From assembly GCA_002269645.1 (NCBI GenBank), contig NIVC01001781.1, positions 1 through 64,000 of the forward strand: a stretch of 64,000 bases of DNA, given 5' to 3'. The stretch is from Macrostomum lignano. Taxonomy: Eukaryota. The notes beneath the pieces were generated by a model. It saw nothing but the letters and a program-made list of their open reading frames with translations, ran no database searches and was not told where the DNA came from. The translations under genes were made by a program, and so were the position numbers. The first letter of the stretch is position 1. Each line of letters starts with the position of its first letter. This document shows, piece by piece, positions 1 through 64,000 of the stretch.

Positions 1-166
1 TGTTCAGTTTTATGATGTCAACATTGCAGTCGGGAGCTCTCATCTCTGTCGGAATTGACACTGTGGCGGAGTTGGCGGCGAAGGCGAGCGTCCAGCAACA
101 TTTTCGGCCTCCTCGCTGACCACCTACGCTTATAAGAAGGCTCTAACGCCTTACCTATTCGAGCCG

Positions 167-3687
<3,521 letters not shown>

Positions 3688-5175
3688 GCTCTGTAGACGG
3701 GTTCGAGTTTTACAAGCTCGAAACATGAGCTCCAACATGAAAGGGGTGTGCAACAGTGGGTCTGGGATAGGATGTTTGAAGGGCGTTTCCAGTCAGCAGT
3801 TGCAGTCGTTTTGATCCCAAGCTTAAATTAAAATCCCCTATCGGGCTTGCGAAAGTGGCATGATATTTGTTTTAGTTATTAAATACGGGTTGCTAAATTT
3901 CAAACTCGTGAAACAAACACTGGACTCGAGCTGGCATTCGTAGAAAAAAGATTGTTCATGTTGATTTCATGGACTGTACTGGCAGGTACATGTGCTAGTA
4001 GGTGACTTTCAGGGTCAACAGCTAGTAGTGCGCTTTGAAATGGATTGACAAAATCTGGAGATTTTTAGTCCTGTAAAACTTAATTGCAGCCCTATAGAAG
4101 CTGGAAAAGATCATAACACTCAGACGAGAATATTGTTTGTCTGTCGTAATATTTTAGTAACATTTCTTATTTTATTTGCTATAGCTACTCAAGTTCAATT
4201 TGAACAGAAGTCTCTTGTATGTTTCTTTGAGTAGAAAATAGAGCTATAGAATATAACTTCTTTGAATGAAGGACTTCAGTGAAGTTCAGTAACAGTAAGA
4301 GTTCATTGAGGCCTTTATCATCATGTTTTACCAATTGATATTGTTCCTATGAGACTGCAGCTGCTGGTAATTCATCCGGTTTAAGTCCGCCTCGCTAAAT
4401 ACCCACATTATCTGGTTATTTCTGAAGGCGCCGTAATCACACAAAACACAAGAACTCGTCCTTACTTATTTAAACAAAATACGGCATCGAGTTACAACAA
4501 ATAATTTAAACAGTAAACTAATTTCAACACAAATACATGTATTATCCCATTTGTTTATAAGCTTAATGATCACAGTGTACTCGTAATGTTATACTTGCAT
4601 AAATACTACTATACTAACATTTTAACTAGCTATAGCATGTATGGTTGGACCAAGAGCTGCTTCAAGCGAATATTTATGTCTAAAAATTCGAAACTATGAT
4701 TTTTATTAAATTCTGCTTTCGCATGGATCAAAAATAGATTTGTTTAAAAGAACCAAAAAAATTTTCTCTTTTCAAGTGCTGATTTGGATACCATTTTGTT
4801 GCTAGCTACCACTACTTGTAGTAGTTCGTCTCAGTTAAACACGAGTTTTGTTTTAATAAAGTATAACTAAACAAATTTAAATAGCTACTGTTTCACACCA
4901 TCGTTCAAAAAGCTTCAATCTAGTGCCTTCTGAGTTTTAAATGTGACATTATAAGCCGAAATGAGCTTAGGAAGTTAATAATGATGTGTTCTTTAAAAAT
5001 ATTATATAGGTAAAATCAAACAACCCGTTCTCGTACACACATCGCGGAATTCCTGCTACAAACTGCTTTAATTATATATTATACAAAGTATAGGGACGCA
5101 AAGATTATGGTAGGCGTCTTGCGCGCACGCGCTCGCAGAAGAGACGAGAAAGACAGTTTTTGACAGATTGTGGGG

Positions 5176-7935
5176 TCAGGCTTGTAGGTCAGACTCTAGC
5201 GTGGCGGTCAGCGTGGTGGTCCGGCCTTGGCCCCGTCGGAGACGCTCGGTTGGCTGATGCAGCAGGGTGAGCGCCAGCGGGTTTTGCTCCCCTCTGCCAT
5301 AGCTGAGGAAGCAGTGGCCGACGAGCATTAGCCGGCGCCGCTGGAGGGTGGCACTGAGCTGAGGCACGCGGGCTCTCGCCATCAGCAGGTCCGTCGGCAG
5401 CCGCTCGGGGTAATGGATGCCAAGGGCGAACCGCAGCAGCGATCGGTAGGCAGCGTCCAGGGCTCGAGACCTCGAGTCGGTCATTGGCACTGCCTCCAGT
5501 CCGTACAGGAAGATTGGCTCTACGGCAGCGCGGAACAGGCGCATCTTCAGGTCGTCGTTGGCAGCTGAGCTGAAGACCTCCCTGAGGAGATGAGCCGCAC
5601 GCCAGGCCTGTGACCTCCGGTCAGCGATGATGGAGTCAGGGCTCATCACGAGGGAGCACAGGTACCGGAAGTCTCTGCAGACTGAAATATGACTTGCCCA
5701 TCTGGTAGGGTCAGGATTGGTGCTGCATCGGTGCCCACGTGCAGCACCGTGCGTTGATTTGGAGTCGGACTCGGGCGCTCTCCTCATAGAGTCTCGAGAG
5801 CGCTCTCTGGGCGGCAGTCGGACTGCGGCACAGCAGGGCGATGTCGTCGGCGTACGCGAGGGCGGGCAAAGGGGCAGCACCGCGGCGGGAGCTCCGGCGT
5901 GACGCCAGCAGGTAACTGTCCTCTGTGAGGCTTCGGCGCAGCACGTAGTCGACGACAAGGATGAAGAGCAGAGGGGCCAACGTGTCACCATGGAGGACTC
6001 CGGAGCTGGTGCAGAAGTCCTCAGTTGGACCATCGCTGGTTTAGACAAAGGCTTTGCTGTTGTTGTAGAGGTCCATCACTGCAGAGATAAGAGCCGGGGG
6101 GGACACGCCATAGTGCTCGAGCAGCCACGCGATCGCGCGCCGGCACACTGAGTAAAAAGCTTTGCGGAAGTCCACAAAGACAATTGACGCAGCTCTTTGG
6201 TGAGTTTTACAGGCCTCGACGACTGCTCGAAGGGCTGCAATCTGCTCTGTTGTCGAGCGGCCGGGCCTGAAGCCACTTTGGAGGCTCAGGATCATTTGTT
6301 TGAGGCCAGACAGCAGCCGATTACGCAGTATAGCATTGAGCAGCTTAGCCAGAGTGCATTCCAGAGCAACGTCGCGTTGGTTGTCCAGACTGGTGGATGC
6401 GCCCTTCTTGGGGATGGAGACGATCTTAAAGGTGCGCCAGTTGTCAGCAGCAGTAGCATCTGGGTTGCCTCCAAGCGGACAGTGCTTGTTGAGCACAGTC
6501 GTGATGTCCTGTGTCAGCTCCGGCAGCTTGAGCACCCTGGGTGGAATGCCATCTACTCCGGCGGCAGCGTCGGGGCGCATGGTCTTGAGCACTCGGTTCA
6601 CCAAGTAGGCAGTCAGCGGGCCGGAGTTGAAAGTCGAGGGCTCAGCCGGGGTAAAGTTTTCGATCGGCAGCAAAGCAGCAGAGAGCGGTGGAGCGTTGAG
6701 CTCATTGTGGTAGTGAGTGGCCAGCAGGGCTTTGCGATTGTGTATGGACTCAGCACCTACAGCGGCATTGGCCCTCTGCTTCCTGCCAGTCAGGCGGTTG
6801 ATGGCGCGCCAGGCCGCTGTGTGCCGGCAGTTGTCTGTCGCTAGTTGAATTTCAGCAACAGCCTCCTGGACAAAGGCTTCGGTCCTCCGGGCATGCGTGT
6901 CGCGTAGTTGGGCCCGGGCTGTTTCAGCCTGCTCACTGTCTTGGCCAAAGACTGCGGTTGTTCTTTGCACGTCGCGCCTAGCGATGGAGATCTCCTCGTC
7001 GGAGTCCCAGGCGGCTTTTGGCTGGTGCGGTGTTCGTTTTGGTAGGATCGAGGCAGCTTTCTCAACAGCTCTGGTGAAGGCGTCCGCCGATTCATTCAGG
7101 GCCGGAGTAGCATTTTGCAGTTTTTCAATGAACGCACTGTGCGTGTCTGGGTTTCTCAGATCTGCTCAGAGGGGGGTGCGGTGGGCCAGCCTTGAACTTT
7201 TTCCATCGGCAGTCGATGTCGCAGGCCAGCAGAGAATGGTCGGACCTCACGCATCTGGGGCGGATTTGACCACTTTGCGCAGTCGAGAACTGATGGCCGA
7301 AGGGCACAAAATCCAGTCCAGCCTGGTGGTCCGTCCATTTGGGCCGAAGAAGGTGGGCAGCTTGTTGTACCGCTGCCGCATGACACCATTGGCTGCAATC
7401 AGGTCTTGAGAGTGAATGAAAGTTGACAGGAAGTCCGAGTTGGTGTTGGTGGAGCCGCAGTTTTTCTTCACCAGGCGGCCATCAGGGGACAGTGGCGCGT
7501 TGAAGTCTCCAGCCACAAAAAGCAGGTCGCGACCAGGGACCGAGTCGATGAGCAATCCCAGGTGGTCATACATTGACTCAGTCTCGGTAGGGTCAGTAGC
7601 TGTGCGTGGGGCTGTGGGGGCGTAGACGCAGATTACATGAAGGCGCCTGTCCTTCTTGGCAAAAGAGGTAATGTCAAGGCGGTCGGTTGGGAAGCTGGCA
7701 TTCAGAAGGGCCCTTGAGGCACTAGGTGACAGCAGAAACCCGATGCCTCCAGAGCCCTGGGCTGAGGCTGGGGCGGCTCGGAACTGCCAGCCAAGGCCTG
7801 GATCAGCGCACTCTTCGGTGCTCCTGCGGTGTTCTTGGACAGCCAGAATGGAGATGTTCATGCTCTTTGCCAGCTTGGTTAGCTCGTGCAGTCTCCAGGG
7901 GGCAGTGAGCGTTCGTGCGTTGAAGGTAGCAAGTC
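5176..7935 (-). mobile_element. Decayed non-LTR retrotransposon (RTE-like), AP endonuclease + reverse transcriptase
   Basis: APE motifs LATFNARTL, ILAVQEHR, VAGDFNA, RLDWIL. RT motifs IVSIPKKG, QSGFRPGRST, FVDFRKAF, GVLHGDTLAPLLF, LAYADDIAL, FRYLCS. In-frame TAA at 6041 and several frameshifts. Confidence 0.92.
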
Positions 7936-8598
7936 TTGTGCAGTTATCAAGCTGGTTTTGACTTTCTTTGGTTGTCTCAATTGTTCTGCTAGCTGGTGCA
8001 GTTCTTTAATTAAGTCTATTTAAATTACGATTTTGAAAAAATTTAGAAAAGCTGGAGTTCTAAAATTCAACTTAATTAGCCATACCCATACGGCAATTCT
8101 ACGCAGATGATAAATAAGAGTACATGCAAGTCAGAGTTGGTACAAGGACTACACTACATAAATACGTTACTTTAGTCGTCCTTGAGTTGGTATAGACTCC
8201 TGGTTCTATTCTGTGATTCTGTGGTCGCAGTCATTTGGTCTTGTGCGTGCACGAAAATTGGTGAGCGCGATTCACACCCGTACCGGTACGCCAAGCGCAC
8301 TCCTAGGCTGATTTCTCTCTGGGGTTTACGAGATTAAAAACCTGTGAATAATCAGTTTAAGCTGTGATCGGATATCACCTACGTCTACATGAACACTGTC
8401 AAAGTTTTTAAAGCCGCGCATTCTCGTCTGCAAGTCTGTTGACAAGATTTTAAAGTCCTCTGATTTTCAGTACACCGAAATCTATGCAGTATACGTACAA
8501 TTGTACATGTTGTTACGCAATACGTTGCCTATAAATAACTGAAAGTTTAAATATCAACTACACTGGACTTCGTGCACTTGGCTTACTAATACATAAAC

Positions 8599-9890
8599 AT
8601 GTCTGTTGCGTATTCCGACATAAAACTCTATTTGCTTAGTGGCGCATACGACGTCCCTGTGTCTTTAACAACAACTAAGGAGAAGAATAATTTCAAAAGC
8701 AAGGTTCGGCAAAAGGCGCGCAACTTCAAGTACGAGGGCCAGCAGCTGTTCTATCAGCTCTCAGCTCGGGATGATAATCAGAAGAAGCGCCATCGGTCAA
8801 GGGAGCGTCGCCTGGAGGTTGAAGAACAAGAAGAACGGAGTCGATTAATTCAAGAGTATCACACCTCTGCGACTGGAGGAGCTCATCAGGGGATAAAGTC
8901 CACCCTATCGAAGCTGCAGGGACGATTTCATTGGGACGGCATGACGAAATCTGTGCAAGATTACGTTCAGAAGTGCGCGTCTGCCAGCGCAACAACAAGA
9001 GGGCCGTGGCGAACGAACCCCAGTTGACGCCAATTTTGATTCCTTCGATGGCCGAACGAGTATTCGGTTTTGTCTGCGTTGACTACGTCAGGTTCGAGCC
9101 ATCTTCGAAAGGTGATTGTTTAATCGATTAATAGCTTTTGTGGCTACGTGTATCAAATCTAAGTAGCATACTCTCATTCATTTTAATTCATTTTTATTGA
9201 CAAGAGACGAACCTCTGCTTATCACCCCCAGGTTAGTAAAGTTAATATTTTTTTGCCTTCCATGCTCTCAGTAATAAGTCTTAATTCGAATAAGTTCATA
9301 TTCGATATTAAAGAACTGACAATGCTCTTTCAGACCAACGGTCAGTGCGAGCGCCTCAAACAGAGCTTAGTCGCAGCTCTGCGCAAAATGTGCGACCAGG
9401 ACTCTGACTCTGCGGCATGGGATGATTATGTCGATGGCGCAGTTCTGGCGTACAACAGTCGCGTGCACTCGACAACTGGGTCTCGCCTTACAAGGCCGTG
9501 TTCGGCAACGAACCACGACTTCCCCATGACAGCATCGGACCAGCAGACGCTGCCATGGTCGGTGACGTCACGATTCGTCATGTAGAGAGAAAGTCCGAAG
9601 CACGTGGGCGGACCATTGAGTTGATGCGTCGACGCATCCGTCGGGCGCAGCAAGCTATGCAGCAGTACCATCAGCAGCGTCTGGCGTCTGCCAGCAGCCT
9701 CAGCTTCAAAGTCGGAGACAAGGTGCTGCTGCGGAACTTCGACCGTGACGATCGGAAAGGCGGCAAATTGAAGACACCATGGTGCGCCAAGGTTTACACG
9801 GTCGAACGTGTCCTAAGCAACAACCTGTACCGACTCGAGGGGAGATCTACAGCGATCAATGGCCGCCACCTGAAAAAATACCACGAATAG
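8599..9890 (+). mobile_element. Ginger/GIN-type (Gypsy-integrase-related) transposase with spliceosomal intron(s), internally deleted
   Basis: GIN1-like N-terminus, H2C2 zinc finger (EYH...AHQG...KC..C), first Asp (VCVDYV), RTSAYHPQ|TNGQCER split by a GT-AG intron 9232-9333, WDDYVDGAVLAYNS, C-terminal FKVGDKVLLRN...KLKTPW module. No RT or gag nearby. Confidence 0.82.
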
Positions 9891-11185
9891 GTGATTTACA
9901 GAATTTGAATTTCTAATATTTGAAAGTAGCTTTAGGCTCCTAAATAAAATAATCGTTGCACAAGATCAAAATGCTTGATATGAACGAAAAACTAAAAAGT
10001 TTCTAACTTGACTCAGTAGAAACTTTGAGCTTTAAAGCAATGTACACTTAATGGAAGATCTAGAAAGTAGGACTTAAACGATAAGAAAGTTTGATAATTC
10101 AACATATGCTCGTAATTTCTTTGCGCATATTTGAAAATGTGCAGGATTTGTGCAGGACTGTCTAAATTAGCAATTTACGGATAAATTATTTTTCATAATT
10201 CATAACCTTTCATATTTCATAGCCTTACAATACGAGCGTATTATAAAGTTTTATAATTTACATAATTTATTTAGTTTTGGATTGCTCTTGTCTTTTTTGT
10301 AGCAATATGCACTTTACAGTAATAATTTATTGTCTACTTGCAAAGTTGTCGGAATATTTTAAGACGAATAAAATAAGGCATACGATAGTTTCTGCTCAGG
10401 GAGTGAGAGAATTCAAGATGGCCGAATGAGTTTGGATAAATGAAAAGTATTTGGCCAAATACGTTTGTCGTCTTATTTCATTCAGCCGAATAAAACAACG
10501 CAGAATTTTTTTAAGACGTGACACCTGTCGGTATAGGAGTGCAAAAGCGATTATCTCACCGAAAGCGTTACAGCGTTTTTGATATTTATTTTTCCACATC
10601 TTGTGCATTAATTGGACTGTAGGAATTTCTTATGATATTTGTCGATATGATTGCTTAAATGCAGACAGTATTTTATCTCGTAATCACAACGCTCCAACGC
10701 TATAATTTCATTGTCAATCAATGAGCCTTCAGGCCTGCCTGTCAATTTAAGTAGTTAGCAGACAAAAAAATGAAGGAAACCCAAGCCCAGCCCCTGAAGG
10801 CGCCCCATGGTTGGGTGTTGACGCCGAAAAATTGCAGATATTCTAGCTCTGAAGGGTTTCAGCATCTTCCGCATTTCTCGTTAAAGAGCTGTGCTAGCTA
10901 CTTTTTAAGAGTGGCACATTTTGAGTCATTTTCCTCGCAGCGATACTTTTCTCAACCATGCAAGCCAATCTTGAATGCGAGATGTGTGAAGTCAACCAGC
11001 CAGCCTCGCCAACACCACCTAGGAGCAGAAATATAACCAGAATCTTAAGTGGAACGGTAGCAGGTGTCAGCGACACACGGCCAATAAGAAATTCTCTGGT
11101 GTGAGAGAAGTTTGTGATAAATACGAGTATAAGGCTCAGAGAGGCGCAAGTCCCAACAATATATTCCATATCACGACAATCCAAA

Positions 11186-12151
11186 ATGATAGCTCTACTA
11201 CTGCTCGCATCGCTTCTGAGCAGCCCTTGCTCAGCCTCCGGCCAGACGCAGCAGTGCACAGGCGGTCTCCGTCGCTACCAAAACTACAGCCTGCAGCCGG
11301 ACTGCAGCGACTCCAACAGCACAGCTGATGAAGCAGGCGACTCTGTCACGGTGGCCACCTCAAGCCCACTCACCTGTGCACTCATTGCCAGCCAGAATGC
11401 CGCTGCTCCAGCTGCACTCGTCATGATGAGCTCTCTGACCCACAACTCCATCAGCGAGTGCCGCATCGTCTCTGCTTCGTGCCAGCGCTTCAAGCTGATC
11501 AACAAGTCGGAATCAGCTCGGCGACCGACTCCCGTGCTTGTTCTGGTGAGGTCAGCTGACTCGAAGGCGTTCCTTGTGTTCTCAATCAAGGCCGGCAGCG
11601 GAGTGAAGTCATGGCAGCTGTTCACAGGCGGCGTCGCGGCGTCCAGCAGCGAGCGGCTGCTGCTGCAGTCGATGGATTCCCCTCTGCTGCCGGACAGGTT
11701 CAGGTCCGACCTGCTGGACAGGATGCCGAGTCTGCTGCGAGCCCTGGCCTTCAAGCAGCTCATTGTGTGCTTGTACAGGCCTGGCGGGGAGCTGGCGGTG
11801 AAGCTGGTGTTCGACGTGTCCGGTCTGGGCGACTCCATCGACAGGGAGAACTGGTTCCACTGGCGCCACCTCGTCTACAGCTGGCCCGTGCCCGACCTGA
11901 GCAACCGGTCGTTTGATATATTCAGCATTAAAGGTCATGACGGTTACGAGCGGAGATTTTTCTTGAGTTACCGCTTCCAATCCTGTGAAACAGAGACCGG
12001 ATTCCTGCTCGTATTCGACAGAAGTTCCTCAGGATGCCCTTGGCTTTACTCGATCAGACCGGAGCCCCGGATTGTCTACAATCCGTCAGACAGCGGCTTG
12101 TGGAACGAAGGTGCTACGGATGCCGAATACTTAGCCATCTGGGCTAGATGA
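11186..12151 (+). CDS. Single-exon secreted protein: signal peptide, Cys-containing N-terminal module, uncharacterised Trp/Cys C-terminal domain
   Basis: ATG 11186 MIALLLLASLLSSPCSASG. GC-rich uninterrupted 321-codon ORF. C-terminal pattern LVFD...NWF...FSIKGH...RRFFLSYRFQSC..ETGFLLV.D...CPW...AEYLAIW. Confidence 0.8.
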   Translation: MIALLLLASLLSSPCSASGQTQQCTGGLRRYQNYSLQPDCSDSNSTADEAGDSVTVATSSPLTCALIASQNAAAPAALVMMSSLTHNSISECRIVSASCQRFKLINKSESARRPTPVLVLVRSADSKAFLVFSIKAGSGVKSWQLFTGGVAASSSERLLLQSMDSPLLPDRFRSDLLDRMPSLLRALAFKQLIVCLYRPGGELAVKLVFDVSGLGDSIDRENWFHWRHLVYSWPVPDLSNRSFDIFSIKGHDGYERRFFLSYRFQSCETETGFLLVFDRSSSGCPWLYSIRPEPRIVYNPSDSGLWNEGATDAEYLAIWAR

Positions 12152-13709
12152 AAACTTATAAATCAATCGAGGCTGTTTGCGTTTTTTGTGGTAGATCGCT
12201 ATGCAGGGACTTCTAAATTGAACCGAATAGAGTCTTACTGAACATTTTACACACTATAACTTAATCTACGAAAAGTCAACGTAGCAAGCAAAGACGCAAA
12301 CTTTTCAATAATATGTCCTTTTTATAAATAGTCTACGGACGTCGATGACAAGATATGTACTTTAACATTGCACCGACGAGATCAGCCGATGTATGACGTC
12401 GTTATCCGTTGATGTAATGTACAAAGCACATGCATTTTTGTCCTCGACGTCAGATTGCTGTACGTGTTTGAGTAAACAGGCTGCATAAAGGAAGACAATT
12501 CTATAAAGTGTTAGGTTAGCCTGTGTGACGTATTAATGTGGCGGCCTCGAGAATAATCAGCAAAGGCAAATGAATACGGCAGAGGCAATTTTGTAGCGGT
12601 AGCACTTAATTGGCAATAATATCAGTTAATGCGATCAATGGCCGCAGACTTGGTTTTTTGGAACAGTTGTTATTGTCAACAGAGACAGGTCAAAATACAA
12701 GTTGGATTCGTAACGATGCACTGGCGGCTACACAACAATGAATAGATAGCTTAGGTAGTAGAAGTGGCGTGACTGAGAGTGGCAGAGGCGTGGCCTAGGG
12801 CCGTGGCGTAGTAAGGCAGGAAGAGAAGGCAACCAAACAATTAAGAGTGCCGGGCGGCAAGGGTTTACCGGCGGGGACGTAAAGCCAGGATCCAAGAAAA
12901 CCCCGAGCGCACGGCCAGACAGAACTGATAAGGAGCGGGCTGGGGGTGGGTGCGCGAGGAGAACTTAGTATAATTAATGCGCGGCTTTTCCATTGGCCGG
13001 CTGGGAAAAACAGAAAACAGAAATTATCGATCGCGCGCTGTACGCAGGCTTTAAAAATGTACGCAGCTGATTAAAATTCTTTGGGCACTACTTTAAGCAG
13101 ACGTGAGAGAACGAAACTAATAATATTGTAGATTGGTACCGTATGTCAAAACGGCTCTTGGCGGGGCTACTTAAACTGACAACGTCACACCTGGATCGAT
13201 ACCCAATTTAACTGATAAACGATCGTGAAGTGCTGCTAATTGTTTTTGTACTGAATGTAATTGCATGCATATATAGACGTTTTTCTTAGAGCCTGTGCAA
13301 ACACACTTCACCCCGATAATTTACAATGAAAACGGAACGAGATCGAGCTAGCTAGATACGGCGCGGGAACCTGGGAATTATAATTGCGATCTTTATCGAC
13401 TAGATGAATTATACGCAGCAAAGTGATAGTGCATGCATTGGCCTGCTTGAAAAATTTGGGATAAATAGAGAAATTTTTATAAAAGAAAAGAAAATACATC
13501 ACCCCACTTTGCATGTATGCTCCGCAGCGTTCAGCACATGGAGTTTTGCCTTCAGATATACATGTACATCCCGGATATTGCATGCAGTTTTACATTTACA
13601 TGCAACCGAACACTGCATTTTTATAATTCCATGTTCATGTACAATTTAGGGGTCGGCAAACTTTTTTTACGGTAATCACCGAGTAATCTATAGCTACAGG
13701 CCAGAGTTA

Positions 13710-13951
13710 AGTGAAATACAATGGTTTTTCTCGGGGTGGCCTGGTAGGTCTTTGAATCCCACCGCTGCCACCAGTGAAATACAATGGTTTTTCTCGGGGT
13801 GGCCTGGTAGGTCTTTGAATCCCACCGCTGCCACCAGTGAAGTACAGTGGGGTTTCTTCCCGGTTTAGGCCCCTGCGGATTACCTTAAGTCTCGAGCCTC
13901 TTCAGAGGGAAGTTCTCTCAAATCTCAGTAGCGTAGGTAATGCTGCCACCA
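13710..13951 (-). promoter_or_regulatory. Multiplied tRNA-Leu primer-binding site (two full copies, one partial)
   Basis: Plus-strand GAATCCCACCGCTGCCACCA at 13754-13773 and 13817-13836 equals the 3' end of tRNA-Leu including CCA, in a 63-bp tandem unit. GCTGCCACCA also at 13942-13951. Confidence 0.85.
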
Positions 13952-14500
13952 GTTCCTTCAGGTCTCGGCCTTCGGTGAGGTGAGCTTCCCGTCGGAACGA
14001 AATAAACAAGTCAACGAACTCAGCACAGCGTGCAGATTTGCAGATTAATGAACAAGGCGTCCTGATCAGCAGATCCCCGCCGGGCTCAGGGGTGACTGGG
14101 AAGGCAGTGTTAGCCTCCCTTAGGCTTGGGCTTTAGTGGGGTCTCAGTCAGACCAGTACAAACGGATTCAGTACGCAAAGGGCACTTAGTTAGACACTGA
14201 CGCACACGGGATCTTAGTGAATTCTCCGCAGATAAGAAGCCAACTCCTTGACGGAAACAAGGGGAGAGGGGTCCTATTTATTAGCGGGAAACACCCACGC
14301 ACAAGACCTCGTGACTTGTTCTATTTTTAGAACTGACGTCACTTGAGATCTCGAGGCAGGGTCTCAGTGCGCGCAAGACCTCGTGACTCGTTCTATTTTT
14401 AGAACTGACGTCACTTGAGGTCTCCGGCCAGAGTACACGCGGCTGTGACTCAGTTGCTATTTTTAGCAACATGAGTCACTCCTCTCCTTAGAGAAGGGAG
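13838..14500 (-). mobile_element. LTR (3' portion) of an LTR retroelement; internal region absent; 5' LTR boundary unresolved (up to ~15160)
   Basis: On the minus strand: duplicated enhancer-like block (14302-14347, 14374-14419) with TGACGTCA, AT-rich TATA-like box ~14275-14283, end ...TGTACTTCA, then the PBS. Confidence 0.65.
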
Positions 14501-15711
14501 GGGTCCGAAAGCACGTGATTCTCCCGGTAAACAGGGCCAACGAGTGCAGTAAACATGTTTACTGCACTTTAGGACTCGAAGAACGCAGAGTCTGTCATGT
14601 GACTTGCTCACATGACAGAGGAAAACGGGACGGGAACGAAACAGAGACAGCCCACAGCAGAGAAGCTGAGGGCTGAGAACAGAGACGCCGAAGGGCAGAA
14701 CAGGCCAAGGGCAGCAACAGACGGGCCAAGGGGGGCGGGAAGCTGACCAGCGGCAGACAGCAACCCAGGGCGAGGGCGAGGGAGACTGCTGACAAAGTGG
14801 GACGCCTAACATCAACTAGCGGATCACTACATAAGAGAGAGAAGATCAGGCTATGCAGAAAAAGAGAAGAGGGATAGCAAGGGAGCAAGGAGTGGAAAGG
14901 GAGTAAAGAACTGAGGAGAGACAAAATTCGAAGATGAGAGACAAGAGGATCGATGAGAGAAGAGGAGAAGAGAGCTGGGAGAGAGGGAGATCGGAGCTGA
15001 GATGGGGGGATCGAGAAGAGATACGAGAGGATCGGGGATCGATAAAAAGAAGAGGAGTATAGAAGGGAGAGAAGATCAGAGAGAAAGAGGAGAGAGAAGA
15101 TATTAGAGAGAAAAGCTGCAAAGACACAAGCCTTCAGCTGGCCGCATTGCAATTGTGAAGTACATGTATATGAAGTTTCAAAACGACTAATACAGTATAT
15201 ATATAGGGCCGCGTGTAAAGATCGAAGCTAAGCGGGCCACCCGTGGCCCGCCGGCAGGATTTTGCCAACACTGGTTACATAGTAACTTGAATTCGATGCA
15301 CATGTAACTGCAGTACATGTACAATTACTTGCATGACTTATAGCTGCAGGGGGTCCAGGCATCCGGATGCAGCGAGGAGGCATTGCTGTCCAGTTTGCTA
15401 ATCCCAGGCGACATGCCTTAGTGAAATTATTTGTTCAGTTTTTTAGTTTTACCTAGCAACTGCTATATTTTATAATTTCTGTTTAAGATTATGTACCTTT
15501 GTTTTTACTGTTTCGTATTGCGCAAATTTAAAACGGTATTCTGTTTGTTAAAAATCGCCGCATGGCCATGGTTAGCCTGCTTTATGCATGCATAAAGGAT
15601 ATCTCCTGCTTTTACAGTCGCAGAACAAGTCTAGTAGATTCTTCTACTATAATACAATAGTTTAACACTAAGTTGATCTATTCTGCAGAATACTCATTTC
15701 AAGAATATGCC

Positions 15712-18700
15712 ATGATCTGCAATAACTCACAACGCAATGGGCTATTGTATGCTACTTTTAACCAAGATTTTGGTAAGACATAGGCCTACATACAGCCTGA
15801 CCTAGTTTTGATTATATTTGTATTGCGTAATATTGTTAGGCTAGTATATAAATTTATATAAAGTTGCATTCATGTCATTGTCATTCTTAAAAATGATATT
15901 AGAGCTTGGTAGGAAGGTATATCATTTTTGGTATAGTTGTGAATTGGATTTTTTGGTAACAGGCTGGCCCATAGATGCCCAACACCTATCCAACCTGTCC
16001 GAACCAGATGGGTGAAATGGCTGCCAGCCAAGGCAAGTCACAAAATTGTAAATGCAAAAAATAAAAAATTGGGGAAGAAAGAAAGAAGAAAAAAGGAGAG
16101 AGAGAGAAGAAAAGAGAAAAAAGCAGGAAAAGTCATACAAAGTAAAAATTAAGTTGCAATTAGCAGGAACTAAGTTGCAAATCTATACAAAACTATTAAC
16201 TAAGTCACACTAGACTAGATAGGTGAAATTTTGAGGTTGGGCATATATGGGCTAGTCCTAAGTCTACTAATAAGGGCATATAAGGCTATGTTATTTAAAT
16301 AACTTTGCTAAATAGGCATGCCCTATTATATAAGCCTATGACACTAGTAAATTTGTGCACCATTGCACCAGCTCATATAGCATAGCTGTAATGGTATGCT
16401 GATGCTAAAGTTGTAAAAAATTACTTTTAACAATGTTTTTTAAAGTAACTTCCAGTTCCAAGATCTAAGGTAATTAACTTTTGGCACTTGTTCCAATACC
16501 AGTATTTACTATAAAAAGTAACTTCTATTACTTCTATTACCAGTCCTAATTTTAAAGAACTGCCTATTAAAAAGTTCTCAAACATGTCTTTATGAAAAAA
16601 GTATATACTAGCCCTAGTCTGGAGTTAAACATGCTATTATTCTTCCATAAAGATGCTTTATAATATTTATTATTATTATCACATTCAAAATTTGAGTGAA
16701 TAAATAAAACCTTTATAAAACAAGAATTAGGCCTAGCCTTATTAGAAATTTAAAATAAATATAAAAAATCTGCAAACAGGTGACATAGGTCAAATTGTAG
16801 CTCAAAAGCATGACATGACATAGAACATAATAACTTTTGCACTGAATACAGGTGTAACACTAATTAGCTGATGAGGAATCTAGCCCTAATAAGACAATCA
16901 TAGTTATTCTTGCTGTTTACCTAAAAATTGCATTATGCTAGTACTGGGACACTATCTACCTTGACTTCAACTATAATGCAACACTAAAAAGTTCCAAAAT
17001 TTCAACAGACAATCTAATGCTTTTGTCCACTTATTCCAATAAAGAGGATTAGTAGTATCTAATATATAAAGATGCTACACATGTGATTTATAGGAAGAAA
17101 TTCAAAGACAAATTTTCAAATGTTTATTTTGACTCTAAAGTTATAGAAAAACAAGGGCAGATTTAGAGGGACATAGGGGGAGGGGCAGCTGCCTTTTTTA
17201 TCCCAAAATAGCTTGACAAAACATATTGTGCCCCCAAAACCTACAAGGGGTAGTCAAAAAGTTCTTGGACTTTGCTTCATAAAACCAAAAGAAGTCTAGT
17301 CAATTTTAATTTTTAGAATTTTTCAAAGTAATCTCTAGTGTTCCGCCGCCGCGAGTTTTGACCTCTGTAACCGTAACCATAGCCGTAAGAAAGAAGCAAC
17401 TTCCGTAGCCAAATTTTGCCGTCATTACGGGCTAAAAAAGTCCGTAACCGTAATTTGCCGTAACCGTAGCCGTAATGTATAACAAAAATTGATATTTTTG
17501 CATGAAAAGTAGGGCAGACAGAAAAGGACAGATAAAAAGGATAAAAGGATAGCAATAAAACCTACTTGTTGTTCGTTCATGCATTAATATTCATTTATTT
17601 TTTCGTAAATATAATATCTTTATCGAAGTATTCTATAGCATTGCTGTATGCAATTGTGTGCTTGGTGCCTTTTTCAGTTTTCTGTGTCGTGATTCTGTTT
17701 TGTTTCGCTACAATATGAATATATGACTGACGTGCCAAGGTCAATGTGTATGTTTAATATCATTAAATAAATATATGAATTTGTTCAAATAAAACTGCTT
17801 CAAAATTTCCGATGACTAAGAAATTGCATGTTACATTTTTCATTTTCATTTTATTGCATTGTCTATTGTATTGTCTTCTTTGGTTTCAATCAATTTTCAA
17901 TCATAATTCATATTCTTATCCTATTAGTATTTATTTAGTATTTCCTTATTAATATTCTTTCATCCTTATCCTCATAATCTAAATCTAATATCCTATTTTT
18001 ATGCTAAGGAGCTAAATGCTACATATGGCTAAGAAATAAGAATGCCAGATTCTTAGTCTCTTGTAGGCTTTGACTGGCTCTCTCTGTCTCGCTGCTATCA
18101 TGCTATTGCTATGCTATGCTATGCCGTATGCCTAATGAGAAAATTCGTGAAAAAATTCGTTTTTCATTTTCAAGAAGTTTCGTAGATATTTAGAAACTTA
18201 ACAAATGTAAAAAATAATAATAACTAGTAAAACAAAATGAAAACTGGTTGAAGTTGATATAAAAAAATTCTTTTATAACACTAAACAGTTAAAAATAAAT
18301 AATTTTTGTTACGGCTACCAATTACGGCAAGTCTAGAAAAATCTCCGTAATCCGTAACCGTAACCGTAAGCTCAAAATATGTCCGTAACCGTAATCCGTA
18401 ATGAAAATACGGCTTCAAAAGTGTCGTAGCCATAATTTGCCGTAGCTGTAGCCGTAATTACGGCAAAACACTAGTAATCTCCATTAGCATTAATGCAGCA
18501 ATCCTAGTGCTTTGGCAACTTCTTGATCCTAGCTGCAAACCACTCTAGGTTGACCTCCAAACCACTTCTCAAGGTCACACCTTAGCTCCTTTTCCACCAT
18601 GGAGGGCATCCTTCATCAAATTAAAGAGGTAGTAATTGCTAGGTGCCTGATCAGGGCTATATAGTGGATGTGGCAGAATTCACCAGTTTTTTCTGCATAT

Positions 18701-21700
18701 TTCTACCAGTGTAGCTTGGGATGTGTGGGACTGCACATTGTCATATAGCAGAAAAATGCCAACATGCAGTTTCCTAGGTTGGCATTTGACTAGCTGCAAC
18801 TATAAACCAGCCAGGGATGCCATATAGCACTTAGAGTTAAGGTCTGGCCTTTCTTTAGGTAGTCAATAAAGATGACTCCTTCACAGTCCTAGAAAATTGT
18901 TACCATTGTTTTAGTGATAGCTGGTACTGCCTTGGCCTTGGTTGGGGAGGGCTCTCCAAGGGCCATCCAAACTTTGGAATGCTGTTTAGTTTCAAGGTTG
19001 TAGTGTGGTAACTAGGTTTTGTCAATGGTAACAAAATTATAATAAATAATAATCTAGTAATAAGATCACCTCTCTTTTACCTTTTTATAATTGTATTATA
19101 AGTATTTTGGTAAAAGTTTTGCACTTTTGGAAAATATTAAGTGCTAAATTGGCTATTTTGGCACCTAAAGTTTCTTTTTCAAGTGCATGAAAACTGGAGT
19201 TATCAAAAAGTAACTTATACTTTAGGTTTAGGATCTTAAAACCAAAATGTAAAACCTTGGGTAACTTGGCTTGCTACTATTGTTGGCATTGCTACTACCT
19301 CTATAACCTTAAAAGAACTATCTTGTTTTTTAAAAAGCAGTTGAGACAAGGTTTTATAGCTTTCTTAGTGGTGTTGACCTAGGCACTGACCTAGAAACAC
19401 AAGTACCACTTTTTTTCAAATTGGTTAATATTAGAAATCTTGAATTTCTTAAGTGGTGGCTCAATACTCTTGCAGTATGTCTTGTACAAATCTGCTTCTT
19501 TCTTCTTTTCCAGTGATACAATTTGGTTAGAAACTGTCAAAGAATACTTTAGAATTATAGTTTGGGCCTTTGGCCATTATTATTGGATGGTTCATTGTCC
19601 TCATCTTTTTCTTCATTATCTGCTTCATTAGCATCACTATCTGTATAACAGTTCTTTAGAACACTTAGAATTTTAGTCAATAGATATCTCCTTGTCAAGA
19701 TTCTCAAATGTAGCTTCAATATTATAAGTATCTTCAGAAAGGTATTCAATAGTTCATTCAGCAATTTTAATGGTAGCATAAGAGCCAAGCTTGACAATAA
19801 CAGCATCATGAAATCCATTTTGATCTTTAAAGTTGGATTTTTAAATGCTCCTTAAATTCCATTTTTGTAGCCTTATCAATATGACTAAGAAAACAAGAAT
19901 TTACACAAATAACTCCACTGTGTATATTTGTCTTTGGGAACTATAAAATTACATGTTTTAAACTTAAGGTTGCAAACTTGTCAAGTTTAGTAGCTTGTTT
20001 TGAACAAGAAACTCTACTATCTCTTGTCCTATTGAAAGATTCTCAAAGTGAAAAAAAAATAAAGTAATGGAGGTTCAAATTTTTTTAAGTTTACATATGT
20101 AATAAAAATTACAAATATAATAAATAAATATGTATAAAGTCTAGTAAAAAATATAAATAGCTAAAATAGGGACTTTAGTAAGGGTCCTATGCAGTTATGG
20201 ATCCAGAAAATTTTTGTGGGGGAGGGACAAGCTATGCTACTATATCAAGCACTATAACCCAATATTGGAAAATGGACCTTGCATTGTTGCAAGCCAAAAA
20301 ATATGGCCCATTTTTACCTTGGCTGAAAAATGTGGGCCTGGCCCCCTTTGCCCCCCCCCCCCCCTGGATCCACTGGTCCTTTGACTTGCCAACATGCATA
20401 GAAAACAAAAGGGAAATTTGACTTAAAGGGTGGTGGCTCATGTATGGCAAATGAATTAACCTTATGTAACTCCACCTTATAAGCTTAAGTTCACATAATA
20501 GTCCCTAATTGTCCCCTTGCTTGTTATCTCCTATTTCAGGTCCAATATCAGAGTGCATGGACATTTTTATAATTTTAACAAATATGCCATCTTTATAAGC
20601 AACTTAATCAGGATAAATATATGTACTTTTATTTACATAGCAGTTTTTATGGTACACTTTTTGTATACTAGAATTTTCACTTGAGCCATATATACACAAG
20701 AAAATGTAGTGCATTGAAAATCACAAATCTTGAAATCTTAATGATGATTACAAATTTAACCAGGGAGCCTTATTAACTCTTTTCTGGCAATGAGCATTGT
20801 CATAGTTACACTGAGAAACTGCAAGTCTATGTTGAATTCAATTTATAAAGCAACTATGTGATAGAATAATCCTACAGAAATTGACCAAACACCATTGCCA
20901 TTACTAGGCTGTTTCGCCTGCGGCATGTGCAACGGATTTCGTATTTACAACACCGAGCCGCTAAAAGAGAAAGAGCGCCAAGATTTCCCAGGGGAATCTG
21001 GCAGTGGCGGTGCAATGGGCGGCGTTCGTCTCATTGAGATGCTCTACAGGTGCAATTACGTTGGCCTGGCATTTTCTAACAATCCCAAATATCCGCCTAA
21101 CAAGGCCGTCATCTGGGATGATGTGAAGAAAAAGTTTGTCATTGAAATGGAATTTGCTAGCGAAGTGCTGGCTATTAGACTAAGAAGGGAGAAGTGAGTG
21201 AATTTTTATGTACAGATTGATCCCATTTCTAAACCTACAGATTGATCCCATCTCTAAACCTACAGATTGATCCCATCTCTGAATCTACAGATTGATCCCA
21301 TCTCTAAACCTACAGATTGATCCCATCTCTAAACCTACAGATTGATCCCATCTCTGAATCTACAGATTGATCCCATCTCTGAATCTACAGATTGATCCCA
21401 TCTCTAAACCTACAGATTGATGATGGGTCTAAACCTACAGATTGATCCCATCTCTGAATCTACAGATTGATCCCATCTCTAAACCTACAGATTGATCCCA
21501 TCTCTAAACCTACAGATTGATCCCATCTCTGAATCTACAGATTGATCCCATCTCTGAATCTACAGATTGATCCCATCTCTAAACCTACAGATTGATGATG
21601 GGTCTAAACCTACAGATTGATCCCATCTCTGAATCTACAGATTGATCCCATCTCTGAATCTACAGATTGATCCCATCTCTAAACCTACAGATTGATCCCA

Positions 21701-24700
21701 TCTCTAAACCTACAGATTGATCCCATCTCTAAACCTACAGATTGATCCCATCTCTAAACCTACAGATTGATCCCATCTCTAAACCTACAGATTGATCCCA
21801 TCTCTGAATCTACAGATTGATCCCATCTCTGAATCTACAGATTGATCCCATCTCTAAACCTACAGATTGATGATGGGTCTAAACCTACAGATTGATCCCA
21901 TCTCTGAATCTACAGATTGATCCCATCTCTAAACCTACAGATTGATCCCATCTCTAAACCTACAGATTGATGATGGGTCTAAACCTACAGATTGATCCCA
22001 TCTCTGAATCTACAGATTGATCCCATCTCTAAACCTACAGATTGATGATGGGTCTAAACCTACAGATTGATCCCATCTCTGAATCTACAGATTGATCCCA
22101 TCTCTGAATCTACAGATTGATCCCATCTCTAAACCTACAGATTGATCCCATCTCTAAACCTACAGATTGATCCCATCTCTAAACCTACAGATTGATCCCA
22201 TCTCTGAATCTACAGATTGATCCCATCTCTAAACCTACAGATTGATGATGGGTCTAAACCTACAGATTGATCCCATCTCTGAATCTACAGATTGATCCCA
22301 TCTCTGAATCTACAGATTGATCCCATCTCTAAACCTACAGATTGATGATGGGTCTAAACCTACAGATTGATCCCATTTCTGAATCTACAGATTGATCCCA
22401 TCTCTAAACCTACAGATTGATCCCATCTCTAAACCTACAGATTGATCCCATCTCTAAACCTACAGATTGATCCCATCTCTGAATCTACAGATTGATCCCA
22501 TCTCTAAACCTACAGATTGATCCCATCTCTAAACCTACAGATTGATCCCATCTCTAAACCTACAGATTGATCCCATCTCTAAACCTACAGATTGATCCCA
22601 TCTCTAAACCTACAGATTGATCCCATCTCTAAACCTACAGATTGATCCCATCTCTGAATCTACAGATTGATCCCATCTCTAAACCTACAGATTGATCCCA
22701 TCTCTAAACCTACAGATTGATCCCATCTCTGAATCTACAGATTGATCCTATCTCTAAACCTACAGATTGATTCCATCTCTAAACCTACAGATTGATCCCA
22801 TCTCTAAACCTACAGATTGATTCCATCTCTAAACCTACAGATTGATCCCATCTCTAAACCTACCGATTGATCCCATCTAAACCTACAGATTATCTACAGA
22901 GTGATCCAATCTCACTATCCTCTCACCCACAGGATCGTTATCGGTCTGCACACAGCCGTGAAAGTGTTCACATTCACCCAGCCGCCCAGCCTGTTACACG
23001 TGTTCGAATCGAGCCCGAATCCCCACGGTTTAATAGCACTGTGCCCCTCGTCTGACCGGCAACTATTAGCCTTCCCCGGGCACAGCAGTGGGTCGGTGGC
23101 CCTGGCCGATCTGGGCCAGCCAGACCGACCAAAAGGCCAATCCGCTAATCTGCTGCACGCTCACGAAGGCAGATTGGCGGCCCTATCTATGAACAGTCGC
23201 GGCACATTGTTAGCAACTGCATCTGAGAAGGGCACACTGATTCGCGTGTTTCAACTGCCTCAACAGCAGCAGCAGCAGCCGCAGTTGCTGCACGAGCTCA
23301 GACGAGGATCTCAGCCTGCCCGAGTTTATTGCGTCACATTCAGCTCCGATAGCGGGTTGCTATGCGCCGCTTCCGATCGAGGCACCGTACACGTGTTCCG
23401 ATTAGATTATAATGATCAACAGTTGAGTCAGCGGGCTAGCGGCGAGTCTCAACAGCAGCAGCATCACGCTCTGGAAGCTTCGCCAGCAACTGCTGCCGCT
23501 TCTGTAGCAAAATTCTTTAGTCAGGTTACTAGCGTAGCCAGGTTGCCAATACAGCCAGGCGTGCCGACTGTCTGCGCCTTCGGACAGGATAGCTTAGGCC
23601 GCACCTGTTCGCTTATTGGTGAGATATTTGATGTTCATTATGCTACTTGTTAGTAGGATATCGATCTAAATAATGTTAGCGCCTAATAGGCAATGACCTC
23701 CAAAAGAAGTTCTAATATTGAGTCCCCTAATTGAACATCAGGTGTTATTGAGTCCCCTAATTAAACATCAGGTGTTTATTAAATCCCCTAATTAAACATC
23801 AGATGTTATTAAGTCCCCTAATTAAACATCAGGTGTTATTAAGTCCCCTAATTAAACATCAGGTGTTTTTAAGTCCCCACAATGAAACATGATGTGCTAT
23901 TGAGTCCCCCTCTAATCGAACATCAGGTGTTATTGAGTCCCCTAATTAAACATCAGGTGTTATTGAATCCTTCAAAAAATTGCTAGCATGCCAATGTTCT
24001 TAAAAGTATCGGCGACATTGGTCAGTCCTAATGATGAGTATAAATTTGTTTTAGAGAGCCTACCTTTCATTTATTGGGCGATGAGCATTGTCATAGTTAC
24101 TCTGAAGGACTTGAGTTGTTATTGGATTTTAATGATCATTGTTCAGCCGTGCAAGATTGTACAAAAATCTTGTCTATTTGAGTACATATAATTGCTTAGG
24201 TTACTAAAACTATTTTACAGATAGAGTTCTAATGATGAGTATATTAATCTTTTCGAGAGCCTGTAGGCTTTTAGCCTTTGCATTATTTGGCGATGAACGC
24301 TGTCATAGTTACTCTGAAGACTCTTACGACTTTAAATAGTGTAGGTTGATAGATTCATTTTTGTGTATTTTGTTTATAATTTGGAGTCTAGATGATGAGT
24401 AAACATATTTTCAGGAGCCTGATTTGCTATTTTTTGGCAAAGACTATTGTCATAGTTACACTGATAGACTCCATTATATTTAGTTCTTTATAGTTATAGA
24501 CTGGCTCACTTTAAAAAGCGACATTGTCACACAACCGGCGAGAGGCATTACTGCCCATTCCGCCGACTCCCCTGATCATACGATCAGGTCCAGCCAAGCC
24601 AAGATCAGCTCTAGACTGCTAGCTCATGGAGGGGGCGTTGCTGAAATGCTGTGGCTCATGGTGGGTGCTAAGATGCTTTGATCCTAAGCTCATAGCGGAT

Positions 24701-27700
24701 CTGATAGGTAATGCTTTTTCACTTTAATAATCTTTCCTAAAAGATTAGTAGTCGTGACTACAAGGTCAAAACGTACCTGTTAGTTTATTAAAAATGTTTC
24801 TTTTTTCTTGCCTCCCCAACAGGGGGCACAGATAGCTAGTTTAACCTATTTTTTATTAAATATTTCGAGTCTTAATGATGAGTTCAATTTGTATAGAGAG
24901 CCTGTTGTATTTTATTTGGCGATGAGCATTGTCATAGTTACACTGAAAGACTCGAAATTTAACTTTTTAGGTAAATTATTTTTCGAGGCATTTTATAAGC
25001 TGGTATTTCATTGTCTTAAGTAGAGCTGCATTGCAATCTAAAAAAAAATTAGTTGTCAACAAATCGATTTTGAAAGAAACTTTTAAACTGTACTCGTTTA
25101 TTCTTTTGAGGATTAATAACCAAATAATAAATAACCATAGCATTTTAATTTACTGCCTAATGCACTCCGATTAACAATATTGTATTATAAATTAATAAAC
25201 GGGAGATAAATATAAAGATAAGCGAGCCAAGGACCGTTACAAGAGATTTAGGACGAGCAACGCAAAATTGAAGAATAAGGAAGCAAAAGTGTTACGTCAC
25301 TATGCACTGTTTATAAATTAGAATACTTATTAATAGTCGAGAAATCATAATCAGAGGCCTAAATCGGAACTCTGTTGCAAGAACGCTCTATTTAATGCTT
25401 CACTGCAGTGGCATTGCAAAAGGCCACTTGGTACTTTTTCGGGTCGTGCCCTCGCTTCAGTCGAACCAATTTCAGATTTCTATTTAGATACTTGGCGCTG
25501 TTAAAGTCGTAGGCATTCTTAATCAGGATGTTGAGCACTGACTGGTCATATCTGTGACAGTGCATGTATCGACTCTTATAAGCGTGCTGATTGCGATGAA
25601 GGTTTGAGCACTTTCGCCTGGCTCTTAGCGGAGCCATGCAGTGTCTTTCTAGGCCGCAGAGTACAAACCAGAGCATGATGTTGTCACGAACGAATCTTAA
25701 AGGAAAGAGAATATGCGAATAACGGTTCAAAATTTTCATAGTTCGTTGAGATTGTTTTCTCTATAAAAAACGAATAGATCGGCTTCTCAAATGACGAAGT
25801 TATAAGAGAGAAAAAAGAGCAGCTAATAATAATAAATAATCATTTCTTAACGCCTTGAAGGACATAGTCAACGCAAGTGTTGTACAGCAGTCTTTACTTT
25901 CTAATCGTCAGGCATGTACCGTACACTGTGCCTTGCGGGTTAGCCCTCATAGTTGTAAATCGTACAACCTGTCGGCGAATTTTCTTGCACAAGCCCTAAA
26001 TGATGCAGTCGTGCCAAGGGTCGTGACGCGAGAGTCAGGTGCGTTTGACGCTGAGCTACTCTGTCCCAATGATGAGAGATGAATACCCGGCACCAAGTGA
26101 TCTAGATCGAAGAGTGAACAGCGCCAGCTTACTTAATGTCACTTACTTTGTATTAATAAGTATAATAGGAGCCGTTTGCATTTGCCCGCTAGTTTTAATG
26201 CGCAACGGATCTGTTGGCAGGTAGCGGTACACTTCCGGATGCGTCACAGTCAGCGTAGAGTACACGTGCTTGCCGCCGAATATCATAGCACCAGTCTGTT
26301 TAGCGAGTTGCACAGCTCGGCCTAGCATTGCCGCATTCATCACTACTCGAGACGAAGATTCTAGCCATAGTATAGCGCCGTACTCGTTTAGTGCGGTCTG
26401 TAGAACTAGCGGTTTCCAGTAGAATCGCGATATTAGCCTTGTGTAAGCTGGATAGCCCACAAATACAAACTTTCGATAGTGCACGTTGCATAACCGTTTG
26501 AGCTGCGTGTTTTTAAGATGAATTTCAATATACGATTACGATGCCACATATCAATAGACCCTATAAGAAAGGCACAACATTCAGTAAAAAAATTTAAAAG
26601 TCAAAAAGATCAATAAACATCAAAAGATGAACACTAGCTGGGTCTCTCCCTGATACCGAAAGCAATAACAATTTGTGTGCTGAAAAAATAGTTACTTCCT
26701 ATCTCCGTAGTGTATTTTTCGGCGAAAACCAGCCTCCTCAACATTTTCTAAGAAACGGTAGTTTCCCGTCCTACTTGAGTATTTGTGAACTTAAGCTCAC
26801 AAAGCTACTCACCTGAGTAATCTCGTCCATTTTGAGTCCAATGTCAAACACAACCAGTGTTCGATTTGGAAATTGTTTCTGTACGCTAGCAATCATGTCT
26901 AAGCTGTCTTCAAAGCGCAGATGGCTCACAGCCGTCACGAATTGTACGTCGCGTATCTTTTGCGCATCTTTCACGCAATGATTTAGTCCTGTTAGGCCAA
27001 GCCGTCTCAGTATTGGACTAGTTTTACGCACCGTGAAGTAAAGGCCCTTTCGTTTGGGTTGATATGGCGGCGAATACTGCAGGTGTTGCATGCGATGCCG
27101 CATGATGGCGTGCTTCAACGCTGCTAGTTGGAATCGTTGCGGATTTGGTCGCTCGTGGAAGTGGCGTTGGGAGCCGGCAACCATCGCTGCGTGATGACGC
27201 AACGATTCGTCGTGTTGACGGTCTTTGTCGCTTCGATTGACAATCTTTAGGTTTCGTAAATTGCGTGAGACTTGTAGTTTTAGAATTTGAGCAGTAAAGA
27301 AAACTAAACTACGAGTAAAGTAAAAGATTCTACCCTCACAAAACGTAGAAAATTCACCTGAAGCCTTGGGGTATTTTTCAATTGACTGTCTCTACGCATG
27401 TCGTTTTTTATAAACAAAGTTGACTGAAAAAACTGGTATAAAAAGCAACAAAAATATCTGAAGGATCTAAAGTCCTTAGTTAAATTATCAATTAGGGACA
27501 AACGACTGAAAAATTCCCTATCGCGCTGATGCATGTTGGGCCAAAAATCGACATTCAGTAAAATTTTGAGCATTCAGAAAGGGGCATCACAAACCCGAAA
27601 TATCAACACCGAAAGCACTTCCCACCATAAAACCAAAATACGAGGTCGTAGCAATGCCCATCAAACCCGAAATATCATAACGCCGAAAACTAAAATAGCT

Positions 27701-29058
27701 AGCGCTAGCGCTTTCGGTGTTATGATATTTCAAGTTTGTGATATTTCCGGTTTTATGAAAGCGATCCATTAAGAGCAGCGTTCGTCTGCTTAAGTACAGT
27801 ATGTGGACAAAACAGTCTGTCAAGCGAATTTATTCACTTACTCACGTATATACTCGTAGCTACGAGCGTATATGCAAACACACGACCTTTTAAAGTTAGT
27901 TAATAAAGCTAAATTAAACTATTGCAATAGTAAAATATATTCACGTAATACTTACGTTGCTATTAATGACGGAATGCTGATAGAACACTATTATAAAAAA
28001 TAGCAATACCACCGATATAATCGAGGCATAGCGAATAAAAAATTTTGTTGCCAATTGACTCTGCGCTGCGTAGTTTACATGCGGCATGGCTACTGAATTT
28101 TAATAGAGAATAATTGTCGAGAGTTGATCCGTTGCCCTTATACTTGAAAGAATATAGCTACTCCCTCTAGTTAGCTGACGTGTATGTTTCAGTCTCGGTT
28201 GACTGTTATATATTTTCAAAAAAGCTGCCTCGAACGCTCACCCATTCTCTTCTCTCCCTCTAACTTCTCTCGTTCGTATTTAAACGTTTTAAAACTTGGC
28301 TTCCTTCTGCCTCCCGCTGAGCTGACTCAATTTCTACTGTTAGATCCCAACTTTCTTTCTTTCTCTTGATTTGCACACTGCTGCACTGCCTTCCCTTCAG
28401 TAATATACATATTAATGTATGTCAAGCCTTTATGGCAGTTTGCGCGCGCGCGTGTGCGTTTCCTATGTGAACAACTTGTGCTCAAAAGTTGAATGGAGGA
28501 CGTAGGAAAACCCCCCAGCCCGACAGACAAGGACAATAGTGTGTTAGTATGGCTTAGAAATGAAGTTTCTAGCGTCTGAACTGAGCTATCGAGCTATCGA
28601 GTTCAGAGGTCTGTCGAGGGGTATGGGTTGGGCAAGCCAGAAAAATCAGGCGGTGAATCAATATCAACTTTTTCCTTATAATTCAGTTCTAGTCTAACTT
28701 GATTGATACAATCTGTTTAATCTGACTTGTTATCGGGCTGTTAGTGGAAACCCCCTTTTCAAATTTATAGTTAATATTGGAGATCAACTGCCAGACGAAC
28801 AACAGGGGGACTCTTGACAGATATGAAACGTGACACAGTCACTTCAGTACACCTCATTTTATTAGAAATTAGAATTTTATCCTTAATACAATAATTGGGT
28901 ACAGTAAGTCTCAAGTAAGTCATCATCTAAATCCCGCAGCTATCACGGCTAGCGGCAATTATCTGAAGTTCAAACTCGGCCCCGGCTCAATCAGCGACCA
29001 GGTGCACAGAGAGGTATACACTAACTACCTGGATATGACGCAAGACTCTAATAACTAA
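15712..29058 (+). CDS. WDR45B: WD repeat phosphoinositide-interacting protein 3 (Atg18/WIPI family), 383 aa, 4 coding exons
   Basis: Exons 15712-15772 (NGLLYATFNQDF), 20908-21193 (GCFACG..NGFRIYNTEPLKEKERQDF), 22933-23618 (LATASEKGTLIRVF, ELRRGS, SDRGTVHVF), 28940-29058 (AITASGNYLKF...REVYTNYLDMT). All GT-AG, phases 1/2/1, total 1152 nt open. Confidence 0.95.
17244..19035 (-). mobile_element. Decayed mariner transposon in WIPI3 intron 1, 5'-truncated, split by a MITE
   Basis: Minus-strand remnants VTIDKT, TMVTIF.DCEGVIFIDYLKKGQT, YDNVQSHTS, LPHPLYSPDQAPSNYYLF and C-terminus CINANGDYFEKF* joined across the MITE. TA + CAAGGGGTAGTCAAAAAGT is a mariner-like TIR at 17242. Confidence 0.85.
17336..18473. 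mobile_element. Non-autonomous hAT-like element, 1138 bp
   Basis: TIR TAGTGTT(CC/TT)GCCG. Perfect 8-bp TSD GTAATCTC at 17328-17335 and 18474-18481. Subterminal CCGTAA repeats. Confidence 0.9.
20192..20375. mobile_element. hAT-like MITE, 184 bp
   Basis: Ends CAG...GGATCCAG / CTGGATCCACTG with G- and C-runs. TSD GTCCTATG / GTCCTTTG (7 of 8). Confidence 0.75.
20736..20818 (+). ncRNA. SNORD46: C/D box snoRNA, SNORD46/snR63-like, copy 1 (WIPI3 intron 1)
   Basis: C box ATGATGA 20741, guide TTGTCATAGTTAC, D box CTGA 20811-20814. The guide is complementary to LSU rRNA GUAACUAUGAC. D box lies 93 nt upstream of the acceptor. Confidence 0.85.
21211..22890. repeat. 25-bp minisatellite (~67 units) filling WIPI3 intron 2
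   Basis: Unit TACAGATTGATCCCATCTCTAAACC with TGAAT and GATGGG variants. Confidence 0.98.
23720..23968. repeat. 30-bp minisatellite (~8 units)
   Basis: Unit GAGTCCCCTAATTAAACATCAGGTGTTATT. Confidence 0.95.
24024..24111 (+). ncRNA. SNORD46: SNORD46-like snoRNA copy 2 (intron 3)
   Basis: C box 24031, guide TTGTCATAGTTAC, D box 24102-24105, terminal stem AGTCCT/AGGACT. Confidence 0.9.
24223..24324 (+). ncRNA. SNORD46: SNORD46-like snoRNA copy 3 (intron 3)
   Basis: C box 24232, guide TGTCATAGTTAC, D box 24314-24317, imperfect stem AGAGTTCT/AGACTCT. Confidence 0.88.
24382..24473 (+). ncRNA. SNORD46: SNORD46-like snoRNA copy 4 (intron 3)
   Basis: C box 24392, D box 24461-24464, 9-bp stem TGGAGTCTA/TAGACTCCA. 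C' region diverged (AAAGA). Confidence 0.88.
24512..24580 (-). mobile_element. 3' fragment of SINE family A
   Basis: GAGAGGCATTACTGCCCATTCCGCCGACTCCCCTGA is the reverse complement of ~2120-2155. AAAAGCGACATTGTCACA matches the reverse complement of ~37445-37462. Confidence 0.75.
24810..24839 (+). mobile_element. Helitron-like 3' terminus (hairpin + CTAG)
   Basis: GCCTCCCCAACAGGGGGC hairpin, then CTAG|T. A related motif is at 31104-31131. Confidence 0.4.
24862..24958 (+). ncRNA. SNORD46: SNORD46-like snoRNA copy 5 (intron 3)
   Basis: C box 24875, D box 24943-24946, 12-bp stem ATTTCGAGTCTT/AAGACTCGAAAT. Confidence 0.92.
25392..27202 (-). CDS. DUF1647-family (putative glycosyltransferase-like) protein nested antisense in WIPI3 intron 3; 5' end uncertain
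   Basis: Exons ~27202-26813, 26502-26147, 25695-25392 with GT-AG and consistent phases. Motifs FVTAVS, IASVQKQFPNRTLVVFDIGL, FYWKPLV, ILWLESSSR, CHRYDQSVLNIL. Family assigned from recalled motifs. Confidence 0.8.
27583..27770. mobile_element. Small foldback/MITE-like inverted repeat
   Basis: ATCACAAACCCGAAATATCAACACCGAAAGC vs GCTTTCGGTGTTATGATATTTCAAGTTTGTGAT, with internal AAATATCA subrepeats. Confidence 0.6.
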
Positions 29059-29339
29059 ACGGTTAGAGGCTATCAACTCCTTCGATTTACAATTTGCGTG
29101 CCAATTTTGCTACTCGTATGTAAATGTCAATATCTCCGCTGCTAGAGATCGCAATGCTCAGAATTAAGCATCCCGTTGTTGATTTTTTACGAACAGAAAT
29201 TTTGCATGCTTTTTTTATTAGAAATTTCTTGTATTTAGTCATTCTTCGCTCAACGATTCCATAGTGCATGGCTTATATTTTAAAAGTTGAGTTATAATAA
29301 CTCCTAACAGTTTCTCTGCTAGGAGTTTGCTCAGCTGAT

Positions 29340-30662
29340 AAGAGCGACTCTTGGGATATCCTGATAAGGGTGACACTAGGGGTGTCTTGATAAGAGTGTC
29401 ACTAGGGTTGTCTTGATAAGGGTGACACTATGAGTGTCCTGATAAGAGTGACACTAGGGTGTCCTGATAAGGGTGACACTAGGGTGTCTTGATAAGGGTG
29501 ACACTAGGGTGTCCTGATAAGAGTGACACTAGGAGTGTCCTGAAGGGTGACACTATGAGTGTCCTGATAAAAGTGACACTAGTGGTTTCCTGATAAGGGT
29601 GACACTAGGAGTGTCCTGATAAGGGTGACACTATGAGTGTCCTGATAAATGTGACACTAGGAGTGTCTTGATAAGGGTGACACTAGGGTGTCTTGATAAG
29701 GGTGACACTAGGAGTGTCCTGATAAGGGTGACACTAGGATTGTCCTGATAAGGTTGACACTAGGAGTGTCCTGATAAGGGTGACACTAGGGGTGTCTTGA
29801 TAAGAGTGACACTAGGAGTGTCCTGATAAGAGTGACACTAGGAGTGTCTTGATAAGGGTGACACTAGGAGTGTCCTGATAAGAGTGACACTAGGAGTGTC
29901 CTGATAAGGGTGTCACTAGGAGTGTCTTGATAAGGGTGACACTAGGAGTGTCCTGATAAGGGTGGCACTAGGAGTGTCCTGATTAGGGTGACACTAGGGG
30001 TGTCTTGATAAGGGTGACACTAGGAGTGTCCTGATAAGGGTGACACTAGGAGTGTCCTGATAAGGGTGTCACTAGGGGTGTCCTGATAAGAGTGTCACTA
30101 GGGGTGTCCTGATAAGGGTGACACTAGGAGTGTCCTGATAAGGGTGACACTAGGAGTGTCCTGATAAGGGTGACACTAGGATTGTCCTGATAAGGGTGAC
30201 ACTAGGGGTGTCTTGATAAGAGTGACACTAGGAGTGTCCTGATAAGAGTGACACTAGGAGTGTCTTGATAAGGGTGACACTAGGAGTGTCCTGATAAGAG
30301 TGACACTAGGAGTGTCCTGATAAGGGTGTCACTAGGAGTGTCTTGATAAGGGTGACACTAGGAGTGTCCTGATAAGGGTGGCACTAGGAGTGTCCTGATT
30401 AGGGTGACACTAGGGGTGTCTTGATAAGGGTGACACTAGGAGTGTCCTGATAAGGGTGGCACTAGGAGTGTCCTGATTAGGGTGACACTAGGGGTGTCTT
30501 GATAAGGGTGACACTAGGAGTGTCCTGATAAGGGTGACACTAGGATTGTCCTGATAAGGGTGACACTAGGAGTGTCCTGATAAGGGTGACACTAGGAGTG
30601 TCCTGATAAGGATGACGCTAGTGGTTTCCTGATAAGGGTGACACTAGGGGTGTCCTGACTAG
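29340..30662. repeat. 26-bp minisatellite (~50 units)
   Basis: Unit CCTGATAAGGGTGACACTAGGAGTGT; each unit carries the inverted pair GACACT/AGTGTC. Confidence 0.98.
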
Positions 30663-31103
30663 GGCAGCTTTTGGGCCTCCTCATCTTTGTAATTACTCCA
30701 GTCAACTTTGCAATTTTTATCTCCATGTTCATCCGGTCTAAACAATTTTTGTTACCGCTTGTTTTTCGATTAAAATTAATTACTTAACACATTCTTTCCA
30801 CATCGATTTTTCCTAACTGTCGTTGACTCGTAAATTGTCAATATAAAGTATACCGTATCTCTTAATGTTTATTTGTTTGAATTATTGATTATATACGAAA
30901 TAAATCACTCCAGATTTTTTTATAATTAAGCATGTAAATTTTTAATTTTAATTGTTCGTTCTTTTGTATCTAAATTTATACTACAAGATTCATCTGGGGA
31001 ATTGCTAAGAGATCAAGGCTTACGGCGGGATTTCTGAGATGTCGAAACTGAGAGGTCAGAAGCTACATGTAGTTTATTAAAATAAATTATTCAATTCTTT
31101 ATC

Positions 31104-31131
31104 GCCTCCCCAACGGGGTGCTGATTGCTAG
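31104..31131 (+). mobile_element. Helitron-like 3' terminus, second copy
   Basis: GCCTCCCCAACGGGGTGC-TGATTG-CTAG|T. Confidence 0.4.
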
Positions 31132-31935
31132 TATCTAAATTCACACTACTGATGCTACACAGCGATCCGGCCATATGCTCCTAAAGTAAAGCAGTTGGAG
31201 TGACTTAAGGAAGAAAAATGCAACTTTCTATTGGGGCAGCTTCAATTTAACTTTTAGTATGTATAATATGTACATTTACACTTCACTAATAACTATAAAA
31301 TGAGCAACTATTTGTACAGCTTAACAGAAAGGCTTTGTTGTTCCCAGATCCGGAATCCAAAAAACACCCGCAGGCATTGAGTGTGGAAACCGGCCTGTCT
31401 CTGTTTATTCAATGCGGCGACCACCAAGACAGAAAGCATTCTTCAGAAAAAGTTACTATCTAATTACACAGCGAGTCATTGTGCTAGTAGGGGAAGCTGG
31501 ATTAAGTGCAAGTTGTACTGTTAAACTGCAGACTTAAATTTCTAGCGGCACAGAATGTTGACCCAAGCGAAGAAAATGTAGCATAATTATAGTACAGTTT
31601 CTGAACAGCTGTCTTTAAAAAGTGCAGGTATAATAGACGAGCTGGTAAGTTATATAGCTATGAGAAATCTACTAGTTACTAACTTGATACAATATGATGA
31701 CGTCACTATCGATTCGATGATGTCATCGTGTGTTGTCAAAATGCCCATACCCTAAGTCCTGTGTTATGACGTCATCCTATACTAGACTTGAAAGCGCTTT
31801 CTTAAGTCATATAGATAGCGTAATCGTAGCGCCTATGACGTCATTATATCAGTAAATTGCACGAACGAACCATCTCTAAATAAAAACACAACCTAACACA
31901 GAAATACACGGCAGTCAACAAGACTCCAGACTCAA

Positions 31936-36663
<4,728 letters not shown>

Positions 36664-36804
36664 GCTCTTTTTATTTAATAGATAAAGAATTTAACATGAA
36701 ACAAATTGTTGTCATGGGAATCATTTTCTGGTGGCGCCTTTTTTCATCAAGTTAAGCTGAGTTGACTATGGTTAGATAAATTGAATGGAATTATCACCTT
36801 CTAG

Positions 36805-37500
36805 GGTGTGGGCTCTGATGTGCCAGCAGCCCAAGCTCGATTCCAAGTGCAGTCACGTTAATTAGGACTAAACTGGAATCTTGGCAGCGACATACCCAGG
36901 ATTTTCCATTGGGGGGGGTCAATTGAAAGACTGCACTGCTTTTGATTTTACAGTTTGATTGTGACGAAATAGACTATGGATTACAGTTGTGAGGTCGCTT
37001 GTCAGTTATCTGTTGTTCCTCAGCCTGGAAATTGGAGGGGGTGCGGCCCCCCTTGCATATGCCACTGAATCTTGGCTTGGCTCTGCTTGCATATTTAAAT
37101 GCGTTTGAGGGCTAACCCTCAAGGTACAGTGAAGTGTATATGCCTAATGATAAATAAAATTAGGGCTGCTGTCCTCTGTGTGTCTGTGCATATGACTGCA
37201 TTATGACCCAGCCAGCTGGTGAAGGGCCCAGCCACCTGGCCAAGGTAAGTTGCAAAAATGCCCAGCCAAAAATACAGACATAGAACTAAATAGATGAGGC
37301 ATTTAGCCTTAATAATACAGTCATAGTAAGTCACACGGCTAGTGTTATTCAGGCGGGTAGTGTATGCATTATGTATCTGCACACTTGTATGTCTGCTTAG
37401 GGGGGAGTTAGCAGGATGTGTAATAATGCCTCTCATTAGTTATGTGACAATGTCACTTTTAGTATGCCAAAATGCATACAGTCTCCTGCCTCTAATAAGA
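36805..37500 (+). mobile_element. SINE family A copy, interrupted by a MITE
   Basis: CTCGATTCCAAGTGCAGTCAC...CTTGGCTTGGCTCTGC...TAATGCCTCT...CCTGCCTCTAA aligns with 1870-2200. Confidence 0.7.
36885..37067. mobile_element. hAT-like MITE, 183 bp
   Basis: Ends CAGCGACATA / TATGCCACTG. Perfect 8-bp TSD AATCTTGG at 36877-36884 and 37068-37075. The empty site is seen in the SINE copy at ~1959-1966. Confidence 0.88.
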
Positions 37501-38002
37501 AATCACCTGGTAGGATAGTCATATTAGTAAACTGACAAAAGTTTTTATGCAAAATATAGCTAGTTAGTTCATTTTTGCTTTATAATTTATTACAATAAAA
37601 TATTATTTTTTAATTCTATAACTTTCATAGAACAAAATATATAAGAATTCTTTGCCTTGAAACAAGTGACAATAAGAAATAAGAAATCAATCTTTTCAGA
37701 TTTGTTTTTAAAAGACAACATTAGTCTAATAAAAAATATTAAAGTTGAATTGTAAATTTAAAGTTGAATTCAAATTTTTTATTTTATCTATGTTCTATTT
37801 TCTGTTTTTTTATTTAACAAGTTTAAATAGGGGGCCTACTATATACAAGCTATATTATTTGAGAATAACAATACATATTGTTATAATATTGTGACTCAAT
37901 CACTAGAATTTGAATCACTAATTAGAATAACTAGAATAATTGACTCAATAGGCTAGTTACAATGCAATTAGAGTCCAATAGGCTAAAACTGAGTGTTCAT
38001 TG

Positions 38003-38742
38003 CCTAATGAAAATGGTACCTAGGCCAAGAAGCATCCCAGAGTCACTTTTGTTATCTCAGAGTTGTTTCTGACATGTTGCAAATGACACAGGTCAAATAG
38101 GAAAGAAATGATTCTAAGTGACTCTAAAATGACAAGATGTCATAGTACAAATTACCAAAAAGTTGCAGAAGCTCTTCAGCATTGCTGTTGAATCTTTAGT
38201 GTATCATTTCTGTTTCAATGAGCATGCATTTTCCATTTGCACAGAAATGACAATCCAGCAGTCTGTTTAAGACTGGTAGTAACAACTCTATAACATATCT
38301 AGATTGCCTCAGAAGTGACACACTAACAAATCTAGTAATGTTAAAGCGCTTCTGCAACTTTTATGCAACTGCAGAATGCAACTAAAACACCAGAAATGTG
38401 ACTCTAATTCATCAAAAAATGCAAATATGCTTCAAACACAACTCGGTTACTCTATGGCCCAAGAATCATTATACTGTTGCCCCAGTCACTAGTCTTGCGC
38501 CAAAATCATTTGTGTTGCTCAGAAATCATTTTAGAGTTGCAGACAATAAAACACTTCAAATTGATTTTGGGATAATTCTTTGACAACTTTTTGGCAACTT
38601 CTATTGTGGCATCTTGTCATTTAGGAGTTGTTTAGAGTAACTTCTTTTCTTTAGACCTGTCATTGCAATATATTTGAAATGACTCTGGGGTGAAACAAGT
38701 GACTTTGGGACACTTCTTGGCCTAGGTACTATTTTCATTGGG
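38003..38742. mobile_element. Non-autonomous TIR element (~740 bp)
   Basis: ~50-60 bp inverted termini AATGAAAATGGTACCTAGGCCAAGAAGCATCCCAGAGTCACTT / AAGTGACTTTGGGACACTTCTTGGCCTAGGTACTATTTTCATT. TSD not resolved. Confidence 0.8.
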
Positions 38743-39599
38743 ATTCTCTTCTCCTACCTTTCCTGAAGTTAAATTCCCCACCCTCCTGTCATTCCCAATT
38801 ATAATTTCTCACATGTAAAAATTCTCATTTTTAGATTTCTAAAAATTTCTACTCAATTAATTGTGTAGCTAGGCCATCATGATGTCTAGATGACTAGTAT
38901 ATCACTCCATTAATAGCTATGTGTCAGGGAAAGGAAGTGCAAGCTCAAAGTCCAAATTTATGTTGTGAGTTCTAAGAAGGCTGTGATCAGTGCAGCAAAG
39001 TAAGTATTCATTATATACTATTTCAATTTTAGTTTTTCTTAGATTAATTTTTTTTGTTTTGTCACAATATATCATTGCTGTTTAATGGTAGGTGATGATA
39101 TAGCCTGGGTGACCTCATTATCAATAATTTAGTAGCCATTTTATCCCTACTACCCACCTAGTCAATTGCCAATTTACCCTGAACATTGATAATAGCATAC
39201 CAGTTGCATATGGCTATACCACTTTCTTATTGAACAGTGTCTTTATGCATTGTGAATTTTAGTTCTGGTCCTAGCAAGTCTGGTGCAGACAATTTTGACT
39301 GGATAGATATTGATGAATTGGACAACAAGCACAAAGAAGAGGAAGCTACTGCTAGTTTTTCCCCTGCCAATCATGCAGATGTGCAAGGTACAACAACAAA
39401 TTATGGATTAAGTAAGGCATATCTCTGCTACTCAGCTTTTGCTCATTCTTTAAGGCAAAAGCAGTGTGCAGCAAGTGCCAATTGAGTCTAGGGGAGACCT
39501 TTTGGTGCAAGATGTATGGTCTGCTAAATGTTTGCTATCAGTATTTGGAAACTCAGCATTATCATAAGCCACTACATAGAAATGGAATGTAAGTTGTAA

Positions 39600-40900
39600 A
39601 ATCATAGTGCATATACTGTATGTTGGTGTTCCTATTTTTATAAAATACCAATATTATATTCAAACAATAGTGTCTTCTTTCTTACACTTAGAGGAAATCT
39701 TTTTTCAAAGAAGCAAGCTGCTGTTTGTTTGAGATAATTGGATATTCCAAGGTTTGAAGAGAGATTAAAGCAGTTTTATTTAACAAAAAAGGTAGACATT
39801 ACTTATCATAAACTGTTATCTTATAAAATATGGTTGGCACTGTAATCACTAAAATAATTATTGTCCTTCAGCTAAAGACATTGATGTGTGTATTTGCCTA
39901 TGTGGCTGTTCCCAACTTTCTATGGTCATGTTCAATATGGGATACTGGCCTATTCAAGCAAACCCCAAGAAGGCTCATATGGCCAAGGCTATTTCTATCT
40001 AACTATTGCTGTTGATAGTCTATTTGGCAGATGACTAGTGCATCACTTTATTTAGTTTGCAAGGCAGAGCAATTGCAGAAGTCTTTACTCTGGGGTTCTA
40101 ATTCAGTATATTGATATTTAGTTTATAAAGTGAACTATAATACTCATGGAAAAATTGAAACAATAAATTAAAATAAGGCATACATGTATATTCCATTAAA
40201 ATTAACTATATGTTTTACAAATATTTGTATTATATGCATCTTATTTTATATTTTATATCACAGATAAACATATATTGACTGTTGAACTTGTATGGCTAAT
40301 AACTCATGGATAAATTCAAATGGTCTAGCAAGGTTGAATTCGCTGCATGCTTTGATGTAAGAGAAAATGAAAGTTGTGCATTTTATTTGTTTCAACTTAA
40401 AGTGTGAACTTCCATTATGATCAATATTATGAGTATTAACTAATTGCAATGTGCTAATAGTAACATCATCTTGAAATCCCACAGCATTTAGGTGGTATTA
40501 AGATATATAAGCTTATAGTTTTACTATTGTACTCTTTATTTTATGAACTGAAATTCCATAAGTTTTTGGCAGTAAAACTACTTGCTTTTTTGCTAGCCCA
40601 TTGATCAACCAGAACAAGGGAATGTCTATCCAATCTATAAAGCTCTAGTATTTGCACCTCTCAATAGATGTTTTAGTTTGAAGCACTATACAATAGCTGG
40701 CGAAGAGTTCCTTCAATTGGCAATTGCCTCTTTCTTTTTGGATATTGATATAGAAACAATTATAGAGCCAAGAAAAGACTACTGTCCAGATTGGCATGCC
40801 ATAAGACATAGTCAGTCCCTTGTTTCTGTATCATATATATATCACTTGGATATCTTTAGCCATTTCTATGCCTCTTGAGTCTTGCCAATATGGTTCTATT
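39600..40900 (-). pseudogene. Highly decayed non-LTR reverse transcriptase remnant
   Basis: Minus-strand GFQDDVTI followed by FKLKQIKC resembles the RT YADD motif and the following domain. The rest is riddled with stops. Confidence 0.35.
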
Positions 40901-43899
40901 CAATATTTGGCCAACATAATCACACCTTGAGAAAGGTATTTGTACTCATGCTACTCTTAGTATCAAAAGTTTTTACTTGAAAATTTCCTTATAATTGGCC
41001 CTCTACTCATGTGCAATAGTGGCCTAGTTAATGAAGGATATTCTCTTTTCTGTCTCCATAGTTGTGCTCTATGACATAGCTTGAAAGTTGGCTAGGCAGT
41101 TTAAAAATGCACAGCTGAATTTCCCTATCCCAGCGTTTTATGCTTAGGGTCACAACTATGGTTATCAACTAGGGCCTAAATAGTAGAGTGCAAAATACCA
41201 AAAGAGCTAGTCTGATTAATGGAGAAACCAGTGACTTATGTTGGGCAATCTTGTGTTGCTATAGCCCTCAAGTAAAAGAGATCAATGGATGAGTATAAGT
41301 ATGAGTATGTATGCCATGAGTATGAGACTATGAATATCAATAAGAGTATAACATCAAATTTAGATTGCATATTATTCTTTCTTACTTCCATAGACCAGAT
41401 CATGCTAGCTGCACACCCAAACAAAAATTGAATAATTATAAATGTATGCCAAAAAGAATTTAGTGCATGCCTATTCTCAGAAATATGCCAGTGTTGCAAC
41501 AATAAATGACCTTTTGTAAACTGCATAATAGACCTTTATTAGAAAATAATTTAGTTTTTTTTTGCTTTTTTGATGATAATAGGCCTATTCATAACAGAAA
41601 ATTGATATACACATATTTGTCTAAATGCTTTTTTACAAGCTTGAAAAAACTGGAAAGCTTGAAATTTACACTTAAAATTTCACTTTTTTAGTTTTTTTCT
41701 ATTTCCCAATAACTTTTGAATGTGATTCTATAAATTACACACCAGGTGTACACGCATACTTTTTTCTCAGAAGTGATGCACACCAACTGTGCACACCTAA
41801 TTTTTGGGCATATACTACATGATCTAGAGTGTGGTCTTATTTTAATATATTTTCAAGGTTATATAGCCTATATATTATAGGGGATAGGGCCTACTCAAGC
41901 CAATGAATTTTAGCTAAGGCCTACCATCTTTTAGGTTTAAATTTTAAAACAGTAACATTGTCATTTGATTAGGCCTAGCTGCACTGGCCTTAAAGATTTT
42001 AAACAAAAAATAAATTTTAGATGTAGCATGTGCCCTATGCCCTAGAATGGCCTAGAAGCTCTGTTAGGCCTATTTAACAATAGGGGACTATAAATGAAAA
42101 CTCTATTATTCTAGCATATATATGCAATATGATTACAGCTAAATCTATAATGTGATTAGGCCCCCTGGCCCTAACATTAACAAAATTCAAAAACAAATTT
42201 ACCATACAACGATAGCAATTATCATTATCACTAACACTAACTCATGATTGGTATCTACGACATCAGACTGAAATAACTAAGTATATTATCTTGGTATTCT
42301 TAAGTATTATCCTATTAGCATGATGGTCACTGATTAGCATGATTAGCATTAGCATAGCTACAGACATAACAAAAATAAAAATGTTGTGTCGTCATCCGAC
42401 GTGGTCGTGGGGCATATAGTTTTTATTTCATAGTAAACTGACTGTTTAAATTTACGCATTAATTATTCCGTGCGTTATAACAGAAAAGGTGCGTTTGAAA
42501 CAAACTCAGATGCTACGAAAGTAAATACCGGCAGTATCTATAATTCGCGCATTATATATTAATTAGACAAAAAATAAAATTACTTCTTTCGACCAAGTAA
42601 AGCTGGGTGCCCCTAAAACAGCTATAAAGCGATGGACTAGTGCCAGCTTGACCTGGACCTAGCTGCTATTAAAGCCCCTCCACGATATCCTGCACCTCTC
42701 ATATGCAATGGATCGGTATGTACAATGAGAGCCTTTTAACGTAGTGCATGGGCCTGATCAAGGTTGGACGAAATATGAATCCTTCTCGAGAAGCTTCATA
42801 TATGAGGGTTAACCCCAAATAATTTTATTAAATGGCTACAGCTACTGGATTGAGTTTTTACCCCAAGTAGCTAGCCGCTGCTACGCAACGCGACGGCGGC
42901 GGCGGCCGGAAGACCAGGGGCGGCCGGCTCCGCTGGGAGGACTTGGAAATGACACCAACTGCATGGGGCCGCGGATCAGGAGCTGGACCATGCAGACAGG
43001 GTGACTGCGATTTGCTGACATTTGCTGACACTTAACTTTGGAGTTTCTGACAAATAATATTGGAGCCGTGCTGAGCGCGGGGCTGCAGCAGCTCTGCGTC
43101 CTGCATAGACAATTCTGCTAAATCTGTGTGATCTTTTGTCAATGCGACTGGCCCATGCACCCCTGTCTACCCACCCTGTCTACCCCACCCCCGTCTACCC
43201 CAACCTGTCTAGTATACCTGTCTAGTGCATATTTAGTAGGTGCACGTACTAAATATCTACTATCAAAGATGACTTTATCATATCTACTTTTTACATGTCA
43301 TCTTCATTGCCAATTAATTGCAGCTGTGGTCGAACCGCAATTCATATATTCATATATACATAGTACACGTATTTTGTAGGGGAGTTACATCGTAAACATT
43401 TTTAATGTATGCAGAGCTGAAGAAAATACGTGTAGATCGATATATTGTGCTGATTTTCCCCATACAGTTGCTAGTTAATGATCTACTATGTACACGAAGC
43501 ATTATTTGTGATGATTTACAAATAAGGAAACTTTTGCATATACCGACCCTAGTGTTGTATAGTTTATATCTTTCTAATAATGATGAGGACGCATCTTTTT
43601 TCAATCTTAAAACCGCACGTTTTGCTCCGATGCGCTTTTTTTCTACTGTCAGTAGGCTAGCTTAGGATATGATTTTCTCTCTACACTCTCATCTAGGCTG
43701 AGTCCTATGTCATTTTATGACATTACTATTAATTATGTTAGAGGCTTAATGTACTTCCCTTAGGATTCTAATTTTGGGTTGTTTACGCATCTCTGAAGGT
43801 CATGGGCTATCCCGATCCGGGTCTGAATTGGTTTGACCTCTAACAGTCTAGACAGGCGACACTAAGTCTGGGAGGAATGTTTTTAATCTCATTTTGACC

Positions 43900-45400
43900 C
43901 CTGATTTGTGACGTTTTCAATATTTTTAATGATTTACTGCGGTCTGCATGGCTGTCACTTTTGACTCCAGCCTGTCCGGGTCAAAGAGGTCTTTCCAGCC
44001 TCCTCCCCACTCGCTCTATTACCTTCTCCTTTGATTTATGGGCTTTTTGCAGTCACCTCATGGCGCCAGGATGTCTAGACAAATGACCTTTATTCGGTTT
44101 TGCTCATGATTTATGACCGCGCCTGTCAACTTCCCGGGGGTCTGAAGGCCACCTGGTGGGATGGGTTTTGGGGTCTTGAGCTCAGCCAATCAGAGTCGAC
44201 CTGACCGCCCCCGGCTCGACCAATCAGAAAATTCGGCACCGATTTTAACAAAGGCTCCCAGCCGATGGGAAAATTCGGCACTCGTTATAACAAATCGGCC
44301 GCGTGAGATCTATAAAAGGCGGCATGTCGGCCCGCGCTCGACAAAGGTGTTCGTTCAGTCCCTGGCAACCTTGGACTCCTTGGGCGGAGGTCTCTCCAAC
44401 GCTCGTCCTTCGGCCGAGGTCACTCTTGATCCCCCTTCCCCCCCCCCCTTGGCAGTTTCGGCTTCACCAGTTAAGTCTCCCCTGATCAGCATCGTCAGTA
44501 CTTCCCGGTCGTGATCTAGGAGCAGCAACAGCAACCGACAAGTGAAGAGTAATGGCGGCACTCGTCAGTTAAGATCAGCATCAGCATCCCGTCCGAGCGC
44601 TTCGGTCTCTGTGGAATCCTTGGCTACCGGCAGATATAGGTCCTCTGATTGGTTGGGTGAGAGGCTTTCTTGACCTGCTTAACTGGGTGCGCCCTTTGTC
44701 TGACCCCTTCCTAGGTAGTCTGATAGGATTTGCACTTTTGTTTACTTGCTTTTGTGTGCCAAACTTGAGGCAGAAGTTTCATTTAATACTAAAAGTAGCC
44801 ATTTGCTCTGACTCAATCTAAGGCGTTTAGGATTGTAGATTAAGTAAGAAAGTTAAATCTATAAGTTAAAGACTTAGTGTTTTCTTTCTTTTTCGCAATG
44901 CCAGCTGAGATGAGTGGCTAGATCTAGGGGCAGAGGTCACAGTGGACCGGAAGCGGCACAGTCCCAGTCAATCAGTCGATCTAAGCAATCATGATAAGCA
45001 TGCAACCTAAGTGCCAGACTGGCGCTTTGGCGCGGTCACAGGCAGTCAAGCGCAAGAACCCCCTGCAAAAGTCCTCTCTGTCCTTGCATGGCCAATGCGA
45101 TCTTAGTCCCAGCAGCGTCCCTTCTATTCGGCTATGACTTCAAGATAGACAGCTAAAAGACACTAGATGGCAGGTAAGTGCAGTGCCCCTCTAGTCGGAA
45201 GTCCGATTTCGATAGCTCCGGTTTGGTGAGCCGGGGCGCATGGACTGGTGGCAGCGGGTTGGTTAATCTGTGGATTAGCTAAATCTCTACCTTTCAAATT
45301 CTCCCTGCTTGTCTCTCGCTGTCTTCTCTTAGCTATAGGACCTTGCTGCTCGCCCACAATCTTGCTACCACGGGGCTGACCATCTGACAGGAGTGAGAGG
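43900..45400 (+). mobile_element. GC-rich LTR-like/promoter-like island
   Basis: Two CCAATCAG boxes (~44184, ~44221), repeated GAAAATTCGGCAC, CTATAAAAGG at ~44309. No coding potential recognised and no convincing PBS. Confidence 0.35.
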
Positions 45401-46100
45401 CCAGAGCTTTAAGTGATTCATTTCTGAGTTCTGAGGCCCGAAGCTTACAGGCTAAAAAAGGCCGAACCCATCAATAACTTAATTACTTATACGTAGCACT
45501 CCTGTCATTCTCCGAGCTTGGTAATTGGTAAATTGATTATTTCAGCTATAGTTTTAAAAGGATCGAGAGCCAATTGTGCCGGGGACCGATTTGGGGGGGG
45601 GGGCGGGGGCGGCCCCACTGCTAGATGTACCACAAGAAACTGAAGTACTTACATGTATTTAGCGACCACGTACATATGTACGTTACAAGCATGTGCAAGA
45701 GCTAGCTTTGCATTCGGACATGCCTTAGTTAGATTTTGGCTTTATTATGCAGGTCTCTGTCAATTTAACTTGAGCGATTTTATATTAAATGTACCACAAT
45801 TGCATGCATATATATACCTGCGCCAAATGCTGCAAAATCTGCAGCATTAGTCATTTGAAACACGCGTAAACACAGAGTGCTATGCAAAAGAAACTACATG
45901 TAGCCTACATGCAGAAAGTTTACATAATTTCCGTCAATCGTAAATTACTCGTATACTCCGTTTACTTAAAAGAATGGTCCAAAAGTTGCATCAAATATTC
46001 AACTTGCGCTGACACCTGTATAAATAACACTAGAAAGATATCAGTTTAAAGCCACCTTCAAATTGCACAGACACTATACGCACTAGTCAAAATCGAAATT

Positions 46101-48125
46101 ATGAATATTTTATCTCCAGTATTCGCCCTCGGAATTCTGCTGTCACTGTCAACTCCAACAGTTCGAGCTGCATCGCTGGTTAACAAAAGTTCAAGCAATG
46201 CCAACACGGTCAGCCTGTTTGAGGATACGAATCCCCCCGCTTCTGTGGCTAAAAGACCCGCCATCGTGAAACCCGTGCTGAAATTTGAGCGAGTCTGCGA
46301 TCCGCTTGTTGGCTACAGTGGATTGTACAGAAGGCACCCTCTAGTGCTGCCTTTGGCAATCAGTTTGTCCAGAAGTTCGAACGCTCCTGCAGACTATGTG
46401 GCAACCGACATCAAGCTGAGCGTTGATGAAGCTCTGAAATCCACCTTGCTTGATGGCAGTGAAAGCTCCACAGTCAAGTTGTTGGTCCAGCTGAAAAGGC
46501 GGCAGCCAGATGAGATAGGAGCAGGACAGCTGGTGTTCCTGTGCAGTGACTTCACCAGATGCCAGTAGTTGAGGGAATCGATCGAAGATGATCCAGAAGA
46601 GCTCTGGCGTTCTATCAGATTTTCTATCGAATTGAAACCCACTGTAGAGCCGTCATCGAACGTCGAATCAAAAGTTATTCGATTTGACAATCTTCGACCT
46701 GTCAATCTGCCAGAGCTGGCCTGCGAGTCCAGATCTGACTGGATTGTATTTCAGAGGCGCGTTGACGGCAATCTTTCCTTCGCTAAGAATTGGGACGCCT
46801 ACGTGAATGGGTTTGGAAATCCTGAATCCAACTACTGGATGGGTGAGTTTGCTAGTTGAAAACTCAATCAGAAGGTGCAGGAGGTGCTTCACGACGTTTC
46901 ACCCTGACACAAGTGTACACCTGGGAATGCATGCAGCAATGAAGAAAAAAACAATTAATTTAATTTCTTTAGCTCGATAAATTTTCAATATCCTGCTTTC
47001 GAGGCGAATACGTTTGCAATTAGGGGGTGTGGCCTAGTGGTTAGGGCGTCGGACTCACGACTTAAAGGTCGTGCGTTCGATTCTAGATCCATCTGGAAAA
47101 ATTTGTGCCCCTGAGCAAGACACTTAACTCTGCATTGCTTCAGTTCACCCAGCTGTAAAATGGGTGCCAGCATTAGCTGGGGTATTTGAGGCCGTGTGTG
47201 GCGACCCCCAGTCCTTGGACTGAACAGCCGTACGTAGCCTTCAGATGCGCCTCGCAATAGCTGAGGCTGAGCACATCTGGCCATTTAGGGCAGGTGTAAT
47301 CAATTACTAATTTTATTATTAGTATTATTATTATACGCGTTTTTGTCTGGGACCTTAGAGTTTGGGTGCTCTCTTTCTTAAGATAGATGTCTAGCGGTCT
47401 AAGGTTCGTACAGCTCTAATCCTGTCGTAAGCTGTTCGTACAGCTCCTTTGTTCACTGTTGGGCACACTCTCGTCATTAATCGTTTGATTAGTTGATCCG
47501 ATAGTACCGGAAGCTAGATAATTAACGTACCATAAAATATTAACTTTATATATGTTAACGTTTTATAGTAGGGGAGAGGGAGAGTGAGTGAGAAAACAAA
47601 AGTAAGGACTAATAGTAACGAGCAACGTAACAACGCTTTATTGAATTCCCTGACTGAAAAACGTCATCCTCAGGTCTTGAACGACTGTTTCAATTGACTG
47701 CCACGGGCAAGAAGAGCAGCTACCATGACACCTCCAGGTGTCGGCTGCGCATTGACCTGCGCGATTTCAATGGCAACAGCTACCGGAGCGAGTACGGCCT
47801 GTTCCAGGTGCTGGATTCCGGTCAGAACTACCGCTTAAGAGTTGGACAGAAGGTGCCAAATTCTCAGATTGATGGGTTCGCTTCGGTGCACAGCGAATCT
47901 CAGTTCAGCACCTACGAGAGGAGCAATGACAGACTGCCTGGGGACTCCTGCTCTCAGCTATACGGCTTCGGCGGCTGGTGGTACAATGCCTGCCACCACG
48001 TCAACCTCAACGGCGCCTACCTGACTAACAGAAACATCACGGACAGTCCGATCTACGCGTCCTTTCGTCGGGATGGAAAATTTGTGCCGGTCATGTTTAC
48101 CGAGATGAAGCTAAAATGCGGCTGA
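46101..48125 (+). CDS. Secreted fibrinogen-related-domain (FReD) protein, 2 exons, with in-frame TAG at 46566-46568
   Basis: Signal peptide. FReD motifs WIVFQRRVDGNLSFAKNWDAYVNGFG...NYWMG|LERLFQLT, LRIDLRDFNG, FSTYERSND, GGWWYNACHHVNLNG. Intron 46843-47673 GT-AG phase 1. Confidence 0.88.
47023..47263 (+). mobile_element. tRNA-headed SINE with CORE-like domain (family B)
   Basis: A box TGGCCTAGTGG, B box GTTCGATTC, then CCCTGAGCAAGACACTTAAC...TTCAGTTCACCCAGCTGTAAAATGGG, resembling the MIR CORE. Second copy at 56482-56720. Confidence 0.85.
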
Positions 48126-48339
48126 GATGATAACCCGCGTATTGACGTTGTGAAACATTTTTAAAACAATTACAAAAACCAATTTATCGATGATTAACTA
48201 AAAAAGACTTTTCAGTTTTTGGAGTGGTCAATATCAAAATATAAATACAAAATGGCACTTAAAGGATTTTTATTTATACAGGAGTTTGGCAACTCTCACT
48301 CAGCTATTAAAAGCTTGTATGCAAGCCTTTGCTTCCTCG

Positions 48340-48830
48340 TGCAGATCTGCCACTCCGCTCACTCAGTCATTGAGAATCTGCCTCTCCGCTCACTCAGTCA
48401 TTGAGTATCTGCCTCTCCGCTCACTCAGTCATTGAGAATCTGCCTCTCCGCTCACTCAGTCATTGAGTATCTGCCTCTCCGCTCACTCAGTCATTGAGAA
48501 TCTGCCTCTCCGCTCACTCAGTCATTGAGAATCTGCCTCTCCGCTCACTCAGTCATTGAGAATCTGCCCCTCCGCTCAACTCAGTCATTGAGAATCTGCC
48601 TCTCCGCTCAACTCAGTCATTGAGAATCTGTCTCTTGCTCACTCAGTCATTGAGAATCTGCCTCTCCGCTCACTCAGTCATTGAGAATCTGCCTCTCCGC
48701 TCACTCAGTCATTGAGAATCTGCCTCTCCGCTCACTCAGTCATTGAGAATCTGCCCCTCCGCTCAACTCAGTCATTGAGAATCTGCCTCTCCGCTCACTC
48801 AGTCATTGAGAATCTGCCTCTCCGCTTTCT
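48340..48830. repeat. 31-bp minisatellite
   Basis: Unit ACTCAGTCATTGAGAATCTGCCTCTCCGCTC. Confidence 0.97.
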
Positions 48831-49449
48831 CAATCATGCATCCATTCATTCACCGAGCTAAATAATAACTATCACCGTGGGATGTGTGTCTTGTGCAGCT
48901 CTTAGTCTACAAAAACAATTATACCACTAAAAACTACTAAAAGACTACTAAAAACTTTCTTATGCCAAGCTGTGCTAGTTTTCCACCTCTTGTATTGAGT
49001 AGCAGAATCACTAAAATTTATTTAATGTACTTTTATTTGTTGCGATTCTAATTGCTTTAATCATAGCATCGAAGTCAATTTTGGCCATAGACAAAGACTT
49101 AGTGCTAGCTTATTGAAATTCAAACCTTCATCTACGCATACGCGGGATGATCCTATTAGTTTAGCCCATAGACCAAACTGCTCTACCGTCGCAAGTTGGA
49201 CAGCCGAGTAACAGCCAATGAGTCCCTACCCTTAGTTTCATAGCTTAATTTCTCTATCTAGATGTCATACGCTCGTATTTTGTTTCTTATAGAACGAGTG
49301 TCAACTCTTAGCTTAATTTATTATTGAATTTGGAAATGCTGTTCTGGTAATCAGACATCCGGCAAGGCGAATATAAACTGAATCAACAGCCAAGATCGTA
49401 AACGGCTGCTAACTGAAGGAATTAAGCTCAACAAACACGCAATTCAGAA

Positions 49450-51519
49450 ATGATAGACCTTGCAGTTATCGTTTTAATTCTCTGCTTCGCCATGGGTCTA
49501 CTTAGTTCATTCCTGTTCACGGTGGCTCTGTACCTTTATCAGATGTCTCGCCCACCTGCCGAGACAGCAGAGACGGCGGCAACGGTTTCACAGAAGCAGC
49601 ACTGCGCTCCGGTTTCGGCCACTTCAAACGTGAAAAAAGCGAAATCAAAAGCTTTGAAGAAAACCGACATCGAAGCCGCTGCTGGCGATGGAGACGCGAT
49701 GAACGATAAACGAACGGATGAAGATGGCAGCACGACCACCACCAGCTACACCAGTTGCGAAAGATGCAGCCAAGGTCTCGTGCCTCAGCGACAGGAACAG
49801 CAGCAGGAGAAACGCAGACAGCAGCAGCAGTTCCTCAGCAGCTGGACGGAGGACACCCCAGCTGGCGGCAGCGCTGGGATTTACACCTGCGAACTGTGCG
49901 GTTCCTGCTGCGCTGGAGATAGTCGAAAGGTGAAAATTGATTTATTGATATACAGATTTTTTTGTCTGAATCAAGTTCGAACAAAATTCTGAAATTTTCG
50001 CAAAATTTTATGCATGTTATTCTGTACGGTATCTCACCTTTCATCTCAGACCTATCGACCCATGGACGCTGGAAGCATTGACGCCGAGTTGTGCATCGAC
50101 AGGTCCTCGGTTCGATTCCGGCGTTGTCGTACCGGAGTCGGAGCCTATTTCTTCAATCAGAACGGCAAAGACCAACAAGCAGCCTGCGGGAATCCCGTGT
50201 CCGCAGTGTCGGCTACATTGTCACTGCCGGCCGAGACAGGTTGCATGTACCACCTTCGTTTCTGCACCACCAATGGAGAATTGCATTCAGCCAAAATCAA
50301 TAAATGCTGCGACTGCCGATCGATACTGTGCTTCGAATTGATTAAAATATTGAAGCAATGCCCAGACGGTGCTAACAACGGCGAGACAATTCTGTTTGTC
50401 AATCGGTTGCGACAGAAGCGCAAAGAGTTCAAACGGTCTTTTGGACAAGTTTCTATCCAAGAAATCGACTCCTGGTTGGTGGCGATTTTAACAGACTCCG
50501 TTTCTAATGAAGCCACCATCGCCTATAGCGGCATGACGAGAAAGTTTGTACAGATTGCCAGACAGCCAGACAGTCAGTTGGTTCTGCAGTTGTGCCTGCA
50601 AGCCCAGCAGACCCAGTGCCTGGAGCCCTACTCCAATATTGTGCAGGACTGCGATGGTAAGACACTCTGTCCTTTACTGCCAGCTTGCAAAAAAAATTTG
50701 GAAACCGTCTACTATGTAGTACAATGTAAAGTTAAGTGTGAAGCAAAGTGTGAAACACGAAGAAAAGCACAGTGTGAAACACGAAGAAAAGCACAGTGTG
50801 AAACACGAAGAAAAGCACAGTGTGAAACATGAAGAAAAGCACAGTGTGAAACACGAAGAAAAGCACAGTGTGAAACACGAAGAAAAGCACAGTGTGAAAC
50901 ACGAAGAAAAGTACAGTGTGAAACACGAAGAAAAGCACAATGTGAAACACGAAGAAAAGCACAGTGTGAAACACGAAGAAAAGCACAATGTGAAACACGA
51001 AGAAAAGCACAGTGTGAAACACGAAGAAAAGCACAGTGTGAAACACGAAGAAAAGCACAGTGTGAAACACGAAGAAAAGCACAGTGTGAAACACGAAGAA
51101 AAGCACAGTGTGAAACACGAAGAAAAGCACAATGTGAAACACGAAGAAAAGTACAGTGTGAAACACGAAGAAAAGCACAGTGTGAAACACGAAGAAAAGC
51201 ACAATGTGAAACACGAAGAAAAGCACAGTGTGAAACACGAAGAAAAGCACAGTGTGAAACACGAAGAAAAGCACAGTAAAAAGCGCAGGTGTAAAGCTCT
51301 GCACGAATTAACACGTGAAGCAACAGTGTAAAAGCCTGCGGGTCTTATCAGACATTAATCCCATAAGCTGGTCGCCCGTTTTTAATTTCGCTCAATGCAG
51401 ATCAATCGGCGCAAGGCGATCTGGGCGTTCGGTCGCCAATTTCAGCCGAGCAGCTGCTCAAAAAGCAGCAACAGCAGCGGCAGCAGCAGCGCCACATTCG
51501 AAGAAAGCGACACCGAATG

Positions 51520-51550
<31 letters not shown>

Positions 51551-52305
51551 TGGCAGCCGCGGCAGGCAGTGACAAAAACAATTGCGAACATGAAGTCGCT
51601 TGGGACGACGGCGCCAGCGAGTGCAGCAATGTAAGCCACCTACACAACCTACCTACTAATGGCAGCTACTAAAAGAGTATTAAGAAAATAATGCAAAGCG
51701 AATACTTCATACAGTGTGCATAAATAAATAACATTAGATCTTCTAATAATCAGATAACAAAGAAAAAGAGCTTCATGCAGAGCCTATCAGTACAATTCAG
51801 CGACTTTACTTTATACAGCATGCTTTAACTCAATAATGCGACAGTCCACTCGTGGTCCAGAGTGTCCACTAGAAAGCATGTACGTAGTCCGCCTTAAGGT
51901 TGGCACTTCGTTTGCATTCGACTAGCCACATGATTCTTTCACTTCCAATTGACTTTCTTAACAACTATATTTCACCTCGAACCCAAACTGCCCTGGCAGA
52001 GCCTTCAAGCCGACACCAAATCAAGTTTAACTGGCGGCGGTCAATCCCCGCTGTCTATGGGCTCAATGCGACGCGCCGTCCGCTGGCCCATCACCCAGAT
52101 GGAGAGCCTGATGGAGACTTCGTCGTCGTCCGCGTCGTCGCCTCGAGCAGATTCGACTGGTCCGAATTTGCCAGCTGGTGACGCGCCAGGAGACGTGGCA
52201 ATTCGTCTGGAAGAAGACGCAGAGCAGCAAGGCGTGGCTCCAGATGAGAATTCAGGTGAATATGGGTTCCTTTCGTTGGGATTGAGTTGGATTAAACTGT
52301 CTTGA
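49450..52305 (+). CDS. Uncharacterised protein with N-terminal transmembrane helix, Cys-rich middle domain and polyQ; 3' end uncertain
   Basis: Exons 49450-49929, 50050-50656, 51401-51630, 52000-(52255 donor or TGA 52305) join in frame through GT-AG introns (phases 0/1/0). No family recognised. Confidence 0.75.
50745..51280. repeat. 24-bp minisatellite in intron 2 of the uncharacterised gene
   Basis: Unit GTGTGAAACACGAAGAAAAGCACA. Confidence 0.98.
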
Positions 52306-52419
52306 TGACTCTCGATTGGGATTGGTGCAGGTTCTTTGAGTTCAGCGATTTCTATTACTCGCCTTTTATTTACTTTGAGTTGGTCTCTGCAAAGCTTGAG
52401 ACAAGCGCGATTCTTTCTC

Positions 52420-52820
52420 TGGGTTGCTCCCAGGGCGATTCTCTCTGGGTCCGATGGCGATTCTCTGGGCTGGGTTGATCCGATGGCGATTCTCTCTGGG
52501 TGGGGTTAGTCCGATGGCGATTCTCTCTGGGCTGGATTGATCCGATGGCGATTCTCTCTGGGTCCGATGGCGATTCTCTCTGGGCTGGGTTGATCCGATG
52601 GCGATTCTCTCTGGGTCCGATGGCGATTCTCTCTGGGCTGGGTTGATCCGATGGCGATTCTCTCTGGGTGGGGTTGACCCTCAGGGCGATTCTCTCTGGG
52701 TGGGGTTGACCCTCAGGGCGATTCTCTCTGGGTGGGGTTGAGCCTCAGGGCGATTCTCTCTGGGCTGGGTTGATCCAAGGGCGATTCTATCTGGGTGGGG
52801 TTGGTCCGATGGCGACTCTA
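52420..52820. repeat. Variable-length (22-32 bp) minisatellite
   Basis: Core GGCGATTCTCTCTGGG with a few recurring linkers. Confidence 0.93.
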
Positions 52821-53514
52821 TTTTAATTACTCTATAAGTTTGCTATAATTCTCTTTAGCATGATGCTGCGCAGTGAATCGTTAAAAATGCAGTGGTATGG
52901 GTTTTGTACCCAACTGTTAACTGCAGTACGTTCGCCATCGGATTTCACTTGCAGCGCTGCCCGCTGACGCACCAGCTCTTCAATTACCTCAATAGCCCAC
53001 GTTCGAACGACTGAACCAATTGCGAACACGAACGGACACGAAATCTGATAAATTCTCTGTGACCTGGCAAATATTGGTAATCTTTCTACTCTGGAAACCG
53101 AGTGCAATTTATTTTCTAGTTAATGTACACGTGACAATTAGGCTTTCAAGGGTGTTGTATTAAGGCCTTTAAGACTAGGACAGGATCTAAAAAGAAGTGT
53201 AGTAATAAATTTTTATCTAGCCATGGACGTACGTGTGCTTCAAGATGTCTTCTGTACTAAAAATATTTCTGACTTCCCTAATTACCTTTAATTGGCGAAA
53301 TAGTGTGATTTTTATGGAACAAAATTTGTAATTTAATTTTTTCACCTTGTTTATGAAATGAGCAATGCCAGATTTTTTCTGACTCCGGTTAAGCATTGCC
53401 AAGGTACGAGTAGAATGTGTCGCTAGTTTCCTAAAAAAGATCTTAGGGAGCATCATTTGATCGCTTATAATTGGGTTATAATATAAATTACTAGCGAGTA
53501 AAGAGGTAAAGAGA

Positions 53515-54035
53515 TGGTGTACATTGCTAGCCAGGAAAGGGGGGAGAGGTGGTACATTGCTAGCCAGGAAAGGGGTAGAGAAGTGGTGTAGTGTACATTG
53601 CTAGCCAGGAAAGGGGTAGAGAAGTGGTGTAGTGTACATTGCTAGCCAGGAAAGGGGTAGAGAAGTGGTGTACATTGCTAGCCAGGAAAGGGATAGAGAA
53701 GTGGTGTACATTGCTAGCCAGGAAAGGGATAGAGAAGTGGTGTACATTGCTAGGCCAGGAAAGGGGCAGAGAAGTGGTGTACATTGCTAGCCAGGAAAGG
53801 GATAGAGAAGTGGTGTACATTGCTAGCCAGGAAAGGGATAGAGAAGTGGTGTACATTGCTAGCCAGGAAAGGGATAGAGAAGTGGTGTACATTGCTAGCC
53901 AGGAAAGGGATAGAGAAGTGGTGTACATTGCTAGCCAGTAAAGGGATAGAGAAGTGGTGTACATTGCTAGCCAGGAAAGGGGCAGAGAAGTTGTGTACAT
54001 TGCTAGCCAGGAAAAGAGGTGAGAGGTGGTTTACA
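53515..54035. repeat. 36-bp minisatellite
   Basis: Unit TACATTGCTAGCCAGGAAAGGGATAGAGAAGTGGTG. Confidence 0.97.
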
Positions 54036-55164
54036 TTCACAGAGATTGGCCATTCATGATTTTGAATAGTTAGAAAATCAAGATCAGACAAACATATCCA
54101 AATTTTTTAGATAGATTCGACCTAAAGCATAGGTGGCATTAAAACTATTGATTTAAAACTGTAATATTATTTTACGGTCGTTTATTAATCTCCATGGATG
54201 CTGGTGACTATACATGTACATGCAATAGAAGGAAGGGGCTTAGGAAATTTCGCTAACACAGTCATCAATCATACAATGGATGAATTGTATTGCTATCACA
54301 TTAATCCAACGAATAATTACATGTAATATGAACTATTCTATAGTGTGAGCGTTAGAAGACCAGATATTGTCTAAAAACGGCATAAAATGGTCGCAAATCT
54401 TTTTTTTTAATTTTTCGACCTTCTTTTTAAGAACAAACCAGCTAGCCAAGCTATTTTCGCTGGTGAATAAGTTATTTTTTCCACTTACGTGTACAGTATT
54501 TTGTTATATTCTGTAAACCAACAACAAGCAACTAGACAACAGATAGCTAAATAACAAACAAGATAAGATAACTGCAATTATCAGAAAGCTACACGTATAC
54601 CTAAACTATCTAAATGTTATTAATGCTATAAAAGTACATTTTATTTTCACTACTGCAATAATCTATTTGGGCACTATACATGTATAACGATGTAACGTAC
54701 CTGCCCGTGTACTGAAGGCATTCGTAAAACAGTAGATAATAAAAGCAGTGATATCTCTTGGTGCGCATTTATAACTACTATCACACAGCAACTATTTTTC
54801 GTTCCAATCCCTGCTAGAAAAGGATGAAAATTTATTTTGCTTTTTGCGTTTCTCTTAATCTTTGGAATCGGATTTGCATTGGCACAATTAAAGCTACATA
54901 TAGATCAGTAGGCAGATATAAGCGTAACGTCTACAATTACCATTGGTTACTATTAATATTGACTCTAGTTTACATTTTCCCATAGGCGTAGGAACGTGGG
55001 ACAGTGGGGCCAATTTAAAAAGTGGGGGGGGCAGCAATGGTATCCAGCCCCTCCACATTTTAAGTACAAAATGTAGACTTTTTGCTTATTTTTTACTCTT
55101 ATTTTTTTGCTGCTTTGCATGAATGCATTTTGCTGCAGGGCGACAAAAAAAGCGCCTGAAGCGC

Positions 55165-56102
55165 TAATGCGTGCCTGCGGCGCTCAAATGAGTGCCTGCG
55201 GCGCTAAAATGAGTGCCTGCGGCGCTCAAATGAGTGCCTGCGGCGCTAAAATGCGTGCCTGCGGCGCTCAAATGAGTGTCTGCGGCGCCAAAATGAGTGC
55301 CTGCGGCGCTAAAATGCGTGCCTGCGGCGCTCAAATGAGTGCCTGCGGCGCTAAAATGCGTGCCTGCGGCGCCAAAATGAGTGCCTGCGGCGCTAAAATG
55401 CGTGCCTGCGGCGCTCAAATGAGTGCCTGCGGCGCTAAAATGCGTGCCTGCGGCGCTCAAATGAGTGTCTGCGGCGCCAAAATGAGTGCCTGCGGCGCTA
55501 AAATGCGTGCCTGCGGCGCTCAAATGAGTGCCTGCGGCGCTAAAATGCGTGCCTGCGGCGCCAAAATGAGTGCCTGCGGCGCTAAAATGAGTGCCTGCGG
55601 CGCCAAAATGAGTGCCTGCGGCGCCAAAATGAGTGCCTGCGGCGCTAAAATGAGTGCCTGCGGCGCTAAAATGAGTTCCTGCGGCGCCAAAATGAGTGCC
55701 TGCGGCGCCAAAATGAGTGCCTGCGGCGCCAAAATGAGTGCCTGCGGCGCTAAAATGAGTTCCTGCGGCGCCAAAATGAGTGCCTGCGGCGCTAAAATGC
55801 GTGCCTGCGGCGCCAAAATGAGTGCCTGCAGCGCTAAAATGGGTGCCTGCGGCGCTAAAATGAGTTCCTGCGGCGCCAAAATGAGTGCCTGCGGCGCTAA
55901 AATGAGTTCCTGCGGCGCCAAAATGAGTTCCTGCGGCGCCAAAATGAGTGCCTGCGGCGCTAAAATGAGTTCCTGCGGCGCCAAAATGAGTTCCTGCGGC
56001 GCCAAAATGAGTTCCTGCGGCGCCAAAATGAGTGCCTGCGGCGCTAAAATGAGTGCCTGCGGCGCCAAAATGAGTGCTTGCGGCGCTAAAATGAGTGCCT
56101 GC
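55165..56102. repeat. 21-bp minisatellite (~44 units)
   Basis: Unit GCGGCGCTAAAATGAGTGCCT. Confidence 0.98.
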
Positions 56103-56481
56103 AATCCAATGCCAGTACTTGATACATGTAAGCAGTCTGCATAATGGACTGCTGATGACAGAAGAGCGAGAATATAATGTCCGTCAGTCAAGCTAATAAA
56201 TAAATACGACATTTTATATAAGGGTGGATTTTCGTAGATTTTCGATTTGGCTTGCTTGCACCCTGAAGCGAGAGCGCCAGCGAAAGAAGAAATAAAAAAG
56301 CCGATGAAACACCCAGTTCGCGCCTGTCCTCGCCGTTAGGGTGGCTGCAGCGTCAGCAGCAGCACCTCTTGCTCTGAATGTGAGCAGTACGACTCGGCGC
56401 GGATGATGCGGCCCATGTCATCAGGCCAGTGGCGCGTCGGTGACTCCAGTTGGATCAGATGTGCAACCGACAGCTCAGCCG

Positions 56482-56720
56482 CAGCTATTGCGCGGCGCAT
56501 CTGAAGGCTGCGTACGGCTGTTCAGTCCAAGGGCTGGAGTGTCGCAACACACCCTCAATTACCCCAGCTAATGCTGGCACCCATTTTACAGCTGGGGTGA
56601 ACTGAAGCAATGCAGAGTTAAGTGTCTTGCTCAGGGGCACAAATTGTTCCAGTGGGATCGGGATCGAACCCCCGACCTTCAAGTCGTGAGTCTGACGCTC
56701 TAACCACTTAGCTACAACCC
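56482..56720 (-). mobile_element. tRNA-headed CORE-like SINE (family B), second copy
   Basis: Reverse complement of 47023-47263 (CCCATTTTACAGCTGGG, TTAAGTGTCTTGCTCAGGGGCACAAAT). Confidence 0.85.
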
Positions 56721-57526
56721 ACTCGGCTACATGTGGAACAAGGCTTACTGTTTTAGGGAGTCCGTTAAATTTTTTTAAAACAAACTGAAAGCTATAGCAT
56801 TAGTAAAAAGCATTTCCCGGCAGGCTAAACCTTTACGTTCGATCTGGGCTAGGCTCAACTACCCAGCAGGGAGGTGCGTGACGGACTCATACATAGGATG
56901 CTTATTGTAATTGTGAACACAGTTGTGATTCACGCTCCTAATTTGAATGGATTGTGACGAATATCTGGTCCGATAGTTCGCGTGCAGACGGGCTGCTATT
57001 CAAGTAGTGATTAAAAACACAGTAGTGGAGACCGATAACTGACGGTGCCGATTATCGATTACGGATTATGTATATTTGTAGGTTACAGACACGAACGGTA
57101 CATGTAGTGGTAAATAGCTTATGCTAAACAGGTACTTGGTAACGAACAGCTGCAGTGTCGATGGAACGGCTGCGAAGATGACCTTAGTGGGAAGCACTAC
57201 TTAATCGAGAGCAATTTTGCACTACTGTTTATCAATGTTTACGGTCTACGGAAATTAAATTGCTGGCGATAGGAACAGCAGCCGACTCCTCGACCAGTCT
57301 TCTCCGAAGCCACAGAATTCAAAATGTTAAATATAACTATTTAACTTCAGTAAAACAAAACATTGTTTACTATTGTCAATAAACATAGAAATGAAACCAA
57401 TCGATATAAATAAAATACATATTAAATATTTTAGTAGATATTAATCGACGAATTGGGAGAGTAAAAGAACCGCCAACGTCACATGATAGAGCATATTTCA
57501 GTCTATAAAACTCGCGTGTACTACCA

Positions 57527-58456
57527 GGGTGTTGAGTTTATAAATGCAGGAACGAGTCTTGTCTCTATCGGTTTTTGTCTCGCATAGAGACGCCTAACCG
57601 CAGTCACTTCTGTGAAACTTGTCTCTGCCTGGCTGAAAGCTTGTAATGAGTGAGTAGGCTGGGTTGGAGGGTAATAGTGGATCGGGAGGGGCTGTGGGTA
57701 GCTGTATAGGAAGGCAGGCCTATACCTGTACCAAGGTGCTCTGACGGTATCCCTCAGGCGCCCTCTGAGCGTACAGCCAGCGACCCTATTAAAGCTGGAG
57801 TGTGCCAGAACCAGGACTGAGTCTGAGCAGGACGAGACCGTTTGCACGGTCACAATAGAAATGGCGGGTTGGCGAAGCAAAGGGTGAAACAGTCCCGGCG
57901 ATTAGCCCTCCTGCCGCTTCAAAGATAAGAGACTGTCTGTTGGCAAGAGTACCCGGGGTTTAGTTGGGGGGGAGGCTCCTTCGGGTTGCCACGGCCGTGG
58001 GGAGCGGTCAAATGACCGGCATTGGCTTAACTAACCCAGGAGTAGGCACGGGCTTCCCTGAATGGTTCACTCAACCCCCTCTGGCCCCGGGGAGGTTTTT
58101 GATTTGTACCCGGGGGTGGTGGGCGATCGGCCCCAGCATGGTTGCCACGGCTCTAGGCCTTCGGGCCATCTCTAATAGGCTTTGGGGGCCTTCTAACCTG
58201 GTTTTTTGGGCACGGGCTTCCTGACTGGTTCGTCGAACCGCTGTCACTATCCCCCGGGGAGGTTTGGTTTTTTGATACTGCCCTGTACAGTCCTCTAGTC
58301 TAATTTGGCTTTTAGTGTACATGAGTACACTCCCAATCTGGAATCTAAATTATCTCTAGTGGCGTAAGAGCCTTTTTACTTAGGCTGAGGCGCCGGAAGT
58401 ACTTATCATAGTCATAGTCATAGTGGGTGTTGAGTTTATAAATGCAGGAACGAGTC
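57527..58456 (+). other. Direct-repeat-bounded, non-coding, hairpin-rich element of unknown class
   Basis: Identical 32-mer GGGTGTTGAGTTTATAAATGCAGGAACGAGTC at 57527-57558 and 58425-58456. (CATAGT)3 immediately before the right copy. Internal tandem domain 57949-58278. Confidence 0.8.
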
Positions 58457-58895
58457 GTAAATAGGACAGGAACCTTTGTTTAATTGTTTCGTAGAAAACG
58501 TTCTGAAGGCTGGACGCTACGAAGATTCCGAACTTTTTTACGGCACGAAATTGTCTTTTTGAAAGCAGATCCAAAACTGATTTTTAGTTTAACGTGTCTG
58601 TTTTATTGTTCGATTGTTTTCGTACAGAATTTTTGAAAAGTAATTGTGATCAATGCATGCGTTTTATCTAAAAATATGAAAAACATAAAAATGACGCAAT
58701 TCTCTAAGCTTTTTAAGACACGAAGTTTCCCGTTCTACTACTTTATAGTAGTGAGGTCTCAGAATTCTCAAGAACTTCATTGGCTGTGGGCTGCTGTCTG
58801 TATAAATGCAAGCGCACCGAACTGGATAGACTAATTTAGCTTAAACTTTTAGCAAAACCACTGGTTGACAACCAGGCCATTCTTATAAACGATCC

Positions 58896-59600
58896 ATGAC
58901 GCTACCAAAGCAGCTGCTCGAGCTGACCCTGGTTGCGGGGCTGGCAGCAGCCCTCGCCTCTGGCGCCTGCATCGCTCCGTTTATTGACAGGCTGGGCAGC
59001 TGCGTCTTCATCGGCAGCACCCCATCCAGCTGGTGCGACGCCGCCAGACTGTGCCTGGACATCGGCGGAGAACTGGCAATGGACCTGACTGCCATCAGAG
59101 CTGTCAATCACTGGGTTGATTATTACTTCATCGGAGTGACGGACCTCCTGGCTGAGGCGGGCACGTCTCGCAGCGGCTGGAGATTCGCCAACGGCTCGCT
59201 GTTCCCGACTTTGGATGGCAGCGACTGGATGTCCGGCATGCCGAACCACCATTCAGCAGATGATGACTTTGCAGCGGCCAGCATTGCAGGCCTGCGAGAC
59301 CAACCAGGGTCTGCAAGTAGACAGTTCGTTTGCCAGCCGATTGCCACGCCGAACAGCAAGTACCTGGAGCGAGCGGAGTTCCTGAGGCTGGGCAACATCA
59401 GTCCTGTCTACTGCTACACTGACGCCTCAGTGAGCTCGAAGTTTCGCTGTCTGAGGCTCTGTGTGCAGCGCTGGCAGTGCCGGGCCGTCCTGTTCAACCG
59501 GGCCAACGGCGCCTGCCGCATGCTGGACTTCGCTGACTCGAGCGTCGGCGACGCCATCGAGACCGACCCAAACTGGGTTAAGTTCGTCAAAGTGTACTGA
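58896..59600 (+). CDS. Single-exon secreted C-type lectin + PAN/apple domain protein, 234 aa
   Basis: Signal peptide. CTLD pattern SWCDAARLCLDIGGELA...YFIGVTD...GWRFANG...WMSGMPN...FVC. PAN pattern C.RLC.....CRAVLFNRANGAC. Confidence 0.88.
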   Translation: MTLPKQLLELTLVAGLAAALASGACIAPFIDRLGSCVFIGSTPSSWCDAARLCLDIGGELAMDLTAIRAVNHWVDYYFIGVTDLLAEAGTSRSGWRFANGSLFPTLDGSDWMSGMPNHHSADDDFAAASIAGLRDQPGSASRQFVCQPIATPNSKYLERAEFLRLGNISPVYCYTDASVSSKFRCLRLCVQRWQCRAVLFNRANGACRMLDFADSSVGDAIETDPNWVKFVKVY

Positions 59601-62084
59601 AATCGCAGGGTGGTTTTTTGAGCCCTATGTAGAAAACTGAAGAATTGCATGCGTCAGAAAAAATTTTGAGAAAAAATTCCGGCATAGGCACCTGTCGACA
59701 CGAAAACTCTTGTACTTTTCTCATTACCCCGGCCTTCTTGGCTTTGCGCTTGTTGAAGTTTATCGCGTGACTAAACCGACAATGCCATGCTGAATTCTAC
59801 CGCTTTCCTCTCGATTAATAATTGAAGCTATATTCAGCAGATCTTCTTGTAGAGCTGCATCATTGCTGCATCGTCTATACGTAGGGTCTACTATAGAGTT
59901 GATCTCTGAGTTTGCTGGTGAATTGAGCTGTCTCAAAGTAGTGGGCAAAAAAGCGCTTTTAATTTTTCCGTACACCACTGCTGTGTCTGCAACGTTGCCA
60001 TGCAAGTCTTAATTGGCAATTGCTGTGGAATATTCCACTAATTACGAGATGCGCATCAGAATGCATGAGTGTTGGCAGTGTAATATCCATAGCAACATTG
60101 ACTACTCCTGGTAGTAGTCTATCGCGTTGAGGACTTTTATCTTCCCAAGCCTGTTGGAAGGTCGCGCCTTGGAGCGATATTATAATCGAGCACCTGAGAT
60201 GCAGCAAAGGAGAGTTTGGATGGAAACCATATAACTCGATACTAACAAGTATTGAGCGAATTCTTTTACCTAGCTGCATAATCTACATGATGTATGTAGC
60301 TATTTTATAGTCTGTGACTTGTACTAACCACTAAAGTGCATTGAATAGTACTCATTAAGTCCATTTCGGAATAATTAAGAGTTTTCTGTCACAATTTCTC
60401 TGGTCAATTTAAAAAGTTCTGCGTACGATATTTCGTAGCACCGTTATAATATGTAGATTCTAATTTCACTTAAACGTTATTACAGCTAAATTGCCTATCT
60501 TATCAAATATTTCTTAAATTAATCAATCCGAGTTTACCCACGTTGCCGTTGGTAACATACGAGCGTAGTAATTTGTTTTTAGCTCGTATATTTTAATCAT
60601 TTTCCTAATACGCGTGTTTCTTTTATGAGCTACCTGTAACATGTTACATGTAAAATAATTAATATGATGCATGTAATTATAAAAAGTAATTCCTTGTTCA
60701 GTAGGCATGCTACGCGCAAAATTTTATTATTTTCTGCATAGTATCGTCACGATAAATGGGATAAATTATGAATTAAACTACAGTGCAGATACCTATTATA
60801 AAAAAAAACAATTAAAAAACTTCAGCACTTATGCTCGTAACGCTTACTGCTTATAGACTCAAGTCAGCTACATGTTCAAAGAAGACTTCTCATGGACAAC
60901 TATTTAATTTAAAATGCGTGATTCCATATACATGTGTCTTTAATGTTGCGTTCGTGAAGCCGTCGATACCAGCATCATCTCACCCAGTTAGGACTTTGTC
61001 TACTTATTCCAGATTATGACTCATTAGATAAATATCTTAATAACACATATTTTATCGACAAGCGTGTTGATTCCTTATATTGAAATTTCTTCTTTCTGCA
61101 AAACTGAACTCATTATTTTTTTCTTTTAATGCACATATGTTTTGAACAAAGTTACTAACGCTGTACAATATGTTTTAATTTGACGAGAACCTTGTTTATT
61201 AAAGGTAAAAGTAGTTGACAACGTCAATGTAAAATGTAAAATGTAAAATTAAAGTGTAAAATGTAAAATTCTCGGCTTTGTTATTAGTTATAACAAATCA
61301 AATTTAAACGAGAAAACATTAATCAAGTATTAGACATTATACTATGAAAACTAAACAAATTAACTTATTATTATTTTCCAACGTTTTTTCATTACAAGAT
61401 AGTGTGAATGACTATTTACCTCAGATCAAACTGTGCCGTCCATTTCAAAAAAGAATTTCTAATCGCATGCGTTTTTTAAATTTTATTATAAACGAAAATT
61501 GTTACTTTAAAACAATATACATTTTAAATTAGTACTCTAAGACATCACGGACAGTAGTTTTGTCCACGGACAGTAGACATCACGTGATATTAAGACATCA
61601 CGGACAGTATTTTGATATTTGCTAACCGTATTTTAAACTAGTGTGTTAGTGTCATTTAGTTTTAAGTTGCATACAAAATAAAGTTTTTTTGCCGTTTCTC
61701 CTTACTTTATCAAGACTGTTTAAGTGTTCTGGAAAATTTTCAAATTGAAATAGCATTCTGTAAAAACTGAATGTGCAAATTAAGGCTGGAGTAATAAATC
61801 TAAATAATAATAAGCCTAGCCCTAATATCCAATTTATGTACAATCTGTACAGAAAACCAAAATAGAATTGCTTTTATTTGCAAAAGTCTATCAGTGTATC
61901 ACCTGTCATTTGTCAATCAGTATCAGTAATTGTAGGCCCTAGGCCTAATAGTTTGTTTAATAATGGTTCATTGTTTGCAATTGGCTTTAGTTTCTAACAT
62001 AGGCTTACAGGCTACATATTGACATTGTAATGTATCTTCATATCTTTTTCAAAAGCAATCATATTTTGTAATTATTTACTTATT

Positions 62085-62314
62085 ACATTATCTCAGTCAA
62101 GATATGCTGAATCAGATGGGCAAACTCATTATAAACAATTGATGATTTATATTTGATATATTTGTTAATTTATAAATCAACAAAGGCTGCACCTTTGTAC
62201 TTTTATAGCCATAGGCTAGGCTTACCAAATTAATTAATATCAAATGTAAAAAATCATCAATTGTTTATAATGAGTTTGCCCCTCTGATTCAGCATATCTT
62301 GGCTGAGATAATGT
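62085..62314. repeat. Near-perfect ~65-bp inverted repeat with ~100-bp spacer (foldback element)
   Basis: ACATTATCTCAGTCAAGATATGCTGAATCAGATGGGCAAACTCATTATAAACAATTGATGATTT and its reverse complement ending at 62314. Confidence 0.9.
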
Positions 62315-63111
62315 GATTAAAACAAGTTGCAAAACCAACTTTTGAACTTTTTTTAGTTTAAAGTTGCTGAATCAGCGCAGTGATCTTTTATGATCAATCA
62401 ATGATTTATATTTATAATATATGAATTAATATTTGTCAATAAAACAAGCTAGAAGGTTAAAACAAACTATATATAAAATTAAAATACTTACATCATCAGA
62501 TAAAAACATTAGCAACTATATAATCTATTATATTTTTAATATATTAGTACTTCAAAGTTACTGAATTGACAGAAAAGAATATGTTACGACCATAATGTTA
62601 CGACCATAAGGCTGCCTTTTCTTTTGTATCTTTGTTGCCTTTTTGAGTTTATATATTCTAATAAAAGAGTATGACTTCTAAAGATGTTAAATGTCAAAGA
62701 TGTCAAATAAAAAAAAATTATTGCAAAATATCAGAAATGAAAAATGATATAAGACTTTTACCTTTTAGTTTCTATATGTCAAAAATCCCGTTGTTACGAC
62801 TATAAGTGCCATTCAAGGTTTAATAGCATCTATACTAATGATGATATCTATATGAAACTTTATAAACATATTCTTGACAAAATAATCTTTTATTCAAAAT
62901 ATTGGTTTAGTATATTCTATTATTAGATTTCATTTTATAAGTAAAAATAGTCTATCATGTTACAACCATAATTATATAAAATGGCCCTCTAGAAAGTACA
63001 ATAAAATCAAAATAATACTATATACAAATAACTCACAATATGAAATAAGTACAAAATATGATTACTTTTAAAATAGATATAATAATATATAATAATATGA
63101 CAAGAGACATA

Positions 63112-63701
63112 CCATACTCTGGAAGGTGACTGGTACGCCGGAGATTTCCGGCGTACCAAATGAGTTTTCCGAAAAATTGGCGTACTACCATTGGCGTACC
63201 ACCGATTCAAAAAAGCATTTGGCATACCACCTTTGGCGTACCACCAAGCTGAAGTTGAATTGGCGTACCACTTTTAGCGTACCATTGGCACCACCAGGCA
63301 AAAAAATCGTTGCCAGAGTAAAAACTTTTTGTAATTTTGCCTAAATTACGACATACAAGATACGACTACATCACACAACAATGTATTTTACGTAAAAAAT
63401 TGCATATATTTTTTCCTGCATTGTATAACTTGATTAATCATTTTATAAATATATTAATAAAATAATTTAGCCTAGTATTATTGGTAAATAAATTTCTGAG
63501 CACTGATTATATCTGTTATTTTTTAATAATTGTTAAAGTTTGTCCGCCATATTTTTACCATTTTCAAAGTCGAAATTTTTAGTGCCGCAACGTTATACAC
63601 TGAGGGATCCCCACGTCTTTCTTTTGGCGTACCACTGGCGTACCACTTGGGAATCCTCCTTTTTCCTTCCGGCGTACCACATTACACCATCCGGACTATG
63701 G
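63112..63701. mobile_element. Non-autonomous DNA transposon, 590 bp
   Basis: Imperfect TIR CCATACTCTGGAAGG...TGGTACGCCGGA / TCCGGCGTACCA...CCATCCGGACTATGG. Perfect 8-bp TSD GAGACATA at 63104-63111 and 63702-63709. Many TGGCGTACCA subrepeats. Confidence 0.88.
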
Positions 63702-64000
63702 GAGACATAATCTATGTTTTTATTCTTCCAGTAGGCTTTTGCTACTCTTTAGAAAGTATTTGTAGATAGGCTAGTTTAATGCTATTGCTTAGCTATTAGG
63801 CTAGTTTTGGCTTAGCCTTTTAAAGAAATTTATCCAAAATTGTAGGGCTTAGCCAAGTTTTAAACTATACTGGATACCTCCTTTTCTTTCATATATATGT
63901 AACCCCCCCTCCCCTAGTCTACAATGGCTATGCAACTTACTTATGAAAGAAACAAGCAGATTAATACACTTTTGGATAAATAGCAGGACCACAATTTACA

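What the first reader, a model, noticed from the sequence alone, without database searches (positions are those of the whole stretch)
57527..58456. 0.9-kb non-coding structured element bounded by an exact 32-bp direct repeat with a hexamer-repeat tail
Seen: identical 32-mers 898 bp apart and (CATAGT)3 at 58407-58424 against the right copy. The interior is GC-rich, lacks a credible ORF or tRNA head, and is dense in hairpins (GTCTCTAT/ATAGAGAC 57561-57591, GTATAGG/CCTATAC 57704-57725, CTCAG/CTGAG 57753-57769, ACCGT/ACGGT 57837-57850). Known: target-primed retroposition leaves TSDs and simple-repeat tails, and retrozymes or cDNAs of circular RNAs leave terminal redundancy. Inference: an undescribed non-autonomous structured-RNA retroposon, or an endogenised ~898-nt circular RNA. 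It sits ~440 bp upstream of the lectin gene.
Basis: partly seen in the sequence, partly recalled or inferred. Interest (0 to 1): 0.75.

Follow-up and report, generated by a model that had tools for sequence, protein, structure and literature searches.

The report
Retroposon insertion upstream of flatworm lectin gene
An 866-bp non-coding, GC-rich piece of DNA with a (CATAGT)3 tail sits between two exact 32-bp copies of its target site upstream of a lectin gene in the flatworm Macrostomum lignano; it looks like an ordinary recent retrotransposon-type insertion, not a circular-RNA relic.

Summary
The sequence facts hold. Exact 32-mers lie at 57527-57558 and 58425-58456. (CATAGT)3 at 58407-58424 abuts the right copy. 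The 866-bp interior (54% GC; flanks 35-38%) has no credible ORF, tRNA head or Rfam match.

The "structured" claim is not supported. The fold energy is within the range of shuffles: z = -1.67 for the whole insert, and no 120-nt window falls below -2.

The window is bases 1-64000 of contig NIVC01001781.1 of Macrostomum lignano (Mlig_3_7), a repeat-rich neopolyploid flatworm.

Best reading (confidence 0.6): a recent target-primed retroposition. Nicks 32 bp apart gave the target-site duplication. The RNA ended in a hexamer repeat preceded by two hairpins, as in "stringent-type" LINEs. The insert is either a 5'-truncated LINE 3' part or a full-length non-autonomous element; three TTGTCTC motifs at its very start hint at the second.

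No hammerhead or other ribozyme, rod-like fold, LTR or Pol III feature was found, so the retrozyme, viroid-like, solo-LTR and SINE readings fail.

I could not obtain other copies or an empty site. Only 91 kb of this genome was reachable, and it holds no second copy. Whether the 32-mer is target or element sequence is therefore inferred, not shown. Ordinary; low interest.

The parts
57527..57558 (+). Left copy of the exact 32-bp direct repeat (inferred target-site duplication), 44% GC
57559..58424 (+). 866-bp insert: non-coding, 54% GC. Sense strand taken as + because the simple-repeat tail is at its right end.
   Evidence: No second copy in window plus paralogous contig.
57559..57625 (+). 5' terminus with three TTGTCTC heptamers (57559, 57575, 57619), the first at base 1 of the insert. 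Includes the hairpin GTCTCTAT/ATAGAGAC at 57561-57591.
   Evidence: 5 occurrences on this strand in the whole window, 3 of them here; hairpin; window z = -1.31
57952..58109 (+). Internal module A of a diverged head-to-tail duplication (starts CCGGGG, ends ..CCCCGGGGAGGTTT..TTG.TAC)
   Evidence: (D6)
58110..58278 (+). Internal module B, the second unit of the same duplication. Its best conserved core 58209-58265 is 76% identical to 58045-58098.
58314..58331 (+). Perfect 7-bp hairpin AGTGTAC-ATGA-GTACACT in the 3' terminal region
58361..58394 (+). Two-tier hairpin GGCGU..AGCCU-loop-AGGCU..GCGCC, 12 nt upstream of the hexamer tail. Candidate reverse-transcriptase recognition stem-loop (inferred).
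   Evidence: windows 58279-58398 z = -1.66; 58305-58424 z = -1.94
58407..58424 (+). (CATAGT)3 tail abutting the right repeat copy
58425..58456 (+). Right copy of the exact 32-bp direct repeat
58896..59600 (+). Neighbouring single-exon ORF (234 aa): signal peptide, C-type lectin-like domain and PAN domain. A TATA-like box lies at about 58800. Context only, not part of the element.
   Evidence: Not annotated or on record.

Best explanation
The 866 bp at 57559-58424 is a recent retroposed copy of a non-coding RNA, made by target-primed reverse transcription (TPRT) by a non-LTR (LINE) enzyme. Inferred steps: the endonuclease nicked the bottom strand opposite 57526/57527. The freed 3'-OH primed cDNA synthesis on an RNA whose 3' end was (CAUAGU)n, preceded by two hairpins. 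That is the 3' architecture recognised by 'stringent-type' LINE reverse transcriptases. The top strand was cut 32 bp downstream, and fill-in of the stagger produced the exact 32-bp target-site duplication. The insert has no ORF. It also carries six runs of four or more T on its sense strand, which would stop RNA polymerase III. It is therefore not a SINE. It is either the 5'-truncated 3' part (long 3' UTR) of an autonomous LINE, or a full-length, Pol II-transcribed non-autonomous element that borrows a LINE's enzyme. Three TTGTCTC motifs, starting at the very first base, favour a defined 5' end and so slightly favour the second variant. Shown: the repeat, the tail, the composition jump, and the absence of coding capacity, ribozymes and known RNA families. 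Inferred: the TPRT origin, the role of the 3' hairpins, and the LINE partner. The insert lies about 345 bp upstream of the TATA-like box of a C-type-lectin/PAN gene. No effect on that gene is shown.
For: The 32-bp repeats are exact, unique in the window and do not extend. The simple-repeat tail lies exactly at the junction with the downstream repeat copy, the polarity expected for TPRT. Composition jumps sharply: insert 54% GC, flanks 35-38%. The 32-mer is intermediate at 44% GC. There is no further short duplication outside the 32-mers, which would be expected if the 32-mers were element sequence. There is no ORF, Pfam or protein homology in any of six frames. Six T runs of 4 or more on the + strand and the lack of a tRNA, 5S or 7SL head exclude Pol III. 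The most stable local fold is the 3'-terminal 120 nt just before the tail. Stringent-type LINEs (L2, CR1, RTE and other clades) are recognised through a specific 3' stem-loop tail and are the majority of LINEs (PMC4176376, PMC1636434). The host is M. lignano, about 75% repeats, whose paralogous subgenomes differ mostly by long insertions (PMC10733133). The same window holds an RTE-like LINE, two SINE copies and a paralogue-specific 1.1-kb LTR-like insertion, so transposon insertions between the paralogous copies of this region are visible here.
Against: No second copy and no empty site were obtained, so TSD versus element-encoded terminal repeat is not settled by data. No RT-encoding partner ending in (CATAGT)n was found. 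The only LINE in the window shows no similarity. A 32-bp TSD is at the long end for LINEs. No microhomology is visible between the priming end and the tail. The folding evidence for the 3' hairpins is weak (z about -1.9). No Rfam family, including any LINE 3'-element models the library may hold, matched.
Confidence: 0.6

Rival explanations
1. A non-autonomous Penelope-like-element (PLE) insertion. The true unit would be 898 bp (57559-58456), ending in the 32-mer. The left 32-mer would be the optional 30-40-bp 'tail' or a minimal partial tandem that PLE reverse transcription leaves.
For: PLE copies characteristically carry a 30-40-bp extension ('tail') at one end and form partial tandems (PMC8557442, PMC11167929, PMC3846280). 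32 bp falls in that range. Flatworms harbour PLEs: the Perere clade is named in PMC3846280.
Against: No hammerhead core, no Rfam hammerhead, no pseudo-LTR of hundreds of bp, no inverted copy and no RT/GIY-YIG remnant. No short outer TSD flanks the 32-mers. The 32-mer is lower in GC (44%) than the insert, and the hexamer repeat would lie inside the element rather than at its end.
Confidence: 0.08
2. A retrocopy of a host Pol II non-coding RNA, or of the 3' part of a host mRNA, mobilised in trans by a LINE. It would be a one-off processed pseudogene-like insertion rather than a transposon family.
For: Single copy in the 91 kb available. No coding capacity. TSD present.
Against: The tail is a hexamer repeat, not poly(A). 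Stringent-type LINEs rarely mobilise RNAs that lack their own 3' tail (PMC4176376). There is no sign of a parental gene, though this is not testable here.
Confidence: 0.1
3. A DNA-level rearrangement. A fragment from elsewhere was captured at a staggered double-strand break, or by replication template switching, and fill-in duplicated 32 bp. The (CATAGT)3 would be incidental.
For: Long duplications can flank captured DNA. Nothing ties the insert to an RT. The genome is rich in tandem repeats and indels (PMC10733133).
Against: The simple repeat sits precisely at one junction with the right polarity. The composition boundaries are clean and the repeats exact, as in transposition.
Confidence: 0.1
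4. A cDNA of a roughly 0.9-kb circular RNA (retrozyme, viroid-like or obelisk-like agent). The 32-mer would be terminal redundancy from more-than-unit-length reverse transcription.
For: Only the geometry: 1.04 unit lengths and a size in the retrozyme range of 600-1000 nt (PMC5680766 abstract).
Against: No hammerhead core. No hammerhead, hairpin, HDV-like, twister or other ribozyme family at E<=10. The MFE is multibranched, not rod-like, and there are no long inverted repeats. Stability is not beyond shuffles. No ORF of the size expected of an obelisk or delta-agent protein. No LTRs. No match in viral contigs.
Confidence: 0.03

Closest known systems
Stringent-type LINE 3' ends and their 5'-truncated copies (L2/CR1/RTE-type; eel UnaL2 and zebrafish ZfL2 are the studied cases)
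   Same: Insert flanked by a target-site duplication. The 3' end consists of hairpin(s) followed by a short tandem-repeat tail rather than poly(A). The copy carries no functional ORF, as in most genomic LINE copies. In this kind of LINE the 3' tail is recognised by the element's ORF2 protein (PMC4176376, PMC1636434).
   Different: No RT or endonuclease remnant and no partner LINE identified. No similarity to the RTE-like LINE in the same window. No Rfam model matched. A 32-bp TSD is long for this group (from general knowledge, not tested). The 5' end looks defined rather than randomly truncated.
Non-autonomous LINE-dependent retroposons (SINEs in the broad sense)
   Same: Short, non-coding, TSD-flanked, and expected to share only a 3' tail with a LINE.
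   Different: No Pol III head (tRNA, 5S or 7SL) by ARAGORN or Rfam. Six T runs of 4 or more on the sense strand. At 866 bp it is two to four times the size of a typical SINE. The genuine tRNA-derived SINE of this genome is present in the window and is unrelated.
Penelope-like elements with their 30-40-bp 'tail' and partial tandems
   Same: A 32-bp direct repeat at the two ends is the length of the PLE tail (PMC8557442, PMC11167929).
   Different: No pseudo-LTR, hammerhead, inverted copy, RT/GIY-YIG remnant or outer TSD.
Retrozymes and animal hammerhead circRNA repeats
   Same: Non-coding, several hundred nt, with terminal redundancy in the genomic copy.
   Different: The defining hammerhead ribozymes are absent on both strands. 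There are no LTR-like repeats of about 350 bp, and the duplication is 32 bp rather than about 4 bp.

Membership tests
Non-LTR (LINE-type, TPRT) retroposition product | Target-site duplication flanking the insert | tested here: met
   Exact 32-bp direct repeat, unique in the window, 0 expected. That it is target rather than element sequence is inferred.
Non-LTR (LINE-type, TPRT) retroposition product | Poly(A) or simple-repeat tail at the 3' end, abutting the downstream TSD copy | tested here: met
   (CATAGT)3 at 58407-58424, directly followed by the right 32-mer
Non-LTR (LINE-type, TPRT) retroposition product | RT/endonuclease coding sequence in the copy, or sequence identity to the 3' end of an autonomous LINE | tested here: not met
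   No ORF, Pfam or protein hit in six frames. No similarity to the window's RTE-like LINE. The genome-wide search for a partner was not possible.
Non-LTR (LINE-type, TPRT) retroposition product | Dispersed copies with a different TSD at each locus; empty site at an orthologous or paralogous locus | not testable with these tools
   Only 91 kb of M. lignano DNA was reachable, with no second copy. Paralogous contig NIVC01004197.1 projects to end near window 52.6 kb, and look-ups near the site failed.
SINE | Internal Pol III promoter in a tRNA-, 5S- or 7SL-derived head; no Pol III terminators inside | tested here: not met
   No tRNA and no Rfam hit at E<=10. Six T runs of 4 or more on the sense strand.
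Retrozyme / hammerhead circRNA element | Hammerhead ribozyme motifs in the terminal repeats | tested here: not met
   No CUGANGA...GAAA core in the insert on either strand. No Rfam hammerhead family at E<=10.
Retrozyme / hammerhead circRNA element | Circular RNA of unit length in vivo | not testable with these tools
   Needs RNA data (RNase R treatment, divergent RT-PCR)
Penelope-like element | Pseudo-LTRs or partial tandem or inverted copies; RT plus GIY-YIG ORF or its remnant | tested here: not met
   Only a 32-bp repeat, with no inverted copy. No protein similarity.
Penelope-like element | Optional 30-40-bp 'tail' extension at one end | tested here: inconclusive
   The 32-mer has the right length (PMC8557442, PMC11167929), but it cannot be shown to be element sequence without other copies.
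Solo LTR / LTR retrotransposon | TG...CA termini and a 4-6-bp TSD | tested here: not met
   The insert starts TTGTCTC and ends CATAGT. The duplication is 32 bp. Contrast the genuine LTR-like insert at 13712-14831 with TG..CA termini and a TAAG TSD.
Viroid-like / obelisk / delta-like circular RNA | Rod-like or highly self-complementary fold; ribozymes; for obelisks and delta agents, a characteristic ORF | tested here: not met
   Multibranched MFE and no long inverted repeats. z = -1.67. No ribozyme. Longest ATG ORF is 83 aa.

The most novel reading that the evidence does not exclude
The insert is a full-length member of an undescribed family of Pol II-transcribed, non-coding, non-autonomous retroposons of Macrostomum. 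It would have a defined 5' end marked by three TTGTCTC motifs, two tandem ~165-nt GC-rich modules, and a 3' hairpin plus (CATAGT)n tail that hijacks a stringent-type LINE. It would be a long 'SINE-like' element without a Pol III head.
Probability: 0.2. Interest if true: 0.35.

Novelty: new member of a known kind. Interest (0 to 1): 0.17.

Why it matters
As it stands this is a routine annotation item: one recent retroelement insertion in a genome that is about 75% repeats. It has modest local value. The insertion lies about 345 bp upstream of the TATA-like box of an unannotated C-type-lectin/PAN gene. It is young (TSD still 32/32 identical), so it could serve as a subgenome- or line-specific marker in this neopolyploid model flatworm. 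It could also help define an active LINE/non-autonomous pair there. If the element proved to be a full-length non-coding retroposon with its own 5' motifs, it would add a member to the small set of Pol II-type non-autonomous LINE parasites. Nothing here touches an open question.

Tried and rejected
1. Other copies by DNA. Self-BLAST and nhmmer of the insert against the window and the paralogous contig gave none. Motif scans used two motifs conserved between the internal modules. Viral contigs: 0 hits. JGI metagenomes: 0 hits, then 4 chance hits with no extended similarity. Bacterial/archaeal genomes: one 25-nt chance hit. Phage collection: none.

2. Other copies through spurious ORFs. A six-frame translation of the insert searched against 5.8 billion proteins gave nothing.

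3. Empty site. The lectin ORF, the eIF2B exon ORF, the fibrinogen-gene ORF and two further ORFs are not on record. I reconstructed the 695-aa spliced eIF2B-epsilon protein, but the look-up refuses spliced products.

4. Similarity of the 32-mer to the lectin TATA region (58789-58810, 17 of 22): chance level, 168 of 500 shuffles.

5. Similarity of the insert's 5' end to the 3' UTR of the RTE-like LINE in the window, seen by eye: not significant, 94 of 300 shuffles.

6. A possible zinc-knuckle remnant in frame 2 at the 5' end (CLYRFLSRIETPNRSHFCETC...): too short to test and no protein hit, so dropped.

7. Covariation between the two internal modules: two sequences with an uncertain alignment, so not usable as evidence of structure.

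8. Literature. No paper holds the tail or any k-mer of the insert. The M. lignano transposon paper covers LTR elements only and has no text supplements.

9. CATTGTCATAGT at 20795, 24086 and 24927 belongs to an unrelated short repeat family.

Full report
WHAT IS IN THE SEQUENCE

The 32-mer GGGTGTTGAGTTTATAAATGCAGGAACGAGTC occurs at 57527-57558 and 58425-58456 and nowhere else in the window, even allowing three mismatches. None of 100 shuffles gave a match. The repeat does not extend by a single base on either side.

Between the copies lie 866 bp (57559-58424). They end in (CATAGT)3 at 58407-58424, flush against the right copy. The insert is 54% GC. The left 500 bp are 38% GC, the right 400 bp are 35%, and the 32-mer itself is 44%.

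The insert has no convincing coding capacity:
- The longest ATG ORF is 83 aa.
- The 119-aa TTG ORF on the minus strand reads out through the left repeat into the flank.
- The three longest ORFs have no Pfam hit.
- A concatenated six-frame translation found nothing among 5.8 billion proteins.

ARAGORN finds no tRNA. Rfam finds nothing at gathering thresholds, and only three noise hits at E<=10 in 57300-58700.

STRUCTURE CLAIM

- The tool's 20 shuffles gave z = -2.46 for the + strand.
- My 200 dinucleotide-preserving shuffles gave z = -1.67 (10 of 200 at least as stable) for the + strand and -1.14 for the - strand.
- Fourteen overlapping 120-nt windows gave z between +2.0 and -1.94. The GC-rich middle is less stable than its shuffles. 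The best windows are the last two, which hold a perfect 7-bp hairpin (58314-58331) and a two-tier hairpin (58361-58394) 12 nt before the tail.

So 'structured' is not established. At most the 3' end is mildly structured.

FURTHER ANATOMY

(a) 57952-58109 and 58110-58278 are two diverged head-to-tail units of about 160-170 bp. Each starts with CCGGGG and ends with CCCCGGGGAGGTTT...TTG.TAC. Their cores are 76% identical. Covariation between only two units, with an uncertain alignment, is not usable as evidence.

(b) The heptamer TTGTCTC occurs five times on the + strand of the whole window. Three of these are in the first 67 nt of the insert, and the first is base 1 of the insert. This suggests a defined rather than a randomly truncated 5' end.

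(c) Six T runs of 4 or more lie on the + strand. They would terminate RNA polymerase III.

WHERE THE WINDOW COMES FROM

A WIPI3/PROPPIN exon (22901-23650) is 99% identical to BOX15_Mlig033971g1 of Macrostomum lignano. The look-up of that protein returned NIVC01001781.1:10913-39058, which is 100% identical to window 10913-39058. The window is therefore bases 1-64000 of that contig of assembly Mlig_3_7, GCA_002269645.1.

A second contig, NIVC01004197.1, is a paralogous copy. It is about 95% identical and full of indels. M. lignano is a neopolyploid. Its assembly holds three paralogous subgenomes with about 2% SNP divergence, but over 30% divergence once long insertions are counted. About 75% of the genome is repeats (PMC10733133).

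The window shows this directly:
- a degenerate RTE-like LINE at about 5176-7861 on the minus strand (RVT_1 and Exo_endo_phos);
- two copies of a tRNA-derived SINE;
- dozens of minisatellites;
- a 1120-bp TG...CA insert with a TAAG duplication at 13712-14831, absent from the paralogous contig.

INTERPRETATION

The combination seen here is the standard footprint of target-primed reverse transcription:
- an exact duplication of flanking-type sequence;
- a simple-repeat tail exactly at the junction with the downstream copy;
- a sharp composition change at both junctions;
- no further duplication outside the 32-mers.

In that model the bottom strand was nicked opposite 57526/57527. cDNA synthesis started on the (CAUAGU)n end of the RNA. 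The top strand was cut 32 bp downstream.

A non-poly(A) repeat tail preceded by hairpins is the 3' architecture of 'stringent-type' LINEs. Their ORF2 protein recognises its own 3' stem-loop tail, and they are the majority of LINEs (PMC4176376, PMC1636434).

The lack of an ORF, together with the Pol III terminators, means the insert is one of two things. It is either the 5'-truncated long 3' UTR of such a LINE, or a Pol II-type non-autonomous element. The TTGTCTC cluster at base 1 leans towards the second. I give the TPRT reading 0.6 overall.

WHAT SPEAKS AGAINST IT, AND THE RIVALS

I could not obtain any other copy or an empty site, so the key distinction is inferred from anatomy only. That distinction is a different flanking repeat per copy versus the same 32-mer everywhere.

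1. Penelope-like element. This is the most serious rival. PLEs leave a characteristic optional 30-40-bp 'tail' and partial tandems (PMC8557442, PMC11167929, PMC3846280). Here, however, there is no pseudo-LTR, no inverted copy, no hammerhead and no RT/GIY-YIG remnant. There is also no short outer duplication.

2. Retrozyme or circular-RNA cDNA. This needs ribozymes or a rod-like fold, and neither is present.

3. Solo LTR. The termini and the 32-bp duplication rule this out.

4. One-off retrocopy of a host RNA, or DNA capture at a staggered break. These cannot be excluded, but they do not explain the tail's position as well.

ATTEMPTS TO REACH DECISIVE DATA

DNA motif scans of viral, metagenome and prokaryote collections gave nothing or chance hits. 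The phage collection gave nothing.

The paralogous contig projects to end near window position 52.6 kb, about 5 kb short of the site. Contiguous ORFs near the site are not on record. The look-up tool refuses spliced proteins, and I left it at that.

Two eye-catching similarities proved to be chance:
- the 32-mer versus the lectin TATA region;
- the insert's 5' end versus the RTE-like LINE's 3' UTR.

CONTEXT

The ORF 440 bp downstream (58896-59600) is lectin-like. It has a signal peptide. Residues 33-158 match DC-SIGN-family C-type lectin domains (E 2e-4), and a PAN domain follows (E 4e-5). It is neither annotated nor similar to anything in the protein collection at E<=1e-3. No effect of the insert on it is shown.

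VERDICT

The 'structured RNA' and 'circular RNA' readings are unsupported. This is most likely an ordinary young retroelement insertion of an unclassified family in a very repeat-rich genome. One BLAST of the insert and of the joined flanks against the public assembly would settle it.

Noticed in passing
window 5176-7861 (minus strand): Degenerate RTE-like non-LTR retrotransposon. An APE-type endonuclease ORF (7247-7861) and an RT ORF (6041-6970, with a further ORF at 5176-6048) are split by frame breaks. The 3' UTR is short (about 100 bp) with no simple-repeat tail. It is unrelated to the 866-bp insert.
   Followed up: partly
window 56473-56720 (-) and 47024-47272 (+): Two 90%-identical copies of a roughly 250-bp tRNA-derived SINE. 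The borderline Rfam tRNA hit at 56653-56721 (29.1 bits against a threshold of 29) is the head of the first copy. The second copy lies in an intron of the fibrinogen-like gene.
   Followed up: partly
window 13712-14831 versus L002 about 1264: A 1120-bp insert with TG...CA termini and a 4-bp TAAG duplication is present in the window but absent from paralogous contig NIVC01004197.1. It looks like a solo LTR or short LTR element gained after the genome duplication. It shows that the empty-site test works in this genome.
   Followed up: partly
window 46101-48125 (+): Fibrinogen-related (FReD) gene with a signal peptide. A clean GTGAGT...CAG intron runs from about 46847 to 47661. An in-frame stop at 46566-46568 sits between the first ORF and the FReD domain, so this is either a small unrecognised intron or a pseudogene. 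Not on record as an annotated gene.
   Followed up: partly
window 58896-59600 (+): Single-exon C-type-lectin plus PAN-domain ORF with a signal peptide. It has no annotated counterpart and no homologue at E<=1e-3 among 5.8 billion proteins, although PDB C-type lectin domains match at E 2e-4. It may be an unannotated, fast-evolving immune-type gene.
   Followed up: partly
window 20795, 24086, 24927 (+): Three copies of a short interspersed repeat (...CTTAATGATGA..GAGAGCCT..GGCGATGAGCATTGTCATAGTTACACTGA...) flank the WIPI3 exon region. Family not identified.
   Followed up: no
window 2547-2920, 21211-22891, 29359-30658, 35501-35887, 50741-51277, 55166-56102 and others: Very high density of micro- and minisatellites. 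Examples: (CTGT)93, (CAGA)97, a 25-bp unit x67, a 26-bp unit x50 and a 21-bp unit x45. Several lie inside introns of the WIPI3 and eIF2B-epsilon genes and create long spurious ORFs.
   Followed up: no
L002 13590-16176 (-): The paralogous contig carries an annotated 407-aa DUF1647 gene inside the WIPI3 gene range. It is not annotated in the window's copy, so this is either a gene-content or an annotation difference between the paralogues.
   Followed up: no

Follow-up and report, generated by a model that had tools for sequence, protein, structure and literature searches.

Two tandem units with invariant boxes lie within an apparent 866-bp retroposon insertion in Macrostomum lignano

Macrostomum lignano is a free-living flatworm that serves as a model for regeneration; little has been described of its repeats. 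In the first 64 kb of contig NIVC01001781.1 (assembly GCA_002269645.1), which is nuclear DNA of this species, two adjacent units of about 160 nt share a series of identical motifs. The whole of this 64,000-nt stretch is called the window here. Its coding density is low, and minisatellites and transposon fragments are present. The NCBI annotation places no gene between 52995 and 58125, and none is called at this locus. What are these two units, on which kind of molecule are their motifs held fixed, and what carries them? An initial annotation took them for a duplicated RNA domain under selection for structure. Our analysis finds that the feature is real, non-random and unclassified and that its setting is of an ordinary kind; with a single locus and two sequences, it is a lead rather than a result. 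The explanation we prefer, with about an even chance of being right, is that the 330-nt region forms the central part of a non-autonomous non-LTR retroposon of 866 bp, which carries two hairpin modules with protein-read boxes.

Shared blocks and the segment around them

All the motifs that the initial annotation listed as common to both units are found at the positions it gave. The best collinear chain that exact blocks of 6 nt or longer form between unit A and unit B amounts to 10 + 12 + 6 + 13 + 6 + 14 = 61 nt. Its six blocks are, in order, GTACCCGGGG, GGTTGCCACGGC, CTAACC, GGCACGGGCTTCC, TGGTTC and CCCCGGGGAGGTTT. Dinucleotide-shuffled sequences give a chain of 26 ± 6 nt, with a maximum of 49 in 2000 shuffles. 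When the units are aligned on the blocks, 83 of 175 columns are identical, and at least four runs of at least ten identical columns were obtained in none of 100,000 permutations of the match vector. Between the blocks the identity is 23% (22 of 94 columns), which is the random level and bears out the earlier remark that the intervening sequence is largely different. For the three long variable segments, shuffled sequence aligns just as well (P = 0.16, 0.35 and 0.55). Because six blocks are completely identical amid identity at the random level, a constraint on something in the units has good support.

This constraint does not act at the level of protein. The offsets of the blocks from unit A to unit B are 157, 156, 162, 164, 163 and 167 nt; they differ modulo 3, so the reading frame is lost between the units. 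A protein-coding repeat was rejected on this frame shift and for want of protein relatives. ORFs over the element have no relative among 5.8 billion proteins, a concatenate of the translations of its four long ORFs gives no protein match, and no record was found for the single-exon ORFs nearby. Both units open with GTACCCGGGG and close with CCCCGGGGAGG, which is followed by a T run.

The earlier reading left out the retroposon-like surroundings of the units, which sit within what looks like a recently inserted 866-base retroposon (Table 1). The 32-bp direct repeat at its two ends is without mismatch, and only these two copies exist in the window and a further 97 kb of M. lignano DNA. On either side the similarity breaks off abruptly after 32 bp, and the flanks beyond it are unrelated. 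Such a duplication of the target at both ends is a property of non-LTR retroposons, as is a 3' tail of poly(A) or of short tandem repeats on the sense strand. The tail (TCATAG)3T abuts the right repeat directly; it is found at one end only and is the sole such array in the window. The GC content is 54% in the segment and 36–40% in its AT-rich flanks. Together with the lack of an annotated gene, the direct repeat, the tail and the jump in GC are the signs that target-primed reverse transcription typically leaves, here of a non-coding RNA of + sense. The + strand is taken as the RNA-sense strand on account of the tail, which agrees with the greater absolute stability of + strand folds. Inside the segment, a long-range helix closes the 5' domain in the minimum free energy (MFE) fold, and this domain contains no unit-like match. 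T5–6 runs are found in the sense orientation at about 57571, 58096, 58197, 58264 and 58385.

Table 1. Features of the segment and predicted helices of its two units
Feature	Position	Strand	Description
Left direct repeat	57527–57558		exact 32 bp GGGTGTTGAGTTTATAAATGCAGGAACGAGTC; putative target-site duplication; holds TATAAA box
Inserted segment	57559–58424	+	866 bp; putative non-autonomous non-LTR retroposon
5' domain	57559–57948	+	390 nt; sequence unrelated to units; MFE z = -2.4
Unit A	57949–58105	+	157 nt; predicted long hairpin; terminates in GGTTTTTGATTT
Unit A basal stem	57952–57959 with 58084–58091	+	predicted
Unit A middle helices	57962–57974 with 58070–58080	+	predicted
Unit A box-box helix	57984–57996 with 58045–58057	+	predicted
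Unit B	58106–58278	+	173 nt; architecture as unit A; terminates in GGTTTGGTTTTTTGATAC
Unit B basal stem	58109–58116 with 58251–58258	+	predicted
Unit B middle helices	58119–58130 with 58233–58247	+	predicted
Unit B box-box helix	58140–58152 with 58209–58221	+	predicted
3' region	58279–58405	+	42% GC; only local hairpins; z = -1.4
Microsatellite tail	58406–58424	+	(TCATAG)3 T; 3' end of segment
Right direct repeat	58425–58456		second copy of 32-bp repeat

The left copy of the repeat places TATAAA about 20 nt upstream of the start of the segment. The decamer TATAAATGCA, a part of the 32-mer, recurs at 58437 and 58801 and nowhere else in the 160 kb of M. lignano DNA examined. The occurrence at 58801 lies 95 nt upstream of an ORF at 58896–59600 (+). 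This ORF is unannotated; its 234-aa product begins like a signal peptide and has a PAN domain (E = 4e-5), and the protein collections contain no relative and no exact record of it. Since TATAAATGCA recurs upstream of this ORF, the element appears to have inserted into a promoter, some 10 nt upstream of the presumed start site, and to have duplicated the TATA box of that promoter. An insertion between TATA box and presumed start, upstream of the PAN-domain ORF, may have rewired that promoter. Alternatively, and against such an insertion, the TATA box in the repeat could be the promoter of the element itself, with the locus a resident RNA gene.

A predicted hairpin common to both units

The two units were aligned on the six blocks, and the gaps in the variable segments were optimised for the RNAalifold energy. 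The predicted result is one long hairpin per unit. Its consensus contains 40 pairs that are standard in both units with none broken; 21 are unchanged, 8 have one-sided changes and 11 have two-sided changes. The basal stem consists of CCCGGGG/CCCCGGG and one covarying pair. The pairing of these two motifs, already proposed in the initial annotation, has a probability of about 1 in both units. Above it, two short helices are formed in the middle by the first and fifth variable segments; their sequence differs between A and B and the pairing is retained. The box-box helix follows, with GG/CC, a UU/UU internal loop, GCC/GGC, a bulged A, CG/CG, a bulged A on the other strand and GC/GC from base to apex. 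In this helix GGTTGCCACGGC pairs with GGCACGGGCTTCC with a probability of 0.5 in unit A and 0.9–1.0 in unit B, as calculated from partition functions run independently for each unit. The apex is variable and poorly shared by the units, and contains CUAACC.

The structure is derived from the same two sequences on which it is judged, which makes built-in controls flattering. We therefore used controls with the variable segments shuffled in place, each of which went through the complete alignment and folding again. For the real units the energy of the consensus is -51.7 kcal/mol versus -37.6 ± 3.7 in the controls, of which 1 in 140 is as low, and the structure conservation index (SCI) is 0.71 versus 0.59 ± 0.05. 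These values lend modest support to an RNA fold common to both units. With two sequences only, at least 11 two-sided changes are also obtained in 27 of 80 re-derived controls, and covariation as such is not significant. The MFE z-scores of the single sequences are weak and alike on both strands (A -1.5 and B -2.3 on the + strand, -1.6 and -2.1 on the - strand). The absolute stability is greater on the + strand by 11–17 kcal/mol.

The selection on RNA structure that the initial annotation proposed is thus upheld in part: a shared fold has modest support, but this fold is a long, rod-like hairpin and not a multi-hairpin pseudoknot. The pseudoknot of GGCTTCC with GGAGGTT is possible on paper; it would use invariant bases only, with three G-U pairs, and it competes with the box-box helix, in which the CC of GGCTTCC has a better-supported partner in the GG of GGTTGCC. 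The hairpins that had been considered equivalent, CGGTC-AAAT-GACCG (P = 0.09) and GGCC-TTCG-GGCC (P = 0.38), are no better than the best hairpins of shuffled segments. GGTT-N5-AACC, listed among the same hairpins, shows no covariation, since both of its strands are invariant in both units. A C(UUCG)G loop is indeed present once in each unit on the + strand; the two positions are non-equivalent, one before and one after GGTTGCCACGGC. CTTCGG is locally enriched, with 2 of its 10 occurrences on the + strand of the 64-kb window falling in the units.

The boxes are paired but do not covary. Invariant rather than covarying partners suggest that the sequence itself is recognised, and the simplest reader would be a protein that binds the irregular helix.

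Relatives and rival explanations

Relatives of the units were searched for at several levels. At gathering thresholds, Rfam matches nothing in the whole window except a tRNA-like region in a SINE, and a cmscan of 57000–59000 at E <= 10 gives nothing meaningful. The Rfam search that the initial annotation had proposed thus matches the units to no known family. For a second copy, we used blastn, nhmmer, motif chains and covariance model R1, which was built on the hairpin model. The DNA searched was the window and the further 97 kb, which comprises four contigs, namely a homeologous contig and three paralogous fibrinogen-related loci. In these 160 kb only the units themselves were recovered. Exact two-motif and single-motif patterns have no match in IMG/VR viral contigs or JGI metagenomes. 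An exact-motif scan of GTDB gives only one match, of 23 nt, to a Desulfobacter MAG in which none of the other motifs lies close by; this match was rejected as a homologue, the surrounding sequence being unrelated and the match being at about chance expectation. In the literature, the motif string meets only an unrelated primer-like match.

Starting from the blocks, the direct repeat, the tail, the contrast in composition and the predicted pairing, we infer retrotransposition, RNA as the selected molecule and a protein-binding role. In the retroposon reading, an RNA would have been copied into the M. lignano genome in + orientation by target-primed reverse transcription, just downstream of a TATA box. 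The insertion would have duplicated 32 bp of the target and left a (TCATAG)n tail. The RNA would contain two tandem, anciently diverged modules of about 160 nt, each a long imperfect hairpin closed by the invariant basal stem CCCGGGG/CCCCGGG. Further up, the invariant internal helix GGUUGCCACGGC / GGCACGGGCUUCC would present its UU/UU internal loop and one bulged A per strand. Between the invariant helices lie, in this model, helices that diverge in sequence and keep their pairing, and the apex would be variable. The invariant boxes would most likely be bound sequence-specifically by a protein, for which the best candidate may come from the mobilising LINE (its reverse transcriptase or RNP) or be a factor that stabilises or exports RNA. 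Several findings count against a retroposon. There is one copy in 160 kb of M. lignano DNA, the segment has no Pol III-type head, and several T5–6 runs lie in the sense orientation. At 32 bp, the target duplication exceeds what is usual in most LINE clades. A partner LINE that shares the 3' end is not seen; in this very small sample of DNA, the only reverse transcriptase fragment of the window (5176–6970, -) shares nothing with the segment.

Several known systems resemble the segment in part. Microsatellite-tailed retroposons mobilised by LINEs, such as the stringent-type UnaSINE1/UnaL2 and the CR1- and L2-dependent SINEs, are likewise short and non-coding, have a target-site duplication, end in a short tandem repeat and not in poly(A), and carry a structured region upstream of the tail. 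The segment differs from them in the absence of a tRNA, 5S or 7SL head and of Pol III boxes, in its internal T runs, in the length of its duplication and in that no partner LINE or second copy was found. Membership in the SINEs would call for a head derived from tRNA, 5S or 7SL with A/B boxes and for a lack of internal T4+ terminators; 57000–59000 contains no tRNA, 5S or SRP match, and the T5–6 runs listed above are present. Dimeric Alu, with two tandem 7SL-derived monomers, is similar in its two diverged tandem modules of about 130–170 nt, each with its own terminal helix and with protein binding, the latter inferred for the units here. Unlike Alu, the segment has no similarity to SRP RNA in Rfam, its units lie between a 5' domain of 390 nt and a 3' domain of 146 nt, and they are far more diverged outside the boxes. 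Adenovirus VA RNA I/II and Epstein-Barr EBER1/2 offer an analogy only: they too are two adjacent RNAs of about 160–170 nt with a terminal stem, a conserved centre, a variable apex and a 3' U run. The segment differs from these in having no Rfam match and no A/B box promoter, and in being an insertion in a flatworm chromosome with no viral genes nearby. The Sm-alpha hammerhead SINE of Schistosoma and twister copies are also flatworm repeats with a conserved structured RNA core and variable helices, but none of their catalytic cores is present here.

The contrast between boxes and spacers may reflect either an old separation of the modules with the boxes held fixed, or assembly from two diverged members of a family, as in dimeric Alu. 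Both origins predict more relatives in Macrostomum genomes. A more specific proposal, which we regard as rather improbable, is that the units represent an undescribed family of structured RNAs of about 160 nt, defined by four invariant boxes whose pairing would make up two conserved helices of a long hairpin. They might then be an element for recruitment of reverse transcriptase or for packaging in a new flatworm retroposon lineage, or a catalytic or protein-sequestering small RNA captured twice in one element. Such a family, if real, would provide a well-defined RNA module of boxes and helices in a model of regeneration, and a candidate handle on the means by which a flatworm LINE picks out the RNAs that it mobilises.

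The locus could instead be a resident non-coding RNA locus, which is unlikely in our estimate. It would produce a TATA-driven Pol II transcript of about 850 nt with two structured domains, or consist of two tandem small-RNA genes of about 150–165 nt, and the 32-bp repeat would be a duplicated piece of promoter. The TATAAA 20 nt upstream would fit such a promoter, as would TATAAATGCA, whose only recurrences in 160 kb are at 58437 and 58801. However, the repeat ends sharply at 32 bp in the manner of a target duplication, and both the microsatellite tail and the jump in composition are left unexplained. Tandem small-RNA genes would agree with the closing stem and the following T5–6 run of each unit, which is Pol III-like, but there is no convincing A or B box; TGGTTC is half a B box, and TGGTTC plus AACC does not fit GGTTCGANNCC. 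The extreme contrast between box and non-box sequence resembles small-RNA gene families, yet no snRNA, snoRNA, SRP, vault, Y, 7SK, MRP or telomerase RNA is matched in Rfam. For a telomerase RNA, which was set aside, the template would amount to at most 7 nt, with CCUAACC close to the 5' end and CUAACC(C) within the units as candidates. A constraint on DNA, or no constraint at all, is quite improbable: the units would be nested inverted repeats that serve as protein-binding sites or as hairpins in single-stranded DNA, internal monomers of a transposon that resemble a satellite, or patches homogenised by gene conversion. The boxes are pairwise reverse-complementary (CCCGGGG with CCCCGGG, GCCACGGC with GGCACGGGC) and so form inverted repeats in DNA too, the MFE z-scores are equal on both strands, and about 160 bp is a typical length of a satellite monomer. 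But only two monomers exist, and the helices outside the boxes use G-U pairs, whose counterparts on the opposite strand are A-C mismatches; the + strand is the more stable by the 11–17 kcal/mol given above. Conversion tracts of 6–14 nt that alternate six times with saturated divergence are implausible.

Highly improbable, finally, is a new class of catalytic or mechanically special RNA in each unit, for instance a ribozyme that cleaves itself, an RNA that resists exonuclease or an element like an IRES. Invariant boxes within variable helices would suit this, ribozymes in flatworm repeats are commonly tandem, and the conserved CUGA and CUAACC are predicted to be unpaired or at junctions. Nevertheless, no ribozyme, IRES or exonuclease-resistant RNA (xrRNA) family is matched at E <= 10. 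Hammerhead, twister, twister-sister, pistol, hatchet, HDV-like, hairpin and Varkud ribozymes are all absent from 57000–59000 at that threshold; the initial annotation likewise stated that the hammerhead, HDV-like, twister and pistol consensus do not fit. The Rfam xrRNA, IRES and VA/EBER RNA families find no member here. The ribozyme, IRES or nuclease-resistant RNA that the initial annotation had considered gains no support, as no Rfam family gives a meaningful alignment at E = 0.5. The motif CUGA(A/C)UGG lacks G8-A9 of the hammerhead core. An HDV-like fold is opposed by the order of the helices, which allows no J4/2 region because the two 3' strands are contiguous, and the pseudoknot depends solely on invariant G-U-rich pairing. 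A circular or rolling-circle origin, with an 898-nt unit and 32-nt terminal redundancy, was rejected as well: no longer ORF runs across the junction, and the circular fold is branched with 64% of it paired and is not rod-like.

Other features of the window

The reverse transcriptase fragment at 5176–6970 (-) consists of two adjoining ORFs, the second of which has a reverse-transcriptase domain (RVT_1, E = 1e-11). It is a LINE or retroelement fragment whose sequence is unrelated to the 866-bp element. A tRNA-derived SINE is present in two copies, at 47024–47290 (+) and 56480–56730 (-), which are about 90% alike over about 250 nt. One copy lies inside an intron of a fibrinogen-related gene, and the other gives the only Rfam match of the window (tRNA, 56653–56721, 29.1 bits), which ARAGORN does not call. 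The fibrinogen-related gene spans 46101–48125 (+), and its NCBI product (P0121) has only 151 aa and starts from 46839. The UniRef model of the gene (P0271) has 356 aa, starts from 46122 and skips 102 nt with an in-frame TAG at 46566. As the UniRef model extends from 46122, the NCBI model is probably truncated. The NCBI protein (46839–48125) is carried by this contig only, and its 90% cluster has no member with a recorded contig.

Six minisatellite arrays are found at 21086–22900, 29335–30660, 50700–51330, 52300–52800, 53560–54100 and 55019–56200. The periods of the three arrays measured are 25, 26 and 21 nt. Several of the arrays lie within introns or annotated genes and give rise to long spurious ORFs. 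An annotated gene of 537 aa at 49450–52995 (+) has no Pfam match, crosses two minisatellites and has a very short last exon; this gene model looks unreliable. Furthermore, an inverted repeat of about 280 nt pairs 2548–2894 with 35478–35762 and is 85–97% complementary in many registers shifted by 4 nt, which indicates one tetranucleotide-based array in opposite orientations 32 kb apart.

The ORF at 22901–23653 has 99% identity to a WIPI3-like protein of M. lignano; contig NIVC01001781.1, which codes for that protein, matches the window with 100% identity over the same positions. The homeologous contig NIVC01004197.1 is collinear with positions 12449–38533 of the window at 92–97% identity; it terminates some 5 kb ahead of the position that corresponds to the insertion site. 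Its WIPI3-like protein is identical to that of the window, its eIF2B-epsilon-like protein has the same length, and an additional DUF1647 gene lies within its WIPI3 intron. This homeology fits the hidden polyploidy known for M. lignano.
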